Part shown: piece after piece, positions 1 through 64,000 of the stretch
Layout of the letters: the number at the start of each line of letters is the position of its first letter
Numbering within the stretch: position 1 is the stretch's first letter
From: an uncultured Clostridia bacterium
Lineage (GTDB): Bacteria > Bacillota_I > Bacilli_A > RF39 > UBA660
Direction of reading: 5' to 3'
NCBI GenBank assembly: GCA_947165945.1
Contig: CAMVCF010000001.1
Span: 957 to 64,956, forward strand
DNA length: 64,000 nucleotides
Notes under the pieces: model-generated
What the model saw: the letters and a program-made list of their open reading frames with translations, nothing else
What the model was told of the DNA's origin: nothing
The model's database searches: none
Position numbers and translations under genes: made by a program

Positions 1-300
1 ATTAACATTATTAATGATTGAATATTTTGATATTAATTCACCATATCCATACATTTCTGCTTTTAAAAACTTATTTATCTTATTTCCAATTATAACTGCA
101 TCCTCTCCTTCATATGCTAAAGAATTTTCAAGCATTACATCAATGTCATCAATAATACTATTATTATTTAAGTTTGTTTTTTTCTTTGTTTTGATTACTA
201 TATTATAATGACTTGCTAAAGAATTTGTCACAGAAATGGCATTTACCCAAATAATATTTAATGTAAAAACCAACACAATTAATATAATTTTCCTTTTCAT
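1..300 (-). CDS. Partial CDS (N-terminal 100 aa; continues past the window start), secreted or membrane-anchored protein
   Basis: Minus-strand ATG at 300-298 gives MKRKIILIVLVFTLNIIWVNA..., an open frame with no stop down to position 1. Signal-peptide-like N-terminus. The listed + ORF at 14-208 overlaps it and is probably spurious. Confidence 0.4.
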   Translation of the reverse strand, partial: MKRKIILIVLVFTLNIIWVNAISVTNSLASHYNIVIKTKKKTNLNNNSIIDDIDVMLENSLAYEGEDAVIIGNKINKFLKAEMYGYGELISKYSIINNVN

Positions 301-327
301 ACTACCACCCCAACTACTTAAAATATA

Positions 328-744
328 TTATTGATATACTCTTACATGAATATCTTTTTTATTTAAACTAACAAAATACGATTTTTCTCTTCTCAAGTTC
401 AGAATTCTATCCATTTTATCGAATTCTTTCTCTTTATCCTTTTTATTCTTGTTATACAAAATATATGTAATATTTTTTATATGTCCAGCGCTTTGTTCTA
501 AAAAGCGAATTACAGGACTTGGAATTTTATTAAACCACAAAGGGGATATTAATATAATACTCTTGTAATTTGTCAAATTTAAATTACACCTTTTAATTGA
601 AATATCAGAATTAGTTATCATATTTAATAGATTTACATTATTAATAGTTTCTATCTCATACAAATCAGCATCATATGTATCTTTATATTTGGAAACAATT
701 TTTAAAATATCTTTATTTTTACTGTAATAAACAATTAAATTCAT
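328..744 (-). CDS. Flavodoxin-like fold protein (NADPH-dependent FMN reductase/flavodoxin family)
   Basis: The MNLIVYYSKNKD... N-terminus is typical of flavodoxin-like proteins. A GGTGA RBS lies before the ATG at 744. The ORF track starts the ORF at 759. Confidence 0.45.
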   Translation of the reverse strand: MNLIVYYSKNKDILKIVSKYKDTYDADLYEIETINNVNLLNMITNSDISIKRCNLNLTNYKSIILISPLWFNKIPSPVIRFLEQSAGHIKNITYILYNKNKKDKEKEFDKMDRILNLRREKSYFVSLNKKDIHVRVYQ

Positions 745-994
745 GATTTTCATCACCAATATATATATTACACTGAATTGAAAAAAATAACAATCAAAAG
801 TTGCAAATTTAAATTTTTTTTTATTTTTTTAAAAAATTTAAAAAAATATTTTTATTTTTTATAACTTTTACATTTTAAGGAAAAAATACACCAAAAATTA
901 TTAATAAATGCATTTAAAGACTCAAAAATCGCATATCTGAGGCTAAATGATGTAAACAGCCTATATAATGAGAAAATTATATTGGTGGTAAATT

Positions 995-1261
995 ATGGAT
1001 TTTTCAAAAATAATAATTCTTAGAAAAAAAAAAGACTTGTCTCAAAGGGAAATGGCCCAAATTTTAAATGTAAGTAAATCAACGTATGCTAGATTGGAAA
1101 CACAAGAAGAGATTATTCCTTTAATACATCTTATAGATTTTTGTAATTATTTCCATGTTACAATGAACTTTGTTCTTGGTCTAAGTTCTAGAAATGAATT
1201 TTCAAAGTATGACTATATTAAAGTAATTGAAAAAGAAAAAATTGGTATAAATATTAAATAA
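995..1261 (+). CDS. XRE-family HTH transcriptional regulator
   Basis: LSQREMAQILNVSKSTYARLE helix-turn-helix; 88 aa. Confidence 0.7.
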   Translation: MDFSKIIILRKKKDLSQREMAQILNVSKSTYARLETQEEIIPLIHLIDFCNYFHVTMNFVLGLSSRNEFSKYDYIKVIEKEKIGINIK

Positions 1262-1453
1262 ATTCGAAAAAAGAATCATCTCACTCAAAAAGATTTGGCA
1301 AAATTGTTTAATACGTCACAATCAACTATTAGTGCATACGAAAACGGAAAAACTTTAGTATTAACAGCATTTGTTTATGAGCTTGCATGTAAATTTAATA
1401 TTTCAATGGGTAAAATATGTGCTAGAGAGAGAATAGTCATTACCTCAAAATGA
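1262..1453 (+). pseudogene. Second XRE HTH domain in the same frame, immediately after the TAA stop of 995-1261, with no start codon or RBS of its own
   Basis: In-frame translation after TAA(1259-1261) reads IRKKNHLTQKDLAKLFNTSQSTISAYENGKT..., a complete HTH_3-like domain ending at TGA 1451-1453. Confidence 0.4.
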
Positions 1454-1464
1454 CATTTATTATT

Positions 1465-1503
1465 AAAAAGTTATTGCATTATTTTGTTTGCAATAACTTT
1501 TAT
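1465..1503. terminator. Bidirectional rho-independent terminator between the convergent HTH gene and purB
   Basis: aaaagttattgca / tgcaataactttt is a 13-bp perfect inverted repeat flanked by A and T runs. Confidence 0.55.
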
Positions 1504-1512
1504 CTTTTATAA

Positions 1513-2859
1513 TTACAATTTGTTAGCAAGCCCAATATAATTTTCTGGAGTTAAATTTAATAGATTTTCTTTGTCTTTTTTATCTATATTTAATTTTTTT
1601 ATAAACTCCTCTATTTCATCTTTTTGTATTTTCTTTCCTCTAGTTAATTCTTTTAATTTTTCATAGGCATTGTTAATACCATACTTTCTAAGCATTGTTT
1701 GAATTGGCTCAGCAAGAACTTCCCATTCTTCTTCAAGTTCTTTTTTTATGACTTCTTCGTTTATTTTTATTTTTTTTAAGCCTTTTAAAGTTTCTTTCAA
1801 TCCTTGCAAAGAATATCCAAAAGCAATTCCTAAATTTCTCAATAGTGAAGAATCAGATAGATCTCTTTGCATCCTTGAACGAGGTAATTTATTCGACAAG
1901 ATCATAAGTAAACTATTTGCAATTTCTAAATTAGATTCACTATTTTCAAAATTAATTGGATTAACTTTATGAGGCATTGTACTACTTCCTACTTCACTTG
2001 CTACAATTTTTAAATTAAAATAGGCACGACTAATATATAACCACATATCAATATCTAAATCTAGTACTATATTATTTATATGTCTTATAATATCTAAGAT
2101 TGTAACCATATAGTCATGATTTTCAATTTGCGTTGTTAGGGGATTAAAAACAAGATCAAAGCTTTCAATAAATTCTTTTGATAAATTAATAATATCCTTT
2201 TCAGGATATACAACCGAAAGTGCACTATAATTTCCAGTTGCTCCATTTAATTTAGCTTTTATTGAGGTTTTTTTTAATTTTTTGATTTCTTCATTCAATC
2301 TATACCAGTATACTTTAAATTCTTTTCCAACTGTTGTCGGGGTAGCTGGTTGACCATGTGTATGAGCAAGAAATGAGATATTTTTAGTATCATCACTTAA
2401 TTTTTTTAAATAAGAAATAAACTCTTTTATTTGACTATAATAATATTCATTAAAAAAATCTTTTATCATTAGAGCATAAGAAATATTATTTATGTCTTCT
2501 GATGTTAAGCCAAAATGTACAAATGGTGTTATTTTTTCTAAGTTCAGTTCTCTTAATTTACTATTAATAAAATATTCTACAGCTTTTACATCATGATTAG
2601 TAATTTTTTCTTTTTCTTTTATTGAAAGATAAGAATCCATATTATATTTTTTAGAAATAGACAATATTTTTGGAATATTTTCTTTTTTTTCAAAAAAGAT
2701 TTTTTTAGAAATTAAATAAGTTAACCAATTGATTTCTACTAAAACTCGATATTTCATATAAGCATATTCGGAAAAATATGGTGATATGATTTCTTTTATA
2801 TCACTATATCTTCCATCTAATGGACAAATTTCCATTGCTCTTAATTCATTCATATACAT
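1513..2859 (-). CDS. purB: Adenylosuccinate lyase
   Basis: 448 aa with THGQPATPTTVGKEF and fumarate-lyase signature regions. Confidence 0.9.
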   Translation of the reverse strand: MYMNELRAMEICPLDGRYSDIKEIISPYFSEYAYMKYRVLVEINWLTYLISKKIFFEKKENIPKILSISKKYNMDSYLSIKEKEKITNHDVKAVEYFINSKLRELNLEKITPFVHFGLTSEDINNISYALMIKDFFNEYYYSQIKEFISYLKKLSDDTKNISFLAHTHGQPATPTTVGKEFKVYWYRLNEEIKKLKKTSIKAKLNGATGNYSALSVVYPEKDIINLSKEFIESFDLVFNPLTTQIENHDYMVTILDIIRHINNIVLDLDIDMWLYISRAYFNLKIVASEVGSSTMPHKVNPINFENSESNLEIANSLLMILSNKLPRSRMQRDLSDSSLLRNLGIAFGYSLQGLKETLKGLKKIKINEEVIKKELEEEWEVLAEPIQTMLRKYGINNAYEKLKELTRGKKIQKDEIEEFIKKLNIDKKDKENLLNLTPENYIGLANKL

Positions 2860-2917
2860 TTCTCCTGCAAATTAATTATATCAAAAACAAAATAAAAATA
2901 AATAAAATTTTATAATT

Positions 2918-3166
2918 TTACTTATTATTTATTTTAAATAAATTACTTCTTTTATATGGTTGCTTTTGATCTGTTAAACCTAGAATATAATCTACACTTA
3001 CTCCATAAAAATCTGCTAACTTCAATAAAATATCAATTGGAATATTTAATATTTCATTTTCATATCTAGAATATGTTGTTTGAGAACAACCTATTTCACT
3101 AGCAAGTTTAATTTGAGTTAAATCCATATCTTCTCTTAAATCTTTCAATCTGAACATAAATACCAC
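2918..3166 (-). CDS. XRE-family HTH transcriptional regulator
   Basis: LTQIKLASEIGCSQTTYSRYENE; 82 aa. Confidence 0.75.
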   Translation of the reverse strand: MVFMFRLKDLREDMDLTQIKLASEIGCSQTTYSRYENEILNIPIDILLKLADFYGVSVDYILGLTDQKQPYKRSNLFKINNK

Positions 3167-3251
3167 CAGGATAATTCTATCTTATGCAAACTTAGCATAT
3201 TGACTTTTATGCATAAAGTGCATAAAATTATATATATGAAAGGCAAAATAT

Positions 3252-3476
3252 ATGAACTTAATTGAATTATATTCTTCTTTGATAATTATACCTTTGGAAA
3301 ATGAAATAAAGAAAATTAAAAAGAAGAAAGGACTTTTTTTAGCAAATAGTAAATCTATATATTTAAATCAATTAGAGAATTTATTACAAGAATACTATAA
3401 AAAGTTTTTTATTATAATGAAACAAGATTTTGATTTTCATGAAAAACTAATTTCAAAAGAAACTGATAGAAATTAA
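3252..3476 (+). CDS. Small hypothetical protein
   Basis: 74-aa ORF with no recognisable motif. Weak. Confidence 0.25.
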   Translation: MNLIELYSSLIIIPLENEIKKIKKKKGLFLANSKSIYLNQLENLLQEYYKKFFIIMKQDFDFHEKLISKETDRN

Positions 3477-3497
3477 TTTGTTCTATCAGTTTCTATA
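3461..3497. terminator. Bidirectional terminator hairpin between the small ORF and sufS
   Basis: gaaactgatagaa ... tctatcagtttc inverted repeat. Confidence 0.45.
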
Positions 3498-4694
3498 TTA
3501 TAGAATAATATCATAGATATTTTTACTATTTTCTAGTACTTCGATGAGTTTGTCAATTTCTTCTTTGGTATTATATAAATATAAACTAATTCTACATGTG
3601 TTTTTAACTTCTATTTCATCTTTCACCATTTTACTACAATGATTTCCTGCTCGAATACATATATGATAATGATTTAAGTATTTAGATGTATCTTCTGCAA
3701 ATATTTTATCTATATTAAATACAACTATTCCTGATTCACTGTTTTCATTATAAATTGTAACATTATCTATTTTTTTTAGTTTTTCTATTAAATATTTTCG
3801 CAATTGCTTTTCATGTTCTGCTATTTTATCCATGCCTATCTCATTAAGATATAAAATTGCTTCTTTAAGGCCCAAAACACCTGCAATATTTTGAGTTCCT
3901 GCTTCTAACTTTAAAGGAACTTCTTTATACTCAACTTCTTTATTACTTTCAAAGGTACTATTCATTCCACCACCATATTTAAATGGTTTCATTTCAGTTA
4001 AATATTTACTTTTAGCATATAGAACTCCAACTCCTGTTGGACCAAGCATTTTATGAGATGAAAAAGCTAGAAAATCAATATTGTCTCTGATTACATCTGT
4101 TTTCATATGTGGAACACTTTGAGCTCCATCTACTACAAGCAAAACATCTAATGAATGTAGATATTTTGATATTTCTAAAATAGGTCTTACATCTCCAATC
4201 ACATTGGTAATATAAGCTAAAGATACAACTTTTGTTTTTTCAGTAATAACTTTTTTTAAATTATCAAGTTCTACTTTTTTATCATCATTTAAAGGAATAA
4301 ATTTTACAACTATGCCCATTTCTTTTTCAAGTTCAAACCATGGAAGAACATTACTAGCGTGTTCTGTTTTTGTAATTAAGACTTCGTCACCTTTTTTTAA
4401 ATAATTTTTCATAAATGAAAATACAATCATATTCATACTTTCCGTTGTACCACTTGTAAAAACTATTTCATTTTTATCTTTTGCATTAATAAATTTTCGA
4501 ACTATTTCTCTGGTATTTTCATATTCAACATCAACTTTATGACTTATGTCATAATCTCCTCTGTGAGCATTTGCTGTATAATTTGTATAATAGTCAACTA
4601 TTTTGTCAACTACTTGTTTAGGTTTAAATGTGGTTGCACTATTATCAAAATATATATAATCATTTTTTAACATGGAAAAGTCTTCTCGATTCAT
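3498..4694 (-). CDS. sufS: Cysteine desulfurase (class V aminotransferase, SufS type)
   Basis: 398 aa with SSHKMLGPTGVGVLY and a C-terminal GNHCS active-site cysteine region. Last gene of the sufC-sufD-sufS operon. Confidence 0.85.
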   Translation of the reverse strand: MNREDFSMLKNDYIYFDNSATTFKPKQVVDKIVDYYTNYTANAHRGDYDISHKVDVEYENTREIVRKFINAKDKNEIVFTSGTTESMNMIVFSFMKNYLKKGDEVLITKTEHASNVLPWFELEKEMGIVVKFIPLNDDKKVELDNLKKVITEKTKVVSLAYITNVIGDVRPILEISKYLHSLDVLLVVDGAQSVPHMKTDVIRDNIDFLAFSSHKMLGPTGVGVLYAKSKYLTEMKPFKYGGGMNSTFESNKEVEYKEVPLKLEAGTQNIAGVLGLKEAILYLNEIGMDKIAEHEKQLRKYLIEKLKKIDNVTIYNENSESGIVVFNIDKIFAEDTSKYLNHYHICIRAGNHCSKMVKDEIEVKNTCRISLYLYNTKEEIDKLIEVLENSKNIYDIIL

Positions 4695-4707
4695 TTTTCT
4701 CCCCCCT

Positions 4708-5403
4708 TTAATTCATATTGAAACTTATTTCTTCTAGAAATTTAGTTGTATCAAGTTCCATTTTTGATAATAAAATAGACTTTATTAACATTTTTTTACA
4801 ATTATCTAAATCAATTCCCCTTGACATCAAGTAATTAATATCGTCTTTACTGAATGTTCCAATAAAAGCCGAATGATTAGCAATTACTTCTTTAGTATGG
4901 ACTATTAAATTAGGCAAAATTTTACTGTCTCCATCACTTAAATTCATAATTTTACTGTTTTCTTCTAAAAAGATACCACTTTTAGCTTGTTCTATAATTC
5001 CATCTAACAAAAAATAAAGTTTTTTATTTTCTAAATTGACTCCATTTGTATAAAATCTAGTCTCACTAAAATTTCCTTGATGGGTAATTTTAATATGATT
5101 AATTGAATCTACTTTGCTCAAAATACTATCTATACAAAGTAAACTACTATTATTATTTAAATAAACATTATAATCTATACTAGAATTTATTCCTAATTGA
5201 TTTATAGTAACATCACTATTATCTAGTAAATTCACTTGTATTTTAACAGAACTTGATTTTATTAGAAATAAAATATTTGCCTTAATATTTTCTTGTACAT
5301 ATATATTAAGTTCAGTATCATCATCTATTTCTAAAATTAGATCTTTATTATCTTTTATACAAATATTTTTAGTTTCTAATTTTAGTTTATTCATTTTTTT
5401 CAT
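4708..5403 (-). CDS. sufD: Short SufD/SufB-family Fe-S assembly protein
   Basis: C-terminal YLMSRGIDLDNCKKMLI matches the SufBD C-terminal motif. Sits between sufC and sufS. Only 231 aa. Confidence 0.55.
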   Translation of the reverse strand: MKKMNKLKLETKNICIKDNKDLILEIDDDTELNIYVQENIKANILFLIKSSSVKIQVNLLDNSDVTINQLGINSSIDYNVYLNNNSSLLCIDSILSKVDSINHIKITHQGNFSETRFYTNGVNLENKKLYFLLDGIIEQAKSGIFLEENSKIMNLSDGDSKILPNLIVHTKEVIANHSAFIGTFSKDDINYLMSRGIDLDNCKKMLIKSILLSKMELDTTKFLEEISFNMN

Positions 5404-6142
5404 TTCCTTCTATATCAAATGACTGATTGTATCCGTATTTTTCAATTAATTTTGATAAATTGTAATCTCCACTTTGGACAATTTTTCCACCTTTCATCAT
5501 GTGAACAAAGTTTGGTTTTATGTATTCAAGTATTCTAGTATAATGGGTAATTATTAATACACTTACATCAGAATTTTCACTTAAATACTTATTAAGAGCC
5601 ATGCAAACAATTTTTAAGCTGTCAACATCAAGTCCTGAATCAAGTTCATCTAAAATAATGAATTTTGGTTTTAGCATTAAAATTTGTAATATTTCATTTT
5701 TCTTTCTTTCTCCACCAGAGAACCCAACATTAAATCCTCGATGAAGCATATTGGAATTCATAGAAAGTAATTGAGTATTTTTTTCAAGTTCTTTTATATA
5801 TTCATATAATCCTATATGTTTTTCTTTGGTATCTAAACTTGCTTTAATAAGTTCACTAGTGGTTACACCATCAATACTAATTGGATTTTGATAGACAAGG
5901 AATATTCCTAATCTGCTTCTTTCATTAATTGACATATCAAGAATAGAATTATCATTTACCAAAATATCCCCTTCTACTTGGTAATCAGGATACCCCATTA
6001 AAACTTTAGATAAGGTAGATTTTCCGACCCCATTAGGTCCCATAATTGCATGAATTTCTCCTTTATTAATACTTAAATTAAAGTCTTTAAGTATTTCTTT
6101 ATCATCAGTTTTAACAATTAAATTTTTAATGTCTAACTTCAT
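5387..6142 (-). CDS. sufC: Fe-S cluster assembly ATPase SufC
   Basis: ABC ATPase with GPNGVGKST Walker A, LSGGERKK signature and ILDELDSGLD Walker B. Confidence 0.9.
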   Translation of the reverse strand: MKLDIKNLIVKTDDKEILKDFNLSINKGEIHAIMGPNGVGKSTLSKVLMGYPDYQVEGDILVNDNSILDMSINERSRLGIFLVYQNPISIDGVTTSELIKASLDTKEKHIGLYEYIKELEKNTQLLSMNSNMLHRGFNVGFSGGERKKNEILQILMLKPKFIILDELDSGLDVDSLKIVCMALNKYLSENSDVSVLIITHYTRILEYIKPNFVHMMKGGKIVQSGDYNLSKLIEKYGYNQSFDIEGNEKNE

Positions 6143-6151
6143 GTACACCTC

Positions 6152-7459
6152 CTAAAATGGTAGTTTCATATTTCCATTCATAACTTGTTTTACCATCTTT
6201 TTATAGTTTTCAAATTGCTCTAGAAGCTTATTAACTTCCTGAACACTTACTCCAGATCCATGTGCAATTCTAGTCTTTCTACTTGCTTTTATAATAGTAG
6301 GATCGCGTCTTTCTGATGGAGTCATCGATAGAATTATTGCTTCAATTCTTTTTATTCCTTTAGGATCAATTTTTACTTTATTTAATCCAAGTTTACTAGC
6401 ACCTGGAAGTAGTTTTAACAAGTTTTCAAGTGGTCCCATGTTTTGAATTCCACGCATTTGTTTTAAAAAATCATTTAAATCATATTTACCTTTTTGAAGT
6501 TTTTTAATCGAATCTTCTGCATCTTGAATATTAATTGCTTCTTCTGCTTTCTCAACAAGAGATACGATATCACCCATACCAAGAATACGACCTGCCATTC
6601 TTTTTGGATCAAATATTTCAAGGCCATCCATTTTTTCACTTGTTCCCATAAACTTAATTGGAACATTGGTAAGATGTCGAACAGAAAGTGCAACTCCACC
6701 TCTTGTATCTCCATCTAGCTTTGTTAAAATAACTCCAGAAAGTTCTATAGAATCATTAAAACCTGTAATTACATTAATTGCATCTTGTCCCATCATAGCA
6801 TCAATTACTAAAAGAGTTTCAGATGGATTTATAGTCTTTTTTATGTTTGCTAATTCTTCCATTAATGCATCATCTATATGAAGTCTTCCAGCTGTATCAA
6901 TTAATACATAGTCATATCCATTTTCTTTTGCATAATTAATTGCCTCTTCACTCGTCTTTACAGGATCTTGAAGTCCTTTTTCATAAACAAAAATATCTAG
7001 TTCTTTTCCAATTTGCTTTAATTGATCGATTGCTGCAGGTCTATATACATCACAGGCCACCATCATTGGTTTTTTATGATATTTTTTGCGAAGTAATAAG
7101 GCAAGTTTCCCAATTGTTGTTGTTTTTCCTGATCCTTGTAATCCAACTAACATAAGTGTTGCAGGATTTCCACTAGTATTTAATTCTTTATATTCTCCAC
7201 CAAGTAAATCTGTTAGTTCATCATTTACTATTTTTACAAATACATCAGCTGGCTTTAAGCTTTTTAAAACTTCTTCTCCCATTGCTTTTTCTTTTACAAT
7301 ATTTGTAAACTCTTTAACAACTTTATAATTAACATCAGCTTCAAGAAGAGCAATTCTTACTTCCTTAACCATTTCACTAATGTTTTCTTCAGTAATTTTT
7401 CCATATCCACGTGCTTTATGAATAATTCCTTGTAATTTTTCTCCTAATCCTTCAAACAT
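6152..7459 (-). CDS. ffh: Signal recognition particle protein Ffh
   Basis: 435 aa with MFEGLGEKLQ start, NG domain GLQGSGKTTT/DTAGR and an M domain. Confidence 0.92.
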   Translation of the reverse strand: MFEGLGEKLQGIIHKARGYGKITEENISEMVKEVRIALLEADVNYKVVKEFTNIVKEKAMGEEVLKSLKPADVFVKIVNDELTDLLGGEYKELNTSGNPATLMLVGLQGSGKTTTIGKLALLLRKKYHKKPMMVACDVYRPAAIDQLKQIGKELDIFVYEKGLQDPVKTSEEAINYAKENGYDYVLIDTAGRLHIDDALMEELANIKKTINPSETLLVIDAMMGQDAINVITGFNDSIELSGVILTKLDGDTRGGVALSVRHLTNVPIKFMGTSEKMDGLEIFDPKRMAGRILGMGDIVSLVEKAEEAINIQDAEDSIKKLQKGKYDLNDFLKQMRGIQNMGPLENLLKLLPGASKLGLNKVKIDPKGIKRIEAIILSMTPSERRDPTIIKASRKTRIAHGSGVSVQEVNKLLEQFENYKKMVKQVMNGNMKLPF

Positions 7460-7564
7460 AATGCCTCCTCGTAAACATTATTATTATAACAGAAAACTAA
7501 AAAAATACCTAATAAATATTATAAATTTATTAAGTATTTTATAAAGATTTTAGATTTAGTTATG

Positions 7565-8560
7565 TTAATAATTATCATGTAGTGAGTTGTTAATTGAATC
7601 TCCAATTAATTTTCCAAGACGTTTAATTATAAAATCTATTTCTTTAGTTGACACAATTAAATTATATCCTATTGGATTTAAAACTTCATATACAAGTTCT
7701 CTAATTTCATCATCACTTAAAGTTCCTATAATTCCTAAAAGTTCTTCTTTTTCTTTTTTCGACAAATCACTCTCCTCTTTTAGATAGTTTAAATTGTATT
7801 TGAATGTTAATTTATCCTTTGCTAAATTCTTTTTTTGATAACTTATTTTCTTAGTTAAATATTTAATTGTATCATTTACAATAACTGCACTTGATACAAC
7901 AGTTGGTACTCCTATTGCTATAACTGGAATATGTAAAGTATCAAAAGATAATTCTTTTCGATTATTTCCAATTCCACTTCCTGGATGTATTCCACTATTT
8001 GTAATTTGAATTGTTTTTTCTATTCTTTCTATGTTAATAGCTGCAAGAGAATCAATTGCAATAATAAAATCTGGTTTAGTTTTTAAAATCACTCCTTCAA
8101 TCATATCAAAAGAATCTATTCCGGTATTAGCAATTACATTTGCCTCCAATATAGATACGCTTCTATATTTTTTATCTAGTAAATCTATTTCTTCCAAGTA
8201 TCTAGTTACTAAAATATTTTTCAAAGTCTCACTTCCTAAAGAATCAGGAGTTGATTTGCTATTTCCAAGTCCTATTATTAAACATTTATCAGTCTTTTTT
8301 ATATTTAATGAATTTAAAATTTTTTTTAATTCTTTATCTAAAATATTTAAAACATTTTTAAAGTTTACTTCATCAGTTATGTCTTTAAATGTTATAGTAA
8401 TATAATCTCCACTTTTCTTGTTTAAAGAATTATTCTTATCTAAATGAACAAAATCAACAACAATATCTTTTTCTTGATAGGTTTCTTTTTTATAGTTTAA
8501 ATTACTTTCAATAATTAAATCTGATCTTAAATTATATTTTTTTAAGTCAACAGAATGCAT
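7565..8560 (-). CDS. gpr: Germination protease (spore endopeptidase GPR)
   Basis: KPDFIIAIDSLAA, TIQITNSGIHPGSGIGNNRKEL and VIAIGVPTVV closely match the GPR family. Confidence 0.88.
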   Translation of the reverse strand: MHSVDLKKYNLRSDLIIESNLNYKKETYQEKDIVVDFVHLDKNNSLNKKSGDYITITFKDITDEVNFKNVLNILDKELKKILNSLNIKKTDKCLIIGLGNSKSTPDSLGSETLKNILVTRYLEEIDLLDKKYRSVSILEANVIANTGIDSFDMIEGVILKTKPDFIIAIDSLAAINIERIEKTIQITNSGIHPGSGIGNNRKELSFDTLHIPVIAIGVPTVVSSAVIVNDTIKYLTKKISYQKKNLAKDKLTFKYNLNYLKEESDLSKKEKEELLGIIGTLSDDEIRELVYEVLNPIGYNLIVSTKEIDFIIKRLGKLIGDSINNSLHDNY

Positions 8561-8610
8561 ATAATCACCACAAATAGTATGGATAAATTTAAAAAAAGTA
8601 TTATAAATGT

Positions 8611-8645
8611 TGACAATTTAGTTTAAAATTTGTTATCATATATGT
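8611..8645 (+). promoter_or_regulatory. Sigma-A-like promoter for rpsT
   Basis: TTGACA at 8611-8616, then about 17 bp, then TATCAT/TATATG upstream of the RBS AGAGGTGA. Confidence 0.35.
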
Positions 8646-8667
8646 GATTTCAGAAAGAGGTGACATT

Positions 8668-8931
8668 ATGCCAAATATTAAAAGTGCTAAAAAACGTGTA
8701 TTAACAAGTAAAAGAAAAGAAGAAGAAAACATTTTAGTAGAATCACGTATGAAAAATTCCATTAAAAAGTTAGAAAAAACTATTAAAGAAGGAAAAGTCG
8801 AAGAATCAAAAGAACTTTTAAATACAACTTTAAAAAATATTGATAAAGCACAAAATATTAATATTGTTAAAGACAACAAAGCTGCAAGACTAAAATCAAG
8901 ATTAACAAAATCTGTAAACAATTTAAAATAG
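8668..8931 (+). CDS. rpsT: 30S ribosomal protein S20
   Basis: MPNIKSAKKRV...KAARLKSRLTK. Start taken at the internal ATG after RBS AGAGGTGA. Confidence 0.9.
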   Translation: MPNIKSAKKRVLTSKRKEEENILVESRMKNSIKKLEKTIKEGKVEESKELLNTTLKNIDKAQNINIVKDNKAARLKSRLTKSVNNLK

Positions 8932-8960
8932 CAATAATTTTGCTATTTTTTTGTATTTTT
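8930..8960 (+). terminator. rpsT terminator
   Basis: agcaa-taatt-ttgct hairpin followed by a T-run. Confidence 0.5.
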
Positions 8961-8994
8961 TTAAAAAAAATATGATACAATATAGAAGAAAGGG

Positions 8995-9906
8995 TTGATA
9001 GTTGTGAAGAAATTTGTTTGTTTTTTTATAATAACACTTATTTTTTTATTAACATTTCATTATAAAGAAGAAATACTTGTTTACTATAATAAATACTTTG
9101 AAAAAGTTAATTTTGTTCCAACAGTATTAGAAAATAATGAATATTCAAGAGTTTATAATTTTAACTATGTATCCCTTACAGATGATTTTTTTCCTAAAGA
9201 AAAACAAGATATTTTAAATATCTATTATACAGTTATTAATAGTGGTATGAATGAATTTACTTTTTATTGCAAAAGTGAATATGAAAATTGTTTAACTGAT
9301 GTTAAAGATATTGCTAATAATCAAACTATTATTTCAAATATTAATAACTTTGTTCATCCTTATAATGGATTTAAAGATTTAGAAACAGAGATTGATTCTT
9401 TAGGAAAAATAACTATTCATATTAATAGAAATTATTCTGATGAAATGAAAATTATTTTAAATTATAAAATAGATGAAATTTTAAAAGAAACTATTAATGA
9501 TACAATGACTAATAGAGAAAAAATAAAAGTAATTCATGACTATATTATTAATCATACAAAATATGATGAAGAAAGAAGTGATAAAAATAATATTCAGTAT
9601 AAATCTGATACTGCCTATGGTGCTTTAATAGAAGGACATGCTCTTTGTGGTGGTTATACAGATAGTATGATGTTATTTTTAGAACAATTTAATATTAAAA
9701 GTTATAAAATATCAAGTGATAATCATGTTTGGAACTATGTTTATTTAGACAATAATTGGTATAACTTAGATTTAACTTGGGACGATCCAGTTAGTCATGA
9801 TGGACGTGATCTATTAGAACATACTTTCTTTTTAATAAGTGATGAAGAATTATTAAAACTTGATACAACTGAACATTTATTTGATAAAAATGTCTATCAA
9901 CCATAG
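8995..9906 (+). CDS. Transglutaminase-like superfamily protein (membrane-anchored)
   Basis: GHALCGGYTDSMMLF...DNHVWNYVYL...YNLDLTWDDP gives a Cys-His-Asp transglutaminase core. N-terminal TM segment. Confidence 0.6.
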   Translation: MIVVKKFVCFFIITLIFLLTFHYKEEILVYYNKYFEKVNFVPTVLENNEYSRVYNFNYVSLTDDFFPKEKQDILNIYYTVINSGMNEFTFYCKSEYENCLTDVKDIANNQTIISNINNFVHPYNGFKDLETEIDSLGKITIHINRNYSDEMKIILNYKIDEILKETINDTMTNREKIKVIHDYIINHTKYDEERSDKNNIQYKSDTAYGALIEGHALCGGYTDSMMLFLEQFNIKSYKISSDNHVWNYVYLDNNWYNLDLTWDDPVSHDGRDLLEHTFFLISDEELLKLDTTEHLFDKNVYQP

Positions 9907-9911
9907 ACATT

Positions 9912-10118
9912 TTATTTTACAGGATCATACCCTCCTTTAGAAAAAGGATTACATCTTAAAATTCTTTTAATGCCAATAAATATTCCTTTTAAAGAGCCAT
10001 ATTTATTAATGGCATCTATCATGTAATTAGAACAACTTGGATAATATTTACAATTAAAGTGAAATAATCCAGGAAATTTTTGATATTTTTTTATTATCTT
10101 AATTAAATATTTTTTCAT
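9912..10118 (-). CDS. yidD: Membrane protein insertion efficiency factor YidD
   Basis: [15 protein letters not shown]...[13 protein letters not shown]. Confidence 0.85.
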
Positions 10119-10202
10119 AACTCATCAAACATATTTTATATTAAATATTTTAAAATAGCAATTGATTCTTTTTAAATAATTTAGTATAATTTATTAAGTC
10201 AA

Positions 10203-10277
10203 TGCCCCATAGCCAAGCGGTAAGGCAGTGGACTCTGACTCCATTATGCGTTAGTTCGAATCTAACTGGGGCAACCA
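10203..10277 (+). tRNA. tRNA-Gln (anticodon CUG) by manual fold
   Basis: Acceptor TGCCCCA/TGGGGCA, T-arm GTTAG-TTCGAAT-CTAAC, anticodon loop CTCTGAC, encoded CCA. Confidence 0.75.
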
Positions 10278-10285
10278 TAGAAATT

Positions 10286-10309
10286 AATCTCTTAAAGAGA
10301 TTTTTTTTA
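10286..10309 (+). terminator. Terminator after tRNA-Gln
   Basis: aatctctt-aa-agagatt hairpin followed by T9. Confidence 0.55.
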
Positions 10310-10325
10310 TAAAAAAAGAAGAAGA

Positions 10326-12071
10326 CTAGTAAGTCATTCCTCCCCATTCTACAACAGTAAATCCAAATCTTTTAAATGTTTTTAGTTTTTGTTCTTTAAT
10401 ATCTACATAATTATTAACTTTTTTAATGTGAATAGATACACGGATCATACTATCAGGTGTTGGTGTAATTATCAATTTATTACCTTTTTCTCTTTCACTT
10501 GTTAATTCAAAATAAACTAAACTTTTACCATTTTTTTCTAAAACTGGTAACCAATACATAATAAATTCATTTCTTTCTCGATCATTTAATCCAATAAGTG
10601 TTAATTTTTCTTCTAAGAATTCTATTGCATTATCACTAACGAAAAATCCTTCATGAAAATCTACTTCACTGAATCTCACTTCATCCCAATATAAAGCATA
10701 GTAATATTTATTATTTTTATCATATAAATCTCCATTTGGATTAGCAACAACATGCCAACTTTTTTCATATTTAGGATAAGTTGTTGTTAAATATTCTGGA
10801 TGAGCAAATGAAACTTCTACATTTAAAGTTTTAGGTGGATATAAATATAAAACTGGCTTAGCACGTCCTCCTTCTGGAGTTTTTACAGCAAATGTTTTTA
10901 CTTCTCCTGTTGTTGTATAACAGTATTCTATTCCATAATTTCCATTTGAATCTTCTTGATCATAATAAACCACAACGTATACTCCTTCAGGTTTATCAGT
11001 TTCACCCATACTATCTAAACGACTTCTTGTATAATATCCAGATATAGCCCAATTATCATATCTATTAGTACTTTTCCACTCTCCTAATGAAACCGCTTCG
11101 TCTTTATCAACATCACTAAGCATTAATTTATTATTTAAAACATAAACAGCATAGTTTTCAATAAGTCCTTTAACATCTGTTAAATTCTTGCTTGTTAAAA
11201 CCAACTTTCCATCTATATCATATTTTTTTACAGTATTAGAATCAACAATATAAGCATATTGATCTTTAAAACTTAATTGACCTTCATTTAATGTTTTATC
11301 AAAAATTAATTCTTTAGAATTAGAATAAACTTTAAAAATATTAAATCCATCAACATCAGTTACATAATAAAAGTTTTTATCATTAACATTTTCTACTCTA
11401 AAGGTATCGATCATAATATAACATCTATTTTCTAGATTTTCCATTTCATAAACTATTTCTTCTTTTTCAACACCTGTATTTAATAAATAAATATTATTTC
11501 CTTTAGCAGCATTTAAATAATTGCTATTATATATACTTGATATAGTATCATATTTTTCATCATACATTTTTTGTTTACTATCTAAATTATAATATCCACC
11601 TATTGCTTTACAATCATCTTCAGATGGATTTGAATAAATAATTCCTAATAATTTGTCATTTGCTACTACAAAATTATAGTTTTGATAATTATTATCTAAA
11701 GAAATTTTAGTACTTTTCTTTAAGTTAGTATCATAAATTTTCAAACCGTTATCTTCGTATAAAAAATAATTGGTATTTCCATAACTTACACTTATTATTT
11801 TAGCATTTTCAGTTTCTGTTTTTATTACTAATGAAACATCTTTACAATAATTTTCATCATAATTTAAACAAATTGAACCACTTTCATTTTTATAAATATT
11901 CATAGTGTATTTTAAATTATCATCAGTTTCTTCTACATCAAGAGAATTTTCATTATCATCAGTTTTACTTAACATTTGAGAAATAAAATATCCTGAAAAT
12001 ATTAATACTATTCCTAACACTAATAAACAAATTATAATTACCTTTTTATTACTTTTTTTACTTTCTTCCAT
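10326..12071 (-). CDS. Hypothetical membrane-anchored extracellular protein (581 aa)
   Basis: N-terminal TM (VIIICLLVLGIVLIFSGYFI) and a large extracytoplasmic region with no recognisable catalytic motif. Confidence 0.5.
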   Translation of the reverse strand: MEESKKSNKKVIIICLLVLGIVLIFSGYFISQMLSKTDDNENSLDVEETDDNLKYTMNIYKNESGSICLNYDENYCKDVSLVIKTETENAKIISVSYGNTNYFLYEDNGLKIYDTNLKKSTKISLDNNYQNYNFVVANDKLLGIIYSNPSEDDCKAIGGYYNLDSKQKMYDEKYDTISSIYNSNYLNAAKGNNIYLLNTGVEKEEIVYEMENLENRCYIMIDTFRVENVNDKNFYYVTDVDGFNIFKVYSNSKELIFDKTLNEGQLSFKDQYAYIVDSNTVKKYDIDGKLVLTSKNLTDVKGLIENYAVYVLNNKLMLSDVDKDEAVSLGEWKSTNRYDNWAISGYYTRSRLDSMGETDKPEGVYVVVYYDQEDSNGNYGIEYCYTTTGEVKTFAVKTPEGGRAKPVLYLYPPKTLNVEVSFAHPEYLTTTYPKYEKSWHVVANPNGDLYDKNNKYYYALYWDEVRFSEVDFHEGFFVSDNAIEFLEEKLTLIGLNDRERNEFIMYWLPVLEKNGKSLVYFELTSEREKGNKLIITPTPDSMIRVSIHIKKVNNYVDIKEQKLKTFKRFGFTVVEWGGMTY

Positions 12072-12147
12072 TTTTATCCTACCTTCCTATTTTAATATAA
12101 CATGAAAAAATATTCATTTTAAGTTTTTTCCACAATTATGTGGATAA

Positions 12148-12711
12148 TTATATTTCTTCCTCTGTATATTTTGAATCATAAAGATCAACATCATCAATTA
12201 CTTCAACTTTATCTTCTATTTTGGGAAGTTCATTTATACTTGACATATTAAAGTAATCTAAAAAATCACTTGTTGTTTTATAAAGAATTGGTCTTCCTGG
12301 TAAGTCACTTTTGCCAACCTCTTTGATAAATCCCTTAGCAACTAGTTTTCTAATCATTGGAGCACTTGAAATTCCCCTAATTGAATCGACTTCTCCTCTT
12401 GTTATTGGTTCATTATAAGCAATTATTGCAAGAGTTTCTATTGCACTATTTGATAAAGTATTAGCTGACGGGTTAGTAAGTAATTTTTCATAATACTCTT
12501 TATGTTCTTTTTTAGTTGTTAATTTAAATGCATCTCCTAAAATACTAAGTCTAATTCCTCGATCAGGACTTTCATAATCCTCTTTTAATTCTAAAATTAA
12601 CTTTTTTAACTCTTCTTTAGAAATATTTAATATTTCTAAAAGCTCTTTAACTGTTGCACCACTATCTCCCTGAACAAACAAAATACCTTCTAATACACCT
12701 TTTAAATTCAT
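12148..12711 (-). CDS. scpB: Segregation and condensation protein B
   Basis: ILFVQGDSGATVKELLEIL...AYNEPITRGEVDSIRG. Confidence 0.88.
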   Translation of the reverse strand: MNLKGVLEGILFVQGDSGATVKELLEILNISKEELKKLILELKEDYESPDRGIRLSILGDAFKLTTKKEHKEYYEKLLTNPSANTLSNSAIETLAIIAYNEPITRGEVDSIRGISSAPMIRKLVAKGFIKEVGKSDLPGRPILYKTTSDFLDYFNMSSINELPKIEDKVEVIDDVDLYDSKYTEEEI

Positions 12712-12712
12712 T

Positions 12713-13411
12713 TTACTCTACCGCCTCACATATAATGGTTCCAAAACTATTTTCTTGATATATTTCAATCTCTCCAAACTTAGTCATTTCTAAAATAGCA
12801 AGAAATGTTGCTACAACATATGGTTTAGTTTTCTCTTCAAATAATTCATCAAATGGAATTCTTTTTACACTTTTAAACTTTTCTTTTATTCTTAATACTC
12901 TTGATTCAATTGATATTTCTCTTTTAGTAACTTTGGTTGAAATTGGTTTTTCATCTTCAAGTCTTATTAAAAGATTTTTATAAGCATTTATTAAGGTATC
13001 AATTGTTAAATCACTTACTATTTTTTCATCATTTTTATATTCAAGAATACTACTAGGACTCTTTGTTTTATAATTTGATCTTTCAAGTTCAAGTTCTTTA
13101 AAAGATGGAATTAATTCTTTATATTTTTCATAGCTAACAAGTCTATTAATTAAATCTTCTTTTAATTCTTCAACATCATTATCTTCATCATGTGGAAGTA
13201 ACATTCGAGATTTTATTTCTATTAATTCTGATGCCATAACTAAATAAGATGAAGCTATATTTAAATTCATTTTTTCAAGATTATTAATATAATTTAAATA
13301 TTCATCTATTATAACTTCTAATTTAATTTCAAGTATATCCATTTTCTTTTTCTTTATTAAATGTAAAAGTAAATCCATTGGCCCTTGAAAATTATCTAAA
13401 CTAATATCCAT
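12713..13411 (-). CDS. scpA: Segregation and condensation protein A
   Basis: FQGPMDLLLHLIKKKKMDILEIKLEVIIDEYL; adjacent to scpB. Confidence 0.88.
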   Translation of the reverse strand: MDISLDNFQGPMDLLLHLIKKKKMDILEIKLEVIIDEYLNYINNLEKMNLNIASSYLVMASELIEIKSRMLLPHDEDNDVEELKEDLINRLVSYEKYKELIPSFKELELERSNYKTKSPSSILEYKNDEKIVSDLTIDTLINAYKNLLIRLEDEKPISTKVTKREISIESRVLRIKEKFKSVKRIPFDELFEEKTKPYVVATFLAILEMTKFGEIEIYQENSFGTIICEAVE

Positions 13412-13450
13412 ATCATCAAATCCTTATAATAAAAGTATAGCACAAAAGAA

Positions 13451-13482
13451 AAAAACTTCAAACAAATATTAAAGTTTTTATT
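13451..13482 (-). terminator. Terminator downstream of the LRR surface-protein gene
   Basis: aaactt ... aagttt hairpin followed by a T-run on the minus strand. Confidence 0.4.
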
Positions 13483-13494
13483 CTTATTTAATTA

Positions 13495-15300
13495 TTAAAA
13501 AGCATCACATACTGTATTTCCAGATCCATATATAGTTACTCCACTTGCTGTATATGGACTATTATTTGATAACCAAGGATAATAGTTAGTACCTACACTT
13601 AATAAATTATTTTTAATATCATTACATGATTTATTTATTGTTATACTAGCAAGATTTGGATTATCGTAATACGTTACTTCACTCCATGTACTTGTAGCAT
13701 TTGATTTTTCAAATGCAATCCTACCTATTGAAGTTATTCCATTTCCTATCGTAACATTGGTTAATTGATTATAGGAAAAAGCAGAATTTCCTATTGTTGT
13801 TACACTATTTGGTATTTCAACACTCGTCAATTGATTATTTCCAAAAGCAGAATCTCCTATTGTTGTTATTCCGTTTCCTATAGTTACACTTGTTAATTGA
13901 TTACCATAAAAAGCTCCTTCTCTTATTGTTGTTACACTATTTGGTATCGTAACACTCGTCAATTGATTATTAAAAAAAACATAGTCTTCTATTGTTATAA
14001 CGCTATCTGGTATCTCAACACTCGTCAATTGATTATTTCTAAAAGCAGAATTTCCTATTGTTGTTATTCCGTTTGCTATAGTTACACTTGTTAATCGATT
14101 ATCTCTAAAAGCCTCATCTCCTATTGTTGTTACACCACTAGGAATACTTACACTAGTTAATTGTCCACCAGCAAATGCATGTTGCCCAATCTCTACAATT
14201 CCTTCAGAAATTAAAACACTTTCTAAATAACCATGATATTCATCCCATTCATCACGTGGTACAACGACAGTAAAAGCATTATCTCCTATTCTTGTAACTC
14301 TTTTACCATTTATAGTTGTAGGTATTACTACAGAATCAGTACTACAAGCATATGAAATATTTACTATATTATGTTCTTCGAAATATGCTATTGCTTCACT
14401 ATCAAAAAAACCAACATCTAAAATAAATTGAAATGTATTTCCCCAAATAGTTCCTGTTCCATCACAAAATGCTTGATATGTTTCTCCAACATCAACTGTA
14501 TTTCCTTCTTCTTCCGCACCCCAAAGTGTTGTTAAATAACTCACACAAACCTGCAATTCTTCATTTGTCATATTTTGATTAAGTTCAAATTTATCTTCCG
14601 TATTATAATGGGTTATAGTTACAGTATTATCTCCATTATCAACAGTTGTAAAACAACTTTCATCAGTTGAAGCTTCTTCCATACTTTTTTCTGTAAAGTC
14701 TCCGGTTACTGATACTCTTATACTTCCAAATAAATTATTCCAGGTTGAAATATCATAATCAATTCCAGAGTTACCTGTATTACCTATTACTACATCATTT
14801 GATATCCACATATATAGTCTATATGTTTTAGTTATTTCGTTCATTGTATTTTTATTAATTGTTTCTACATGTATTCTTGTTGCACTTGATAGATCGTTAT
14901 AACTTTTGTTTGTAAATATTTCTGTTTCTGCATTATTTACTACTTCAACTAGTCTAAATTTTAAGAATTTATCTTGTATTCTGTTTGCTTCTAATTTTCC
15001 AGTTGGAACTAGTCCTCTATTTAGATTAATATCATAATAGATATCATATTTTGTATTGGTATTCTTTCCTACTATTTGAAATTCAAAATAGTTATTTGGA
15101 TCGTATGTACTTGATGGTAATGCATTTTCAAGTGTTAATGTATTAGACTCTTTATAATGCATATAAATATCACCGGTTACTAGTTCTTGATTTAATCCAG
15201 TTTGTGAGTAACTAAATACGGCATATGTTATTCCTACTATTCCTATTAATAAAACTAATACTAAAGTTATAATTAATATTTTTTTCTTTTTACTATTCAT
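13495..15300 (-). CDS. Surface protein with TasA/SipW-cognate-type N-terminus and a BspA-type leucine-rich-repeat C-terminal half
   Basis: The N-terminus ...GITYAVFSYSQTGLNQELVTGDIYMHYKE resembles SipW-cognate signal/TasA-like domains. The C-terminal half has at least 8 tandem 23-aa units of NQLTSVTIPNSVTTIG(D/N)SAF. Confidence 0.7.
   Translation of the reverse strand: MNSKKKKILIITLVLVLLIGIVGITYAVFSYSQTGLNQELVTGDIYMHYKESNTLTLENALPSSTYDPNNYFEFQIVGKNTNTKYDIYYDINLNRGLVPTGKLEANRIQDKFLKFRLVEVVNNAETEIFTNKSYNDLSSATRIHVETINKNTMNEITKTYRLYMWISNDVVIGNTGNSGIDYDISTWNNLFGSIRVSVTGDFTEKSMEEASTDESCFTTVDNGDNTVTITHYNTEDKFELNQNMTNEELQVCVSYLTTLWGAEEEGNTVDVGETYQAFCDGTGTIWGNTFQFILDVGFFDSEAIAYFEEHNIVNISYACSTDSVVIPTTINGKRVTRIGDNAFTVVVPRDEWDEYHGYLESVLISEGIVEIGQHAFAGGQLTSVSIPSGVTTIGDEAFRDNRLTSVTIANGITTIGNSAFRNNQLTSVEIPDSVITIEDYVFFNNQLTSVTIPNSVTTIREGAFYGNQLTSVTIGNGITTIGDSAFGNNQLTSVEIPNSVTTIGNSAFSYNQLTNVTIGNGITSIGRIAFEKSNATSTWSEVTYYDNPNLASITINKSCNDIKNNLLSVGTNYYPWLSNNSPYTASGVTIYGSGNTVCDAF
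13735..14165. repeat. Tandem near-identical 69-bp DNA repeats encoding the LRR units
   Basis: The ctattgttgttacactatttggtat...aacactcgtcaattgattatt unit recurs about 6 times with few substitutions. Confidence 0.7.
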
Positions 15301-15435
15301 ATTTTTCTCCTCCTATTTTCTCTATGATAAATCCATTATAAATTATTTTTTACATAAGATCAACTCCTTTTTATAATAAAAGACACTTGAAAAAGATATG
15401 ATTAACATATCAATTTCAAATGTCTTAATTTATGT

Positions 15436-15480
15436 TTTATTAAATGTATATTATAAGATACTAAATTAGTACCCCCCCCA
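15436..15480 (-). promoter_or_regulatory. Candidate promoter of the LRR gene containing a G8 (C8 on the + strand) homopolymer immediately upstream of the spacer and TATAAT
   Basis: The minus strand reads TCAACCATGGGGGGGGTACTAATTTAGTATCTTATAAT. The C8 run is at 15472-15479 and is the only long G/C homopolymer in the window. Confidence 0.4.
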
Positions 15481-15593
15481 TGGTTGACTTAGAGTTAACT
15501 TTTTTATTAATACTTTCCATATAATCACTACCTTTTATTTATGTGATAATCATATCAAATATTTTTTTATTTGTCTAGAGTTTTGATGATCTT

Positions 15594-16259
15594 TTATTCT
15601 ATTATTTCAAAATGATTTCCATTATCAAGATGTAATATACCTTTTTTACCATTAAGTTCTTGTAAAACATTTTCGTATTTATTTATATTTGATAATCTTG
15701 TTGTTGTAATATAAACATAGTTTCCATCATTCATATAAAATAGAAATAGATCTTTATCATATTCATTTGGTGTATATTCAATTTCAGATATTTTAGCTAA
15801 AATATTTTTATCAATGGTATCAAGTTTTTTTAAGAAATCTTTTAATACATCATCATCTACTACATTTATTAAAGAAGGTAGTCCATATACAAAATTATCT
15901 GGTGTTATTTTAATTTGATTAGATAAATAAATTTTATTATCTACTTCATCTTTTAATAACATATTATATTCTTCTATATTAATATCGATTCTTCCAAATA
16001 TATTTTTTTTTATTTTTACTTTAGATACAATCGGATTCATTTTTATTTTACTTTCCATTTTGGAAATAGAAATACTAAATAGTTTAGGATAATTCTCAAT
16101 TCCTGCAAGTTCTATTATTTCTTGATCAGATAAAATACTATTTCCTTTAATATAAATATTTTTTATTTTAGCATTTTTTACTAAAATAACTCCTAAAACT
16201 ATAAATATTATAACCCCTATAAAAATAATTAATTTTTTTTTATTCTTTTTCTTTTTCAC
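15594..16259 (-). CDS. divIB: Cell division protein DivIB/FtsQ (POTRA domain)
   Basis: N-terminal TM then IKNIYIKGNSILSDQEIIELAGI, a POTRA-like region. Sits in a dcw context upstream of murB/murG. Confidence 0.7.
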   Translation of the reverse strand: MKKKKNKKKLIIFIGVIIFIVLGVILVKNAKIKNIYIKGNSILSDQEIIELAGIENYPKLFSISISKMESKIKMNPIVSKVKIKKNIFGRIDINIEEYNMLLKDEVDNKIYLSNQIKITPDNFVYGLPSLINVVDDDVLKDFLKKLDTIDKNILAKISEIEYTPNEYDKDLFLFYMNDGNYVYITTTRLSNINKYENVLQELNGKKGILHLDNGNHFEIIE

Positions 16260-17169
16260 TTAATTCACTCCAATTAATTAATCTTTGTTCTACTCTTAAA
16301 TTAATATCATATTTTTCTTTAGCTTCTTCTTTTACATGATCAATTATTTCTTTTATATCAGATGCTTTAGCATTTCCAGTATTTATGATAAAGTTTGCAT
16401 GTTTCGTGCTAATTTCAGCACCACCTACATGATATCCTTTTAAATTAAGATCTTCAATAAGCTTTCCTGCAAATAATCCTTCGGGATTTCTAAATACAGA
16501 GCCAGCTGATGGATATTCTAAAGGTTGAGTTCTTTTTCTTTTTAATTTTCGATCTTTAATTATTTCTTCGAGCATTTCTCTTTCTCCATGGCCAAGTTCA
16601 AGTGTTGCTCCTAAACAAATATAACCTTTATGATGTTGTAAGAATGATTCTCTGTAATCAAATTTCATCTGATCTTTTGTTAAAGTTTTTATTTTCAATT
16701 CCGGTGTTAAAACTGTTACGTCTTTAATAACCCCTTTCATATTGGATCCGTACGCACCTGCATTCATGAAAACTGCTCCACCTAAAGTTCCAGGAATTCC
16801 TGATGCAAATTCTAAACCTGAAAGTCCACGACGAGCACATTCTAAAGAAAGTTTAATTAATGGATACCCTGCTCCAACATGAACAATATTATCTAAAAAA
16901 CTTATTTCATCAAAATAATCTAATTTTATAATAATTCCATCATAAACATCATCACTAAATAAAACATTACTACCATTTCCTAAAATAAAATATTTTATAT
17001 CTTCTCTATTTATAATTTTCATTAAAGAAATAAGTTTTTCAATAGATTTTGGATAAACTAAAATTTTAGCAATACCACCAACTTTATAAGTTGTATATTT
17101 TGATAAACTTGCATCTATCTTGATATCACCAATATTAGCTGTCATGATCTCATTTATTATTTTCTCCAT
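16240..17169 (-). CDS. murB: UDP-N-acetylenolpyruvoylglucosamine reductase
   Basis: FAD-binding LGNGSNVLFSDD and SGLEFASGIPGTLGGAVFMNAGAYG. Confidence 0.88.
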   Translation of the reverse strand: MEKIINEIMTANIGDIKIDASLSKYTTYKVGGIAKILVYPKSIEKLISLMKIINREDIKYFILGNGSNVLFSDDVYDGIIIKLDYFDEISFLDNIVHVGAGYPLIKLSLECARRGLSGLEFASGIPGTLGGAVFMNAGAYGSNMKGVIKDVTVLTPELKIKTLTKDQMKFDYRESFLQHHKGYICLGATLELGHGEREMLEEIIKDRKLKRKRTQPLEYPSAGSVFRNPEGLFAGKLIEDLNLKGYHVGGAEISTKHANFIINTGNAKASDIKEIIDHVKEEAKEKYDINLRVEQRLINWSELSEKEKE

Positions 17170-18247
17170 TTAAGTCACTTCCCACTAAATTTAAAATTAT
17201 TTTTAGAATTTCTTCGCTGCTAGTAACTTTTCCTAGTTTTAAAGAATTTTCATGCATTTCTTTATAAAGAGTTTTGTTATTTAAAACATAATCTATTTTT
17301 TCTAGTAAATTATTTGCATTAAAGTCTTTTTCTTCTAAAAGAATTGAAGCTTTGGCATCAACTAATTCTTTTGCATTATAAAATTGATGATTATTTGCAA
17401 CATATGGGCTTGGTACTAAAATACTAGGAAGTCCTATAGCTGTTACTTCTGCAATTGTTGATGCTCCTGCACGAGTTACTATTAAATCACAACTTTTTAA
17501 AACATTCAACATATTATCTAAAAATGGAACAATTTTTACATTTTTTATTTCATATTTTTTAAAATTATCATAATAGTTTTTTCCAGTTACTAAAATTACT
17601 TCATAATCCTTATCTTTAAATTTAGGAATAATATTTTCTAGTTCTTTATTTATAGTCATTGATCCAAGGGACCCCATTACAATTAAAACTAATTTTTTAT
17701 CATGAGATAAACCTAATTCCTTTTTATCTATTTTTTTAGCATTTGCAACTTCACTACTACGAGGATTTCCTGTAAATATAACTTTTTCTTTAGGAAAATA
17801 TTTAATACTGCCTGGCAAGCTTACAGCAATTTTATCAGCATACTTAATAAGTATTTTATTAGATTTTCCAGGAATAGAGTTTTGCTCATGAATCAAAGTT
17901 TTATATCCAAGTTTTTTAGCTTCATAGATAACTGGAAATGTCACATATCCACCTACTCCAATTACAATATCTGGATTAAATTTCTTTAGTTCAGTCTTAA
18001 CTATTTTCATAGATTTCATTAAAAGTTTTAAGCTAGAAATTGATTTTTTTATATTTTTGCTAAGTCCTTTCATTTCGATTCCAATATATGGAATTCCTTC
18101 TTTAGGAATTATTTCATGTTCCATTCGATCAGTTGTTCCTATATATAGAAATTGAGAATTTTTATCAGCTTCTTTTATTTTTTTTATAATACTTATTGCA
18201 GGATAAATATGTCCACCGGTTCCCCCAGCACTTATTACTATTTTCAT
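17150..18247 (-). CDS. murG: Undecaprenyldiphospho-muramoylpentapeptide beta-N-acetylglucosaminyltransferase
   Basis: MKIVISAGGTGGHIYPAISI. Start taken at the internal ATG; the ORF track extends it to 18298. Confidence 0.88.
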   Translation of the reverse strand: MKIVISAGGTGGHIYPAISIIKKIKEADKNSQFLYIGTTDRMEHEIIPKEGIPYIGIEMKGLSKNIKKSISSLKLLMKSMKIVKTELKKFNPDIVIGVGGYVTFPVIYEAKKLGYKTLIHEQNSIPGKSNKILIKYADKIAVSLPGSIKYFPKEKVIFTGNPRSSEVANAKKIDKKELGLSHDKKLVLIVMGSLGSMTINKELENIIPKFKDKDYEVILVTGKNYYDNFKKYEIKNVKIVPFLDNMLNVLKSCDLIVTRAGASTIAEVTAIGLPSILVPSPYVANNHQFYNAKELVDAKASILLEEKDFNANNLLEKIDYVLNNKTLYKEMHENSLKLGKVTSSEEILKIILNLVGSDLNGENNK

Positions 18248-18393
18248 TCTATCACCCAATTCATTACTATTATTATACCATATTATATGATAAGTCAAAA
18301 ATAAATTTATTTTTCTAAAAAAATTGACGAATAATATTCATCTTGTTATAATTAAAATGTATTTGAAAATACTATAAAAGAAAGGATTTATAT

Positions 18394-19278
18394 ATGGAAA
18401 AAGCTAAAGTTTATTTTACAAGTAAAATTACTCCTGAAAGTTTAGTTGCAATTTATGAAAAACTTGGAGTTTCCTTAAAAGGAAAAGTTGGAATTAAAAT
18501 ATCTACAGGTGAAATGGGAGGCAATAATTATTTAAAACCTGAGTTAATTAAAGACTTAGTTCATAAATTAAATGGTACTATAATTGAATGTAATACAGCG
18601 TATCCAGGAAAAAGAAATACAGTAGATGATCATTTAAAAGTTGCCAAAGAACATGGATTTCTTGATATAAGTGATGTTGATATTATGGATAGTGATGGTG
18701 AAATGGAAATACCTTGTAATGGAAAACACTTGGATGTAGATATAGTTGGAAATCACTTACAAAATTATGATTCTATGCTTAATCTTGCTCACTTTAAAGG
18801 ACATGCAATGGGTGGCTTTGGAGGAGCACTTAAAAATCAGTCTATAGGAGTTGCTAGTCGAAATGGAAAAGCTTATATTCATTCAGTTGGAATTACAAAA
18901 GATCCAGATGAATGTTGGCAATATACAAGCGATCAAATTGGATTTTTAGAATCAATGGCAGAAGCTGCAAAAGCTGTAAGTGATTATTTTAAAGAAAATG
19001 GAAAAGCAATTCTTTATATAAATGTTATGAATAATTTATCAGTTGACTGTGATTGTGATTCAAATCCAGAGGATCCTTGTATGAATGATATTGGAATTCT
19101 TGCATCAACTGATCCAGTTGCTCTTGATAAAGCCTCTATTGATAAAATTTGGCAATCGAATGATCAAGGACGTGATCATTTTATAAAACGAGTTGAAAGA
19201 CAAAGTGGAAGACATATCTTACCTTATGCTGAAAGTATTGGACTAGGTAGTCAAGAATATGAATTAATAGAATTTTAA
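18394..19278 (+). CDS. DUF362 domain protein
   Basis: MEKAKVYFTSKIT...GIKISTGEMGGNNYLKPEL...ECNTAY is typical of the DUF362 family. Cys-rich C-terminus CDCDSNPEDPC. Confidence 0.6.
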   Translation: MEKAKVYFTSKITPESLVAIYEKLGVSLKGKVGIKISTGEMGGNNYLKPELIKDLVHKLNGTIIECNTAYPGKRNTVDDHLKVAKEHGFLDISDVDIMDSDGEMEIPCNGKHLDVDIVGNHLQNYDSMLNLAHFKGHAMGGFGGALKNQSIGVASRNGKAYIHSVGITKDPDECWQYTSDQIGFLESMAEAAKAVSDYFKENGKAILYINVMNNLSVDCDCDSNPEDPCMNDIGILASTDPVALDKASIDKIWQSNDQGRDHFIKRVERQSGRHILPYAESIGLGSQEYELIEF

Positions 19279-19283
19279 AAAGT
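19276..19283. repeat. Left 8-bp target-site duplication TAAAAAGT of the IS256-family element
   Basis: Identical 8-mer at 20680-20687 directly abutting the other IS end. Confidence 0.7.
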
Positions 19284-20679
19284 GAGTCTGTAAATAAATT
19301 TGTGTAAATTAAAAATCTTTCCATGATAAAATAAAAGAAATGGAGAGGTTTTTATTATGGAAAAAAATAATCAAGGAAAAGAAATATTAAAATTATTACA
19401 AGAAAATTATAATATTGAAAGTGCACAAGACTTATCAAGTGCTCTAAAAGATATGTTTAAAGGAGCCTTACAAGAAATGATGAATGCAGAATTTGATTCG
19501 TCAATGGGATACTCAAAATATGATAAAAAAACAGAAAAAAGCAATTATAGAAACGGAACAACTAAAAAGAAATTAAAAAGTGAATTTGGAGAATTTGACT
19601 TTGAAACACCAAGAGATAGAAATGGAGAATTTGAACCAAAGATAGTCCCTAAAAATACAAGAGATGTGTCTGGAATTGAAGATAAAATTATTTCACTTTA
19701 TGGAAGAGGATTAACAACAAGAGAAATAAATGAACAAATACAAGATTTATATGGTATAGAAGTATCAGCAACAATGGTAAGCAATATAACAGATCAAATT
19801 ATACCAGAAATAAAAGAATGGCAAGAAAGGCCGTTGGATGATGTATATCCATTTGTATTTATAGATGCAGTTCATTTCAGTGTAAGAGAAGATAATAGAG
19901 TTGTAAAAAAGGCAGCTTACATTGTATTAGGAATTAATTCAAGTGGATTTAAAGAAATATTAGGAATTTGGATTGGAGAAAATGAATCAGCTAAATATTG
20001 GTTAGGAGTTTTAAATGAATTAAAACAAAGAGGTGTAAAAGATATATTAATAATTTGTAGTGATAATTTAACTGGTATAAAAGATGCTATTTCAACAGCG
20101 TTTCCAAATACTATTCAACAAAGATGTATTGTTCATATGATAAGAAATTCAGTTAAATATGTTAATTATAAAGATTTAAAAGAATTTACAAAAGATTTAA
20201 GATTAATATATACATCAACAAATGAAAAAAAAGCATTTGAAAAATTACAAGAAATAAAAAATAAATGGAAAGATAAATATTTAACATCATTTAGAACATG
20301 GGAAGAAAATTGGGATGCAATTTGTCCATTCTTTCAATTTTCAGATTATATTAGAAAAATTATGTATACTACTAATACAATTGAATCTTTAAATAGACAA
20401 TTTAGAAAATATACTAAAACCAAATCTGTATTTCCAACTGATATGTCTTTACTGAAGTGTTTATATTTATCTACTAAAAATATATCTAAAAAATGGGATC
20501 AATCATATAGAAATTGGGGAACTATTTTATCTGAATTATCTATTATGTTTGATGGTAGAATTTAGGTCTTTGACAATTTAAATTTATATGTTATTATTTA
20601 TATAACAAAAAGAAGCAAGTTACAAAACTTACTTCTAATCATGGATAGATACCATTTACACAGAATTTTTTACACACTC
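19284..20679 (+). mobile_element. IS256-family insertion sequence (1396 bp) with about 40-bp imperfect terminal inverted repeats
   Basis: Left end GAGTCTGTAAATAAATTTGTGTAAAT...CCATGAT and reverse complement of the right end GAGTGTGTAAAAAATTCTGTGTAAAT...CCATGAT. Single transposase ORF. Flanked by an 8-bp direct repeat. Confidence 0.85.
19357..20565 (+). CDS. IS256-family (mutator-type) transposase
   Basis: 402 aa with DDVYPFVFIDAVHFSVRED...LIICSDNLTGI...MYTTNTIESLNRQFRK, matching Transposase_mut DDE motifs. Confidence 0.92.
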   Translation: MEKNNQGKEILKLLQENYNIESAQDLSSALKDMFKGALQEMMNAEFDSSMGYSKYDKKTEKSNYRNGTTKKKLKSEFGEFDFETPRDRNGEFEPKIVPKNTRDVSGIEDKIISLYGRGLTTREINEQIQDLYGIEVSATMVSNITDQIIPEIKEWQERPLDDVYPFVFIDAVHFSVREDNRVVKKAAYIVLGINSSGFKEILGIWIGENESAKYWLGVLNELKQRGVKDILIICSDNLTGIKDAISTAFPNTIQQRCIVHMIRNSVKYVNYKDLKEFTKDLRLIYTSTNEKKAFEKLQEIKNKWKDKYLTSFRTWEENWDAICPFFQFSDYIRKIMYTTNTIESLNRQFRKYTKTKSVFPTDMSLLKCLYLSTKNISKKWDQSYRNWGTILSELSIMFDGRI

Positions 20680-20687
20680 TAAAAAGT
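20680..20687. repeat. Right target-site duplication TAAAAAGT
   Basis: See the left duplication at 19276-19283. Confidence 0.7.
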
Positions 20688-20689
20688 AG

Positions 20690-20980
20690 CTATCTACTTT
20701 TTTTTAATTCTTCTTGAATATTATTAACTTCTTTTTCTAAAACCTTGATCATTTTTTCAAGCATTTCAATAGTACTTGAATCATCATATAAATTTTTAGA
20801 AGTATCTTCATCATTCTTTTCTTCTTCAAGAGCACTATAATAAGCACTTGTTGAAACGAACTGACCAACCAACATCAACCAATTTCCAAGTGTATTTTGC
20901 TCTGTACTATTAAGATCGCTTATTAATAAATATCCAACTGCAACTGCACTTAAAGAAAAGAGTCTTGATGTATGCTTCAT
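20690..20980 (-). CDS. Small hypothetical protein with hydrophobic N-terminus and coiled-coil C-terminus
   Basis: 96-aa ORF. Its stop lies 2 bp from the right IS target duplication. Confidence 0.4.
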   Translation of the reverse strand: MKHTSRLFSLSAVAVGYLLISDLNSTEQNTLGNWLMLVGQFVSTSAYYSALEEEKNDEDTSKNLYDDSSTIEMLEKMIKVLEKEVNNIQEELKKSR

Positions 20981-21061
20981 AAAATCATCTAAATTATTAT
21001 ATTCATATATAAACTCTTTGACTTGAATATATTTTTTTAATATAATCTAGTTGGTGATATT

Positions 21062-21634
21062 ATGTTATTTGCAAGTTCAAATGATGGGAAAATAAAAGAA
21101 GTAAAAGAAATATTAAAAATAAATATAAAGTCTTTAAAAGATTTAAATATAAAAATAGAAATTAAAGAAACAGGAAAAACTTTCCTCGAAAATGCTATTT
21201 TAAAAGCCAAAGAAGTTTACAAAAAAACTGGTATTCCAACACTTTCAGATGATAGTGGTTTAGAAATTGAAGCATTAAATGGATTCCCAGGAATTAATAC
21301 ACATCGTTTTTTAGAAGGAACTGATAGCATTAGAAATCAAGAAATTCTAAGGAGAATGAAGAAAATAGAAAATAGAACCTGTTATTTTACATGTGCTATC
21401 GCCTATTTTGACGGAATAAACTTAATTACCAAAGAATATAAATTAAAAGGAATAATAGCTTGTGAAGAAAAAATAAACAATGGTTTTGGTTTTGATTCAA
21501 TCTTTTTATACAATGGGAAATATTTATCAGATATGACTATTCAAGAAAAAAACAATATTAATCCTCGAAAATTTGCTCTTGAAAATTTAAAACTTGACAA
21601 AAATTTTAAAAAAAATATTGATTTCCATAATTAA
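21062..21634 (+). CDS. rdgB: Non-canonical purine NTP pyrophosphatase (RdgB/HAM1 family)
   Basis: SSNDGKIKEV...SDDSGLEIEALNGFPGINTHRF. Confidence 0.85.
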   Translation: MLFASSNDGKIKEVKEILKINIKSLKDLNIKIEIKETGKTFLENAILKAKEVYKKTGIPTLSDDSGLEIEALNGFPGINTHRFLEGTDSIRNQEILRRMKKIENRTCYFTCAIAYFDGINLITKEYKLKGIIACEEKINNGFGFDSIFLYNGKYLSDMTIQEKNNINPRKFALENLKLDKNFKKNIDFHN

Positions 21635-21665
21635 TTATGCTATTATAATTCAGTAAATTGTTGTT

Positions 21666-21742
21666 GGACCTTTAGCTCAGTTGGTTAGAGCAATCGGCTC
21701 ATAACCGATCGGTCATAGGTTCGAGTCCTATAAGGTCCACCA
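21666..21742 (+). tRNA. tRNA with CAT anticodon (Met elongator or lysidine-Ile2 type)
   Basis: GGACCTTTAGCTCAGTTGGTTAGAGCA..anticodon loop CTCATAA..T-loop GGTTCGAGTCC..AAGGTCCACCA. Confidence 0.8.
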
Positions 21743-21751
21743 AGTTTATAA

Positions 21752-21834
21752 GCGGGTATGGCGGAACTGGCAGACGCGCTAGTCTTAGGAACTAGTTCTT
21801 CGGAGTGCAGGTTCGATTCCTGTTACCCGCACCA
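21752..21834 (+). tRNA. tRNA-Leu (anticodon UAG), long variable arm
   Basis: GCGGGTATGGCGGAACTGGCAGACGC..anticodon loop CTTAGGA..variable arm TTCTTCGGAGTGC..GGTTCGATTCC..TACCCGCACCA. Confidence 0.8.
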
Positions 21835-21845
21835 ATGTTGAATTA

Positions 21846-21871
21846 TTCGAACTTTAATAAGTTCGATTTTT
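21846..21871 (+). terminator. Terminator after the tRNA pair
   Basis: ttcgaac-tttaataa-gttcga hairpin followed by T5. Confidence 0.5.
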
Positions 21872-21892
21872 AATTGTAAAATTTATTCACGA

Positions 21893-22036
21893 TAAAATAC
21901 ATGGTATATTTGGTGATAAAGACGATAAATATAAAGAAATGGCTGATAATTTATTTATAAACGGAATTATGGATGAAAAAGAATATACTAGTGTTATTAA
22001 TAAAAAAGAAAAGAATCGTGACGATTTAGAGAGATA
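21893..22036 (+). pseudogene. Start-less gene remnant (C-terminal 48 codons) immediately downstream of tRNA-Leu
   Basis: The open frame reads DKIHGIFGDKDDKYKEMADNLFINGIMDEKEYTSVINKKEKNRDDLER* with an upstream in-frame TAA and no start or RBS. Confidence 0.3.
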
Positions 22037-22108
22037 GAAAAAGAAAATTAATCAAAAAAATGATAAAAAGATAAATAATTATGTTATAATATATTCAGGA
22101 GGTATTTT

Positions 22109-22483
22109 ATGGAAAATCAAGAAATGCAAAGAGATTTCGATTTAGGAGCAGTATTAAATATAACAACTAGTCATTTATTTACTAGTATGGATGATATATA
22201 TGAAGTTTTAAATTATTTAACTGGAGATAGTATTTATACACACCAAATTCCAAGAGTTATGGATGCTGCAAAACCTTATGTTTTATCGTTGCACCCAGAA
22301 TTAAAAGGTGTTGGTGATGATGTAGAAATTCATAGTTTTGAAGATGCAAAAGCTTTTGTAGATGAACAAAAGAAAGTATTTGGCGACAAACTACCTTTAA
22401 AACCAATGTCAAAAACCGATGGTTATTCTTATGTTGATCCAATTGAAGAAGCAGTTGAAATGACATCTGGAAGAACTAGATAA
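22109..22483 (+). CDS. Hypothetical protein (124 aa), locally GC-richer than surroundings
   Basis: Good RBS AGGAGG. Acidic protein with no known motif. First gene of the post-tRNA island. Confidence 0.45.
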   Translation: MENQEMQRDFDLGAVLNITTSHLFTSMDDIYEVLNYLTGDSIYTHQIPRVMDAAKPYVLSLHPELKGVGDDVEIHSFEDAKAFVDEQKKVFGDKLPLKPMSKTDGYSYVDPIEEAVEMTSGRTR

Positions 22484-22495
22484 AATTTTTAGATT

Positions 22496-22530
22496 AAAAA
22501 GTAGCATGAAGTTATTGCTACTTTTTCTAT
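22496..22530 (+). terminator. Rho-independent terminator
   Basis: aaaaagtagca-tgaagttat-tgctacttttt. Confidence 0.6.
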
Positions 22531-22625
22531 TGTTTGGTAAAATGAATATAGTGATTGATATAAATCAGTCGTCTTTATGCGAAAGAGTTGTAAACCACTT
22601 CGTCGTTCGCACCAAAGGTGCGTGT

Positions 22626-22659
22626 AACGGTAGTTCATTATGAACTGCTGTTTTTTTTA
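22626..22659 (+). terminator. Second terminator-like hairpin plus T8, closing a roughly 100-nt GC-richer orphan segment
   Basis: tagttc-attat-gaactg stem then gctgTTTTTTTT. Upstream CGCACC-aaa-GGTGCG hairpin. Confidence 0.4.
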
Positions 22660-22834
22660 TAAATTTTCACTTTTAAATCAATATAACCATTATTTATGGT
22701 CCTACATATACAATTATTATGGATTAACCTAATTTAAATTCAATATTTGATATTAATTTTGTAATTAAATCACAAAATTATTGATTTGTATTATCATTTT
22801 AAATACGTTATCATCTAACTCAAGAGGCAAATTT

Positions 22835-23584
22835 ATGAATAATAATATTGAAAAATTAAAAGAAAAATTTAAAATTATTAAAGAGAAAGGCTGGATTAAA
22901 AGTATTTCAAATAGTACTGGAAGTGTTGGTACAACATTTGAACATTTATTAGGTAATAAAGAAAATTGTTCTACTTTACCCGATTATTATGATATTGAAT
23001 TAAAATGTTCGACTAATACCTCTTCAAGTCCTATAACTCTCTTTTCAACAACTTTCGATGGACCGACTCCTTATGAATTACTGAGACTTGCTAATACATA
23101 TGGATACCCAGATAAAATATTTAATAGTCAAAATATTATATATGCGTCTTTAAGCTGTAACAAATGTTATATAGTAAATAATCAATATTATTTTAAATTG
23201 GAAATAGATAAATTTAATCAAAAACTTTATTTAGTTATTATGAATATAAATTATAAAATATTAGAAAAAAAATGCTATATTACTTTTGATACATTAAAAA
23301 AACATCTATATACAAAATTTAAATATCTTGCAATAATAAATGCTTTTAAAAAGTATATAAATGGAGAAAAATATTTTAAGTATTATAATTTATTATTATA
23401 CCAATTAAAAGACTTGAATACATTCATAAACTTAATTGAAAAAAATATCATAAAAGTTAATATGATTTTAAGAATAAATAAAAGTAAACTACATTATGGA
23501 AAACCAAGTTATAAAAATTTGGTTCGTAATTTGTTAGTTATTATATTATTAGCCTATTATAAATTTCTAACATCTTTTATTTGA
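22835..23584 (+). CDS. MutH/Sau3AI/MvaI-BcnI-family endonuclease-like protein
   Basis: N-terminal KGWIKSISNSTGSVGTTFEHLLGNKENCSTLPDYYDIELKCST...TTF parallels the MutH core KGWxGQxIExxLG...PDF..GxELKT...TTF, with D/E/K catalytic positions retained. Start taken at MNNNIEKL; the ORF track begins at 22781. Confidence 0.45.
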   Translation: MNNNIEKLKEKFKIIKEKGWIKSISNSTGSVGTTFEHLLGNKENCSTLPDYYDIELKCSTNTSSSPITLFSTTFDGPTPYELLRLANTYGYPDKIFNSQNIIYASLSCNKCYIVNNQYYFKLEIDKFNQKLYLVIMNINYKILEKKCYITFDTLKKHLYTKFKYLAIINAFKKYINGEKYFKYYNLLLYQLKDLNTFINLIEKNIIKVNMILRINKSKLHYGKPSYKNLVRNLLVIILLAYYKFLTSFI

Positions 23585-24345
23585 TCTTTTTTAGCAATAA
23601 TATTATCAGTTTCAATTAAATATGTCATCATTAAAAAAGTATCATCATAATATTTTTTTAATGTAATATTAGAAAGATTTTTATATTTTTTATCAATTTT
23701 ACCTACTACTCCCATTTTATTGACAACAAATTTAATTGTATTAAAAACAGATGGATTATAAGACTTATATTTTTCATAATCTAAACATAAAAAATCATAT
23801 ATCTTATTTAGTATAATCCTTTTCATATTAATACCATTATTATTAATACTAGTATAAGAAAGTAATAATTCATAAATATCATTAGGAACTAATTCTCTTA
23901 ACTCTTCATAATTAATATTTTTACTAGAAATAACTATCTTATCATCTAAATAGAATGGCTCAAGAGAAAAACTTTCTAATATTAAAGGAATATTATGAAA
24001 AATAATACTTTGGCATAAAGTAGATAATTTTGTTTTATCATAATAATATTTTATACTTTCCATTAAATATTCCATATTAAGAATAAATTCCAAAAAATTA
24101 ATAAAAGATGTTTTAGTTCTTTTTTTACTATTTAGATTAACTCCAATAAATTCTAAATATGAATAACAATCTAAAAAAGTATCACGATATTTCCAATTAT
24201 TAAATAAATATGTATTAACATAATCAAAATAAGTATAATCTTTTTTATTAAAATTAATACATTTAGTATTTAAAACATTAATTATTTTATTATATTCATC
24301 TTTATAAGACTTTTTATTATTTAAATTAAAAATAGGAGTTCTCAT
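23557..24345 (-). CDS. Hypothetical protein (262 aa)
   Basis: No recognisable motif. Converges on and overlaps the 3' end of the nuclease-like ORF by 28 bp. Confidence 0.4.
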   Translation of the reverse strand: MRTPIFNLNNKKSYKDEYNKIINVLNTKCINFNKKDYTYFDYVNTYLFNNWKYRDTFLDCYSYLEFIGVNLNSKKRTKTSFINFLEFILNMEYLMESIKYYYDKTKLSTLCQSIIFHNIPLILESFSLEPFYLDDKIVISSKNINYEELRELVPNDIYELLLSYTSINNNGINMKRIILNKIYDFLCLDYEKYKSYNPSVFNTIKFVVNKMGVVGKIDKKYKNLSNITLKKYYDDTFLMMTYLIETDNIIAKKDQIKDVRNL

Positions 24346-24488
24346 ATCATCACCTGTATATATTCTAAATTCTATTGTAGTAATAGATAATTCTATATTT
24401 ATTATATAATATATTATTAATTTTTAATAGCAGAAATTTATATATTTTACACTATTTATAATATACTTTAAGGTTTATAAATATCTTA

Positions 24489-24515
24489 TTTTATTTACTA
24501 AATTAAATATATTTA
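24489..24515. promoter_or_regulatory. Perfect 10-bp inverted repeat (TTTACTAAAT-N7-ATTTAGTAAA), a candidate operator in a divergent promoter region
   Basis: Located about 40 bp upstream of the -10/RBS of the 24566 gene. Confidence 0.35.
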
Positions 24516-24565
24516 GTAAAACTTAAAAATATATGATATAATACCTACTAATTGGAGGTGGTATA

Positions 24566-25612
24566 ATGTTTAAAATTGATGATATAAAAAGCTATACATC
24601 AGAAAAGATAAATCTTTCAAATGAAGATTCTAATGTTTTAAAAAATAAAATACTAGAAATAATTGAATCAGATAGTATTAATATAAAACAAGAAAATGTA
24701 TTAGAAGAAGTAAAAAGAATTATTCAATCTATTCCTAAAAGTATTACAACAAAAGAAAAAGTTCGTTTAGTTTATATTACTTTAGGTAAATTATTTAGTT
24801 ATGATTATCGAGTTGCATATGATATGAAATATGCCTATGAAGAGGCAGCTTTTTCTGATACTTTTATTGGAAAATATCAAACATGTATTCAAATATCTGA
24901 AATTTTAAGTTTAGTTTTAAATTCTTTTGATGGTATTGAAGCAAATGTAATTAATAGAAGTCTTGAAAATATAAGAGGTTCATATGGAGATGGACATCAA
25001 GCAGTTGAAGCTAAAGTTAAAATAGATGATAATAATTATGAAACTTATTTATTAGATTTAACACTTGACTTGTACCTAATTCAATCAGGTTGTAGAACAA
25101 AACATTTTGCATTTGAAAGTGGTACTTTTGGAGAATATGATATTATTCCTCAAATAGAAACCGAAGAAATGGATCAAAAATTAAATCTTATTAAATCTAA
25201 TTACACTGATATAAAAATTAAAAGTATAAAAGAATATTTGAAAAAAATTGATTTAACTAATCAAAAAGAACAAGATAAACTTCAATTAAAACTTATTGTT
25301 ATTGATTCTTTTTTAAATCCTTTTAATGGTTATCATGAAGGAAAACAATTTTTAAATTTCTTATTTAAAGAATTATTAGATGAAAATTATAAAGAATTTA
25401 ATATTTATTTCTTAAAAGAAGAAAGTGAAATAAAACTTAGAACATTTTATAAAATAGAACTTAGTGATGATACAAAATGGATTTTTTATAGTAATAATTT
25501 AGGTCTTATTTCCGTTTCAGAAAATATTATAAAAGATCTTCTTGAAAATGGCTGGGAAACAAGAAGTTTAAACTTAGAACAAGAATTGTTTGATATAGAA
25601 AAGAAGAAATGA
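24566..25612 (+). CDS. Hypothetical protein (348 aa) with a possible Cys-His-Asp papain/transglutaminase-like arrangement
   Basis: KYQTCIQISEIL ... GDGHQAVEAKV ... YLLDLTLDLY has spacing reminiscent of a transglutaminase-like core. Low confidence. Confidence 0.35.
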   Translation: MFKIDDIKSYTSEKINLSNEDSNVLKNKILEIIESDSINIKQENVLEEVKRIIQSIPKSITTKEKVRLVYITLGKLFSYDYRVAYDMKYAYEEAAFSDTFIGKYQTCIQISEILSLVLNSFDGIEANVINRSLENIRGSYGDGHQAVEAKVKIDDNNYETYLLDLTLDLYLIQSGCRTKHFAFESGTFGEYDIIPQIETEEMDQKLNLIKSNYTDIKIKSIKEYLKKIDLTNQKEQDKLQLKLIVIDSFLNPFNGYHEGKQFLNFLFKELLDENYKEFNIYFLKEESEIKLRTFYKIELSDDTKWIFYSNNLGLISVSENIIKDLLENGWETRSLNLEQELFDIEKKK

Positions 25613-25628
25613 AAAATCATTTCTTCTT

Positions 25629-26747
25629 TTAAGCTTCTTTATATTCAGTTAAAGTTATTTTAGTTGTATTTTCTTTTCCATCACGAAGATAGGTAACAGT
25701 TATAGTATCTCCAGCATCGTATTTATAAAGCTCATATCTTAAATAAGCAACGTTTAAAATTTTATTATCATTTAATTTAGTTATAACATCGCCCTTTTTT
25801 AAATTTGATTTTGAAGCACCTGAATCTTTTGATATTTCAACAACTACTACTCCATCAGTTATATCTTGATCTAACATGATTCCACTTCTATATAAAGAAT
25901 ATGTATCAGTTGCATTGATCATACTAATTCCAAGCATAGGTCGAACAATTGCTTTACCAGTTTCTAAATTTTCGATATGACTCATAGCATATTCAATAGG
26001 AATTGCAAATCCCATACTTTCAACTTCTGTTTGAACAAGTTTCAAAGAAATAATACCAATTACTTCACCTTTAGCATTTAATAAAGGTCCACCAGAATTA
26101 CCAGGATTAACTGCTGCATTAGTTTGTAATACTTTCATGACGTAATCATTTGTATTTCCAGATATACTTACAGTTACCATTCTATCTTTTCCAGAAAGAA
26201 TACCATCAGTTACAGTTCCTCTATACTCATATCCAAGTGGTGAACCAATTGTAAAGACAGTATCACCTACTTTTGATTCTTCACTAGTTCCAATAACTGC
26301 TACATCAATAACATCACTTTTATTAATTCTTACAACTGCTAAGTCTAAGTATTCATCACTTCCTAAAACAGTTCCTTCAATTTCTTGATCATCACTTCTA
26401 ATTAAAGTTATTTTAGTAGCATCACTTATTACATGATGATTAGTTAATACGTATCCATATTTATCGTCTGTTTTATAAACAAATCCTGATCCAGTTGATT
26501 GAATTTGATCTCCCTTATAATTTCTTATCATAAGAACTGCATCATATACTTTTTCAACACTTGCAGATAAAGATCCATCATTTACTATAACAGTTTCACT
26601 ACAAGAGCGGCAAGTATTATTATTACTTAGATTAAGACTACTACCATCTAAAGTACTATTAACAGTTATATAATACATTAATAGTCCTCCAAGCATAAAA
26701 GCAACAAATAAATAAATAACTAAATTAATTCTATCTTTCCCTTTCAT
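25629..26747 (-). CDS. htrA: HtrA/DegP-family trypsin-like serine protease with N-terminal TM and C-terminal PDZ
   Basis: GTGSGFVYK, HVISDA and GNSGGPLLN give the catalytic triad context; PDZ-like tail. Confidence 0.85.
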   Translation of the reverse strand: MKGKDRINLVIYLFVAFMLGGLLMYYITVNSTLDGSSLNLSNNNTCRSCSETVIVNDGSLSASVEKVYDAVLMIRNYKGDQIQSTGSGFVYKTDDKYGYVLTNHHVISDATKITLIRSDDQEIEGTVLGSDEYLDLAVVRINKSDVIDVAVIGTSEESKVGDTVFTIGSPLGYEYRGTVTDGILSGKDRMVTVSISGNTNDYVMKVLQTNAAVNPGNSGGPLLNAKGEVIGIISLKLVQTEVESMGFAIPIEYAMSHIENLETGKAIVRPMLGISMINATDTYSLYRSGIMLDQDITDGVVVVEISKDSGASKSNLKKGDVITKLNDNKILNVAYLRYELYKYDAGDTITVTYLRDGKENTTKITLTEYKEA

Positions 26748-27684
26748 CTAAATCACCTCTTATATTTTTTAATTCATAATAATTCTTTGGAAATCCCATT
26801 CCATCTAAAACTTTATCTATTTTAATACTATGTAAATTTAATTCTAAATTATCTAAATTATGTTTTATTTCTTCAATTAAATTAGAAAATTCATCAAAAC
26901 TTAACATCTGTTTTAAAATAATTATTAAAGCAAATACATCTTTTTTACCATATATATATTCATCATCCATAATTGGAATATTCAAAAGTCTATGATAATT
27001 ATTATCATTTATTTGTCTTTGAGTTTTATTAGAGAATAAAATATCTTCATGAGCGCATAAATTTCTATAATTTGATAATATAGTTAAATAATTTGATAAA
27101 GTATCTATATCTAAATTATATAAATTAGCTATGCTCATTTGATCTTCTTTTTTTAAAATCGAATAAAGTTCTCCTACTATTCCAAATGATAAAACTTTTA
27201 CTAAAACCCATAAAGGAATATATCCATAATTATTAACATAATGACTTGTTGCTGAATGCTGAGTTGCATTTAAATTTATCTGCCTTTTCATTTTTTTTAA
27301 TATATCTAGTACTTGTTTTGTTTTTTCTTTATTGGTTGTAAAATTTTTAGGAACTAAATAATCTTTTTCTCTATATCCATATTTTAAAGATAATTGATAA
27401 CTAATAATCGATTTAATATTATTTTCAACAATTAATATATTTTTAAATAATATATTTCTAAATGTTCTATCAAATAAAAATAAACTATAAAGTTCCTCAA
27501 AAGTAGTTCCTTCTATATATCTTCTATCAACATTACTTCTTAGGAATAAATGTCTATATCCATTTAGAAAAAAATAATTTTCACGAAATAGTACTTCTTT
27601 AGCATATTCTGGATTATTTACTATTAACCCCTTACTTTTAAAAATTTCTACTTGCTCATTTAGGGTTTTAAATTCCTTTTTCAT
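26731..27684 (-). CDS. Abi_2 (AbiD/AbiF-like) abortive-infection family protein
   Basis: MKKEFKTLNEQVEIFKSKGLIV start is typical of AbiD. WVLVKVLSFGIVGELYS...LSNYRNLCAHEDILFS. Its 3' end overlaps the htrA start by 17 nt. Confidence 0.7.
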   Translation of the reverse strand: MKKEFKTLNEQVEIFKSKGLIVNNPEYAKEVLFRENYFFLNGYRHLFLRSNVDRRYIEGTTFEELYSLFLFDRTFRNILFKNILIVENNIKSIISYQLSLKYGYREKDYLVPKNFTTNKEKTKQVLDILKKMKRQINLNATQHSATSHYVNNYGYIPLWVLVKVLSFGIVGELYSILKKEDQMSIANLYNLDIDTLSNYLTILSNYRNLCAHEDILFSNKTQRQINDNNYHRLLNIPIMDDEYIYGKKDVFALIIILKQMLSFDEFSNLIEEIKHNLDNLELNLHSIKIDKVLDGMGFPKNYYELKNIRGDLDERER

Positions 27685-27853
27685 TCTTTCCTCTCCTACC
27701 TTCATAAGTATATCACAAAATTAATAAAAAAATATGTTTTTTTAGTGAAATTTTTCTATATTTTTAAAGAATAATAATTTATATAGAAGATATTCTTATA
27801 AATATTATATTTTAAAATATGACATCATTTTACGATAATCAATAAATTTATAT

Positions 27854-27885
27854 TGACAAACATAAAATTTGTGATATATTATTAA
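27854..27885 (+). promoter_or_regulatory. Sigma-A-like promoter for the DUF2975/HTH/membrane operon
   Basis: TTGACA, a 17-18 bp spacer, then TATATT upstream of RBS GAGGTGA. Confidence 0.4.
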
Positions 27886-27899
27886 CTTGAGGTGAAAAT

Positions 27900-28349
27900 A
27901 TGCCCAAAAATAAATTATCAAGAGTTATATCTATTTTACTAAAAATAATACTTGTTAGTGGAATTATTCTAATTCCTTTTATACCAATGATATTTAATTT
28001 AATTGGAGCTGAAAATTTAAAATCTTTTAACAATCAAACACCAATTTATCAAATTACTTTATTTATTTGCTATTTTATTAGTTTAGGAATTATATTTGTA
28101 CTTACTCGAATGTTTGATCAACTTTATAAAGATCCATTTACAAGTTTTACAGAAAAGTCTTTAAAAATAATTGCTTTTTTATTCATGACTTTATCAATTA
28201 TAATATTCATAAAAATATTTTTTATTACAACTATAATATCGATTGCTATTTGTATAATCACATTTATTGTTAGTCTTTGTTTTTATACATTAAGTGAAAT
28301 ATTTAAAGTAGCTACTAGTAATAAAAAGGAGTTGGATTATACAATATGA
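27900..28349 (+). CDS. DUF2975-like small polytopic membrane protein
   Basis: 4-TM 149-aa protein immediately upstream of, and overlapping (ATGA), a YozG-like HTH gene. Classic pairing. Confidence 0.5.
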   Translation: MPKNKLSRVISILLKIILVSGIILIPFIPMIFNLIGAENLKSFNNQTPIYQITLFICYFISLGIIFVLTRMFDQLYKDPFTSFTEKSLKIIAFLFMTLSIIIFIKIFFITTIISIAICIITFIVSLCFYTLSEIFKVATSNKKELDYTI

Positions 28350-28552
28350 TCGTTGTTAATTTAGATGTTATGATGGCAAAAAGAAAAATTAGTTTAAATG
28401 AATTAAGCAAAAAAACAAGTATTACTACTACTAATCTTTCTATTTTAAAAAACAATAAAGCTCGTGCAATACGATTTTCAACTCTTGATGTAATATGCAA
28501 AGTTTTAGACTGTGAACCTAAAGATATACTAGAATATAAGGAGGATTTATGA
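28346..28552 (+). CDS. YozG-like Cro/C1-type HTH transcriptional regulator
   Basis: MIVVNLDVMMAKRKISLNELSKKTSITTTNLSILKNNKARAIRFSTLDVICKVLDCEPKDIL. Confidence 0.75.
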   Translation: MIVVNLDVMMAKRKISLNELSKKTSITTTNLSILKNNKARAIRFSTLDVICKVLDCEPKDILEYKEDL

Positions 28553-29796
28553 ATGATTTTAAAGAATTAAAAGAAAACTATTTAAAATATGATCTAAAGT
28601 ATTTTACTATCTCATCAATTATATCAACAATACTAATTACTATTTTTTATAACTTAAATATTGATTTTTATTTAAAAAGCTTTATTATTCCAACTTTAAT
28701 TGTTTTAATAACTTATATTGTTAATATAAAGCATAACAAATTAGAAAAGAATAAAATAAGCTATTATTTATTAATACCAATTATGCTTATAATTTTAAAT
28801 TCATTTATATTTAAAGTTGACTTTAGTAATAAATTTTTAAATATACTTATACTACCTATAATAATTACTTGTTTATTACTATATCTTTTAAATAAGAATT
28901 TTAAATTTAAAATTAAAACATTTATTATTTTTATAGAAGATACTCTTAATAATTTATTTCCTAATTTAAATAATATTAATAAATTATTTAAAGAAAAATC
29001 TAAAAATAAAAATATTATTCAAATTATTATAGGTCTTTTAATAGGTATTCCTATTTGTATAATACTACTTTCTCTTCTTTCAAGTGCAGATATGTATTTT
29101 AATTATTTTATAGGAAGTATTTTAGATAAAGTTTTAGACTTATTAAATATAGAATTTATTTGGAAGAATATATTTGTAATATCAATTTCATTTATATTAA
29201 CTTTTTCAATTTTTATTAATTATATGTTAAAAAGAGATATTGATGTAACTAAAACAAAGTTATTAAATATCTCAAGTTCAAGTATTTCAACTATTTTAAT
29301 TTTAATAAACCTTGTATATTTATTATTTTTATTTGTTGAAATTTCTAAATTAACAACTAACTTTTTACATTTACCAGCTCTTTATACTTATTCAGAATAT
29401 GCAAGGGAAGGATTTTTTCAATTATTATTTATTACATGTATAAATTTTATTATAACTTTATTTATACTTTATAAAACTAATTTAGAAAATAATAAAATAA
29501 TTAAAACTTTACTACTTATATTAATATCTTTATCTATCGTTTTAATTTTTAATTCCTATTATAGAATGATTCTTTATATAAGTGCTTATACATTTACTAT
29601 ATTAAGACTTCAAGTTATACTATTCTTATTTCTAGAACTTATTTTATTTATTTTATTAATTAAAAAAATAGTAAAAGACTTAAAACATAATAATTTTAAA
29701 TTATTTAGTATTATTGCTTTAATTATTTATATAATTAACTTATATTTATGTAATGATATAGTAATTGATTTTATAAATAAATTAATAACAAAATAG
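28549..29796 (+). CDS. Polytopic membrane protein (415 aa), third gene of the HTH operon
   Basis: About 10 predicted TM segments. Start overlaps the HTH stop (ATGA). Confidence 0.45.
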   Translation: MNDFKELKENYLKYDLKYFTISSIISTILITIFYNLNIDFYLKSFIIPTLIVLITYIVNIKHNKLEKNKISYYLLIPIMLIILNSFIFKVDFSNKFLNILILPIIITCLLLYLLNKNFKFKIKTFIIFIEDTLNNLFPNLNNINKLFKEKSKNKNIIQIIIGLLIGIPICIILLSLLSSADMYFNYFIGSILDKVLDLLNIEFIWKNIFVISISFILTFSIFINYMLKRDIDVTKTKLLNISSSSISTILILINLVYLLFLFVEISKLTTNFLHLPALYTYSEYAREGFFQLLFITCINFIITLFILYKTNLENNKIIKTLLLILISLSIVLIFNSYYRMILYISAYTFTILRLQVILFLFLELILFILLIKKIVKDLKHNNFKLFSIIALIIYIINLYLCNDIVIDFINKLITK

Positions 29797-29808
29797 TATA
29801 AAAGAATT

Positions 29809-30663
29809 CTAATTTTTTAGAATTCTTTTTATATTTAAAGATGCATCATAATATTCATTTTTACTATATTCTTTATTTCTTTCTGATGCATATTTAATAG
29901 CATCTTTAATACTACAATTCTCTTTAATTAAAATATCAATTAAAATAGCTTCAGCACTTGTATTAGGTTTTTCTTTTTCACTTTCTTTATTTTTAGAAAC
30001 AATTATAACATATTCCCCTAACTCATAGTTTTTATTTTCAAGAATACTTTTTAAAACTTCACTAGTGTTTCCATAATATTTTCTTTCAAATTTTTTGGTT
30101 AAATCATTTAAAACTATAATATAAGGATTATCCATTACTTCATTAATATTATTCAAAGTATCTATAATTCTTTTTGGTGATTCATAGAATACTACTATTT
30201 CAAGATCATTTTTCTTTATTTTTTCTAGTTCTTTTCTTTGTTGACTATTTTTTCTTTCCAAAAATCCATAAAAAGCAAAATTATTAATAGATAATCCTGA
30301 TAAAGTTAAAGCACTTATAACAGCACTAGGACCAGGTATAGTATATATTTCAATATTTTCTTTTATTGCAAAATTTACAACTATACTACCTGGATCTGAT
30401 ATACAAGGACTTCCTGCATCTGTAATAAGTGCAATATTTTGTCCACCTTTTAAAAGATCAATTACTTCACGACTTCTATCTATTTCATTAAATTTATGAT
30501 AAGACATAAGCTTATTAGTTATACCTAACATGGTTAATAAATGACTTGAATTTCTTGTATCTTCACATAAAATTAAATCAACTGATTTTAATACATCAAC
30601 TGCTCTTTCAGAAATATCTTTGACATTTCCAATTGGAGTTGCAACAATATATAATATTCCCAT
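29809..30663 (-). CDS. rsmI: 16S rRNA (cytidine1402-2'-O)-methyltransferase
   Basis: MGILYIVATPIGNVKDISERAVDVLKSVDLILCEDTR. Confidence 0.88.
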   Translation of the reverse strand: MGILYIVATPIGNVKDISERAVDVLKSVDLILCEDTRNSSHLLTMLGITNKLMSYHKFNEIDRSREVIDLLKGGQNIALITDAGSPCISDPGSIVVNFAIKENIEIYTIPGPSAVISALTLSGLSINNFAFYGFLERKNSQQRKELEKIKKNDLEIVVFYESPKRIIDTLNNINEVMDNPYIIVLNDLTKKFERKYYGNTSEVLKSILENKNYELGEYVIIVSKNKESEKEKPNTSAEAILIDILIKENCSIKDAIKYASERNKEYSKNEYYDASLNIKRILKN

Positions 30664-30750
30664 CTAATACCTCTCTCAATAACAATATTGTAGTCTTTTT
30701 CATGTTTTTTTTCAATCAAATTAATTGAAAAAGACAATATTTCTATTGCC

Positions 30751-33700
30751 TTATACTCTTTTTACGTCTAAATAAACTTCTATTCCATTTAAATTAGTAA
30801 CTTCATCAACCATTCTTTCAGATATAATAGAATCACATAAAGTTTCCTTCTTTATTATTTCAATATAATCTTTTAATTTATCCATTAACTTATCTTCAGT
30901 ATAATAATAAATATAAATTCTATCTGTAATATTAAAGTTTTTAAGTTTTCTTAATTGTTGAACTTTACTAATAAGTTCCCTGGCAATTCCTTCATTTATT
31001 AATTCTTCATTTAAAGTTGTATTTAAAATAATAAATAAATTATTGTTAATTGCTGTATTATACCCAGGTTTTGAGTTAACTCTTATATCAAGCATTTCTT
31101 TATTTAATTCATATTCCACATCATTTAATTTAATAGTTATAACTTCATCATTATCAAGTTTTTTAATATCTTCATTAGAAATGGTTTTTAAATACTCCGT
31201 TAAAGCTTTAATATTTGATCCAAATACTTTTCCACATACCTTAAAGTTTGGTTTAATTTCAAATTTAATATAAGAATCTAAATTATTTTCAAATTTAATA
31301 CTTTTAACATTTAATTCTTCTTCAATTAAACTAGTTAAATCTCCTATGACATTTTTAATTTTAGAATCAAGTATGATTTCACTAATAGGCTGACGAACTT
31401 TTATTTTTACATCTTCTCTAACTTTTCTTCCCATTGAAATAAGATCACGAACAGTATCCATCTTTTCTTCAATTTTTAAATTAATTAATTCTTCATTATA
31501 TTTAGGAAAATCACTTAAATGAACACTTTCTTCATCAGTTAACTTTGTATACAAGTTTTCAGCTGTAAATGGCACAATTGGAGCAATCATTTTGGATAGT
31601 CCAACAAGTACATCATATGTTGTTTTATAAACAGCCTTTTTACTATCATCTATCTCACTTCCCCAAAAACGATTTCTATTTCGTCTTACATACCAATTTG
31701 ATAAATCATCAGATACAAATGTTACTAAAGCACGAACTACTTTATTTAAATCATATTCATCATATGACTCTGTTACATATTTAAGTAACTTATTATATTT
31801 AGATAATAACCATTTATCAATTTCCTCGAGAGATTCATATTTTACTTCATAATTTCTTGGATCTATATTATCAATATTTGCATATGTTTCAAAGAATGTA
31901 TATGTATTTAAAAGAGGATTAAAGAATTTAGAATGAACTTCTTTTAAGCCTTCTTCATCAAACTTCAAAGGAGTCCAGACAGGACTTACATATGGAAGAT
32001 AAAAGCGAACAGTATCTGCTCCATATTTTTCAATTGTTGTAAATGGTTCAACAATGTTTCCTTTTGATTTAGACATTTTTTTACCTTCTTTATCAAGAAG
32101 TAAGTCATTTACCAATACATTTTTATATGGAGATACCCCTTTTAAGAAAACTGAAATTACTAAAAGTGAATAGAACCATCCTCTTGTTTGATCAATTCCT
32201 TCTGATATAAAGTCAGCTGGAAATTGAGATTCCCATAGTTCATTATTTTCAAATGGATAATGATATTGTGCAAATGGCATCGAACCAGAATCAAACCAAC
32301 AATCAATTACATCCTTGACTCTTGACATAGTTTTTCCACATTTAGGACATTTAATATGTACATCATCAACATATGGACGATGAAGTTCAATTGTCTCATC
32401 AATATCTTCTATTGCTAGATCAACTAATTCTTTGCGAGATCCAATCATCATATCAAATCCACATTCACATCTCCATAAAGGAAGAGGTGTACCCCAATAT
32501 CTACTTCTAGATATTGCCCAGTCATTTAAATTTTCAAGCCAATTACCAAATCTTTTCTCCCCAACATATTCTGGATACCAATTGACTTTCTTATTAGCTT
32601 CAATTATTTTATCTTTAATCTTAGTTACTTCTAAATAAAAACTTGGTTTTGAATAATATAGTAAAGGTGTTGAACATCTCCAACAGTGAGGATAATTATG
32701 CATCATCTTTTGCTTTTTAAATAATTTATCATTTTCCTTTAAATATTTAATAACTTCCAAATCAGCTTCAAATACACTCATTCCTTTCCATAAACCTTCC
32801 GTATATTTTCCATCTTCACCAACTGGATTTAAATAAGGTAAGTTATATTTCTTTCCAACTTTAGAGTCATCTTCTCCAAATGCTGGCGCTATATGAACAA
32901 TTCCGGTTCCATCTTCCATAGTAACATAAGAGTCACATGTTACGAAAAATGCTTTTTTATTTACTTCAAGACTTGGAATAAGTTGTTCATACTCAATATA
33001 TTCAAGATCTTTTCCTTTATACTTTTCTAGTATTTTATAATCATCCCCTAAGACCTTATTTACAAGTGATGCTGCAAGAATAAATTTATATCCAAGGCTT
33101 TCAACTTTCACATAATCTTCCTTTGGATTTACACATAACGCAACATTTGATATTAATGTCCATGGAGTTGTCGTCCATACTAAAAAGTATACATCTTCAT
33201 CTTTTTTCTTAAATGGAACAATAACTGTTTGAGCTTCTATTTCTTTATATCCTTGAGCAACTTCATGAGAAGCAAGTCCTGTTCCACATCTTGTACAATA
33301 TGGTACAATCTTAACTCCTTCATAAAATAATCCTTCATCAAAGAATTTCTTTAAAATATACCATTCTGTCTCAATATAATTATTATCATATGTAACATAT
33401 GGATGTTTAAGATCAATAAATTGACCCATCTTTGTTGTTAAATCTGAAAAAGCTTTTTCATTTTTCCAAACTATTTCACGACATTTTTCATTAAACTCTT
33501 TAACACCATATTTTTCAATATCACCTTTTCCTGTAAATCCCAAAGTTTTTTCAACTTCTACTTCTACAGGTAACCCATGAGTATCCCATCCTACTTTTCT
33601 TAATACTTTGTAGCCTTGCATAGTTTTGTATTTACAAAAACTATCTTTTAGAAATTTAGCAACCATATGGTGAAGTCCTGGAAATCCATTTGCTGTTGCT

Positions 33701-33831
33701 GGACCATCATAAAAAACAAAGGTATCTTTCTTATTTTCTAAAGAACGAGATAAAATATCCATTTTTTCCCAACGATCTGAAATATTACTTTCTACAATAC
33801 TAGTTTTTTCATTCTCTAATTTTTTAAACAT
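30751..33831 (-). CDS. ileS: Isoleucine--tRNA ligase, type 2 (eukaryote/archaeal-like)
   Basis: 1026 aa with GPATANGFPGLHHM (HIGH region) and KMSKSKGN. The length and C-terminal architecture indicate type 2. Confidence 0.93.
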   Translation of the reverse strand: MFKKLENEKTSIVESNISDRWEKMDILSRSLENKKDTFVFYDGPATANGFPGLHHMVAKFLKDSFCKYKTMQGYKVLRKVGWDTHGLPVEVEVEKTLGFTGKGDIEKYGVKEFNEKCREIVWKNEKAFSDLTTKMGQFIDLKHPYVTYDNNYIETEWYILKKFFDEGLFYEGVKIVPYCTRCGTGLASHEVAQGYKEIEAQTVIVPFKKKDEDVYFLVWTTTPWTLISNVALCVNPKEDYVKVESLGYKFILAASLVNKVLGDDYKILEKYKGKDLEYIEYEQLIPSLEVNKKAFFVTCDSYVTMEDGTGIVHIAPAFGEDDSKVGKKYNLPYLNPVGEDGKYTEGLWKGMSVFEADLEVIKYLKENDKLFKKQKMMHNYPHCWRCSTPLLYYSKPSFYLEVTKIKDKIIEANKKVNWYPEYVGEKRFGNWLENLNDWAISRSRYWGTPLPLWRCECGFDMMIGSRKELVDLAIEDIDETIELHRPYVDDVHIKCPKCGKTMSRVKDVIDCWFDSGSMPFAQYHYPFENNELWESQFPADFISEGIDQTRGWFYSLLVISVFLKGVSPYKNVLVNDLLLDKEGKKMSKSKGNIVEPFTTIEKYGADTVRFYLPYVSPVWTPLKFDEEGLKEVHSKFFNPLLNTYTFFETYANIDNIDPRNYEVKYESLEEIDKWLLSKYNKLLKYVTESYDEYDLNKVVRALVTFVSDDLSNWYVRRNRNRFWGSEIDDSKKAVYKTTYDVLVGLSKMIAPIVPFTAENLYTKLTDEESVHLSDFPKYNEELINLKIEEKMDTVRDLISMGRKVREDVKIKVRQPISEIILDSKIKNVIGDLTSLIEEELNVKSIKFENNLDSYIKFEIKPNFKVCGKVFGSNIKALTEYLKTISNEDIKKLDNDEVITIKLNDVEYELNKEMLDIRVNSKPGYNTAINNNLFIILNTTLNEELINEGIARELISKVQQLRKLKNFNITDRIYIYYYTEDKLMDKLKDYIEIIKKETLCDSIISERMVDEVTNLNGIEVYLDVKRV

Positions 33832-33837
33832 ATTTCC

Positions 33838-34075
33838 TCCTATAATATAAAAACACAGTACTCGAAAGGACGAAATACCGTGTTACCACCTTAATTTAGT
33901 TTAATTAAACTCTCAATTATTATAACGCATTACCGTATTTATCTTATCCATAAATAGCACTTGAAAGTGATCTAAATATATTTGTTTTATTTACTTTTCA
34001 CCAACCGTAAACTCTCTTAAAAACTCTTATATTCCGTCTTTCGCACTTGCTTATGTATTAAATAATAACATTATA
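33838..34075 (-). promoter_or_regulatory. T-box riboswitch leader of ileS
   Basis: The minus strand contains AGAGA in stem I, the T-box consensus AATTAAGGTGGTAACACGG, and an overlapping terminator ACACGGTATTTCGTCC...GAGTACTGTGT followed by a T-run immediately before the RBS. Confidence 0.7.
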
Positions 34076-34115
34076 TTCCAATAAAATCAAGTAATTTATT
34101 ATATTTTCTAAGATT

Positions 34116-35612
34116 TTATCCAATATTTGATATTTCAATAGTTGAAATTGTACTATTTAATGCTTGATCCATTACATAAACTGTATAAGTTCCATTTTCA
34201 GTAACTCTTATTTGATTTTTGTTAATAGTTGTTCCATTACTTTCAAAATATTCTTTATTTTGATTTCCTTTAGCATATTTTATAGCTACAATATCACTGT
34301 CATCAGTTGCTTCTATATTTATAAGATAAAAGTTATTTAAAATTGCATCTCCATATACTCTTAAATTACGTATTTTAGTAGTTGGTTTACTAAATGATGC
34401 ACTAATTAAATAGGTAAGTTTAATATTTTTTATACTTTCACCATATCTTTCATTTAAAGATGATGAAATATTTCTACCACTATACCAATTAAGATCATTT
34501 TGCCATTGATTAATTTCTCCACTCAATCCAAATCCATTAGAGGTTCTTCCCTTACTATTGGAAACTGCATTTCTTGATGCATCAAAGTATTGAGCATTCC
34601 AATAAAATCCTCCATCTTCTGATCCAGATAAAGCTGTTGTTGTATATCCATCAAATACTGTATACCAAAATCCGCCATTTACATTTATATAATCAGATTC
34701 TGCTTTTGATGTTGATTGTGACATTACTAATACTCCATCTTCAACCGTTGAATTTGTAAGAGTCCAGTTATTAAAGTTTTGTTCTAGATAAGTTTCTTTT
34801 GATAAAGAGAGAACTGGTGCAACATTATCTTGTTCCCATTTAGCATATAATGTACTATCAATTTGTAAATTATAGTTAGTCGCACTTTCTACTTTATTTG
34901 TATATGTATCTTCTAAATACCATCCTACAAATCTATATCCAGCTTTTGTTGGAGTTGGTAACTCGCCATATGAACGATTATAATTAACTTGTTTTTCAAT
35001 AGGTGTTACATTTCCACCATCTGTATTAAAAGTTATAGTATATTGTTTATCAGCTATTATATCAAAGCTTTCTCCTTCAGCTTTTACATAAGCTTTAAAT
35101 ACTTTATTTGGCTCCTCATAATAATAATCTATCCAAAAATACAATTTACAACTAATTACTTGATTTGATTCAAATTCTTCTATTTCATATAATACTAGAT
35201 CATCTTCATGAACATAATCTTTCTTTTTTAAAGTATCATTTATATACAATGCGTATCTTACTGCTCCTAAATTTATTTTTTTATTAGACGGTATTGTATC
35301 ATCTAATTCAAGTGATATTTTAGCATTAATTGGTACTAAACTTGTATTTTCTAAAGTAAATGTATATGGAGTGCTTTCAAGTCCTATTTCGTCTATAACT
35401 GGAACAGCATTTGTTAAATCTATAATATTTTCTCCTTCAGTAAATTTTAATGAAATTAATCCTGTTTTTAAAACATTATCTCTTGAATCCTTATAGACAT
35501 ATACAAAATAAACTGCAGCTAGAGTTAGTCCTAATCCAAAAATTATTGTTAATACTAATGGTATTATTTTCATTTTCTTTTTATTTTTTCTTATTAACTC
35601 ATCGTTTTCCAT
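34116..35612 (-). CDS. Membrane-anchored surface protein: TasA-like N-domain plus Listeria-Bacteroides (Flg_new) repeat plus C-terminal domain
   Basis: The N-terminus resembles that of the LRR protein (…KTGLISLKFTEGENIIDLTNAVP…). YTITFNTDGGNVTPIE...GYRFVGWY is the Flg_new repeat. Confidence 0.6.
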   Translation of the reverse strand: MENDELIRKNKKKMKIIPLVLTIIFGLGLTLAAVYFVYVYKDSRDNVLKTGLISLKFTEGENIIDLTNAVPVIDEIGLESTPYTFTLENTSLVPINAKISLELDDTIPSNKKINLGAVRYALYINDTLKKKDYVHEDDLVLYEIEEFESNQVISCKLYFWIDYYYEEPNKVFKAYVKAEGESFDIIADKQYTITFNTDGGNVTPIEKQVNYNRSYGELPTPTKAGYRFVGWYLEDTYTNKVESATNYNLQIDSTLYAKWEQDNVAPVLSLSKETYLEQNFNNWTLTNSTVEDGVLVMSQSTSKAESDYINVNGGFWYTVFDGYTTTALSGSEDGGFYWNAQYFDASRNAVSNSKGRTSNGFGLSGEINQWQNDLNWYSGRNISSSLNERYGESIKNIKLTYLISASFSKPTTKIRNLRVYGDAILNNFYLINIEATDDSDIVAIKYAKGNQNKEYFESNGTTINKNQIRVTENGTYTVYVMDQALNSTISTIEISNIG

Positions 35613-35683
35613 ATATACACTCCTATTATTTACTAAAATTATTCTACCAAATTTTTAATTAATTTTCAAGACTTATATTTTTT

Positions 35684-36694
35684 TTATTTACTTGGCATTA
35701 GACCAAACCCTGTTACAACTCTTCTTCCACCTGAAACAGTTTGACCAAATACATTTTTTGGATTATTAATAAGTTTTCCATTTACAACCATTTGAGCACT
35801 TGTTCCACCATCAAGGTTTGCAGCATTATAAGCTCCATATAATTCTAAAGTATCAATAACTTCTTTCATAGTAGGACCACTTCCATGAGTTCCTTCTGTT
35901 GCAAGGAATAAAATAACTCCATCCTTTCTTTGAGCAATAGCAACTCGAGCTGCTCGATCATATCCTCCTGCACTTGTTGTATATTTAATACTTTCACCAT
36001 TTAATATTAAAAATGGTCCAAATTGTATTCCATCACGAATTCCCATAGCAACGGCTTCTTCTCCTGTTGCATTTACTAAAGCTAATTTATGATCATTTGT
36101 AATTCCAATAATATCATGACGATCATTATTTTCTGCAAAGACAACTTCTCCATCTTTAATAACATATCCATCCGGAATATCACTTCCCCAGCCATCTGGA
36201 TCTTTAAATCCTCCACCATTTATACAAACAATGCCACCAACTCTTTTACACATTTTAAGAACAGTTTCTTGACCATTCCCTTTACTAAATGATTTAATTG
36301 TTAAAAGCTTTACATTTTCTGGATGGTAAATGGCAATTAAATGCGCATTATATTTTCCAACTTTTACCTTTAAATATTTATAATCATCATTTCCATTTTC
36401 TCTTTTTAAAATTGCTTCATCATATTCATTGTCATAACTTTTCTTTTCTGATGTATCAATTACAATTGCATCTAAATCCATTTTACCTGATACTGGAATA
36501 AATTTATTTAAATCAAGAATACCTTGAACTGTATCTTCATCATAAAAAGTATAAGCAATATATTGATGTGTCTTAGTAATCATAGCTGTATTTACAATTG
36601 TATTTCTAAAGTCTTCATTTGGACCATAAAAAAGATAAAAGCAACCTATTGCAATTAAATCAATAACCAAGAATAGTATTGTTGTTTTTCGCAT
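35684..36694 (-). CDS. Phosphodiester glycosidase (NAGPA/DUF2233) family protein
   Basis: CINGGGF...GPFLILNG...RVAIAQRKDGVILFL...NLDGGTSAQMVV. Confidence 0.6.
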   Translation of the reverse strand: MRKTTILFLVIDLIAIGCFYLFYGPNEDFRNTIVNTAMITKTHQYIAYTFYDEDTVQGILDLNKFIPVSGKMDLDAIVIDTSEKKSYDNEYDEAILKRENGNDDYKYLKVKVGKYNAHLIAIYHPENVKLLTIKSFSKGNGQETVLKMCKRVGGIVCINGGGFKDPDGWGSDIPDGYVIKDGEVVFAENNDRHDIIGITNDHKLALVNATGEEAVAMGIRDGIQFGPFLILNGESIKYTTSAGGYDRAARVAIAQRKDGVILFLATEGTHGSGPTMKEVIDTLELYGAYNAANLDGGTSAQMVVNGKLINNPKNVFGQTVSGGRRVVTGFGLMPSK

Positions 36695-36695
36695 C

Positions 36696-37961
36696 TTAAT
36701 CCTCCACTTTTATAATAAATGGTGCATATTTTGATCCATTTCCACTTATTATTTCTAAATCTTTTTTTATTCCTAGAGAAATTCTTATATTTCTTTTAGT
36801 ATTAGGATCGCTTTTTAAAATACTACCATTATAAACTTGTACTAAATTATTATCTTTATCACTTAAATAATAATTGTTAAGAGAACTATTAAACTTAAGA
36901 TCATTACTATTTAATATTCCAATTGATGATATATATCCATCAAACTTAACTTCTTTTAAAAGTTTCTTAAAAGATAATTTTTCTAAATAAGTATTTTCTA
37001 AATATTTTTTTAATGAAGAATTAGTATAATCACTAGAAGATTTATCAAATAATTCTTTATTTTGTAATACTTTATTACTTTCTACTTTATAGTAATCTTC
37101 TCCAACTTCATAAACTGTATAGATATTATCATCTATATCTAAATAAGTACCTACTTTTATATCTTTATTTCCAAGTTCTACAATATAAGGATTTTCAAAA
37201 CTTCCATCACCATTTAAATAAACTGTTGAATTTTTTAAAGTTACAACAACTTTAATTCCATAACTATTATTTGGACTACTATTAGCTAAATAACTTCCTG
37301 TTGTATGCCAAACATTTTTTTCTCCACTATTATATAACCAAATATATTCATTACCTGAATTCATATAAGTTTTATCATTATTTAAGCTATTCAAATAATC
37401 ATTAATTCCAAGTAATCTAATATAATTATCACTATTTGTTTCATTACAACTTATTTCAGATAATTCATGAATTATATCAGTACAATATGATGTTTTAACT
37501 AGTTTTTCTTGATCTAAGATAGGTAAAATCTTACTTTCTATATAACTTTTTATATTTGATTTATCATAAGTTGTAATTGTTTCATTCCAAGGTATACGAT
37601 TAATATATTCATCAAGAACTAAATCAATTGATTTATCAACATTAATACGAATTATTCTAAATAATAATTGATCAAGTAAAAGATAATTATTGACATTTTT
37701 TCCTTTATAAACATAATTACCATTTATTTCATATAATCCATCATTTTCTTCTTCTATCTTTTCACTTTCAATTATTTTAGATGATAAATTTAATAAAACT
37801 TCTCCTGTTTCTGTTTTAGGATTATATATTTTATAATACTTAATTAATCTATTTCCATAATATATAAAACAACCTAGAATAAAAACCAAACTCACTAGAC
37901 AAAATAAAGTTTGTATTTTAGGTAAAAATATTTTTTTTCTACGTCTTCTTTTCTTTACCAT
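36696..37961 (-). CDS. Hypothetical membrane-anchored extracellular protein (421 aa)
   Basis: Arg/Lys-rich N-terminus plus TM. Translationally coupled to the downstream glycosidase gene. Confidence 0.45.
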   Translation of the reverse strand: MVKKRRRRKKIFLPKIQTLFCLVSLVFILGCFIYYGNRLIKYYKIYNPKTETGEVLLNLSSKIIESEKIEEENDGLYEINGNYVYKGKNVNNYLLLDQLLFRIIRINVDKSIDLVLDEYINRIPWNETITTYDKSNIKSYIESKILPILDQEKLVKTSYCTDIIHELSEISCNETNSDNYIRLLGINDYLNSLNNDKTYMNSGNEYIWLYNSGEKNVWHTTGSYLANSSPNNSYGIKVVVTLKNSTVYLNGDGSFENPYIVELGNKDIKVGTYLDIDDNIYTVYEVGEDYYKVESNKVLQNKELFDKSSSDYTNSSLKKYLENTYLEKLSFKKLLKEVKFDGYISSIGILNSNDLKFNSSLNNYYLSDKDNNLVQVYNGSILKSDPNTKRNIRISLGIKKDLEIISGNGSKYAPFIIKVED

Positions 37962-38074
37962 AACTTACTCCTTTTATTCCAATAATTAGATTATACAAAA
38001 ATATTTAATTTAATTCAATATTTTTAAGAGTTAAATCAATAAATATGTCATATTTTGTCAAATTTTAAAAAAAA

Positions 38075-38100
38075 CAGATATTGCTATCTGTATTTAAATA
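38075..38100 (-). terminator. Terminator downstream of the P-II-like gene
   Basis: acagata-ttgc-tatctgt hairpin followed by T8 on the minus strand. Confidence 0.45.
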
Positions 38101-38265
38101 TCTTAAATTACTTCAAGTGTGAGTTAAGTAATTTAATCTATTTACTTATCATGGACTCAAACTTAGTATACTATAAATATTCATTTTTATCAATCAAACA
38201 AATGATCTTTTTATATTTTGACATTTTTCTTGACAATTTTTCTTTATTTAAATTGTTATTTCTAA

Positions 38266-38907
38266 TCAATTAATACTATCTTGTAAACCAATTACATTAT
38301 CAAGAGGAATACTTATTAAAACACCTCTTGCATTAGTTTTAATTCCACATTCTTCAGTAATTTTTTCCATAACATCCTTTTTAATATCACTTTTAACAAT
38401 ATTTAAAACCATTTCTTTTTCAGGTTCTAAGGAAAAATCCATAAAAATAGTTCCATGACTGCCAACACTTCTTCCTTTAATAACCGTACCACCCATACAC
38501 CCTTTAGAATGAGCTGATTTCATTACTAAATCACTATAACCATCACTTACAATTGTAATAATTAATTCATAATCACCTTTTCTTGGCATATTCAACTTTT
38601 CCTTTCCTAAATTATCTTTTATAAATTTACTAGAACTTGATAAACTTATAGTAAAAGCAATTCCTTTTCCATTGTTTTCTAATTTACACCAATTTTTTAA
38701 ATCTTTCAAAATACTTTCTTCTAAACTTTCATCTATAAGAAGATAATAAATTTGTCTTTTTACTTTATTAAGTCCTAAATATTCTAAAATATTGCTACTT
38801 GCTGTTCCATCTCCCTTGGACATTACTTTATATCCTAAGTTATACTTTTGAAATAATAATTTCAATATTTTTTCATTATTATAAATAATAACCAATAATT
38901 TAATCAT
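38266..38907 (-). CDS. Tandem P-II (GlnB)-like domain protein
   Basis: Two roughly 100-aa halves with P-II-like beta-alpha-beta patterns, e.g. ELIITIVSDGYSDLVMKSAHSKGCMGGTVIKGRSVG. Overlaps the upstream membrane gene. Confidence 0.4.
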   Translation of the reverse strand: MIKLLVIIYNNEKILKLLFQKYNLGYKVMSKGDGTASSNILEYLGLNKVKRQIYYLLIDESLEESILKDLKNWCKLENNGKGIAFTISLSSSSKFIKDNLGKEKLNMPRKGDYELIITIVSDGYSDLVMKSAHSKGCMGGTVIKGRSVGSHGTIFMDFSLEPEKEMVLNIVKSDIKKDVMEKITEECGIKTNARGVLISIPLDNVIGLQDSIN

Positions 38908-40300
38908 AATCTACTATCCTATCATCTAAACTTTCAAAATCATGTAATACCACTTCTTTTTCATAAATAAATCCTGCAATTTCTAAAAATATAACTGGAA
39001 CAATTCCTATAAATGCAAGATAACCAATTGTATTTATACTACTATTTAATCCAAGTAAAAATGGAATAAAAAATGTCGAAGAAATTGTCCCAATAACTGC
39101 TCCAAGTGAATCAAACGCTATTCCTAAAAAATTATTTGGAGTTAAAAATGCAAGTATTAAAGCCAAAAAGAAACTAGGTATTAGAAACATCATAATATCT
39201 AAATTATATATAGAAATAAAAACTGATATAACTAATGCAATCGATGCTCCAAGAGATAAAAATAATTCTAAAAATTTATTCTTAATTCCACCACTTGTAA
39301 CATCTTCTACATAACTCATTAGGAAATTAAAAGATGGTTCTACTCTTATTATAAAAAATGAAAATAAAAATATAATTAATATTATAAAAAACTTAGAATA
39401 ATCTTTAATAACACTTCCTATTAAAAAAGATATATCTGAATAAGTTCTTGCACCCATTAAAAATAAACTAATTCCAATAAAGACTAACAAAAAACCTAAA
39501 CTGACTTCTTTTATATTTTTTTTATTTCGACTTATTTTAAATCTTATAAATATTAAATAAATAATAAAAATAAGTACTAAAGATAAAAAAATTACAAAAA
39601 GATTAAATAAAAAAGATATTTCTTTAAAACTATTTAAATCTAATTTAAAAAACATTCCGAAAATTAAAAATACAATCATAGGTCCAATAGAACAAAGACC
39701 AAGTATTCCAAAACTAGTATGATCTTTATTTTTTATTTTTGATCTTTTTGATAAACTCATTCCCATTGTAATTAAAAATGGTGCTGATACAAGTCCCATA
39801 GATAAAGCACTTCTTTCAAGAGCAAAAGGAATAATTTTAATATCTGTTATTAACATAAGTAAAAATACTAAAAGATAAGAAATAATTAAATAATACTTAT
39901 AATTTGTTTTAGATAAAATTCTATAAATTGATAATAGAAAAAAAAGACTAATACTAAAAGCTAATAAAAATAATAAGAATATATTCGGAAGAGATACTTT
40001 TAATATTTCTGGTTCTAATATAATAGTAAAAAAAGAAATAAGAAAGCATATTAGAAGCAAATAACTAATGTTTTTTTTCTTTAACAAAGTAAAACTAACT
40101 TTATCACTTATTTTAGGATAACTAAGATCATATCCAACTAAATAAAGAGATACTCCTATCATAATTAAAATAGAACTAAGTAAAAATTTAATTACTTCTT
40201 TTAAATCAATTGAAAAAATAATACTAAGAAAAATTACAAGGAAAGTAATTGGAATATATAAAAGTCCTATTTTTTTTAAAATTAAGATAAATTTATTCAT
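38900..40300 (-). CDS. DUF1538-like internally duplicated polytopic membrane protein
   Basis: 466 aa and at least 10 TM. Repeated FALERSALSMGLVSAPF / IAFDSLGAVIGTISSTFFIPF modules. P-II-associated context. Confidence 0.4.
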   Translation of the reverse strand: MNKFILILKKIGLLYIPITFLVIFLSIIFSIDLKEVIKFLLSSILIMIGVSLYLVGYDLSYPKISDKVSFTLLKKKNISYLLLICFLISFFTIILEPEILKVSLPNIFLLFLLAFSISLFFLLSIYRILSKTNYKYYLIISYLLVFLLMLITDIKIIPFALERSALSMGLVSAPFLITMGMSLSKRSKIKNKDHTSFGILGLCSIGPMIVFLIFGMFFKLDLNSFKEISFLFNLFVIFLSLVLIFIIYLIFIRFKISRNKKNIKEVSLGFLLVFIGISLFLMGARTYSDISFLIGSVIKDYSKFFIILIIFLFSFFIIRVEPSFNFLMSYVEDVTSGGIKNKFLELFLSLGASIALVISVFISIYNLDIMMFLIPSFFLALILAFLTPNNFLGIAFDSLGAVIGTISSTFFIPFLLGLNSSINTIGYLAFIGIVPVIFLEIAGFIYEKEVVLHDFESLDDRIVDYD

Positions 40301-40308
40301 AAATACTC

Positions 40309-41760
40309 CTATTTAAAGAATAATTTATATAAACTATTTTTCTTTTCAACAAGAGAATCATAATTACTTTTTAAATTAATACTTTTATAACAACTTTTTA
40401 AAATATCATTAATTGTACCACTTTCTATTAAATAATTTCTTTTTGTTAAAAAATCATCGATGTACAAAAATGGTAGTTCTTGAGAAAATATTACAGTAGA
40501 CATGGTATCTTTTTCATTTCTCATAGTCTTAGTCATTCCATAAAACGAAGATACGATTAAAGTATATTTACTTCCATTTCTATTTTCATCAAGTAATTTT
40601 AAAGTATTATCAATAACCATCAATTTATCTTTTAATTCTTTTGTTGTATTACAGTCACCTAATTCATAGTTAATTATTATTAAATCTTTATTAAATTGAT
40701 TTACAACTTGAACAATTCCAGCAGGATTATTTTCAATCTTTGTAATATCAACAAATGTTAAAGTATTAGTAGCTTCATTTTTAAGTCCGCAACAAAAATA
40801 ATTAATAATACCTACTCTATCACTTTTACAAAGTATTAATCCAGAGGCATTTAATTTTTCTAAATTATGAACCATACTATTTTTGGCAACTTCTGTTTCA
40901 TACATATGAGGAATATTTATATTACTTGTTACTGAAAACAATGAATAATATGAAAAATTATTTTTAGATTCTCCATAATTAATATTTGATAATGTATCTA
41001 TAAAACTAGTTAAATTTATATTATCATAATTAAAAATTAAAAATGTATCATTAATTCCTAAACTAAAATTAGAATTTACTATAAATGGTTTAGTTTCTCT
41101 AGGAAGTGTTTTCATAGCATATAAAACATCAAACTTTTGAGTAAATGATTGCCATTTTTCTCCTACTTTAGAAATAAACATCTTAAAGAAAAAATTCATA
41201 TCAACTTGCTTTGCACTATTAGAAATAGAATCAAGTCCTAAAATAAATCCTATTTCAGCATAATTAGATAAATCCATATTTATATGACTAAATACCTCAA
41301 CTAAATATTTATAATCTTCTATATTATTACTTGAAATAATTAAATGCAAAAAAACATTTTTTTTTAAATTAGGATTAATAAATTTTAAAGTCTCTTTTAA
41401 ATGATCAACTATTTTCAAACTAGGATCTACTAAACAAAACATATGTAAATTTCCATTTTTACTATCATAATCTTTTTTTAAATTTAATAAAGTTGAATTT
41501 TTAATTAAGTTTTTTGTCTCTATTTCCTTATCTAAAATACTATAACTATATAACTCATTTATATCCATAGAAACATTTCTATATGCATCATAATAATTAC
41601 TTACACGAGAAATAACTGAATTATTAGAAAATAAATAATTCCGAGATAACTCTGAAAATGTAGGCATCAAAGTATCATCATAAATAGGATATGATTCCTT
41701 CTTTTCAACCCCAAAGCCATTTATTAACATCAATACTGTTTTCTTATTCATATTCTTCAC
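40309..41760 (-). CDS. Catalytically degenerate paralogue of 2,3-bisphosphoglycerate-independent phosphoglycerate mutase (alkaline-phosphatase superfamily)
   Basis: Collinear with iPGM: TVLMLINGFGV~ALIILDGFAL, NLHMFCLVDP~SLHLFGLLSDGG, IINYELGDCN~ILNYANPDMVGH, YTLIVSSFYG~IAIITADHGN. It lacks the GQMGNSEVGH Ser-nucleophile segment, and DHGN is replaced by SFYG. Confidence 0.5.
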   Translation of the reverse strand: MKNMNKKTVLMLINGFGVEKKESYPIYDDTLMPTFSELSRNYLFSNNSVISRVSNYYDAYRNVSMDINELYSYSILDKEIETKNLIKNSTLLNLKKDYDSKNGNLHMFCLVDPSLKIVDHLKETLKFINPNLKKNVFLHLIISSNNIEDYKYLVEVFSHINMDLSNYAEIGFILGLDSISNSAKQVDMNFFFKMFISKVGEKWQSFTQKFDVLYAMKTLPRETKPFIVNSNFSLGINDTFLIFNYDNINLTSFIDTLSNINYGESKNNFSYYSLFSVTSNINIPHMYETEVAKNSMVHNLEKLNASGLILCKSDRVGIINYFCCGLKNEATNTLTFVDITKIENNPAGIVQVVNQFNKDLIIINYELGDCNTTKELKDKLMVIDNTLKLLDENRNGSKYTLIVSSFYGMTKTMRNEKDTMSTVIFSQELPFLYIDDFLTKRNYLIESGTINDILKSCYKSINLKSNYDSLVEKKNSLYKLFFK

Positions 41761-41833
41761 CCTTTATTCTATAACTAGTTTATCATAAAATTCAAAAAAA
41801 AAATAGAGGTTTTCTATTTTTTTCATTTGAGTT

Positions 41834-44266
41834 TTATTTTTTTATTTTCTTTTTAATATATTTAATTTGATCTGGATCGTCAAAACAATTTTCATCAAGT
41901 ATAACTTTTTCAATATCACCATTTGCTATATTTTTATCAATTATGTTTTTTATAGGAATAAAAGCACTTTGAATACCTCTAGCTCCTTGTTTTTTTTCAA
42001 GAGCTTTTTTAGCAAGCATTTTTTTAAACCCATCAGACATAGATACAACTATTCCATCACTTGCATAGCCTTTTTTTACTAAAGTTACAACTCCTCCATC
42101 TGGATTATCAATAATTTCATATAAAGTATCAAGATTAATATTATTTAGGGGAACTTTATTAGGAAATCTTCCTAAGAATTGTCTATCTAGTCCATATTCA
42201 TGTAGATCATCGTCAGTCGGAGTTTCGAGTTTTTTTATTTTGGAAGATTCTTGTCCAAATCCTACTTTTCCAAGACCTTTCTGTTTTTTTATTCTCTCTC
42301 TTATAAATTCATCTAACCCATCAAATGCACCTGTTCCTATAACCCAAAGATTAGAAGTATCAAATTCTATGGATGCTCGACCTGGAATTTTACTTTGAAT
42401 TACTCTTTTATCTCCTTCAATTAAAGTTAATAAATTGTATTGAACACCTGATGACATATCGTCAGAGTGATTTCCTTTTTCAACTTTAATCTTATCTATT
42501 TCATCAATATATAAAATTCCATTTTCTGCTTTTTCCAAATCACCTTTACTAACTTCAACTAAATCAACAAGCATTGAATCAACATCTTCTCCAACAAATC
42601 CAACTTTTGAATATCTTGTTGCTATTTCTCTTACAAATGGAATACTAAAAATATTTGCAAGAGCTCTTACAATTGCTGTTTTTCCTACTCCGGTTGGACC
42701 AAATAATAATATATTTTCTTTTAATTCGCGAAGTTCTTCTTTAGTATAATCACGGCGACGATTAAAAATATGATTAAAAAATGCATTTACAACATAAAAA
42801 ATTGCATCATCTTGACCTTTAACACTCTTCTTTATCAAATTAACTGTATCCATGATTGTTAAATCATTTATTGTTCGTTTATTTAAGGAAACATTAAGTC
42901 CATCATTTACAACTTTTTTTTCTTTATTTGATTTTGGCCTAATAACTTCTAAATCATCTTCTTCATTTATTAATTCATCATATGCTTCATCATGAAATAC
43001 ATTAACGGTTCCAATTTTTAAATCAAATATATCATCTCCTCTAAAATTTATTTCTTTTAAAGATATATCTTTTGATTCTAATAGATATTTCAATGTTCTA
43101 ATTATTCCCGAAAAACCTAAATTGAAATCCAATCCATAATCAACTAAAGTATTTATAAAATCATTACTAATATGAACTATTTTTCCTCTTTCTTCTAACA
43201 TTTTTTTTATCTTATATAATGGTGATGTTTTTTTATTTTTTAAAATATTACATGCAAGATCTTCAGTCATTTCTTCCATAAATATTGCTTCATTGTTAAA
43301 TAAGTCATCAATCATATTTAAAGAAAAACCTATTTCACTTAATCTTTTTCCATAAATTTTAGAATAATAAATATCATCATACTTAGCATCAGAAAAATCA
43401 TATTGCATATCTAAAATACAAACATTTGTGATAAATGAATAATCAAATTTCATAATTTTATTATCTTGACTTTTTAAATAAACATCTTGACTTTTCATGA
43501 TCATTTCAAGTTCTCCTACATATGATATAAGATCCCCTTCTTGATTAAATGTTCCAATTGATTCTATTCCATCAAAAATAACAATACCACGTTCAGCTAA
43601 ATATTTATTTCCACCAGCAAGAATTAATAACTGTTTTACTATATCAGTAATATCTTGAAATTTATCTCCAGTTAATTTATAAACTAAAACTGGAATTGGT
43701 GATAACATATTAAGAATTGAATCAACAATACTAGATTTTCCTGATCCTATTCCACCTATCAACAAAATGTTATTTTTATATTTATAAATATCTTCATATG
43801 ATAAATCTGATTCAAAATACATATGATTCTCATATATTTTTTTTAAGATCTTATCAATTGGTTTATCTTGACCTATTACTTTATCTTTTAAATCTTCTTT
43901 AACATAAGATACTAACTCTTCTATTTTATAATTTGGTATTAGTCTAAAATCATGATATTCATCATGAAAAGCAAGAGTTACATCATTATATTCATTAGGG
44001 TCTGATACTGAAACAATTTCATTACCTACTTCTTTATAAAAAATAAATTCATCCATTGAAATGTTTTCATATACGTCCTTATTAATTTCTAAATAAACCA
44101 TTCTTGATCTTTTATTTAGAAGACTTGATATTTCTTGATCTAAGAAATTTCCTTCTACAACCTTAATTTTGTCATCAAATGTAAGTTCTCCTATTACTTT
44201 ATCAATTACTTGATAATAAATAGTATCTTCATATAATATTTTTCGAAGTACTAAAGCATATTTCAT
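41834..44266 (-). CDS. Tandem ClpX-like AAA+ protein (810 aa): degenerate N-terminal module plus a canonical ClpX-type C-terminal module
   Basis: The C-terminal half reads NILLFGPTGVGKTAIVRALANIF...VGFVGEDVDSMLVDL...GILYIDEIDKI...GVQYNLLTLIEG...GLGKVGFGQ (IGF-like)...GARGIQSAF. The N-terminal half reads VIGQDKPIDKILKKIYENH...NILLIGGIGSGKSS...GIVIFDGIESI, so the Walker B DE is replaced by DG. Confidence 0.6.
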   Translation of the reverse strand: MKYALVLRKILYEDTIYYQVIDKVIGELTFDDKIKVVEGNFLDQEISSLLNKRSRMVYLEINKDVYENISMDEFIFYKEVGNEIVSVSDPNEYNDVTLAFHDEYHDFRLIPNYKIEELVSYVKEDLKDKVIGQDKPIDKILKKIYENHMYFESDLSYEDIYKYKNNILLIGGIGSGKSSIVDSILNMLSPIPVLVYKLTGDKFQDITDIVKQLLILAGGNKYLAERGIVIFDGIESIGTFNQEGDLISYVGELEMIMKSQDVYLKSQDNKIMKFDYSFITNVCILDMQYDFSDAKYDDIYYSKIYGKRLSEIGFSLNMIDDLFNNEAIFMEEMTEDLACNILKNKKTSPLYKIKKMLEERGKIVHISNDFINTLVDYGLDFNLGFSGIIRTLKYLLESKDISLKEINFRGDDIFDLKIGTVNVFHDEAYDELINEEDDLEVIRPKSNKEKKVVNDGLNVSLNKRTINDLTIMDTVNLIKKSVKGQDDAIFYVVNAFFNHIFNRRRDYTKEELRELKENILLFGPTGVGKTAIVRALANIFSIPFVREIATRYSKVGFVGEDVDSMLVDLVEVSKGDLEKAENGILYIDEIDKIKVEKGNHSDDMSSGVQYNLLTLIEGDKRVIQSKIPGRASIEFDTSNLWVIGTGAFDGLDEFIRERIKKQKGLGKVGFGQESSKIKKLETPTDDDLHEYGLDRQFLGRFPNKVPLNNINLDTLYEIIDNPDGGVVTLVKKGYASDGIVVSMSDGFKKMLAKKALEKKQGARGIQSAFIPIKNIIDKNIANGDIEKVILDENCFDDPDQIKYIKKKIKK

Positions 44267-44340
44267 AATAATCTCTCCTATAACTTATTATCATAAATTA
44301 AAAAAAAATAAAAAGAAAGATAATTGACACTTTCTTTATA

Positions 44341-45531
44341 TTATTTTTCTTTTTTATAAAAAACAGCAGGCATGATCTTTAAATCATTGTATTTTATATT
44401 AATATTATCTAAAACTGTTTGTATTTTATCTTCTTTTAAAGAACTAGTTGTATCTTCAAATAAAGATACCTGACTACTTTTATAATCTACTAAATCACTT
44501 ACTCTTACTCCTATATTACGAATTAATTGATCTTTAATTATAATATCAAAAAGTGCTAATACATTATCATATAATTCCATAGTATTATTTGTTTGATTTA
44601 ACAGCTTTTTCTGATGTGAATATGATTTAAATTCTTTTGTTTTTAAAGTAATTGCAATAGTTTTAGCATACATTTTCTTTTTTCTTAACAAAGTTCCTAT
44701 TTTACTTGTCATTTTTAAAAGTTTATTTTTTAAAAATATTTTATCATTAGTATCAAACTCTAATGTTTCAGAAAAACTAATTGATTTACTTTTACCATGT
44801 TTACTAATTACTTTACTATCATCGATTCCATTTGCATATTCATGCATAAAAGTAGCTTGATTTTTAAAATGTTTTCTTAAAAAAGAGATATCACATTGAG
44901 CAAGATCTCCTATTGTATTAATATTTAAACTTCTAAGTATTTTACTAGTACTTTTTCCAATAAATAATAAATCTTCTATAGGAAGAGGCCACATTTTAGT
45001 TTTTATTTCATTAAAAAATAAAGTATGAACTTTATCTGGTTTTTCAAAATCACCTGCCATTTTAGCACATAGTTTATTATTTCCTATTCCAATATTAACA
45101 GTAAATCCAAATTTTTCTTTAATTTCATTTTTCATTTTATAAGCCAGTTCTAAAATATCATCATATAAAAAGGTTGTATTTGATAAATCTAAAAAGCATT
45201 CATCAATTGAAAATCTTTCAACATCAGGAGTAAATGTTAAAAAATATTCATAAAGATTTTTTGATTGTTCTTGATAAAATTCAAAGTTTGGAGGAAATAC
45301 TTCTAAGTTTTTACATTTAAGTCTTGCACTATGTAAAGTTTCAGCTGTTTTAACTCCATATTTTTTTGCAACAGGGCTTTTAGCTAAAACTATTCCATGA
45401 CGTTTATCCTCATCTCCTCCTATACAACTAGGAATTAATCTAATATCTTGTTTATACCCTTGATTTAGTAAATAAATAGCACTCCAAGATAGGAATGCAT
45501 TATTTACATCTACATGAAATATAATTCTCAT
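44341..45531 (-). CDS. dinB: Y-family DNA polymerase (DinB/Pol IV-like)
   Basis: MRIIFHVDVNNAF...SIDECFLDL...KLCAKMAGD and little-finger region. Confidence 0.75.
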   Translation of the reverse strand: MRIIFHVDVNNAFLSWSAIYLLNQGYKQDIRLIPSCIGGDEDKRHGIVLAKSPVAKKYGVKTAETLHSARLKCKNLEVFPPNFEFYQEQSKNLYEYFLTFTPDVERFSIDECFLDLSNTTFLYDDILELAYKMKNEIKEKFGFTVNIGIGNNKLCAKMAGDFEKPDKVHTLFFNEIKTKMWPLPIEDLLFIGKSTSKILRSLNINTIGDLAQCDISFLRKHFKNQATFMHEYANGIDDSKVISKHGKSKSISFSETLEFDTNDKIFLKNKLLKMTSKIGTLLRKKKMYAKTIAITLKTKEFKSYSHQKKLLNQTNNTMELYDNVLALFDIIIKDQLIRNIGVRVSDLVDYKSSQVSLFEDTTSSLKEDKIQTVLDNINIKYNDLKIMPAVFYKKEK

Positions 45532-45560
45532 ATTATCCCTTCTTTATTGATATTATAAAA

Positions 45561-46037
45561 CTATCTATTCAAAAGGTAAATAGATAGGTTTAAAATTGTT
45601 GCAAATATTAGCCAAACAAAATAAGGTATATTTAAATAAGCTGCTTTTTTATCAATTCCAGAAAAGCAATAAATCATAAATCCAACCACAATATCTAACA
45701 TAATAATAAATAAAAAGGCAAATAATCTAGCTTCTAAATTAAAGAAAATAATTGGCCACAAGAAATTTAAAAATAAATTTAATCCATATAATAGTAAACA
45801 TGTACATTTATTAGAAGACATAGAATTATAAATTAAATAACTAGAATATCCCATTAAAATATAAAGAATACTCCAAACAATTGGAAATAAGATCTTTGGA
45901 GGTGCAAAGACTGGTTTTATTAAATTATTAGTATAGTTTTCTACACCACCTCTTGTAATTAATGAAATGATAAATCCTCCTATTAAAGGAATTAAAATAG
46001 CAATTATTAAATTCTTCGTCTCTTCTTTTAATTTCAT
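45561..46037 (-). CDS. tspO: TspO/MBR family tryptophan-rich sensory protein
   Basis: 5-TM 158-aa protein; PPKILFPIVWSILYILMGYSSYL. Confidence 0.7.
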   Translation of the reverse strand: MKLKEETKNLIIAILIPLIGGFIISLITRGGVENYTNNLIKPVFAPPKILFPIVWSILYILMGYSSYLIYNSMSSNKCTCLLLYGLNLFLNFLWPIIFFNLEARLFAFLFIIMLDIVVGFMIYCFSGIDKKAAYLNIPYFVWLIFATILNLSIYLLNR

Positions 46038-46103
46038 TTTATCACCACTTAATAATATGCTAAAAAAAAAAATAATAGAAACAATTTTACATATTTCTAT
46101 TAT

Positions 46104-46736
46104 TTATTTAACTTTATTACTAAAAAAATCATAAATATTATCGATTATATCAGAGTAATTTAGATCTTTATAAAAAGACTTATAATCGTTTTTATAGTTT
46201 TGATATTTTTCTTTCATTAGTAAAGATATTTTAGAATAAAAACAAGCATCTCTACTTCCTTTTTCTTCAACTAAATAGTCTACTATATCAGAATCTGTAT
46301 CTTTAAAAATAATATTAAATGGTAAATCTTTAAGTAAAATACTAGATACTATTTCTGCTACTTCCATTTCCTTTTCATGATAAATAAAAGTTGCTTTTAA
46401 ATTGTACTTTTCTTTTAATTTCTTAACTTCATTTTCAATAAGTCCTATTTTTAAAGGATTAATTGAACCACAAAGAGATCTCAAACAAAGAAAAGAAACT
46501 AATTCATCTAAATTATCTTGATCATAAAAAGTATTGATGTAATATACTCCATCTAAATAATATATAGGTGGAAAAGATTCCTTATTTATTATTTTATAAA
46601 AACTTTTTATATCAAGATTATCAATAAATTCTTTTTTTTCTTTTGATAAAAACATAGAATAATTTTCTTTTATAATTGTAAACATTTCAAGTGATAAACT
46701 GCAGATCTCATCTAACATTATATTTTCCATATCCAT
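46104..46736 (-). CDS. Hypothetical protein (210 aa), possibly the surviving 3' part of the disrupted upstream gene
   Basis: No motif. Directly downstream of the AbiEi-like pseudogene fragments. Confidence 0.35.
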   Translation of the reverse strand: MDMENIMLDEICSLSLEMFTIIKENYSMFLSKEKKEFIDNLDIKSFYKIINKESFPPIYYLDGVYYINTFYDQDNLDELVSFLCLRSLCGSINPLKIGLIENEVKKLKEKYNLKATFIYHEKEMEVAEIVSSILLKDLPFNIIFKDTDSDIVDYLVEEKGSRDACFYSKISLLMKEKYQNYKNDYKSFYKDLNYSDIIDNIYDFFSNKVK

Positions 46737-46899
46737 CTACCTTTACACTACTAAATTTATTATAAAAGAATTCTTATAAAAAAGAAATAGATTGGACAGA
46801 AAAATGTCAAATTACTAAATCCATATCTAATTATTTATTAATTTTATCTTTTAAAAACTTTTTCATTTTAAATTTCTTAATATATTTTACTATTTTTTT

Positions 46900-47362
46900 C
46901 ATCTAACTCTTCTTTTCTTAAATAATAATTATAGATAATTTCATTATAATAAATTTGATCTAATTTATTTCTATTTCTAATTAATTCAATTAGCATTCTT
47001 TCTTTATTATATAATATTTTATTACTTCTCTTACTTTTTTAAAAAAATTACCCCTAAGTGAAATAAACTATTAATTTGATAATACTGATTAATATTTTCA
47101 TCTTTCATTCGAAGAGCAGTTCTTGTAGTTGCTAAATGATACTTATTAGGCTTTTTATTAGTTAATCCATGATAATAAAAAGACCTTTCCATTGTAAATA
47201 CTACTTTAGGATATTTCTAACAACATATGAAAAATTAGAAAACTCTTTACTACTTGTATAAATACCCCTTTCTAGTTTTAATAAATTACTTTCTTTGAGA
47301 GCTTTTTTTACTCTAAAATTACTCTTATATTTTTCTAAAGCTTTTTGGTAAATATAAATCAT
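46900..47362 (-). pseudogene. Disrupted AbiEi-like (type IV TA antitoxin/transcriptional regulator domain) gene
   Basis: RBS GGAGA plus ATG at 47362 gives MIYIYQKALEKYKSNFRVKKALKESNLLKLERGIYTSSKEF...* then a frameshift to ...MERSFYYHGLTNKKPNKYHLATTRTALRMKD...*, then further stops. The AbiEi N-terminal wHTH pattern (L..G.L.R..RGVY ... S.LS.HGLT) is recognisable. Confidence 0.5.
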
Positions 47363-47445
47363 ATTTATCTCCTTTATCAAGCATTTTGTCCCATTTTTAT
47401 AGTATAAGTATAATATATTTTTAAGTATTATTCAACCAAATTAAT

Positions 47446-47562
47446 TTATTTACTAATTTTTTCATATTTTCTAATTTTATCTATTTTGCTATCTGCAAGA
47501 CTTGCTATTCTTAACATACACCACAAAATAAAAAGAAAGATAATAATTATAATTAAAAGCAA
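47446..47562 (-). CDS. Candidate 38-aa hydrophobic-then-basic peptide (Fst/Hok-like type I toxin architecture), TTG start
   Basis: RBS AGGTGA, then 6 nt, then TTG. LLLIIIIIFLFILWCMLRIASLADSKIDKIRKYEKISK. Preceded by a -10 and the TTCGACA direct repeats. Confidence 0.25.
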   Translation of the reverse strand: MLLIIIIIFLFILWCMLRIASLADSKIDKIRKYEKISK

Positions 47563-47595
47563 ATTACATCACCTTTTTTTAATTATATGAAAAAT

Positions 47596-47628
47596 AATAT
47601 GAATTTATGTCGAATAATGTCGAATTAG
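47596..47628 (-). promoter_or_regulatory. Direct-repeat motif (ATTCGACAT x2, 10-bp period) overlapping the -35/spacer of a sigma-A-like promoter
   Basis: The minus strand reads ATTCGACATTATTCGACATAAATTCATATTAT. The same motif occurs at 52557-52574. Confidence 0.4.
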
Positions 47629-47655
47629 AAAAAAAAGAATATTTTTTTGTAAAAA

Positions 47656-48195
47656 CTATTCTTTCATTTTATTTTTATTTTTTATTTTAGAATATATAAT
47701 TGAAAATACTAATCCTATTCCACTTCCAAAAATATCAATCAAACAGTCATATAAATTACCAGTTCTACCACTTATAAATGTTTGATGATATTCATCTAAC
47801 AAAGCATATAAAAGACATATCAAAAGTGTTAATAAATAAACTTTTTTTTTCTTAAATGAACTTTTTTTTAAAGCCATTAAAAGAAGAAGTGCAAGTACAA
47901 AATAAACACTAAAATGCATTATTTTCCTAAGAGGAAAATTTAATTCTTCTACTATTAGTTTTATTTTTTTATTACTAGGATGTTTATTAGTAAGACCTAA
48001 GTCATTTGTTTTATTAAGTGTTACTTCTATTGTCTTATTAATCATATTTTCACTTTTTAAATTAGATTCATAACTTGACATATTAGAAAGTAAAAATATC
48101 AAAATCATCCATAGAAAAACTGTCAACCAAGAAAAAATTTGCTTATAATTTTTTCTTAATTTGGAAAAAAACTTATCTCTAAGTTTTTTATACAT
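47656..48195 (-). CDS. VanZ-like family membrane protein
   Basis: LLDEYHQTFISGRTGNLYDCLIDIFGSGIG, the VanZ signature. Start taken at the internal Met just after the nrdG stop. Confidence 0.6.
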   Translation of the reverse strand: MYKKLRDKFFSKLRKNYKQIFSWLTVFLWMILIFLLSNMSSYESNLKSENMINKTIEVTLNKTNDLGLTNKHPSNKKIKLIVEELNFPLRKIMHFSVYFVLALLLLMALKKSSFKKKKVYLLTLLICLLYALLDEYHQTFISGRTGNLYDCLIDIFGSGIGLVFSIIYSKIKNKNKMKE

Positions 48196-48757
48196 ATACA
48201 CCTCTTTTAGATTCCTCTTTTTCAGAATAAAGAATCTCATCAAATAAAACTATCTTTCCAGTTGATAAAGTTTTTGGAATATCAATTAATCTTTGATTTC
48301 TGGATCCTCTAAATAAAATACTTAAATCTCTTTCTTCTAATATAAACTTTCCATCAACAAGTACATCTATAACACTTAAAAAGTCTTTATAAATCGGTTT
48401 AGTTTTTGACATATCCATTAATTCTTCAAATGTAAAACCGGTGTAAACCCAAATGTCAAGTCCTAAAGAGCGGGCATATTTAGCAATTTCAAAACAAGCG
48501 TATGGTTGAAACATAGGATCTCCTCCACTCATTGTTAAACCTTTATGATATTCTAGTTCTTTTATAGCTTCTTTTACCATTTCAACAGGAACTAGTCCCC
48601 CTCCATTAAAATCCCAAGTTCCAGGGTTTTGACAACCTTTACAGTGATGATGACATCCTTGAGTCCATAAAACAGCTCTTAAACCAGGACCATCTACAAT
48701 ACTATCAGTTTGTAAATCTGCAGCAAGTCTTATATACTTCTTGTTATTTTGTTCCAT
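48188..48757 (-). CDS. nrdG: Anaerobic ribonucleoside-triphosphate reductase activating protein (radical SAM)
   Basis: WTQGCHHHCKGCQNPGTWDF with CxxxCxxC-type cluster motif. Confidence 0.85.
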   Translation of the reverse strand: MEQNNKKYIRLAADLQTDSIVDGPGLRAVLWTQGCHHHCKGCQNPGTWDFNGGGLVPVEMVKEAIKELEYHKGLTMSGGDPMFQPYACFEIAKYARSLGLDIWVYTGFTFEELMDMSKTKPIYKDFLSVIDVLVDGKFILEERDLSILFRGSRNQRLIDIPKTLSTGKIVLFDEILYSEKEESKRGVYV

Positions 48758-48899
48758 GACATACTCTATCTTTTACTTCTTCTTTTTTAGCATTGTTGAA
48801 TCTATCAAGAGTTCCAACTAAATATCCTGTTATTCTTCTAATACGTTCAAATTTTACTCCGTCTCCAACAGTTTTAATTTTTTTGTTTTCTTTTTCCAT
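48744..48899 (-). CDS. Stand-alone 51-aa ORF encoding an NrdD-type glycyl-radical C-terminal motif
   Basis: RBS AAAGGAGA plus ATG at 48899 gives MEKENKKIKTVGDGVKFERIRRITGYLVGTLDRFNNAKKEEVKDRVCHGTK (RxxGY...DRVxH). In a different frame from nrdD and below the 60-aa ORF cutoff. Confidence 0.45.
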   Translation of the reverse strand: MEKENKKIKTVGDGVKFERIRRITGYLVGTLDRFNNAKKEEVKDRVCHGTK

Positions 48900-48913
48900 T
48901 TTTATTCTCCTTT

Positions 48914-51190
48914 CTATCTACTATAACAGTCAAAGCAATTTACTTTTTCCATTTCAATTCCTTCGCCTTCTTTTCTTCCACATCTAGGACATACATCATT
49001 AATTACCCCTACATATCCACAAACTGGATCTCTATCAACAGGATGATTAATTGCTCCATATCCTATATCAGAATCATGCATAATTCTTACAACACTTTCA
49101 AATGCATCAACATTATTAACTGTATCACCATCAAGTTCTACATAAGAAATATGTCCAGCATTTGTAAACTTATGATATACTCCTTCAATTTCCATTTTAT
49201 GTTTAACAGTTGTCTTATAATAAACAGGAACATGGAATGAGTTAGTATAATATTCTCTATCAGTAACTCCTTTTATTTTTCCATATATTGATTTATCAAT
49301 TGCAACAAATCTTCCAGAAAGTCCTTCTGCAGGAGTTGCAAGACAAGTGAAGTTTAAATTATATTCTTTTGTATATTGATCACATCTTTCTCTCATATGT
49401 TTAATAATTTCTATTCCAAGTTTTTGAGCTTTATCTGATTCTCCATGATGTTCTCCAATAAGGGCTTTCAAAGTTTCAGCAAGGCCTATAAATCCTATTG
49501 ATAAAGTTCCATGCTTAAGAACTGTTCTAAGTTTTGAATTAGGTTCTAATTTTTCACTATTGATCCATACATGAGATCCTAGTAAAAATTTAAAGTTTCT
49601 TTGAGACTTTGAACATTGACATTCAAATCTTTGTAATAGTTGACCTTTAACTAAATCCATTAAATCATCTAGTTCTTTATAGAATGCTTTCATATCTGCT
49701 TTATCACGTTCTCCTAAAGCTATTCCGTACTTAATTCCAAGTCTTGGAAGATTGATTGATGTGAAACTTAAATTTCCACGTCCTGGAGTTACCTCTGGTC
49801 CACAAACATTTGCTAAAACTCTTGTACGACATCCCATATATCCAACTTCTGTTTGATAATCTCCCTCTTTATAAAATGGTTTATTAAAACTAGAATCAAT
49901 AAATGAGAAATTTGGAAATAATCTTTTGGCTGAAACACGACAAGCAAGTCTAAATAAATCATAACTTGGATCTTCTTTATTATAGTTAACTCCATCTTTT
50001 ACTTTAAAAATGGAAATTGGAAATATTGGAGTTTCTCCATGACCAAGACCAGCATCAGTTGCAAGTAAATAATTTTTTATAACCATTCTTCCTTCAGGAG
50101 ATGTATCTGTTCCAAAATTTACACTTGAAAATGGTACTTGTGCACCAGCTCTTGAATGCATTGTATTTAGATTATGAATAAATCCTTCCATTGCTTGATA
50201 TGTTGCTCTATCTGTTTTATTCCAAGCATTACTTTTAGATTTTTCAAAGATCTCTTTTATACGAGAACTTTTAGATATAAAATCATTAAAAATTTCTAAA
50301 TCAAATTCAATACTTTCAAGTTTATCAACTAATTCAATTACTTTATCAAATTTAATAAGTCCCATAAATCCTTCAAGTTCTAGTAACTCGGATAATTCTT
50401 GTTTAAACTCTTTTTTAAATGTTTTTAATACACCAGGTGCCATATAATAGTCAAATGCTGGAATACTTTGTCCACCATGTTGTTCATTTTGATTGGATTG
50501 AATTGCTATTGCTGCAAGGGAAGCATAAGACATGATAGAGTTCGGAGTTCTTAAAAAACCATGCCCTGTTGAAAAACCATTTTTAAACAATTTGTTTAAA
50601 TCTATTTGAGTACAAGTTGTAGTTCCCATTGCCCAGAAATCTAAATCATGAATATGAATTTCTCCTTCATCATGAGCTCTTGCATATTTACTATCCATAA
50701 GATATGCTTTAGCAAATTCTTTTGATACAGTTGATCCAAAATGAAGCATTGTTCCCATTGGTCCATCACCATCAACGTTTGCATTTTCTCTTTTTGAATT
50801 TTCTTCTGCAGCACTTTTAAGTCCTAAAGATTCTATTGCTTTTACAAACTTATGTTGTTGTTTTCCAACAAATGCATCACGTGATGCTGTACGTCTTTCT
50901 CTATATCCTTTATATGACTCATATACTTCATCATATTTCATTTTTTTAAGTACATCTTCAATTACATCTTGAATATCTTCAACACCAATTGTCTTTCTAT
51001 CTTGATATTTTTTTTCTATTTCAGATAATACTTTTTCTTTTACTTTATTAACATTTTTTTCATCATACTCATCGTATACACTATCAAATCCTTTTTTTAC
51101 AGCTATTGCTACTTTAGTAGGATTAAAACTAACTCTTTGACCACTTCGTTTAACAACAACGATGTCATTTAAAATATTTTTTTCCATCAT
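48914..51190 (-). CDS. nrdD: Anaerobic ribonucleoside-triphosphate reductase (class III), catalytic subunit lacking the glycyl-radical tail
   Basis: 758 aa with N-terminal ATP-cone (VVKRSGQRVSFNPTKVAIAV). Ends with Zn-ribbon CPRCG...CFDCYSR* and no RxxGY motif after it. Confidence 0.88.
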   Translation of the reverse strand: MMEKNILNDIVVVKRSGQRVSFNPTKVAIAVKKGFDSVYDEYDEKNVNKVKEKVLSEIEKKYQDRKTIGVEDIQDVIEDVLKKMKYDEVYESYKGYRERRTASRDAFVGKQQHKFVKAIESLGLKSAAEENSKRENANVDGDGPMGTMLHFGSTVSKEFAKAYLMDSKYARAHDEGEIHIHDLDFWAMGTTTCTQIDLNKLFKNGFSTGHGFLRTPNSIMSYASLAAIAIQSNQNEQHGGQSIPAFDYYMAPGVLKTFKKEFKQELSELLELEGFMGLIKFDKVIELVDKLESIEFDLEIFNDFISKSSRIKEIFEKSKSNAWNKTDRATYQAMEGFIHNLNTMHSRAGAQVPFSSVNFGTDTSPEGRMVIKNYLLATDAGLGHGETPIFPISIFKVKDGVNYNKEDPSYDLFRLACRVSAKRLFPNFSFIDSSFNKPFYKEGDYQTEVGYMGCRTRVLANVCGPEVTPGRGNLSFTSINLPRLGIKYGIALGERDKADMKAFYKELDDLMDLVKGQLLQRFECQCSKSQRNFKFLLGSHVWINSEKLEPNSKLRTVLKHGTLSIGFIGLAETLKALIGEHHGESDKAQKLGIEIIKHMRERCDQYTKEYNLNFTCLATPAEGLSGRFVAIDKSIYGKIKGVTDREYYTNSFHVPVYYKTTVKHKMEIEGVYHKFTNAGHISYVELDGDTVNNVDAFESVVRIMHDSDIGYGAINHPVDRDPVCGYVGVINDVCPRCGRKEGEGIEMEKVNCFDCYSR

Positions 51191-51633
51191 TTTACCTCTC
51201 TCTTATGTACTTCAATCATATTATATTTTATTTTTTTTGTAAATGTTTTTTGATGTTATTTTTTTAAAAATATTTTTCTTTACATTTTTAAAAATTATAA
51301 AAAAGTTACAAAAAAAACATTCTTTTCTTTTGATAATAATAACTATCAAATTTATAAATGTTTTTATTAGTTTACATTTTAATTTTTACCTTCTATTTTA
51401 AATTTGTCGTCAATATACTTATAATTTCATTTCTCATTTTTAACAATTTATTAACCTGCATGATCTTTTAATCTTTTAGGTTATTCTTCACTGATATCTA
51501 GATATACTTCTATATTATCCATGTTATCAAAGCTCTTTGTGCTGCTATTGATGGATCATATTTCATCAATTCTTTCATTACCTAATATTATATTATCATA
51601 GTTTATTAATTATATTTTTTTCAATACATTATT

Positions 51634-52503
51634 TTATTCATTTGAGATTAAGATGCTTTCTTTATTACTAGAAGTATTAATTCCAATTATATTTTTATCA
51701 CCAATTAGTATCTCAAGCTCTTTTTTTGCAATATTATTGAGCTTAACTAATCTTTCACTTTGTTTTATATTATTTTCAATCATATTTGCATTTAAAACTT
51801 CTAAATTACTTAAAACAACTAATTGTAAAACATCAGCATAATCTCTAATATTCCCTTTTAAATGTGGATTATTTTTTCTCCATTCTTTAGCTGTTTGACC
51901 AAACAATGCAACATTTATTACATCAGCCTCATCTGCATATACAAGTTGCTTTTGTTTCTCTGTTAATTTTGGAATAATGTTTTCTTTAATACTATCTGTA
52001 TGTATTCTATAATTTGTTTTAGTAAGCATTCTTCGTACTGACCATTCTATCTTTTCCTGATAACTTTCATTATATTTTAATCTTTTAAATTCTTTTATTA
52101 AATATATTTTAAATAAATTATCAATCCAGGAAGCAAATTCTAAGGCAATATCAGAATGGGCAAATGTTCCAATACTATATTTACCTTTACTATATGTCAT
52201 TCCGATAGCATTTACTTCTGTACACCATCTGCTTGGTGTCATTGTAAAAGACCTTTTAGGTGCTTCACTTTTAATTAGGCTGAATTCCGCCGAATTAAAA
52301 TTTTCATTACTTAATTTTTCCCATAAACCTAAAAATTCTATTGTATCATAATTGCTTAACCATTTTTTTATTACGTCTGATGGATCATTTGGATTTTTAT
52401 ATCTTGCTAAGTCAGTTAATGAAATATAATCCTCATCATTAATTCTCATTACTCTAATTTCATTTTCATTTACATTCAGAATAGTTGTAATTTTATCATT
52501 CAT
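51634..52503 (-). CDS. KilA-N domain protein (phage antirepressor-like)
   Basis: NENEIRVMRINDEDYISLTDLARYKNPNDPSDVIKKWLSNYDTIEFLGLWE...FAHSDIALEFASWI. Confidence 0.6.
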   Translation of the reverse strand: MNDKITTILNVNENEIRVMRINDEDYISLTDLARYKNPNDPSDVIKKWLSNYDTIEFLGLWEKLSNENFNSAEFSLIKSEAPKRSFTMTPSRWCTEVNAIGMTYSKGKYSIGTFAHSDIALEFASWIDNLFKIYLIKEFKRLKYNESYQEKIEWSVRRMLTKTNYRIHTDSIKENIIPKLTEKQKQLVYADEADVINVALFGQTAKEWRKNNPHLKGNIRDYADVLQLVVLSNLEVLNANMIENNIKQSERLVKLNNIAKKELEILIGDKNIIGINTSSNKESILISNE

Positions 52504-52539
52504 AATTTTAGTTCTCCTTCAAGTTATGTATAATAACAT

Positions 52540-52575
52540 GATTATATATTATAATTTGTCGAATTTTGTCGAAAA
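52540..52575 (-). promoter_or_regulatory. Promoter of the KilA-N gene carrying the same TTCGACA direct repeat (x2, 10-bp period)
   Basis: The minus strand reads TTTCGACAAAATTCGACAAATTATAATATATAAT, then RBS GAAGGAGA, then ATG. Confidence 0.4.
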
Positions 52576-52590
52576 AATATTTTTATGAAA

Positions 52591-52613
52591 AAAGTGACAA
52601 ACTGTCACTTCTA
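52591..52613 (-). terminator. Terminator of the glycan operon (after ugd)
   Basis: AGTGACA-AAC-TGTCACT perfect hairpin followed by a T-run on the minus strand. Confidence 0.55.
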
Positions 52614-52615
52614 AA

Positions 52616-53782
52616 TTAATCTCTACTATATAGATCTCTTGTATACACTTTATTTTGTATTTTTTTAGTATTCTCATCTAATCTATTTACTAGAACTACA
52701 TCACTTATACTTGAAAATTCATTAAAATCTTTAACAACTGGACATTCATTAAAGAAAGAATCTTTTAAAGTTGGTTCATAAATTACTACTTTTACATTGT
52801 TTTTCTTAAGTCTATCGATTATTCCTTGAATAGCACTGGCTCTAAAGTTATCACTATTAGTTTTCATAGTCAATCTATATATTCCAACTACTTTAGGATT
52901 CTTCTTTAAGATCATACTCGTAATATGATCTTTTCTTGTATCATTTGATTTAACAATTGCTTCAATTAAATTTTGTGGAACATCTTTATAATTTGCAAGT
53001 AATTGTTTTGTATCTTTAGGAAGACAATATCCTCCATATCCAAATGATGGGTTATTATAATGACTTCCAATTCTTGGATCTAAAGATACCCCTTCAATAA
53101 TATCTTTAGTATTAAGACCTTTTAATTCTGCATAAGTATCAAGTTCATTAAAGAAAGATACTCGAAGTGCAAGATATGTATTTGCAAATAATTTAACAGC
53201 TTCTGCTTCTGTTGAATTCATATAACGAACTTCAATATCTTTTTTTAAAGCACCTTTCTTTAATAGTTCAGCAAATTCATGAGCCTTATCGCTATTTTCT
53301 CCAACAATAATACGAGATGGATATAAATTATCATATAAAGCTTGACCTTCTCTTAAAAATTCTGGAGAAAAGAAAATATTATTTAATTCATATTTTTCTT
53401 TTACATTTTTAATAAAGCCAACTGGTATAGTTGATTTAACTACCATAGTTGTATCTATTCCCATACTTTTTACTTTCTTAATGATATCTTCAACACTAGA
53501 TGTATCAAAATAATTTTTTTCATCATCATAATTAGTTGGTGTTGAAATAATAATAAATTTTGCATCAGTAAACGCTTCTTTATAATCTAAAGTTGCTCTT
53601 AAATTTAAATCCTTCTCTTTAAAATATTTCTCAATATAAAGATCCTTTATAGGTGATATACGATTATTAATCATATCAACTTTTTCTTTTATTATATCAA
53701 GTGCTACTACTTCATTATCAACACTTAAAAGTGTTGCTAGGGATAATCCTACATATCCTGTTCCTGCTACTGCTATTTTCAT
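52616..53782 (-). CDS. ugd: UDP-glucose 6-dehydrogenase / nucleotide-sugar dehydrogenase
   Basis: MKIAVAGTGYVGLSLATLL plus central and C-terminal UDPG_MGDP_dh domains (GGYCLPKD). Confidence 0.85.
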   Translation of the reverse strand: MKIAVAGTGYVGLSLATLLSVDNEVVALDIIKEKVDMINNRISPIKDLYIEKYFKEKDLNLRATLDYKEAFTDAKFIIISTPTNYDDEKNYFDTSSVEDIIKKVKSMGIDTTMVVKSTIPVGFIKNVKEKYELNNIFFSPEFLREGQALYDNLYPSRIIVGENSDKAHEFAELLKKGALKKDIEVRYMNSTEAEAVKLFANTYLALRVSFFNELDTYAELKGLNTKDIIEGVSLDPRIGSHYNNPSFGYGGYCLPKDTKQLLANYKDVPQNLIEAIVKSNDTRKDHITSMILKKNPKVVGIYRLTMKTNSDNFRASAIQGIIDRLKKNNVKVVIYEPTLKDSFFNECPVVKDFNEFSSISDVVLVNRLDENTKKIQNKVYTRDLYSRD

Positions 53783-53882
53783 ACTACTCTCCAATCAATT
53801 AAAATTACTTGTATAGTATATAATATATATTAACATTTTTCAAGATCATATTTCAAAATGTATAATTAACAACAACTATATT

Positions 53883-54992
53883 TTAATTAGAAATTTTATC
53901 AACACATTCTAATGCCGCCATAATTACATCATCCATGTCATAATACTTATATTCAGCAAGACGTCCTCCAAATATAACATTTTCTTCTTTTTTAGAAAGT
54001 TCTTTATACCTTTCAGCTAACTTCTCATTTTTTTCATCATTTATGACATAATATGCTTCATTTTGTGATGTCCAATTTTCAGGATATTCATATGTTACAA
54101 CTGTTTTGTCGCTTTTATTTGAAGTATCAAAATGTTTATGTTCTATTACTCTAGTATATTTAACCTCATCACCAGTATAATTAACTACTGCATTACCTTG
54201 AAAATTATCAATATCATATATTTTCATATCAAATCTTAATGATCTATACTCTAATTTACCTAATTTATAATCAAAATATTCATCAATCATACCGGTATAA
54301 ATTATTTTATTTGCAATTTTATTATAATACTGTTTATTATCAAAATAATTTGTATTTAATTCTATATCAATTCCACTTAGCATATTTTCAACCATCTTTG
54401 TATATCCACCGATAGGAATTCCTTGATATTCATCATCAAAATAATTATTATCATACGTAAATCTCACAGGTAATCTTTTTATTATAAAAGCCGGTAATTC
54501 TTTACATGATTTATTCCATTGCTTTTCCGTATAACCCTTTATTAACTTTTCATATATTGTTTTGCCAACTAAAGAAATTGCTTGTTCTTCTAAATTATTA
54601 GGAATTTTAACAGACAGCTCACTTTTTTCTTTTTCAATACGCTTTTTAGCATCTTCTGGAGTTATAACATCTTTCCATAATTTTGAAAAAGTATTCATAT
54701 TAAATGGCATATTATATATTTCATTCCCAATTCTTGCAATTGGTGAATTAGTAAATCTATTAAAATCACTAAAAGAATTAACGTATTCCCATACTTCTTT
54801 ATTATTAGTATGAAAAATATGAGCTCCATATTTATGAACTTCTATTCCCTCTATATTTTCAGTATATACATTACCAGCTATATGATTTCTTTTATCAATA
54901 ACTAGTACCTTTTTTCCATTCTGATGAAGCTTATTTGCCACTGTTGATCCAAACAAACCTGCTCCAACAATTAAATAATCATACTTTTTCAC
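53883..54992 (-). CDS. glf: UDP-galactopyranose mutase
   Basis: MKKYDYLIVGAGLFGSTVA...HIFHTNN...YTEKQW. Confidence 0.88.
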   Translation of the reverse strand: MKKYDYLIVGAGLFGSTVANKLHQNGKKVLVIDKRNHIAGNVYTENIEGIEVHKYGAHIFHTNNKEVWEYVNSFSDFNRFTNSPIARIGNEIYNMPFNMNTFSKLWKDVITPEDAKKRIEKEKSELSVKIPNNLEEQAISLVGKTIYEKLIKGYTEKQWNKSCKELPAFIIKRLPVRFTYDNNYFDDEYQGIPIGGYTKMVENMLSGIDIELNTNYFDNKQYYNKIANKIIYTGMIDEYFDYKLGKLEYRSLRFDMKIYDIDNFQGNAVVNYTGDEVKYTRVIEHKHFDTSNKSDKTVVTYEYPENWTSQNEAYYVINDEKNEKLAERYKELSKKEENVIFGGRLAEYKYYDMDDVIMAALECVDKISN

Positions 54993-54993
54993 A

Positions 54994-56439
54994 TTAAATT
55001 CTCCTTATTTTATTAATAAATTTATTTATAATTTCAAGTGTAAATTTGTCTTTTAATAATATTAGACAAACACCATATGTAACTATTCCTGTTATAACTT
55101 GAACTAATAATACTAAAACATCATTAATTGGCATATTTCTTAAAATAAAACAACAAAAAAACATTAATAAAGAAGCCAAAATATAATTCTTTGACAATTT
55201 GACTATATCTTTTAATTCAAAATCACATCGAACATAATAAATTTGAACCATTGATACAAGAAATTCTGCAATTAAAGTTCCAAATGATGCACCTATTGCA
55301 CCATATTTAGGAATTAATAACATGTTAAAGATAAAATTAACAACAGCTCCAACTATAACTGAAATTGTATATTCTTTTTGTCTTTTAGTTGGCAGTAAAT
55401 ACTGAATACCTGTAACATTGCTTAATCCAATTAATAATAATATAGGACTAATTATATTCATTAATAATACAACTTTATCATATCCTTTACCAAAAAATAA
55501 AGGCACAAATCTAGTATTTACACTTATAATACCTAATATCATTGGAAATGATAAGAAAAACACAAGATTAAACGACTTAAGCATATATTGTTTTATTTTT
55601 TCTCTATTACCATTGGCATACGTATAAGCAATTCTTGGCATCATTACTGCTCCAAGTGATGTTATAATAGTTAAAAGCATTTTTATTATCTTTTGACTTT
55701 GCTCATAATATCCTACTTCTTTTTTATCCATAATAATTGCTCCAATCATTGTTTTATCTAATAAAGCATATACTTGAATTGCTATTTGGGGAATAAATAA
55801 GACAATTGTTGGCTTTAAATGCCGTAAAACATTTAAGTCTTTTAATTTTATTTTTACTAAATATTTTGGTAAATATAATAGTAATGAAAAATTACCTATT
55901 AATGTTGATAATACATAAATTATAAAGTATATTTTCAAATCATTTTTTGTTTTCACAAAAATAAAAATTAATATTAAACTTATTACCTTTACTATAAAAT
56001 GTCTCATTACATTTTTTTTAAATTCTTCTATACCTTTAAAAAACCAACTTACATCTAAAAAATTAGCAAAAATTTCAAGTATTAATATTGTATAATAAAT
56101 ATGATATTGATTATTTCTAAAAACAAAAATAAAATAAAATAATAATAAAGAACATGATAAAGTTATTAATCTTAATAATATTATCTCCCAAAATATTTTA
56201 CTATATTTTTCTTTATCATTTTGCACATATGCTATTTCTCTTTGTCCATATAAAGCAATTCCTAATGATCCAAAAGTAATAAAATAGGTTACTATTGAAA
56301 TAGTATAGCTATAAATGCCAATATTTTCTGCCCCTAGTACTCTAGATATATATGGAGCAGTTACTAATGGTAATATTAATGTTAATACTTGATATAATAA
56401 ATTATAAACATAATTTTTGGTAATACTTTTTTTCTGCAT
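54994..56439 (-). CDS. wzx: Polysaccharide flippase (Wzx, MOP superfamily)
   Basis: 481 aa with about 12-14 TM; typical Wzx N-terminus LYQVLTLILPLVTAPYISRVLG. Confidence 0.7.
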   Translation of the reverse strand: MQKKSITKNYVYNLLYQVLTLILPLVTAPYISRVLGAENIGIYSYTISIVTYFITFGSLGIALYGQREIAYVQNDKEKYSKIFWEIILLRLITLSCSLLLFYFIFVFRNNQYHIYYTILILEIFANFLDVSWFFKGIEEFKKNVMRHFIVKVISLILIFIFVKTKNDLKIYFIIYVLSTLIGNFSLLLYLPKYLVKIKLKDLNVLRHLKPTIVLFIPQIAIQVYALLDKTMIGAIIMDKKEVGYYEQSQKIIKMLLTIITSLGAVMMPRIAYTYANGNREKIKQYMLKSFNLVFFLSFPMILGIISVNTRFVPLFFGKGYDKVVLLMNIISPILLLIGLSNVTGIQYLLPTKRQKEYTISVIVGAVVNFIFNMLLIPKYGAIGASFGTLIAEFLVSMVQIYYVRCDFELKDIVKLSKNYILASLLMFFCCFILRNMPINDVLVLLVQVITGIVTYGVCLILLKDKFTLEIINKFINKIRRI

Positions 56440-56455
56440 ATAATAACATCCAATT

Positions 56456-57445
56456 CTATATTTTCTTTTTTTGTCTTAAATAATTAGACAATATATTTAA
56501 TAAAAAATAATGTGAAATAATTAACAAATTAACAATTTTATCATTTTTAAATTCTTTATATATATATTCATCGCATTTACAAATTGATATAATTTCTTTA
56601 ATTTCATTCTTTTTATTCTCTTTAAACAAAAGTAATATTTTAATATGCTCTTGTGCCATTTTTGCAATTCTTTTAGAAACAAAATATTTCTTTTCAATAG
56701 ATAAATTCAACAAATTCTTTTTATAAAACTGTATATTATTTAATAATACTAATTTATGTTGGTCAATATTTTTCATCATACTATGTGGATTTATGCTCTG
56801 ATTTTCTTGAGCAACTCTATACACATAAATACTTTTATTATAATAAAATACCGTTTTTGCAAATATTATTGGATATAAAACATATTCTGTATCAGTATAA
56901 AAACAGTTATCAATTTTAATAGAATTATCTTTAATAATCGATGTTTTAAAGATCAATGAATGCATTTGATATGGAATTTTTTCAAAATAATCATCAAAAT
57001 TAAATTCTTCCATTTTTGGCAAATCAAAAGTAAATTTCTTTGTAACTTGTTTTTTTAAATCATTAAAAACATCATAATCGCATACAACTAAATCAGATTC
57101 AATCCTCTCTAAAACATCAACTAACTCATCAAGTTCTTTCGAATTTATCCAGTCATCTCCATCAACCATTCTAAAGTATTTTCCAGTTGCATTTTGTATA
57201 CCTGAATTAACCGTTGAACCAGGTCCTTCATTCTTCTTTTTAATAACTTTAATAGTATTTGGATATTTTTCTTCAATTTTTTTTGCTAATTCAACTGTAT
57301 TATCACTACTTCCATCATCAGTTACAATTACTTCAATTTTATCACGATTATTACAATCAACAAAAGATTGTAAATTACCTTCTATCATTTCTCCTAAATT
57401 ATAAGCTGCAACACTTATCGTTAGTAATTTTTTCTCATTTTTCAT
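56456..57445 (-). CDS. Family 2 glycosyltransferase
   Basis: LTISVAAYN...VIVTDDGSSDNT...DGDD. Confidence 0.8.
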   Translation of the reverse strand: MKNEKKLLTISVAAYNLGEMIEGNLQSFVDCNNRDKIEVIVTDDGSSDNTVELAKKIEEKYPNTIKVIKKKNEGPGSTVNSGIQNATGKYFRMVDGDDWINSKELDELVDVLERIESDLVVCDYDVFNDLKKQVTKKFTFDLPKMEEFNFDDYFEKIPYQMHSLIFKTSIIKDNSIKIDNCFYTDTEYVLYPIIFAKTVFYYNKSIYVYRVAQENQSINPHSMMKNIDQHKLVLLNNIQFYKKNLLNLSIEKKYFVSKRIAKMAQEHIKILLLFKENKKNEIKEIISICKCDEYIYKEFKNDKIVNLLIISHYFLLNILSNYLRQKKKI

Positions 57446-57465
57446 ATAACACCTCATAAACTAAT

Positions 57466-58680
57466 TCATTTACATATATTATCATTATAATCTATTTTTT
57501 CTCTTTTCTCAAATACACTTAATGTAAAAAATATCAATGAAACAATAAATCTTTGATGAATATATAACCCATTATAAAATGCAACAAATAATAATAGTAA
57601 TAATATTAAAACCTTACTTATAAACTTTACATTAACACTAAAACAAAATTTTATTAAGCAGTAAAGATATAACAATAATCCCAAAATACCAAAAGAAATT
57701 AAAATTTGAAAAAAATCATTATGTGACCATATATTCATATTATTATATTTTGCGTGGATAATATATGTAGTCTCTGCTCCACAACCAAATATTTTATTAT
57801 AATTATTTTCAAGATTAAAATATGCTATATCCGTTTTTCTTAAATTTCCTCTACCATTATCAAAATTTTGTGAGGAAATAGTATTCTGCATTTTAGAATA
57901 TATTGATGTTTTTTTTATTATAGACACCCCACCAAACAATACTATTCCAATAAACATTAACAAAATTGCCAAAAAAAACATTTTTTCTTTAAAAAATAAA
58001 CCAGACGTAGATACTTTTATTTTATAATTTTTCAAAATCAAAAATTCAATTACAACTGCGAATAATGTTGGTACTCTTGCAGCGGACATTAAAGTCATTA
58101 TAATAAATATAATTGATACTAAATATAAAAGATTTTTTTTCTTCTTACTATTTCTTACTAAAAAATATATGCACATCAATACTCCTGATGTCCTATAAGC
58201 AAATTGATGTGGATCCCCATAAATTCCTGATAAAGCTTTTACTCCCCACGATGCACTATATCCAGTTGAAAAACCTTTACCTAACAATAAAAAGAATAAG
58301 TTAATTAATAGATTTAAGATAATTCCTATATAAATTATCTTTTCATTTTTTATCAATGCTTCGTAAGCACTAATTTTAAAAGTAGATAATGAATACAAAG
58401 TTAAATTTAAAATAATTATAATCATATTAATGACATGATGAATATGTACACTAACATTTTGTGTAATACTGAATGAAATTCCTATTGAAATTAATAATGA
58501 AATTAATAATAAAATATTTTTTCTATCAAACTTTGCATTAAAAATTATTATCATTAATGGGAAAACAATAAAAATTAAAGTATTAAATGGAACAAAAAAA
58601 TGAAAAAAAGACTCTAAAATTAAAACTATTGGAAATAATGAAAGTATTAAAAAATAAATATTTAATATTTTTTTATACAT
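57466..58680 (-). CDS. wzy: O-antigen polymerase/ligase-like (Wzy family) membrane protein
   Basis: 404 aa, polytopic, with a large periplasmic-type loop. Located in the glycan locus. Confidence 0.55.
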   Translation of the reverse strand: MYKKILNIYFLILSLFPIVLILESFFHFFVPFNTLIFIVFPLMIIIFNAKFDRKNILLLISLLISIGISFSITQNVSVHIHHVINMIIIILNLTLYSLSTFKISAYEALIKNEKIIYIGIILNLLINLFFLLLGKGFSTGYSASWGVKALSGIYGDPHQFAYRTSGVLMCIYFLVRNSKKKKNLLYLVSIIFIIMTLMSAARVPTLFAVVIEFLILKNYKIKVSTSGLFFKEKMFFLAILLMFIGIVLFGGVSIIKKTSIYSKMQNTISSQNFDNGRGNLRKTDIAYFNLENNYNKIFGCGAETTYIIHAKYNNMNIWSHNDFFQILISFGILGLLLYLYCLIKFCFSVNVKFISKVLILLLLLFVAFYNGLYIHQRFIVSLIFFTLSVFEKREKIDYNDNICK

Positions 58681-58681
58681 A

Positions 58682-59878
58682 TTACTCTCCTTTTTCTATT
58701 AAACTATAATATTTGTTTATTTCATCTAAATTATCATAATCATGATTTTTCAAATATGAAGTAATACTATTATATAATTCTTTATTACTTAAAATTTTGT
58801 AAATATTACTGGCAATATTTTCAGCTCCAAAATCAGTAATAATACCCTCTTTTCCAACTTTAATTTGATCTTTTGCACTATTATAATTAGTAATTACAAT
58901 TGGTCTTCCTAACATTTTAGCTTCATCTATAACCATTGACTTTCCTTCAAAAAAGGATGTTTGAACAATTAAATCGGCATTTAAAATATATGGATATGGA
59001 TTAGACTTTGTACCTATAAATTTTGTATAACTCATAATATCAAGTTGTTGTTGCTTTTTTTCTAATTCTTCTAAAAGCTCACCATCACCAATAAAATACC
59101 ATTCAATGTCTAATTTGTATTTTTCCTTTAATAATTTTGCAACATCAAGTGCAACATCAAATCCTTTTAATTTTATTAATCTTCCAATAGAAAGCAAGCA
59201 AATTTTATCTTTATTATATTCTTTAGGGTAAAATTGAGTAGATTTTTCTCTTATTTTTTTTGAAGATGTTATATTTTCTAATATACGTATTTTCTCTTTT
59301 TTAAGTGAAAAAACTTTTTCTAAAGAATTAGCACAAGTAGAAGAAATTGTAACAACATTATCAACTTTATTAAAATAATTATTAATGAAAGAAATTGTCT
59401 CATTAGAAAAGTTTAAAGATGAACAATCTGTATGAATCCATGCAATTTTTTTATCAGCACTTACTTTATCAACAAGATAATATAATGGTTCCCATTGAAC
59501 AAAAGAAATAGCAACATCATATTTTATTTGCAAATTTGGAATTAATCTCTTATATCCCAAACTCCATCTTAATTGCTTCTTTCTTCTTTTATTTATACAA
59601 ACTGCCATAAGTGAATATAAATATCTAAAAAATTTATATTTAACATTTTTAAATTTTTTTGCTCCAAATAAAATAGATACATATTCATCTGAAATAATAT
59701 TTACTTCTCTTGGTAATTCATTTAAAAATATGCCTTCTTTTTTTAATAAAAACAAATCAACATCATATTTTGTAAAGTCAAACTCATTTAATAAATTAAC
59801 TAAACTTTTTTCAGCACCACCATTATATAAATGATATATAATAAATAAAATTTTCTTTTTTTTCATTTTTGTCACCAA
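58682..59878 (-). CDS. Family 4 (GT-B) glycosyltransferase
   Basis: C-terminal SFFEGKSMVIDEAKMLGRPIVITN, an EX7E-like motif. Confidence 0.7.
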   Translation of the reverse strand: MVTKMKKKKILFIIYHLYNGGAEKSLVNLLNEFDFTKYDVDLFLLKKEGIFLNELPREVNIISDEYVSILFGAKKFKNVKYKFFRYLYSLMAVCINKRRKKQLRWSLGYKRLIPNLQIKYDVAISFVQWEPLYYLVDKVSADKKIAWIHTDCSSLNFSNETISFINNYFNKVDNVVTISSTCANSLEKVFSLKKEKIRILENITSSKKIREKSTQFYPKEYNKDKICLLSIGRLIKLKGFDVALDVAKLLKEKYKLDIEWYFIGDGELLEELEKKQQQLDIMSYTKFIGTKSNPYPYILNADLIVQTSFFEGKSMVIDEAKMLGRPIVITNYNSAKDQIKVGKEGIITDFGAENIASNIYKILSNKELYNSITSYLKNHDYDNLDEINKYYSLIEKGE

Positions 59879-59886
59879 CTTCTTAA

Positions 59887-60963
59887 CTATAATCGCGATA
59901 TATGTCTCAAAACGCTATCTGTTAAATCACCAAATAATGGTCCATTAATACATTGACTTTTATCTGTCATACCAATATCTTTTAAATTTATTTCTATTAC
60001 AATAGGATTACCTGTCTCATCAACTGTTATATCCCAGCCGACAAGTCCAAATACAGAAATAAGTGGATGTAATTTTATAACCTCATTTTTAATTTTATCA
60101 TAAAATGGCATTTGTTTATTTACAAATTTTTCTTTTATAATATTATCTTTTATTTCTTCATTGTTAATATTAACTATATAATCAGAAAATCTCCCATCAT
60201 CTTTTACAACTATTTGAATTCCTCCACCACTCGCATTATCAACTCTCATACCTTCTTTTCCAACTCTTAAAACCATATAAAGTATATGTACATCTCCCTC
60301 ATATAAAAACGATAATACTCTAACTGTATTAATTGAACTTTCATTAAATTTATTAAATTCTGGATGTTGTTTTACTACTCTTTGAATAACATAATCTTTT
60401 TCATTATATATAATATTTTTAATTAAATCAATATCATTTTTTTTAAAAAATAATATTCCTCTTCCACCACCACTTTCAACAGCTGGCTTATAGATTAATT
60501 CTCCATTTTCTTTTTTTAAAATATCCATTATTAAATTTTCATTGACTAAATTGTAATCATTATCCAATAATACTCCATTAATATTTCTAATCACCGTAAA
60601 AGGTAAAGAAGCTTTTTTTAATAATAAATCCAAATAGTTTTTATTAGAAGCAAACATGGTAAGCATACTATCATTAAAAAATGGCTCTATTTTTGAATGA
60701 AAAATTAACTTTGTTATATATCTTGAATCCTTTTTAGCTTTTTTATTATTATAAAATTGAAATTCTTTTAAACAAATATTTATATGATACCTTTTCCAAT
60801 ATTTTTTTATTTTTTTCTTATAATCTTTATCTAGTTTTTCATAATTAGAAAAATTTTTATATTGTTTATATAAATATACATATTTTATAATCATTGATGA
60901 CTTTTTTTGATAATTTTTCTTTATTAATTTATCTAATTTATCTCTAAAACCTGTACCTTTCAT
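59887..60963 (-). CDS. ATP-grasp domain protein (sugar-transfer-associated type)
   Basis: KPAVESGGGRGILFF...RVGKEGMRVDNASGGGIQIVV...VIEINL, ATP-grasp-like segments. Confidence 0.45.
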   Translation of the reverse strand: MKGTGFRDKLDKLIKKNYQKKSSMIIKYVYLYKQYKNFSNYEKLDKDYKKKIKKYWKRYHINICLKEFQFYNNKKAKKDSRYITKLIFHSKIEPFFNDSMLTMFASNKNYLDLLLKKASLPFTVIRNINGVLLDNDYNLVNENLIMDILKKENGELIYKPAVESGGGRGILFFKKNDIDLIKNIIYNEKDYVIQRVVKQHPEFNKFNESSINTVRVLSFLYEGDVHILYMVLRVGKEGMRVDNASGGGIQIVVKDDGRFSDYIVNINNEEIKDNIIKEKFVNKQMPFYDKIKNEVIKLHPLISVFGLVGWDITVDETGNPIVIEINLKDIGMTDKSQCINGPLFGDLTDSVLRHISRL

Positions 60964-60982
60964 ATCTTACTGCCTTTCAATA

Positions 60983-62086
60983 TTATTTATAATCTTGACT
61001 ATATATTTTTTCTAATTGTAAAGTACTTGATTCAATTGAAAAACCATTTTTTTCAAGTAATAAACATGCTTCTTTGGATTTTTTTCTTCGTATATCATCA
61101 TTATAAATCTCTATTTTAGAAATTGTCTTATACCACATTTCAGAATCTTGATTGATTGGTAAAAAACATACTAAATCAGATACCTTACATTCTTTTGTAA
61201 TTTTATCAGAAATAATTGATGGAAGTCCAGATGCTTGCCATTCTATAACAACATTGGGTAATCCTTCAAAAAGTGATGGAAACAACATGAGATCCATTGC
61301 CTGTAAATATTCTGAAACATTATCCACATTTCCTAGAAAACTAACAACATGACTCAATCCTAAATCTTTTACTTTTTTCTTTATTTCAGGCATTTTAAAG
61401 CCATATCCCATTAAAAATAATCTGACATTTTTATTATGTTTATATATTTCATTAAATATATCTATTAAAAAAACATGATTTTTTTGTTTATTAAAGAATC
61501 CTACATGTCCTATAGCAATTTCTTGAGTTAAATTTAATTCTTTTCTTTTTTTAATTCTTTTAGAAACATTAAATTTAAAACTATCTAAATCCTTACCATT
61601 ATGTATAACTATAAATTTTTTGTTAGGAAATAGCCACTCACCAGCCTCTTTTCCACAAGCAAGCGCTACATTATATGATCTATTAAAAGAAAATCTTAAT
61701 ATTTTGTCTAGCCATGGTCTATCACAAGTTGTATTACGACTATGTGCTATTCTAGTTTTTATTTTGCATTTTTTAGCAATTTGCAATTCAATTAACATTA
61801 AAGTTGAACTACCAAAAACATGAATAACATCATATTTATTATCGATCATTTTTTTCTTTAATAATTTACAATATAAAAATAATTTTTTCTTTCTATTTGG
61901 AAGAATAATAATTTTACTATTTTTTTTATATAAATCTATAATATCCTTATTATCATTTTCAAAAGCAACAACATGAATATCAAATTTATCTTTATTAATA
62001 TTTTTTAAATATCCAAGTTGTGATAAACAAATGCCATTTTTTCTTAAACCAGTTGTTATAATCCATAATACCTTTATTTTTTTCAT
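60983..62086 (-). CDS. Family 4 (GT-B) glycosyltransferase
   Basis: FPSLFEGLPNVVIEWQASGLPSIISD. Confidence 0.8.
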   Translation of the reverse strand: MKKIKVLWIITTGLRKNGICLSQLGYLKNINKDKFDIHVVAFENDNKDIIDLYKKNSKIIILPNRKKKLFLYCKLLKKKMIDNKYDVIHVFGSSTLMLIELQIAKKCKIKTRIAHSRNTTCDRPWLDKILRFSFNRSYNVALACGKEAGEWLFPNKKFIVIHNGKDLDSFKFNVSKRIKKRKELNLTQEIAIGHVGFFNKQKNHVFLIDIFNEIYKHNKNVRLFLMGYGFKMPEIKKKVKDLGLSHVVSFLGNVDNVSEYLQAMDLMLFPSLFEGLPNVVIEWQASGLPSIISDKITKECKVSDLVCFLPINQDSEMWYKTISKIEIYNDDIRRKKSKEACLLLEKNGFSIESSTLQLEKIYSQDYK

Positions 62087-62101
62087 ATAACCACCTATAA
62101 A

Positions 62102-63055
62102 TTATCTCTTCTGATAATCCATTATTTTTTTATCTAATATTTTTCCTTTTTCAGTAATTTTACAATTAATCATAGTTTCATCATATGTTTCTTCTATTAA
62201 TTGATCTATATACCTAGATGTTACTTTTGAAAGCTCTGAAGAAATAGTTTTATAAACAAGAGATGGAGTATGATCAACTGCATAATGAGCAATTCCATTT
62301 ACATAATAAATTGGATTTTCAAATGTAGTCGGAATACTAGTTTCAATAGCTCCATTTCGATCACAGCTAATATCAATAATTAAAGCACCTTTTTTCATAT
62401 TTTTTAAATTTTCTTTATAAATAATATGATCTTTTCTATTAACATCCCAAAGTACAGCATTAACTACTATATCAAATTCATTTAGTTCTTTTCTTAGTAA
62501 TTCTTCCATTCTTCTATTATATACTTTTACTTTAGCACCAAGTTGTGTTAAAACTCTATATGCCCCACGTGATGTATTACCATTACCAATAATAGCAATA
62601 TTAGCGTCATACGGCATTATTCCATGTAAAATAAGCGCGTGCATAACTGCAGCTTCTCCAGCAACTTCATTATTTCTCCAATATGAATGTCTTCCATTTT
62701 CAAACATATCTTCCCAAGCAAAAGCAGTTAGTTCATTATCAACTAACATATCTGCTATATCTTTATTTTGTACTGCATGAATCCAACCAAAAATAATTTT
62801 ATTTTTTAATTCTTTTAAATATTTAGCATCTCCTATTTTAGGATCAACAATTATATCTTTTTTTAAAATATCATCTCGATTAACTACATTACAACCATGA
62901 CTTAAATATTCTTTATCATCAATATTTAAATCCCTTCCATATCCTTCTTCAACATATACAAATTGTTTATTATTTACATTTACCAAATCACTTGGTATTA
63001 AGCATATTCTTTTTTCATTTTCTTTATCACTTTTTATAAATCCGACGGTTTTCAT
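62102..63055 (-). CDS. N5-(carboxyethyl)ornithine synthase-like / alanine dehydrogenase-PNT family NAD(P)-dependent enzyme
   Basis: MKTVGFIKSDKENEKRICLIP...IAIIGNGNTSRGA (Rossmann)...VDHTPS. Same length and layout as Lactococcus Ceo. Confidence 0.5.
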   Translation of the reverse strand: MKTVGFIKSDKENEKRICLIPSDLVNVNNKQFVYVEEGYGRDLNIDDKEYLSHGCNVVNRDDILKKDIIVDPKIGDAKYLKELKNKIIFGWIHAVQNKDIADMLVDNELTAFAWEDMFENGRHSYWRNNEVAGEAAVMHALILHGIMPYDANIAIIGNGNTSRGAYRVLTQLGAKVKVYNRRMEELLRKELNEFDIVVNAVLWDVNRKDHIIYKENLKNMKKGALIIDISCDRNGAIETSIPTTFENPIYYVNGIAHYAVDHTPSLVYKTISSELSKVTSRYIDQLIEETYDETMINCKITEKGKILDKKIMDYQKR

Positions 63056-63933
63056 TTTTTTCTCCTTAATTCAATCATTTCACCAAGTTTCATTTGGGCA
63101 TCATAGGTATAATTACTATCTATACAACCAGCTGGTGTAAACGTCAATTCACCAAATATAGTTTTGCCTTCATAATCATAAAAATCTACTCTAACAAATT
63201 TAAATGGTTTTGATAATATTCTAGCATATTTATACATTTCATCAATACATTTTGGTTTTTCTAAATTAAATGTCTTAGGTGCATTAATACCTGCAGGATT
63301 AATTCTCATTAGTTTCCAATCCTTATCCATAAAATAATACGTAGGCTTGCCAAGATTTCTACCAATGCAAACCATACAAAACTCTGGTTTACCATTAAAA
63401 CAATATATTTTATAATCTTCTATAGCATTACCATCTTTTGACTTTAAAAATTTTTCACATATAATTTTTTTATTAATATTTTTATATTGCATCTCAGCGA
63501 CAAACTTCCAATAATTAGTCTTTAACCATATATTTAATTGTTTTTTTGTTTTACTAAAATCAAGTTTTGTTTTATCACTACAGATTATATTAAAACCTGC
63601 AGCATGATTACATTTTAAGACAAAAGAATTTGGTAGGTTATCGAAATCAATATCATAAGCATTATCATAGACAGCAATTAAGTCATTTAGTATTTCATCA
63701 CAACCACATTCCTTTACATACTCTCTAACAAGATATTTATCAGCACATTTAACAATTAAATCATTTTTTTCATACTCATTGTGTTTTAACCACATTAATT
63801 TTTCATTGAAATTTTGAGGATTGTTTAAATTTAATTTTTTCTTAATTTTTATACGATAATATATCTTACTTGTTAAAGTAGGAGAAAAAGTTGATATAAC
63901 CGACATTATCTTTCTAAATATTTCTCTATTCAT
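63052..63933 (-). CDS. TupA-like ATP-grasp (teichuronopeptide-type amidoligase) protein
   Basis: NLNNPQNFNEKLMWLKHNEYEKNDLIVKCADKYLVREYV... Start taken at the ATG after RBS AGGTGA; the ORF track starts it at 63942. Confidence 0.6.
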   Translation of the reverse strand: MNREIFRKIMSVISTFSPTLTSKIYYRIKIKKKLNLNNPQNFNEKLMWLKHNEYEKNDLIVKCADKYLVREYVKECGCDEILNDLIAVYDNAYDIDFDNLPNSFVLKCNHAAGFNIICSDKTKLDFSKTKKQLNIWLKTNYWKFVAEMQYKNINKKIICEKFLKSKDGNAIEDYKIYCFNGKPEFCMVCIGRNLGKPTYYFMDKDWKLMRINPAGINAPKTFNLEKPKCIDEMYKYARILSKPFKFVRVDFYDYEGKTIFGELTFTPAGCIDSNYTYDAQMKLGEMIELRRKK

Positions 63934-63942
63934 TAAAATCAC

Positions 63943-64000
63943 CTACTTCTCAATAAATTCTTCTATACTTTCTATTATTTTATCTGTATTAGATATGTAT
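63943..64000 (-). CDS. 3' end (19 codons) of an upstream glycan-locus gene running off the window
   Basis: The open frame ends ...IESIEEFIEK* with stop at 63943-63945 just before the next RBS. Confidence 0.3.
   Translation of the reverse strand, partial: YISNTDKIIESIEEFIEK

Follow-up and report, generated by a model that had tools for sequence, protein, structure and literature searches.

A conserved cassette with a repeat-bearing leader ORF ahead of surface-protein genes of gut Bacilli: a candidate for frame-set attenuation

The 293-bp intergenic region that precedes the gene of a BspA-type LRR surface protein in the 64-kb stretch of DNA analysed here (the window) is, as judged by sequence homology and a common order of elements, a conserved 5' regulatory cassette placed ahead of variable surface-protein genes. 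Its gene strand carries a G8 tract which is probably a contingency (slippage-prone) repeat linked to the neighbouring surface-protein gene, and which most probably sets the frame of a short leader ORF, and hence ribosome-dependent read-through of a terminator, rather than promoter spacing. Our best explanation as a whole, in which the repeat-framed leader ORF controls read-through from an upstream promoter, P1, into the LRR gene, is put forward tentatively, its chance falling a little short of even.

The G8 tract and the intergenic region around it

Reading along the minus strand, on which nearly all genes near the tract lie, the order is murG, murB, a POTRA/FtsQ gene (ending at 15594), the 293-nt intergenic region, the LRR gene, scpA and scpB. 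A sequence-only reading of this DNA had proposed that the ORF downstream of the tract encodes a large repetitive surface protein, and this is borne out: the 601-aa product matches Pfam LRR_5 with 208 bits against a cut-off of 27.7, which places it among BspA-type LRR proteins. Its N-terminus is hydrophobic and a predicted signal-anchor, the match to a Mycoplasma-type signal-anchor model being weak and sub-threshold, and NCBIfam HupY/LrrG-like repeats scored under the cut-off. Using the N-terminal 343 residues as query, we found a conserved N-terminal domain common to 108 database proteins, mostly singletons. Loci anchored on MurB place the window's organism with low-GC, uncultured Bacilli of the guts of herbivores and humans; the best MurB identity is 71-75%, and the records carry the labels Bacilli, Erysipelotrichaceae or 'Tenericutes'. 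In the nearest genomes scpA directly follows ftsQ, and the LRR gene with its upstream region is therefore an insertion in the window's species. One rumen contig (L083) has a 54%-identical LRR homologue after ftsQ and lacks the tract. A metagenome scan with the FtsQ query returned just two loci, 66% identical and both without the tract; exact-protein look-ups of the window FtsQ, the window LRR protein, P0001 and P0003 gave nothing useful, and a viral-contig pattern scan gave unrelated sequences only.

The tract is a C8 run at 15472-15479 on the plus strand, that is, G8 on the minus (gene) strand. The sequence-only reading had called it the only long G/C homopolymer of the window, and indeed we found no other G/C run of at least 7 in the 64 kb; the runner-up is a C6 at 4701-4706, and the plus strand of the window has no G run of at least 5. 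At the window's GC content of 24.3%, the iid expectation is 0.012 for a C run of at least 8 and 0.0004 for a G run. G8 is also present in L001 and L002, two contigs that belong to the same species and were assembled independently from the metagenomes of other samples, and is therefore no assembly artefact. The G8 tract is real and lies far beyond chance, and with eight G it is a slippable, composition-outlying tract of the kind (about at least 7 G/C) that marks contingency loci. In 667 kb of AT-rich loci of relatives, a non-random sample made up of loci around murB and around homologues of the LRR surface protein, all G/C runs of at least 8 fall in cassettes of the kind described below or, in the case of L016, in a promoter spacer ahead of a surface-protein gene; the genomes that carry G8-G10 runs have 23-29% GC. 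The elements of the intergenic region, together with the gene that follows, are these:

15549..15577, minus strand: promoter P1, TAGACA-17-TATGAT with a TG-extended -10 (promoter scan 10/12 with TG)
15524..15535, minus strand: Shine-Dalgarno-like AAAGGTAGTGAT, ending 3 nt 5' of the leader ORF ATG
15461..15520, minus strand: leader ORF in the G8 state, MESINKKVNSKSTMGGVLI*, 19 codons (translation)
15472..15479, minus strand: G8 repeat, C8 on the plus strand (sequence, composition, same-species contigs)
15402..15460, minus strand: extension of the leader ORF, open at G9 and also at G6 and G12 (in-silico tract edits)
15450..15455, minus strand: TATAAT of the sequence-only reading, present, with no -35 partner
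15380..15426, minus strand: terminator-like hairpin with a 13-bp outer and a 6-bp inner stem (dG -23.5 kcal/mol, z -6.9)
15371..15379, minus strand: U-rich tail, the stem ending in ..UCUU, then UUAUUAUAA (sequence and folding)
15335..15363, minus strand: proximal promoter P2, TTGATC-17-TATAAT (promoter scan 10/12)
15307..15314, minus strand: Shine-Dalgarno AGGAGGAG of the LRR gene, whose ATG is at 15300 (sequence)
13495..15300, minus strand: BspA-type LRR surface protein, 601 aa (Pfam LRR_5, PF13306, E=3.5e-62)

P1 starts 17 nt past the ftsQ stop codon, and the tract sits about 70 nt downstream of P1, inside the leader ORF, where it codes for Gly-Gly and the first base of Val. With G9 the leader ORF would run to 39 codons, and its TAA stop (15404-15402) falls in the loop of the terminator-like hairpin, a structure that none of 200 shuffled sequences matched in folding. 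Rfam 15 gave no match for window positions 15000-16000 at E up to 10, nor at the gathering score for the cassettes of L006, L086, L094 and L100. A terminator scan calls no hairpin in any cassette, the window's included, because each uninterrupted stem has fewer than three G-C pairs.

The cassette, its reading frames and its repeat in related loci

Cassette members were gathered from DNA around several of the 108 LRR homologues and from L006 of the MurB set. An nhmmer profile together with alignment showed that the window region is homologous to the upstream regions in L006, L086-L093 and L094-L097, and the profile matches only in front of this surface-protein gene family; L100 and L102-L104 have the same architecture as the window cassette. 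The order observed is an extended -10 promoter, a Shine-Dalgarno site with a leader ORF that contains a repeat, a hairpin, usually a second promoter, and the gene. Across the cassette types the leader ORF has 17-29 codons, with G8, G10 or (TA)9-12 near its 3' end, as follows:

Window, L001 and L002: G8
L006: G10
L094-L097 (gene P0089): G10
L100 (gene P0071): G10
L102 and L103 (gene P0054): G10
L104 (gene P0054): G11, by base substitution
L086-L091 (gene P0073): (TA)9-12

Four homologues have no repeat (L083, L085, L008 and L098/L099).

The conservation extends to the single elements. A TG-extended P1 was found by scanning at the equivalent place in L094, L086 and L100, as in the window, and in these same four sequences the scan called no promoter around the repeat itself. 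The block AAATATTTGATA is identical in window/L001, L086/L091 and L006, with 1 mismatch in L094. A Shine-Dalgarno site, an ATG and a short repeat-bearing ORF are present in 6/6 cassette types, the counterparts of the window's Shine-Dalgarno site being AAAGGTAAGTGAT in L086, AAGGAG in L006 and L094, AGAAGGTGAT in L100 and GGAGGTGGGG in L102. The hairpins have folding energies of -11.8 to -22.2 kcal/mol across cassettes, and of -11.8 to -16.8 kcal/mol when the window is set aside, and each is followed by a T-run; their consensus fold, with a consensus energy of about 0, carries no weight, the stems having been misaligned by MAFFT. Window P2 aligns with TTTATA-17-TG-TAAAAT of L086, L006 and L094, and a plausible promoter after the hairpin is found in the window and in four other cassette types, L102 included. 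It is absent in L100, where the T-run of the hairpin ends 24 nt from the gene ATG and the promoter scan finds none between, and the L100 gene would therefore be transcribed only through the hairpin. Moreover, G and TA repeats occupy the equivalent position in homologous cassettes, and this interchange at one position suggests that the length of the repeat, not its sequence, matters.

To describe the frames, the first stop codon was located in each of the three frames 3' of the repeat, cassette by cassette. In 6/6 cassette types exactly one frame is open for 51-89 nt after the repeat and, measured from the hairpin's 5' base, reaches its stop at -2 to +26 nt, while the two remaining frames stop 0-25 nt past the repeat. 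The long frame corresponds to G9 in 5/5 poly-G cassettes, and the G8 or G10 actually observed is one unit off it in every one of them. When the segment between repeat and hairpin was shuffled, the pattern arose with a probability of 0.09-0.21 per cassette; the product over six, about 1e-5, makes the pattern look more significant than it is, since there are relatives among the cassettes and the hairpins were delimited only once the sequences had been looked at. A change of one unit would thus alter what is read, 19 codons of leader with G8 against 39 with G9, which is the placement expected of a contingency locus. The layout is also that of an attenuator: promoter, Shine-Dalgarno site and short ORF stand upstream of the gene in six cassette types, a terminator-like hairpin (z -6.9 in the window) with a U-run lies between leader ORF and gene, and the leader end point is near the terminator, in the long frame only. 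As for a further promoter of the gene, none was called in L100, and the window has P2 at 15363-15335.

Comparison of repeat length among strains, which the sequence-only reading had suggested as a check, gave a divided answer: the window tract is G8 in 3/3 assemblies, and the TA repeat of the homologous cassette varies from 9 to 12 units with 0 mismatches in its flanks. In the latter case six contigs from six samples carry an identical P0073 gene and show 0 mismatches over about 3.9 kb, and their (TA)n has n of 9, 10, 11, 9, 10 and 12, which puts the leader, in the same order, in the long, short, short, long, short and long frame. This is direct evidence that the TA repeat changes at a much higher rate than the DNA around it, and that more than one frame is represented in natural populations. 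As for the window species, L001 and L002 have a MurB identical to that of the window and are both G8, and their 293 nt depart from those of the window at 7 positions; an alignment of the window with L001 over 4,057 nt shows 11 differences (0.27%), most of them inside the cassette. Of the two L001 substitutions in the hairpin, one replaces an A-U pair by a G-U wobble and one breaks the outermost pair only, so that the stem is kept. These three assemblies, with 2 haplotypes among them, showed no length difference; L101, another contig, stops 40 nt short of the tract.

The same constancy holds for the other poly-G cassettes, in none of which was indel length variation seen among the assemblies compared: L094-L097 are all G10 across two haplotypes that are 6 SNPs apart in 5.7 kb, and the G11 of L104 results from an A-to-G substitution that keeps the frame and calls for caution, since the six substitutions of L104 are clustered at an error-prone contig end. 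No poly-G cassette among the assemblies is in the predicted ON frame (G9). These counts refer to consensus assemblies, in which minority tract lengths stay hidden, and a constant majority state could be the work of selection; the absence of poly-G length variation is the main weakness of the switch reading for G8 itself. To find assemblies in the G9 state, we also compared the long-frame leader peptides, concatenated, with a collection of 5.8 billion proteins and obtained 0 matches, the long form of L086, which is present in contigs, being missed too. No gene is called at the L086 leader position in the contigs, and the peptide search is thus uninformative.

Frame-set attenuation and the competing explanations

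In the mechanism that we propose, P1 would transcribe a leader with a Shine-Dalgarno site and a short ORF, the repeat lying near the 3' end of this ORF and the putative intrinsic terminator hairpin 45-70 nt further on. Slipped-strand gain or loss of one unit would shift the leader ORF frame. With G8, and also with G7, G10 or G11, the ribosome would stop 3-8 nt past the tract, the hairpin would form, and P1 transcripts would end before the LRR gene. With G9, and also with G6 or G12, the ribosome would read 22 more codons and stop in the hairpin loop, and the 5' arm of the hairpin would then be left unpaired and P1 transcripts would enter the LRR gene, adding to the output of P2. The assembled G8 would represent the predicted low or OFF state, one slip from ON. 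Seen directly in the sequences are the anatomy, its conservation, the geometry of the frames and the hypervariable TA version; from these we infer translation of the leader ORF, termination by the hairpin, the direction of the effect and slippage of G8 at a useful rate. P2 may express the window LRR gene regardless of the switch, which would then modulate rather than gate it. Transcription in Bacillus subtilis can outrun translation, and such uncoupling would weaken a mechanism based on occlusion by the ribosome. Control by the frame of the leader is favoured because G and TA are interchangeable, because the long frames end at the hairpin, and because the L100 gene would be transcribed only through the hairpin.

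The most serious competitors are two, each of which we regard as unlikely. According to the first, the unit would be a stand-alone small-peptide gene, switched between a short (17-29 aa) and a long (33-55 aa) product, with the hairpin serving only as its terminator and the LRR gene driven independently by P2. P1, Shine-Dalgarno site, ORF and terminator do make up a complete small transcription unit, and the position of P2 is conserved in the aligned cassette types, with a comparable promoter after the L102 hairpin; in addition, a basic, LIK-rich stretch stands in register in the long-frame peptides of window and L086, and VE..NP.N...CK is common to those of L006 and L094. However, the peptide sequences are not conserved between cassette subtypes, and the cassette is found only ahead of this one surface-protein family. 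Moreover, L100 has no P2, which would make its gene dependent on read-through, and the long frames end at the hairpin every time rather than at varying places.

According to the second, to which we give a similarly small chance, the tract would be no heritable switch, only a set of stable Gly codons in a leader peptide or the relic of a former switch, with any frame heterogeneity due to transcriptional or translational slippage, at the RNA or ribosome level only. It agrees with the fact that, within each poly-G cassette, neither assemblies nor haplotypes differ in tract length, and the alike endings of the short frames (GGGRKCL* in L006, GGGRNI* in L094, GGGARKNK* in L102) suggest that the short frame could be functional. 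Against it, G8-G10 runs are extreme outliers at 23-29% GC and are confined to this context among the loci examined, the positionally equivalent TA repeat is hypervariable, and a constant majority length is also what consensus sequences would give if minority lengths were hidden in them and selection fixed the majority state. Programmed ribosomal frameshifting was rejected, since it would have to be -1 in the window and +1 in four other cassettes. A glycine-sensing attenuator was judged unlikely, given that the TA version encodes Tyr-Ile and that the regulated genes encode surface proteins.

A third explanation, which we consider improbable, is the one from which the analysis started, namely that the tract forms or abuts the -35 of a promoter with the TATAAT at 15455-15450, so that its length tunes initiation at the LRR gene. 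The sequence-only reading was right that the tract is succeeded, on the gene strand, by a short spacer, which is 16 nt long (TACTAATTTAGTATCT), and then by TATAAT, but its distance of about 135 bp upstream of the gene needs correction, the TATAAT being 150-155 nt and the tract 172-179 nt from the ATG at 15300. A TATAAT also lies 11 nt past G10 in L006, the tracts of L006, L094 and L100 are flanked by -35-like TTTACA/TTGACA and -10-like TAGAAA/TATAAA, and L016 has a textbook promoter (TTGCCA, 18 nt including G10, TATAAT; 11/12) which lies 30 nt ahead of the ribosome-binding site of a surface-protein gene. In the window, however, the -35 would have to be GGGGGG, the promoter scan does not list the site, and if the tract itself served as -35 a change in its length would leave the spacing unaltered. 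The TATAAT is absent in 4/5 other cassette types (L086, L094, L100 and L102), and in L006, L094 and L100 the hexamer-like sequences on either side of the tract are separated by 10-11 or 21-22 nt instead of 16-18, on which ground this explanation was rejected for the other poly-G cassettes. A transcript starting from the TATAAT would have to cross the -23.5 kcal/mol hairpin and its U-tail, beyond which lies P2, the better promoter, nearer to the gene and conserved in position among cassettes. Finally, the tract is downstream of the conserved P1, within a short ORF that has a Shine-Dalgarno site of its own, and a homologous cassette has a TA repeat in its stead. Neither a 16-18-nt spacer between two hexamers nor an unhindered transcript, as a promoter-spacer switch would have, is thus seen in the window, and the TATAAT is probably not a functional -10. 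Of the proposal that the tract is a phase-variation switch in the promoter of the LRR gene, the placement in a promoter finds no support; what stands is a non-random tract, linked to the gene and situated at the site of a hypervariable TA repeat in a homologous cassette.

An invertible switch with an incidental tract, in which quasi-palindromic 18-20-nt repeats at 15537-15558 and 15395-15414 (reported by a repeat finder as inverted 20-nt arms, 85% complementary, with 122 nt between them) would bracket the 122-bp segment that holds the tract, is very improbable, considering that the same 500 nt of AT-rich DNA hold 15 inverted pairs of comparable quality, that a single orientation is found in 3/3 assemblies with no recombinase gene adjacent, and that the repeat pair was not seen in other cassettes.

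Relation to known switches and significance

Promoter-spacer switches are represented by the poly-G/C repeat of opc in Neisseria meningitidis, the TA repeat of hif in Haemophilus influenzae and the poly-A repeat of vlp in Mycoplasma hyorhinis. A poly-G/C repeat switch of the same kind is described for porA of N. meningitidis (PMC3639595). The cassette resembles all four in having a hypermutable repeat upstream of a variable surface-protein gene of a host-associated bacterium, with both G and TA in use. It differs from them in the site of the repeat, which in porA, opc, hif and vlp lies between -35 and -10 and alters their spacing, whereas in the cassette it is downstream of the promoter, in a leader ORF followed by a terminator. 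Among the relatives, only L016 has the classical promoter-spacer layout.

In the siaD gene of N. meningitidis a poly-C repeat causes a premature translation stop that leads to Rho-dependent termination. The cassette is like siaD in that a frameshift at the repeat would move the translation stop and thereby alter transcription termination, but the siaD repeat is in the structural gene and works through Rho polarity, while that of the cassette is in a dedicated leader ORF before an intrinsic terminator. Leader-peptide attenuation, as in pyrBI and trp of Escherichia coli and bmrB-bmrCD of Bacillus subtilis, depends on the position of the ribosome relative to the 5' arm of a terminator, and in these systems it is the speed of the ribosome that reports on a metabolite, on tRNA charging or on an antibiotic. 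The cassette shares their layout of promoter, Shine-Dalgarno site, short ORF, intrinsic terminator and structural gene; unlike in those systems, the end point of the ribosome would be genetic, given by repeat length modulo 3. In the case of cwpV of Clostridioides difficile, a site-specific recombinase flips a DNA segment and so creates or removes a leader terminator. Phase variation of cwpV is covered in a review (PMC5914908). Here the likeness would be a cell-wall protein of a low-GC Firmicute turned on and off by way of an intrinsic terminator between promoter and gene, and the difference is that the terminator of the cassette is constant and the repeat would decide whether the ribosome arrives. 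Campylobacter jejuni has poly-G contingency loci (PMC6321876, PMC8355987), whose tracts are mostly situated in the structural genes and have a documented length polymorphism. The cassettes are similar in that G8-G11 tracts are conspicuous against an AT-rich genome and lie at surface-structure genes, but unlike the C. jejuni tracts the poly-G cassettes show no length polymorphism in the assemblies compared.

A full-text literature search found no paper in which phase variation driven by repeats is joined with a leader peptide, an upstream ORF or attenuation, and for RF39, a lineage of gut Bacilli considered as a possible relative, no report of phase variation came up. Terminators, leaders and upstream ORFs go unmentioned in a broad review of phase variation from 2025 (PMC11868660). 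The cassette plausibly joins elements of promoter-spacer repeats, of the leader terminator of cwpV and of leader-peptide attenuators, in a mechanism that is apparently undescribed.

Phase variation by repeats has been described mostly in a few pathogens, where it acts through promoter spacing or inside a structural gene. We suggest, with somewhat more reserve than for the window itself, a third route, in which the frame of a leader ORF decides terminator read-through, carried by a conserved G/TA module ahead of a large family of variable surface proteins in uncultured low-GC gut Bacilli of humans and herbivores. If true, slippage of DNA would here be coupled to ribosome-dependent attenuation, which would be a new mechanism. 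Annotation pipelines restricted to repeats in promoters or long ORFs would miss such switches, and the order of promoter, Shine-Dalgarno site, short repeat-bearing ORF and terminator would provide a signature that can be searched for in metagenomes. It would also mean that uncultured gut Bacilli with small genomes vary their adhesin-like surface proteins by means of contingency loci.

The LRR gene and its upstream cassette at the dcw/scp junction

In the nearest related genomes, scpA-scpB follows ftsQ directly (window 13412-15593 compared with loci L003, L006, L007 and L008), which means that the LRR gene and the cassette upstream of it are an insertion at the dcw/scp junction in the window's species. 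The cassette itself differs between contigs of the species. Alignment of the window with L001, a metagenome contig from another sample, revealed 11 mismatches over 4,057 nt, seven of which fell inside the 293-nt cassette (window 15301-15593), so that the cassette is evolving at a far higher rate than the housekeeping genes on either side. Moreover, all three other contigs of the species break inside the cassette or just past its end (L001 at 5130-5203, L002 at 2038-2125 and L101 at 3796); the breaks lie either ahead of the leader ORF or 70-90 nt past the start of the LRR gene. The LRR protein of the window forms a singleton cluster (P0001). Taken together, the position of these breaks and the singleton protein suggest that the surface-protein gene is heterogeneous at the strain level.

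Two 18-mers in the cassette were found to be quasi-palindromic and to resemble each other:
15541-15558, minus strand: TTGATATGATTATCACAT, overlapping the -10 box of the promoter P1
15396-15413, minus strand: TTGATATGTTAATCATAT, forming the top of the terminator hairpin
They could be the operator pair of a regulator, or a chance likeness in AT-rich DNA.

Other elements in the window

Two further features lie elsewhere in the window:
19284-20679: IS256-family element (Transposase_mut match, E=5e-116)
34116-35612, minus strand: second putative surface protein of 498 aa, with a Listeria/Bacteroides-type repeat (TIGR02543, E=1e-9)

The IS256-family element, which lies between the DUF362 gene and the one that follows, is missing from the otherwise 99.7%-identical L001. 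It is bordered by an 8-bp direct duplication, TAAAAAGT, with copies at 19276-19283 and 20680-20687, and is thus a recent insertion.

As for the surface proteins, the first residues of the LRR protein (window 15300-15253) matched TIGR02184, a signal-anchor model of the Mycoplasma MspA/MIB type, weakly and below threshold (E=0.003). Members of the LRR-protein family have in common a motif of the form G-x-TYA-x-F immediately past the hydrophobic segment. The 498-aa protein carries a similar N-terminal signal-anchor; upstream of its gene, where the gap to the preceding gene is only 71 nt, the cassette is absent.

Repeats at related loci and on a viral contig

Two G runs outside the window are of note:
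L107, about 5454-5534: G8 in a putative DNA methyltransferase ORF, in the region of its N-terminal FCGCGGG motif (viral contig from IMG/VR, 24% GC)
L016, 8921-8950: G10 within a promoter spacer (TTGCCA, 18 nt, TATAAT; 11/12)

The ORF on L107 may encode a phase-variable methylase; its G8 is unrelated to the cassette.

By N-terminal identity (71%), the closest fetched homologue of the LRR protein is P0013, from contigs L098 and L099. Upstream of its gene (L098 2160-2500), an extended -10 promoter is followed by an SD site and an ORF of 15 codons, which has a run of A8 where the cassette has its repeat. The region shows neither a G or TA repeat nor a clear terminator, and may be the cassette in a degenerate or a different version.

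The G10 promoter of L016, a more distant relative, is of textbook form and lies 30 nt upstream of a ribosome-binding site; the surface protein encoded there has 586 aa and gave no Pfam match. Judging from this G10 in the spacer, the lineage may also use classical promoter-spacer phase variation.

Follow-up and report, generated by a model that had tools for sequence, protein, structure and literature searches.

The window, that is the whole stretch of 64,000 nucleotides that was analysed, comes from an uncultured anaerobic gut bacterium of the Bacilli/Mycoplasmatota type with very low-GC DNA (about 24 %). The locus lies in an ordinary chromosomal region, with the housekeeping genes for DinB, TspO, VanZ, NrdDG and IleS nearby, and no riboswitch was found in the region. 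Four open reading frames were located on the minus strand exactly where an earlier note on this DNA had placed them, and the spacings that it gave (74, 8 and −8 bp) were essentially right (73, 8 and −8 nt). The second gene product is related to iPGM (GpmI), the cofactor-independent phosphoglycerate mutase of the alkaline-phosphatase superfamily, and is called pseudo-iPGM here. In the order of the minus strand the features are:

44287-44337, minus strand: terminator-like hairpin after dinB and a −10 element, from sequence reading and folding
41834-44266, minus strand: ClpX-like gene, 810 aa
43922-44266, minus strand: N-terminal domain of the ClpX-like protein (aa 1-115), beta-rich, in place of the ClpX zinc-binding domain
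43016-43921, minus strand: D1 (aa 116-417), degenerate ClpX-type AAA+ module
41837-42913, minus strand: D2 (aa 452-810), intact ClpX-type AAA+ module
41761-41833, minus strand: spacer between the ClpX-like and pseudo-iPGM genes, with a hairpin, promoter-like sites and then an AAAGGGTG ribosome-binding site (RBS)
41794-41823, minus strand: A-tract, hairpin and T-run inside this spacer
40309-41760, minus strand: pseudo-iPGM gene, 483 aa counted from GTG
40309-41751, minus strand: pseudo-iPGM gene from the alternative start, ATG at 41751, 480 aa
38900-40300, minus strand: DUF1538 gene, 466 aa
38266-38907, minus strand: tandem P-II gene, 213 aa
about 38067-38091, minus strand: hairpin after the P-II gene (ACAGATA gcaa TATCTGT, then T8)

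Database homologues of pseudo-iPGM begin at the ATG at 41751, and the GTG start candidate falls within the AAAGGGTG RBS. The gap after the ClpX-like gene is 73 nt from the GTG and 82 nt from the ATG.

ClpX is the ATP-binding subunit of the ATP-dependent Clp protease and belongs to the HCLR clade of AAA+ proteins. The tandem ClpX-type architecture proposed for the first gene product was confirmed for both halves by NCBIfam, PDB and hhalign comparisons. D2 matched PDB ClpX at E=1e-46 and, by Foldseek, at E=4e-24, and its predicted fold can be superposed on ClpX taken from ClpXP complexes (TM-score about 0.85, on target). It aligns across the entire AAA+ module of ClpX with about 31 % identity and shares with it Walker A (GPTGVGKT), Walker B (YIDEIDK), the pore-1 loop (G[FYIL]VG), the Arg finger (GRFP), sensor-2 (GARG) and an IGF-type loop ([V/I/L]GF, aa 668-670); D588, E589, G669, F670, R700, G761 and R763 are invariant in the family. 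Unlike ClpX, the protein has no RKH loop, the pore-loop aromatic is variable (F/Y/I/L), and the score of D2 against NCBIfam ClpX (232 bits) is under the equivalog cut-off of 359. The chain also differs in having two AAA+ modules, one of them catalytically degenerate. The best NCBIfam match of D1 is likewise ClpX (E=7.5e-10), hhalign aligned D1 with D2 at 99.5 % and E=3.9e-22 over 277 columns, and in an exhaustive search aa 110-400 matched ClpX-sized proteins; the unfoldase arose by internal duplication. Walker A of D1 is intact (G171, G174, G176, K177) and Walker B keeps its Asp, with the Glu replaced by Gly (IFDG); the pore-1 loop, IGF loop, Arg finger and sensor-2 Arg are all missing from the D1 alignment.

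D1 can probably still bind nucleotide, but would neither hydrolyse it nor grip substrate, and D2 would be the complete motor. Since the [V/I/L]GF loop of D2 is invariant, hexamers of the protein most likely pass substrates to ClpP; the absence of ClpP from the 1.5 Mb of fetched loci says nothing either way. The C4 zinc-binding domain of ClpX is replaced by the 115-aa beta-rich domain, which had no match among NCBIfam families and was modelled by AlphaFold with a pLDDT of about 88 (strands within 2-86, helix 90-104); M1, R8, Y17, Q19, K23 and E92 are conserved in the family. Together with D1 it may form a substrate or adaptor platform. At E<=1e-30 the exhaustive search returned only 10 representatives of the ClpX-like family among 1.84 billion, and no description of a two-module ClpX was found in the literature. 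This two-module ClpX with its conserved ClpP-docking loop is an unnamed protein family of modest novelty.

The family profile of pseudo-iPGM matched PDB iPGM at E=4e-20, and its AlphaFold model (pLDDT 89) matched iPGM structures over the full length at E=5e-25 (Foldseek). As in GpmI there are two domains, the phosphatase domain being split by the transferase domain. Residue alignment upheld the suggestion that the iPGM fold lacks the catalytic Ser and the metal ligands: nucleophile Ser62 is lost, N stands in place of D12, the segment with D403/H407 is missing, L-Y replaces D444-H445 and the H462 position is not conserved, so that none of the (Mn) ligands is kept. Most substrate-binding Arg/Lys residues of iPGM are replaced as well. 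In contrast to GpmI, the family has motifs of its own (LxNGxGxE, H136, GEKW, D235, N241, D381, SSLYG), one distant member has a transmembrane helix at its C-terminus, and the gene is coupled to genes for membrane proteins and not to glycolytic ones. Conserved polar residues are N11, E16, S20, H136, E198, K206, D235, N241, D381, S402 and Y404. Judged by its sequence, pseudo-iPGM is conserved throughout its lineage and no longer has the phosphotransfer chemistry.

The third gene product scored 214.7 bits against PF07556 in two stretches, with partial NCBIfam matches to UmpA and UmpB, and its UmpA-like and UmpB-like halves are 25 % identical to each other; the duplication described for it is therefore real. 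The fused double P-II also held at the family level, each half being P-II-like. To our knowledge, UmpAB are the only characterised DUF1538 proteins. UmpAB of Halomonas zhaodongensis is a Na+(Li+,K+)/H+ antiporter that needs two homologous DUF1538 units as a heterodimer (PMC5484666); the window protein belongs to the same Pfam family and fuses both units. Unlike UmpAB it is followed directly by a tandem P-II gene, and it is distant, with 61 and 40 bits where the UmpA/UmpB equivalog cut-offs are 490 and 500. By analogy it would transport cations, its ion specificity being extrapolated from UmpAB. DUF1538 and tandem P-II genes occur without the other two in cultured Firmicutes (Bacillaceae, Carboxydothermus, Miniphocaeibacter), with an identical 8-nt overlap in Alteribacter, Carboxydothermus and Miniphocaeibacter, in line with the known pairing mentioned by the earlier note. 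They are an autonomous, widely distributed transporter-regulator pair. As in GlnK-AmtB and SbtB-SbtA, the P-II gene lies directly downstream of, and translationally coupled to, a membrane-transporter gene, and at least the C-half keeps the loop motifs for nucleotide binding (GGT..GRG; GKGIAF). Here, however, a single chain contains both P-II domains and the partner is DUF1538 instead of Amt or SbtA. By analogy with these systems P-II most likely binds the transporter from the cytoplasmic side and controls its gating by adenylate/metabolite status.

The earlier note had placed a terminator after the last gene and nowhere else. The hairpin found there is weak (−7.2 kcal/mol, z=−2.0) and was not picked up by a consensus scan, whereas the strongest hairpin and T-run of the locus lie between genes 1 and 2. 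This spacer has the most stable fold among the three spacers tested (MFE −16.1 kcal/mol, z=−4.4; none of 200 shuffles equally stable), and 3' of its hairpin come the promoter-like sites TTGAAT-18-TAGAAT and TATGATAAA. Of 13 related spacers at this position, 12 share a T-run of 6-10, usually with a hairpin, followed by a TG-extended −10 (TGnTAnnAT), where by a rough estimate about 0.07 per spacer would be expected by chance. The spacer hairpins are AT-rich and weak once the A/T tracts are excluded, and read-through out of the ClpX-like gene is possible. Upstream, dinB is followed by a terminator-like hairpin, AAAGAAAG...CTTTCTTT with a T-run (about 44301-44337; weak fold, z=−1.7), and the TG-extended −10 TATGATAAT follows at 44287-44295, 5' of the ClpX-like gene, which thus would have its own start signals after dinB. 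Because the terminator-like and promoter-like signals recur across related loci, the ClpX-like gene looks like a separate transcription unit. The other three genes are tightly joined: the DUF1538 RBS (TAGGAG) overlaps the stop codon of pseudo-iPGM, and the end of DUF1538 and the start of P-II share 8 nt (ATGATTAA). About 23 of the 27 group-A loci have gaps of 2-13 nt (pseudo-iPGM/DUF1538) and −26 to +4 nt (DUF1538/P-II), a spacing that holds down to 41 % identity.

About 90 related loci were compared. All four genes occur in the same order in 12 of them, 8 keep pseudo-iPGM, DUF1538 and P-II and lack the ClpX-like gene, and 4-5 keep the ClpX-like and pseudo-iPGM genes and lack DUF1538/P-II. With a probability of roughly 0.7, the region comprises two neighbouring transcription units and not one system: the ClpX-derived unfoldase gene alone would form the first, and pseudo-iPGM, the fused DUF1538 transporter and the tandem P-II a translationally coupled three-gene operon. 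The spacer fold, the recurrent spacer signals, the dinB hairpin with TATGATAAT and the independent presence and absence of the genes argue for this division, and the stop/RBS overlap, the 8-nt overlap and the short gaps for the tight operon.

The earlier note had envisaged a single co-transcribed system in which pseudo-iPGM and/or a P-II sensor controls a channel through the unfoldase. The co-directional, closely spaced genes and their common order in 12 loci favour it, but synteny extends over the whole neighbourhood (TspO-DinB ... p421-NAGPA), so the genes lie together by common descent in a narrow clade. Moreover, terminator-like and promoter-like signals are conserved after gene 1, every partial gene combination exists among relatives, DUF1538/P-II is autonomous elsewhere, and about 59 more distant pseudo-iPGM loci, in housekeeping contexts, lack all three other genes. 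Such a system is very unlikely and appears largely refuted by the comparative data; the four fold and family assignments stand, but the note's own grounds for rejecting the system largely apply. Its speculation about a defence module found no support in PADLOC, which gave no match to defence systems except generic AAA P-loop hits. A functional link between the ClpX-like protein and pseudo-iPGM is possible, and the two might form a pair (adaptor, regulator or dedicated substrate) to which DUF1538/P-II is incidental. ClpX-like proteins of this family occur only in the clade with the closest pseudo-iPGM variants, and in all of the about 18 loci found (13 group-A genome loci and L090-L094) the pseudo-iPGM gene lies downstream, either directly or with one gene in between. 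This constant proximity counts against two units. We nevertheless consider a dedicated pair improbable: the 8 loci above keep pseudo-iPGM without the ClpX-like gene, with DinB directly upstream in L012, genes are inserted between the two in L014 and L092, promoter and terminator signals are separate, and the pseudo-iPGM invariants are identical in lineages that lack the ClpX-like gene.

Pseudo-iPGM could also be an enzyme of altered chemistry, for instance a sugar-phosphate mutase or phosphatase that needs no metal, perhaps a partner of RpiB in pentose-phosphate metabolism; the link to transporters would then be just operon packing. This would agree with the 24 invariant and 11 near-invariant residues, polar ones included, over 25-100 % identity, with the alignment of H136 to substrate-binding His123 of iPGM, and with 35 group-B loci in which RpiB is the second gene downstream. 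Against it stand the losses at the active site and the TIGR01307 score of 38 bits (cut-off 330), and we regard it as unlikely. Returning to the two-unit reading, the pseudo-iPGM family is widespread in other contexts in uncultured small-genome Bacilli/Mycoplasmatota. In those 35 group-B loci its gene has a P-type ATPase gene on one side and the genes for an RDD membrane protein and RpiB on the other, and a further context is MarR/ABC/GlyS. The invariant residues are the same whether the neighbour is DUF1538, the RDD protein or neither, which suggests that the function of pseudo-iPGM is independent of the ClpX-like protein and of DUF1538/P-II. Our best guess, made with little confidence, is that pseudo-iPGM binds a ligand and works alongside cation-transport proteins at the membrane as an accessory or regulator. 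Its gene shows translational coupling to genes for membrane proteins in two lineages, and the family, which is unnamed, is also of modest novelty.

The earlier note had placed four open reading frames on the minus strand, and all of them were found there:

41834-44266, minus strand: gene 1, ClpX-like protein (810 aa)
40309-41751, minus strand: gene 2, iPGM-like protein (pseudo-iPGM)
38900-40300, minus strand: gene 3, DUF1538 membrane protein
38266-38907, minus strand: gene 4, tandem P-II-like protein

The start of gene 2 is better placed at the ATG at 41751, which gives a protein of 480 aa and is where all database homologues begin; the GTG at 41760, giving a 483-aa version, sits within the AAAGGGTG ribosome-binding site. 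Genes 1 and 2 are separated by 73 nt (82 nt from the ATG) and genes 2 and 3 by 8 nt, and genes 3 and 4 overlap by 8 nt. The ribosome-binding site of gene 3 overlaps the stop codon of gene 2 (aaaTAGGAGtatttATG) and the start of gene 4 lies within the end of gene 3 (ATGATTAA). AT content in the window is very high (GC approximately 0.17-0.30) and composition is uniform over the region; the minus strand carries most of the genes. The neighbours are housekeeping genes (DinB, TspO, VanZ, NrdD/NrdG, IleS and NAGPA). An Rfam scan of the whole window returned three tRNAs only; it showed neither a riboswitch nor a leader close to the operon, and no regulatory RNA.

The close spacing had been taken as a sign of one four-gene operon with a terminator only after its last gene. 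A consensus terminator scan missed the AT-rich hairpins of this region since it needs at least three G-C pairs, and the spacers were then read and folded directly. The spacer following the ClpX-like gene contains an A-tract, a hairpin and a T10 run at 41794-41823, followed by TTGAAT-18-TAGAAT and TATGATAAA. It folds at -16.1 kcal/mol (z=-4.4), more stably than the hairpin after the P-II gene (-7.2 kcal/mol, z=-2.0), so the claim of a single terminator at the end of the cluster was wrong. All 13 related loci with a short spacer between the ClpX-like and iPGM-like genes have a T-run of 6-10 in it, usually preceded by a hairpin of differing sequence, and a TGnTAnnAT extended -10 motif is found 15-20 nt past the T-run in 12 of them (chance estimate from base composition, approximately 0.07 matches per spacer). 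Upstream, dinB has a hairpin and T-run of its own, and TATGATAAT lies ahead of the ClpX-like gene. Taken without the A/T tracts beside them, the hairpins are weak, and some read-through from the ClpX-like gene is possible. Compared over the loci, the spacers still argue for a separate promoter in front of the last three genes.

The alignment of the iPGM-like protein was used to collect 80 loci from species-representative genomes, and these and further loci were screened by tblastn and by clustering of ORFs. Three contexts were distinguished. Group A comprises 27 loci, including the contig of the window, from 'Bacilli bacterium' MAGs of rumen, rabbit and human gut, with iPGM-like proteins at least 41 % identical. 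The usual gene order is TspO-DinB-(ClpX-like)-iPGM-like-DUF1538-P-II-p421-NAGPA, and the iPGM-like, DUF1538 and P-II genes are tightly packed in approximately 23 of the 27 loci. Thirteen of the 27 carry the ClpX-like gene; it is missing despite sufficient flanking sequence from L009, L012, L013, L016, L018, L022, L025 and L029; in L012 DinB lies directly upstream. DUF1538 and P-II are missing from L010 and L027, and also from L090/L091 and L093, and in L005 three genes are inserted ahead of DUF1538. Every combination of the genes therefore exists. A gene of approximately 370 aa (ORF cluster 60; L014:8758-9870, also L015 and L026, rabbit-gut MAGs) was observed either in between the ClpX-like gene and the pseudo-iPGM gene or next to them, a junction which thus tolerates insertions.

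Downstream of the P-II gene, at 35684-37961 on the minus strand, the window encodes a 421-aa protein (p421), which has a membrane segment at its N-terminus and matched no Pfam family, and after it a NAGPA phosphodiester glycosidase. This pair is kept in most group A loci and stays where DUF1538 and P-II are missing.

Group B consists of 35 loci from RF39/'Tenericutes'-type MAGs (L002-L004, L031-L086) with iPGM-like proteins of 28-35 % identity, in the order P-type cation ATPase, iPGM-like protein, RDD membrane protein and RpiB (e.g. L002:7309-12536). The iPGM-like and RDD genes usually share 1-4 nt where the first stops and the second starts, and with this array the pseudo-iPGM family is coupled to a membrane protein a second time, independently. 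In the approximately 14 loci of group C the iPGM-like gene follows MarR and two ABC exporters and precedes variable genes and GlyS-SepF-DivIVA, with larger spacers. No ClpX-like, DUF1538 or P-II gene was found within 10 kb in any group B or C locus. Conversely, in Alteribacter, Carboxydothermus and Miniphocaeibacter DUF1538 and a tandem P-II gene downstream of it likewise overlap by 8 nt. DUF1538 in these loci is fused or is split into a UmpA/UmpB-like pair, and neither a ClpX-like nor an iPGM-like gene was present. In the loci compared, the ClpX-like gene was never seen apart from the iPGM-like gene. Shared ancestry is sufficient to explain this co-occurrence, since the ClpX-like family is tiny and the entire neighbourhood is syntenic.

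The four-gene operon is thus not supported, because terminator- and promoter-like signals inside it are conserved and its members have been gained and lost independently. The locus is probably a monocistronic unfoldase gene beside a three-gene operon, and the last two genes of this operon are an autonomous transporter/P-II module.

The description of the first product as a tandem ClpX-like ATPase was correct, as both its second module (D2) and its degenerate first module (D1) are of ClpX type by profile and hhalign comparison. D2 includes residues 468-805, which match ClpX (PDB ClpX, E=1e-46), and is an HCLR-type AAA+ module with Walker A GPTGVGKT, Walker B YIDEIDK, Arg finger GRFP and sensor-2 GARG. 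In an alignment of 22 family members Walker A, Walker B D588/E589, Arg finger R700 and sensor-2 G761/R763 are invariant, and the pore-1 loop reads G-[F/Y/I/L]-x-G. The IGF loop of ClpX is the ClpP-docking loop. At its position the protein carries a [V/I/L/M/A]-G-F tripeptide (aa 668-670), with G669 and F670 invariant in the 22 sequences, in a low-pLDDT loop as in ClpX. The AlphaFold model (mean pLDDT 82) has ClpX subunits of ClpXP complexes as its best PDB matches (Foldseek against ClpX, E=4e-24).

D1 occupies aa 116-417, so that the subunit differs from that of ClpX, which has one AAA+ module and forms a single ring. It aligned to D2 by hhalign over 277 columns with 99.5 % probability (E=3.9e-22), ClpX was the best NCBIfam match of the N-half alone, and an exhaustive search of 1.84 billion representatives matched ClpX-sized proteins over residues 110-400. 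In D1 Walker A is intact and Walker B reads Asp-Gly in place of Asp-Glu; there is neither a pore loop nor an IGF loop, and the Arg finger and the sensor-2 Arg are missing. The first 115 residues are modelled with confidence as a beta-rich domain, for which no family matched, and the N-terminal C4 zinc-binding domain of ClpX (PF06689, zf-C4_ClpX) gave no Pfam match in the protein. The NCBIfam scores are below the equivalog cut-offs (NF003745, 232.5 bits vs 359; TIGR00382, 208.2 vs 370.75). The family proved tiny in the exhaustive search, and a metagenome scan with its alignment returned two members, the remainder being canonical ClpX. No description of a two-module ClpX was found in the literature.

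With D2 intact and the GF loop invariant, the protein most likely continues to act together with ClpP, and the dead D1 together with the N-domain may serve as a platform for substrate or adaptor. A tblastn search with E. coli ClpP gave no match in the window and all 92 loci; for 1.5 Mb of partial genome sequence such a negative is uninformative. An AAA+ module has been duplicated here, its first copy killed and the ClpP-docking loop kept, which makes the two-module ClpX a natural experiment in class-II unfoldases becoming two-tiered.

A single sequence of the iPGM-like protein barely matches iPGM (TIGR01307, 38.2 bits vs an equivalog cut-off of 330.65; Pfam iPGM_N, 18.1 bits vs a cut-off of 27). 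A profile of 18 homologues matched solved iPGMs with E=4e-20 over positions 52-459, nearly the full length, and the top 22 Foldseek matches of the AlphaFold model (pLDDT 89.2) were all iPGM (best E=5e-25), the next fold being alkaline phosphatase (2.5e-5). Residues were mapped from the profile alignments in Bacillus iPGM numbering. The catalytic set was taken to be that of B. stearothermophilus iPGM (1EJJ/1O98), i.e. Ser62 and the metal ligands D12, D403, H407, D444, H445 and H462. The Asp12 position is an invariant Asn (N11) in the family, and Ser62 aligns with a Tyr that is not conserved. The family lacks the segment with Asp403 and His407, Asp444-His445 has become Leu-Tyr (SSLYG) and the His462 position is without conservation. 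The substrate Arg residues are gone and only His123 is retained, as H136. The suggestion that this protein is a pseudoenzyme was thus supported: the two-domain iPGM fold is present and the catalytic Ser and metal ligands have been lost. The family also has invariant residues of its own, which are the same whatever the neighbour genes. A literature search for an iPGM pseudoenzyme gave no relevant paper.

The database protein P0099 (532 aa), a distant relative, has the LMNGFG and SSLYG motifs and a C-terminal hydrophobic (transmembrane) helix LFILVFVVLIALLLFMYIL, which suggests a membrane-anchored version of pseudo-iPGM. P0098 (671 aa) was considered as a ClpX-iPGM fusion and rejected, as it consists of an unrelated AAA_5/MoxR-like protein and the last approximately 78 residues of pseudo-iPGM; located on a 2-kb contig, it probably arose as an artefact of assembly or gene calling.

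The DUF1538 protein scored 214.7 bits with Pfam PF07556, above the gathering score, in two stretches, and its halves are 25 % identical (E=0.001). The NCBIfam UmpA-like and UmpB-like matches of the halves are weak (61.3 and 40 bits vs cut-offs of 490 and 500). A PDB sequence search gave no solved relative. The only characterised DUF1538 members are UmpAB, a heterodimeric Na+(Li+,K+)/H+ antiporter tested by complementation of E. coli KNabc, and the study describing them was the only relevant paper retrieved for DUF1538 with P-II (PMC5484666). The P-II protein of the window matched PF00543 in its C-half only, at 20.9 bits vs a cut-off of 25. Its full-length homologues of 220-250 aa (Bacillaceae, Carboxydothermus and others; E down to 1e-23) carry PF00543, and their alignment shows an obvious internal repeat and the loop motifs GGT..GRG and GKGIAF. 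The family profile matched PDB P-II proteins with both halves (C-half E=1.3e-7, N-half E=2e-3). The best solved match to the C-half was PDB 9p1x, a 105-aa 'P-II family nitrogen regulatory protein' with 12 chains.

GlnK gates AmtB and SbtB gates SbtA. By analogy with these pairs, gating of the DUF1538 transporter is the most likely role of the tandem P-II protein. The pairing here is one more case of a known yet unstudied one, to which the locus adds a fused form. Its occurrence in cultivable Bacillaceae, with Alteribacter, Virgibacillus and Oceanobacillus among the carriers, offers a tractable test of P-II gating of this poorly understood transporter family.

Pseudo-iPGM, a pseudoenzyme descended from iPGM, is widely conserved, and in two lineages its gene is translationally coupled to genes of membrane proteins. 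With low confidence, it is proposed to be a membrane-associated accessory or sensor, a role compatible with its coupling to DUF1538 in group A and to RDD in group B, and with the helix of P0099. One RDD member is reported as a Na+/H+ antiporter (PMC5996927). A live alternative is that pseudo-iPGM is an enzyme of altered chemistry linked to RpiB, encoded in the group B array. The accessory or sensor role could also be extended to a reading that, taken as a whole, is considered improbable: pseudo-iPGM would be a conserved cytoplasmic ligand sensor docking onto membrane proteins of cation transport that are unrelated to each other (in this clade DUF1538, in RF39-like lineages RDD and the P-type ATPase), with the two-module ClpX, in the clade having it, as its dedicated remodeller or degrader. 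Together these would make up a transport-control circuit built on a pseudoenzyme and specific to gut Bacilli with small genomes.

The earlier speculation about a defence module was not borne out, as PADLOC run on the four proteins gave generic AAA P-loop matches only (IetA, 37.7 bits, partial) and no match for the iPGM-like, DUF1538 and P-II proteins. Given the housekeeping neighbours, the uniform composition and the lack of a PADLOC system or an Rfam regulatory RNA, the locus is not a new multi-gene system. The two-module ClpX and pseudo-iPGM are undescribed variants of known families, and the comparison flags them as two unnamed protein families in abundant, uncultured gut Bacilli. In a compact, strand-biased genome, genes do not become a system by lying near each other on one strand; comparative presence and absence together with spacer signals split the locus into its parts and corrected an attractive over-reading.

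Several other genes of the window, all on the minus strand, were noted. An NrdG/NrdD anaerobic ribonucleotide reductase pair at 48188-51190 indicates an anaerobe, and a KilA-N domain protein at 51634-52503 may be phage-derived. Abi_2-like and HtrA-like (trypsin-PDZ) genes lie at 25650-27678; in group B genomes the same pair is directly upstream of the P-ATPase/pseudo-iPGM array, and its presence in the window looks like what is left of an older gene order once shared.

Follow-up and report, generated by a model that had tools for sequence, protein, structure and literature searches.

Introduction

ClpX is a model system for AAA+ protein unfolding, and much of what has been learned about the coordination of its subunits comes from artificial covalent chains in which live and dead subunits are mixed. 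A stretch of 64,000 nucleotides from an uncultured Clostridia bacterium (contig CAMVCF010000001.1; hereafter the window) contains a gene for an 810-aa protein which raises the question of what a ClpX-type unfoldase would do with two AAA+ modules in a single natural chain, the first of them having lost its catalytic glutamate. A sequence-only reading of the window had described this protein as a tandem ClpX with one dead module (D1) preceding an intact one (D2) and had regarded it as very atypical. This assessment holds: NCBI sources name the protein only as ‘AAA family ATPase’, and when full texts were searched for a tandem ClpX occurring in nature, only engineered single-chain constructs came up. 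Judged by its sequence, a natural two-module ClpX chain with a permanently inactive first module is an atypical architecture.

Gene, Locus, and Distribution

The complete coding sequence (810 aa plus stop) is located at 41834..44266 on the minus strand, which is also the strand of all the features given below, and is documented by the ORF list, the translation, and full-length homologues. It begins with an ATG codon, and an AGGAG ribosome-binding site can be read directly from the sequence 8 nt 5′ of it (44275..44279). With this site and its full-length homologues, the ORF proposed earlier is real. On the 3′ side of the upstream dinB gene, an AT-rich hairpin (AAAGAAAG/CUUUCUUU) followed by a U-run (T-run in DNA) occupies 44300..44337; the region 44295–44345 folds with −7.1 kcal/mol (ViennaRNA). 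This element looks like a terminator; it received no call in a G+C-based terminator scan. With a terminator-like hairpin after dinB, the tandem gene is probably transcribed as a unit of its own.

Full-length homologues share 41–69% identity. A scan of a genome collection found carriers in 20 GTDB species, all uncultured low-GC Firmicutes of the gut and rumen, and the architecture is common to 84 non-identical family members with an uninterrupted ORF. The region is chromosomal and syntenic among species, with the order TspO, DinB, tandem gene, 483-aa protein, DUF1538, PII-like protein, and NAGPA being kept across them. The 483-aa protein has no Pfam match, and the syntenic neighbors do not suggest any functional link; in some family members, VanW is found upstream instead. 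Genes for Gpr (sporulation), MurB/G, and FtsQ point to a cell-walled Firmicute as the host. Two further loci from the genome scan (L021 and L022) were rejected as relatives, being ordinary ClpC/ClpE loci, and a supposed stand-alone protein of N-terminal domain and D1 (P0107) turned out to be a frameshifted copy. No other architecture with a D1-like dead module appeared in a database search with the D1 profile, which returned only fragments and canonical ClpX; oddly, the full-length members of the family were missing from its results.

The C-Terminal Motor Module

NCBIfam and Foldseek identify D2 (aa 462–810; 41837..42883) as a ClpX-type motor. The best 50 Foldseek matches in the PDB are all ClpX (E 1e-24, TM up to 0.88); 49 of them are experimental cryo-EM structures, while the one at rank 1 (9a5x_A) is an integrative CLPX–CLPP model. 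The collinearity with ClpX that had been claimed for the C-terminal half was borne out by a match over nearly the whole length of the PRK05342 profile (positions 59–409 of 418, 232.5 bits), and the motifs quoted for both halves are all present in the relative positions described.

The family alignment places the Walker A motif GPTGVGKT at aa 523–530 (42677..42700). The pore-1 loop GFVG follows at aa 556–559 (42590..42601) according to the alignment and the motif table, its aromatic position being occupied by Y in 67, F in 8, I in 8, and L in 1 of the 84 members. The Walker B motif LYIDEI (aa 585–590; 42497..42514) has its DE pair in 84/84 members, as is also the case for the arginine finger R700 (42167..42169), and the sensor-2 motif GARG (aa 761–764; 41975..41986) retains R763 in 83/84. 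At the position of the IGF (ClpP-docking) loop, D2 carries VGF (aa 668–670; 42257..42265), and [IVLMA]GF is found there in 84/84 members. The surrounding loop is flexible (pLDDT <50 at aa 667–678) and its flanks are variable; the tripeptide is not. By alignment, D2 is a ClpX fold with every cis and trans catalytic element and the ClpP-docking tripeptide.

The identification of this half as ClpX thus stands for the fold and the catalytic motifs, but the module is not fully canonical. Its identity to E. coli ClpX is 34%, and the scores remain below the curated ClpX cut-offs (232.5 bits vs 359 for PRK05342; 208.2 vs 370.75 for TIGR00382). The RKH segment, 3–4 residues shorter than that of ClpX and variable, lacks the RKH motif, which PMC7112951 describes as exclusive to enzymes of the ClpX family. 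Given the scores below the cut-offs and the missing RKH, the substrates and partners of D2 may differ from those of ClpX. The cut-offs of other families were missed as well, both for HslU (TIGR00390, 108 bits vs 362) and for the class I enzymes ClpA (45 bits vs 993) and ClpB (29 vs 1232). D2 is also matched by PHROG 4339, a family whose function is not known, at 180 bits.

The Degenerate Module

Profile alignment of each half had been set beforehand as the test of the tandem assignment; the N-terminal half scores as AAA+, and the protein did not turn out to be a commonly annotated ClpX variant with an established role in related taxa. According to profiles and hhalign, D1 (aa 115–417; 43016..43924) is an AAA+ module derived from ClpX in which the large and the small subdomain are both present. 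Taken alone, it has a ClpX-type match in the PDB (phmmer, E 1e-6), and ClpX ranks first among the NCBIfam families when the D1 modules of six diverse members are searched (E 4e-8 to 2e-17). The D1 profile finds ClpX in the PDB with E 2.4e-19 (72.9 bits), HslU ten orders of magnitude more weakly (9e-9), and ClpA, ClpE, and Hsp104 at 4e-5 or weaker; the ClpA match (23.9 bits) covers only the P-loop, at residues 204–230. D1 and D2 are aligned by hhalign over 278 columns with a probability of 99.5% and E 2.6e-22. The N-terminal half is therefore a ClpX-type module in its own right, as had been proposed. Its profile gives similar scores for the D2 of its own family (about 60 bits) and for canonical ClpX (about 78 bits), and a tree meant to separate internal duplication from the fusion of paralogues would be made unreliable by the long branch of D1.

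The Walker A motif of D1, GGIGSGKS (aa 171–178; 43733..43756), conforms to GxxGxGK[ST] across the family, and box II (VIGQ) is present. Alignment to E. coli ClpX places LTGDKFQDI (43649..43675) at the pore-1 position, where the segment is two residues shorter than in ClpX and has no GYVG aromatic–hydrophobic pair. In the Walker B motif IVIFDG (aa 228–233; 43568..43585) the Asp is invariant and the Glu is replaced: its position holds G in 42, D in 31, S in 6, N in 3, T in 1, and L in 1 of the 84 members, and E in none. The description of one dead module was correct in that the catalytic Glu is gone, but it understated the extent of the degeneration. Only box II, the Walker A Lys/Ser, and the Walker B Asp are kept, whereas the pore loop, the RKH segment (deleted in the alignment to E. 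coli ClpX), the sensor-1/GGAF segment, the IGF loop, the arginine finger, and the sensor-2 Arg are lost along with the Glu. The position aligned with the arginine finger of D2 is occupied by an Asp. Where a second Asp stands in Walker B (31/84 members), some residual hydrolysis by D1 might persist.

Despite these losses, the mean pairwise identity of D1 (44–47%) is close to that of D2 (47–51%), and the D1-specific motifs LTG, GNxxLAxRGI, SPLY, and GF.GI show little or no variation across 23–84 members. Purifying selection on D1 is almost as strong as on D2.

The N-Terminal Domain and the Linker

The first 104 residues (43955..44266) form a separate domain of eight β-strands and a C-terminal helix in an AF2 model of high confidence (pLDDT 91, pTM 0.82). 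The absence of a zinc-binding N-domain was confirmed, there being no cysteine in aa 1–112. Foldseek finds nothing similar at E<0.001 in the PDB or BFVD, and the domain has no match in Pfam, NCBIfam, PHROG, or PADLOC; among 1.84 billion representatives, its profile finds 18 proteins, all of which are members of the tandem family or fragments of them. This β-rich domain is a family-specific orphan which stands in place of the zinc-binding domain of ClpX. It is joined to D1 by the motif YHDFRLIPNY (43928..43957), defined in the family alignment, with D106, F107, and P111 as invariant residues; aa 106–110 have pLDDT <50 in the AF2 monomer, and the motif thus lies partly in a low-confidence segment.

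D1 and D2 are connected by a disordered linker (aa 418–455; 42902..43015; pLDDT about 30) which is first acidic and then basic. Across the members, its length varies from 25 to 41 aa and its D+E fraction from 23 to 38%, with a mean pairwise identity of 21%. The AF2 model of the full monomer has a pTM of 0.45, at which the geometry between the modules is not reliable. In class I Clp ATPases, the connection between D1 and D2 is tight. Since the linker of the tandem protein is long and disordered, a fixed coaxial stack of D1 on D2 is not guaranteed.

Proposed Architecture and Alternatives

The favored interpretation, to which a probability of roughly 0.55 is assigned, is that the tandem gene encodes a lineage-specific AAA+ unfoldase of the ClpX branch which forms a two-tier hexamer, with the D2 motor on ClpP below a non-hydrolyzing D1 ring. 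Such a protein could have originated from the duplication of a ClpX-type module within one chain or from the fusion of two ClpX paralogues. Six chains would assemble into the two-tier hexamer, whose D2 ring would act as an ATP-driven translocase and dock on ClpP through six [IVLMA]GF loops, while the D1 ring would bind nucleotide without hydrolysis and serve as an assembly or gating tier at the entry face of D2. The RKH loops of ClpX sit at the entry face, and a D1 tier at this place would explain why D2 no longer needs them. The orphan N-terminal domain would take over the recognition of the substrate or of an adaptor from the missing zinc-binding domain. In NSF, p97, or Pex1/6, one ring of a homologous pair likewise lacks catalytic activity, and the arrangement would be analogous to theirs. 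An observation against the two-tier model is that the pore-1 position of D2 holds Ile or Leu, not an aromatic residue, in 9/84 members.

The main structural alternative is a planar pseudo-hexamer, in which three chains would form one ring of six modules with dead D1 and live D2 alternating. It would be the natural counterpart of ClpX dimers, trimers, and hexamers that have been covalently linked by engineering, and it has precedents among the engineered single-chain ClpX pseudohexamers and linked dimers of the Sauer/Baker laboratory (used in PMC7112951), which assemble and work, consist of zinc-domain-less modules with flexible covalent linkers as the tandem protein does, and tolerate the combination of active with inactive modules. 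AAA+ dimers linked so that inactive subunits alternate likewise assemble and work (PMC12793716). A flexible linker of 25–41 aa is long enough to span neighboring subunits, and D1 has kept both its large and its small subdomain. However, the engineered chains are laboratory-made, with identical complete modules in one planar ring, whereas one module of the natural tandem lacks the arginine finger, the pore loop, and the IGF loop, which counts against a shared ring. Hydrolysis in ClpX depends on Walker A/B and sensor-II in cis and on the arginine finger and sensor-I* of the clockwise neighbor (PMC7112951). As the trans Arg is carried only by D2, D2 must neighbor D2; in an alternating ring, the D2 sites would be flanked by a D1 with Asp for the arginine finger and no sensor-1, all six sites would be crippled, and the invariance of the D2 arginine finger would be left unexplained. 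Moreover, the channel would have no more than three pore-1 loops, and only three IGF loops would face ClpP, whereas in solved complexes five to six of them contact it (PMC9035409). A pseudo-hexameric trimer, which is considered improbable, thus runs counter to the distribution of catalytic residues that act in trans and in cis. That D1 is a functionless relic of the duplication or fusion, a mere spacer, would agree with the disappearance of all its catalytic, pore, and docking elements, but a true spacer looks like the linker, at 21% identity, and not like a module conserved almost as well as D2 with Walker A, box II, the Walker B Asp, and its own motifs invariant or nearly so; this explanation is very hard to sustain. 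Even less credence can be given to an assembly or annotation artefact, or to an ATPase of a mobile element or defense system. An IS256-type transposase, a restriction endonuclease, and an Abi_2 gene are present in the window, though all more than 14 kb from the tandem gene, whose ORF is uninterrupted in 20 species and 84 distinct sequences within a conserved chromosomal synteny; no relatives were found in 2.9 million viral contigs, and PADLOC gave no specific defense model, only generic P-loop matches of at most 38 bits.

The coupling to ClpP is a separate matter. A tblastn search of the window and 22 loci with ClpP and ClpX queries detected neither clpP nor a second, canonical clpX, either in the window (64 kb) or in the flanks of 20 orthologous loci, which were covered for 10 kb around the gene or up to the contig end where this is nearer. 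This result, together with the strong divergence of D2 from canonical ClpX (34% identity to the E. coli protein, scores below the cut-offs, no RKH, no zinc-binding domain), would suit an unfoldase or remodeler that works independently of ClpP, either alone or with another partner on which the GF loop docks. ClpX itself remodels substrates without ClpP, for instance the MuA transpososome. On the other hand, [IVLMA]GF in all members at the exact position of the IGF loop, within an otherwise variable and flexible loop, is a ClpP-docking signature, and the host, a Firmicute with a cell wall and a sporulation gene, is the kind of organism expected to carry ClpP. A ClpP-independent role therefore appears rather unlikely, and the D2 motor probably sits on ClpP. 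A bolder form of the two-tier hypothesis can be put forward tentatively, at somewhat under even odds: the family would be an independent double-ring Clp protease ATPase built entirely from the ClpX clade, in which the dead ClpX ring and the fold-orphan N-terminal domain constitute a new substrate-selection tier above a ClpP-docked motor, and it may have replaced canonical ClpX altogether in this clade.

Relation to Other AAA+ Unfoldases

Compared with canonical ClpX (PRK05342/TIGR00382; PDB 6WRF, 6PO1, 6VFS), the tandem protein shares the fold of D2, box II, Walker A/B, the GYVG-type pore-1 loop, the arginine finger, sensor-2, and the IGF-type loop, and D1 is nearer to ClpX than to any other AAA+ family. 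It differs in having two modules per chain, in its 810 aa as opposed to about 420, and in lacking the C4 zinc-binding domain and RKH, while additionally carrying a ClpX-derived module that is catalytically dead and an N-terminal orphan domain. The family offers a natural covalent ClpX–ClpX chain with one dead module, kept under selection in a whole clade. Its N-terminal domain would be a new module for the recognition of substrates or adaptors. With the RKH loop and the zinc finger lost, a different degron logic, for example toward ssrA-tagged proteins, is predicted in these gut and rumen bacteria.

The class I enzymes ClpA, ClpC, ClpE, and ClpB resemble the tandem protein in having two AAA+ modules per chain, a ClpP-docking loop on the C-terminal (HCLR-clade) module, and a separate N-terminal recognition domain. 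Their D1, however, is a normally active module of another AAA+ clade, whereas that of the tandem protein is ClpX-type and dead; the latter also lacks the M-domain and Clp_N (no match among the best 25 of 44 Pfam families), and its inter-module linker is long and disordered. A ClpX-type D1 and the missing class I features point to an independent origin of the two-module layout. If the two rings are stacked, the two-ring Clp architecture would have arisen at least twice, in ClpA/B/C/E from modules of two AAA+ clades and in the tandem ClpX by doubling the module of one clade, and the latter would provide a clear-cut example from nature of a pseudo-ATPase ring kept for a function other than catalysis. 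In NSF, p97, and Pex1–Pex6, which also arose by internal duplication and form two homologous rings, one ring binds nucleotide, hydrolyzes it little or not at all, and has a part in assembly or regulation. Unlike the tandem protein, they are eukaryotic or archaeal members of the classical AAA clade and have no coupling to ClpP, and which of the rings is inactive varies among them.

Zinc-finger-less, single-module ClpX-like proteins occur in other low-GC bacteria (P0071–P0073, 470 aa; L023, beside greA and tig). They combine a ClpX-type motor with an IGF-like loop. In contrast to the tandem protein, P0071–P0073 have only one module, and their N-terminal region gives no match to the profile of the tandem's N-terminal domain; a likeness of the N-termini of P0072 and P0079 to this domain was a first impression which the HMM search did not support. 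P0071–P0073 are about 32% identical to D2, and the D1 profile aligns with them over the full module.

The gene and its product

The gene for tandem ClpX, a protein carrying two ClpX-type AAA+ modules in one chain, is an uninterrupted open reading frame on the minus strand (41834–44266; 810 aa). Its ATG start codon is preceded, 8 nt upstream on the same strand, by the ribosome-binding site AGGAG, and an AT-rich hairpin with a U-run separates the gene from the upstream dinB. Stop codons are common in DNA of such high AT content; since the GC content of the window is ~24%, a frame of 810 codons lies far beyond chance. Full-length homologues of ~783–818 aa share 41–69% identity with it, and every motif quoted in the sequence-only reading was found in its place in the translation. 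The finding is real, and its interpretation as a two-module ClpX is supported and extended.

Based on an AlphaFold2 (AF2) model (input alignment of 23 sequences, mean pLDDT 81) and the family alignment, the chain comprises an N-terminal domain (aa 1–104), a conserved junction motif HDFxLIPxY, the first AAA+ module D1 (aa 115–417), a linker (aa 418–455) and the second module D2 (aa ~462–810). The linker, acidic and then basic, is disordered (pLDDT ~30) and measures 25–41 aa among the members.

A complete and an incomplete ClpX module

D2 matches the NCBIfam ClpX equivalogs over nearly their full length (PRK05342, profile positions 59–409 of 418), with a score of 232.5 bits that lies under the curated cut-off of 359. 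In a Foldseek search of the PDB, the hits listed were ClpX chains only (E 1e-24, target TM up to 0.88), 49 of the 50 being cryo-EM structures. Motifs were counted across 84 non-identical family members aligned and compared with E. coli ClpX. Box II, Walker A (GxTGxGKT) and the GAF segment are retained in D2, while the Walker B DE, the Arg finger and an [IVLMA]GF tripeptide at the position of the IGF loop occur in 84/84 members and the sensor-2 Arg in 83/84. The pore-1 loop is of the GYVG type, its aromatic position being occupied by Y (67), F (8), I (8) or L (1). The RKH motif is missing, the corresponding segment being shorter and variable. D2 possesses a complete ClpX ATPase site together with the ClpP-docking tripeptide.

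A subclade in the family alignment (proteins P0015, P0035, P0054, P0058 and P0062–P0065) carries GIVG or GLVG in the D2 pore-1 loop instead of GYVG or GFVG, and its Arg finger reads ARLS where the others have GRFP. These replacements may denote a looser hold on the substrate or substrates of another class.

The N-terminal half had been read as a second ClpX module, and profile searches do score it as such. With phmmer, D1 finds ClpX in the PDB at E 1e-6. For D1 of six diverse members, ClpX was the top NCBIfam family every time (E 4e-8 to 2e-17), the next families being weaker by many orders. The D1 profile matches PDB entries of ClpX at E 2.4e-19, of HslU at E 9e-9, and of ClpA, ClpE and Hsp104 at E 4e-5 or weaker, mostly over the P-loop only. 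In tblastn comparisons of E. coli ClpX with several orthologues, ClpX residues ~70–380 align to D1, and hhalign joins the D1 and D2 profiles over 278 columns covering both subdomains (probability 99.5%, E 2.6e-22). A database search with the D1 profile listed the fragments P0067, P0107 and P0108 besides canonical ClpX; this list omits full-length members that must match, so absence from it is not evidence of absence.

D1 retains box II (xxGQ), Walker A (GxxGxGK[ST]) and the Walker B Asp in the 84-member alignment. The proposed loss of its catalytic Glu extends to the whole family: Glu follows the Walker B Asp in 0/84 members, which have G (42), D (31), S (6), N (3), T (1) or L (1) there instead. 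The pore-1 loop is shorter by two residues and lacks an aromatic–hydrophobic pair. Deletions have removed the RKH loop, the sensor-1/GGAF segment and the entire IGF loop; Asp occupies the Arg-finger position, and sensor-2 reads GF.G in place of GARG. D1 keeps nucleotide-binding residues only. Among 37 members less than 80% identical to one another, mean pairwise identity is 44–47% in D1, 47–51% in D2, 37% in the N-terminal domain and 21% in the linker, and D1 has invariant motifs of its own (LTG, GNxxLAxRGI, SPLY, GF.GI). Judged by this conservation, the module is not decaying.

The N-terminal domain

The zinc-binding N-domain is missing, as had been noted: the N-terminal domain contains no cysteine and is therefore not the C4 zinc-binding domain of ClpX. 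Modelled alone (pLDDT 91, pTM 0.82), it folds into eight β-strands and a terminal helix. Foldseek found no match at E<0.001 in the PDB and BFVD (best query TM ~0.35), nor was there any match in Pfam, NCBIfam, PHROGs and PADLOC. Its profile retrieved 18 of 1.84 billion representative proteins; because all are tandem-family members (~783–803 aa) or fragments, the domain is exclusive to this family.

P0072 (genomic locus L023, 3981–5393), as well as P0071 and P0073, is a 470-aa single-module ClpX-like protein without zinc finger from another low-GC organism. The genes of these proteins adjoin aspS, a murD-like gene, greA and tig. Their 150-aa N-terminal extension is unrelated to that of tandem ClpX and looks like a second route to replacing the zinc-binding domain.

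Proposed assembly

Hydrolysis in ClpX requires two subunits: one supplies box II, Walker A/B and the sensor-II Arg, and its clockwise neighbor supplies the Arg finger/sensor-I* (PMC7112951). Because only D2 carries the trans-acting Arg element, and carries it invariantly, we infer that D2 neighbors D2 in a homotypic ring. A planar ring of alternating D1 and D2 modules is disfavored: each D2 site would face Asp, each D2 Arg finger would point at a site without catalytic Glu, and three IGF loops would be directed toward ClpP, compared with the five to six engaged in solved ClpX–ClpP complexes (PMC9035409). A two-tier hexamer is therefore favored over the alternating ring. In the two-tier hexamer, the D2 ring would be the motor, most likely docked on ClpP as a putative partner. 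The D1 tier would bind nucleotide without hydrolysis and serve assembly and/or gating at the substrate-entry face, with the orphan N-terminal domain as the probable recognition element. The loss of the RKH loops fits the two-tier picture. ClpX has these loops at the channel top and relies on them to recognize the ssrA tag (PMC7112951); D2 would have no further need of them if its entry face lies beneath D1. The weak points of this model are the long and disordered linker, the monomer pTM of 0.45, at which the predicted inter-module geometry is uninformative, the Asp at the D1 "Glu" position in 31/84 members, the Ile or Leu that one subclade has in its D2 pore loop, and the unproven partnership with ClpP.

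Relation to known systems

The D2 half would work like ClpX, from which the protein as a whole departs in its sub-threshold score, its missing zinc-binding domain and RKH loop, and its second module. With ClpA/B/C/E it has the two-module layout in common but not the defining features, its D1 being of the ClpX clade instead of the ClpA-D1 type, and a Clp_N domain being absent. Engineered single-chain ClpX resembles it solely in the covalent linkage. D1 may have a functional parallel in NSF, p97 and Pex1/6, whose two homologous rings include a non-catalytic one. Full-text literature searches returned engineered constructs only and no natural tandem ClpX, in line with the claim that the protein is atypical. 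Tandem ClpX, restricted to one clade and conserved within it, joins two ClpX modules, the first of them a pseudo-ATPase, behind an orphan N-terminal domain. Its significance, moderate to high and mainly for AAA+ specialists, is bounded by the narrow uncultured host range, the putative ClpP partnership and the inferred quaternary structure.

Distribution and genomic neighborhood

The gene was found in 20 of 185,579 GTDB species genomes, all 20 being uncultured MAGs of 22–27% GC from sheep rumen, roe deer gut, rabbit and Hadza human gut, mostly labeled "Bacilli bacterium". The two named database copies are labeled only "AAA family ATPase", and 2.9 million viral contigs yielded no relatives. The window represents normal chromosomal DNA of a Firmicute with a cell wall, and nearly all genes lie on the minus strand; it also encodes SufS/B/C, Ffh, ScpA/B, MurB, MurG, FtsQ, IleRS, HtrA, NrdD/G and a polysaccharide cluster.

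Gene order around tandem ClpX is conserved, with TspO and DinB upstream (VanW instead in more distant members) and a 483-aa protein, DUF1538, a PII-like protein, a conserved 421-aa protein and NAGPA downstream. The 483-aa protein (40309–41760, minus strand), directly downstream and syntenic in at least 11 species, is weakly similar to cofactor-independent phosphoglycerate mutase of the alkaline-phosphatase superfamily; neither it nor the 421-aa protein has a Pfam match. No functional partner is apparent among these neighbors. Neither clpP nor canonical clpX occurs in the window or, at 20 loci, within 10 kb of the gene (less where the contig ends).

Other features of the window

The germination protease Gpr (7565–8560, minus strand; Peptidase_A25, 300 bits) suggests that this uncultured gut/rumen lineage of 24% GC is, or once was, endospore-forming. 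Adhesion to host or particles is suggested by two proteins encoded on the minus strand, a BspA-type leucine-rich-repeat surface protein (13495–15300) and an internalin-like List_Bact_rpt protein (34116–35612).

The coding strand switches to plus in an island (18394–25612) surrounded by minus-strand genes. This island contains DUF362, Ham1 and DUF7736 proteins, an IS256/Mutator-type transposase (19357–20565), tRNA-Met and tRNA-Leu (21666–21834), an MvaI/BcnI-type restriction endonuclease (22781–23584) and two ORFs without Pfam match (23557–24345, minus; 24566–25612, plus), one of which could be the cognate methylase. An Abi_2 abortive-infection-like gene (26731–27705) overlaps the start of the HtrA-type serine protease gene with PDZ domain (25629–26747) by 17 nt, both on the minus strand. 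GC falls to 17% within 28001–30000, where a 149-aa ORF without annotation and the gene of a DUF4153 membrane protein (28549–29796, plus strand) are located. A KilA-N domain protein (51634–52503, minus strand) lies between the nrdDG genes and the ~11 kb polysaccharide-synthesis cluster (52616–63942), which encodes UDP-glucose dehydrogenase, Glf, a flippase, glycosyltransferases, a Wzy-like protein and two ATP-grasp proteins.
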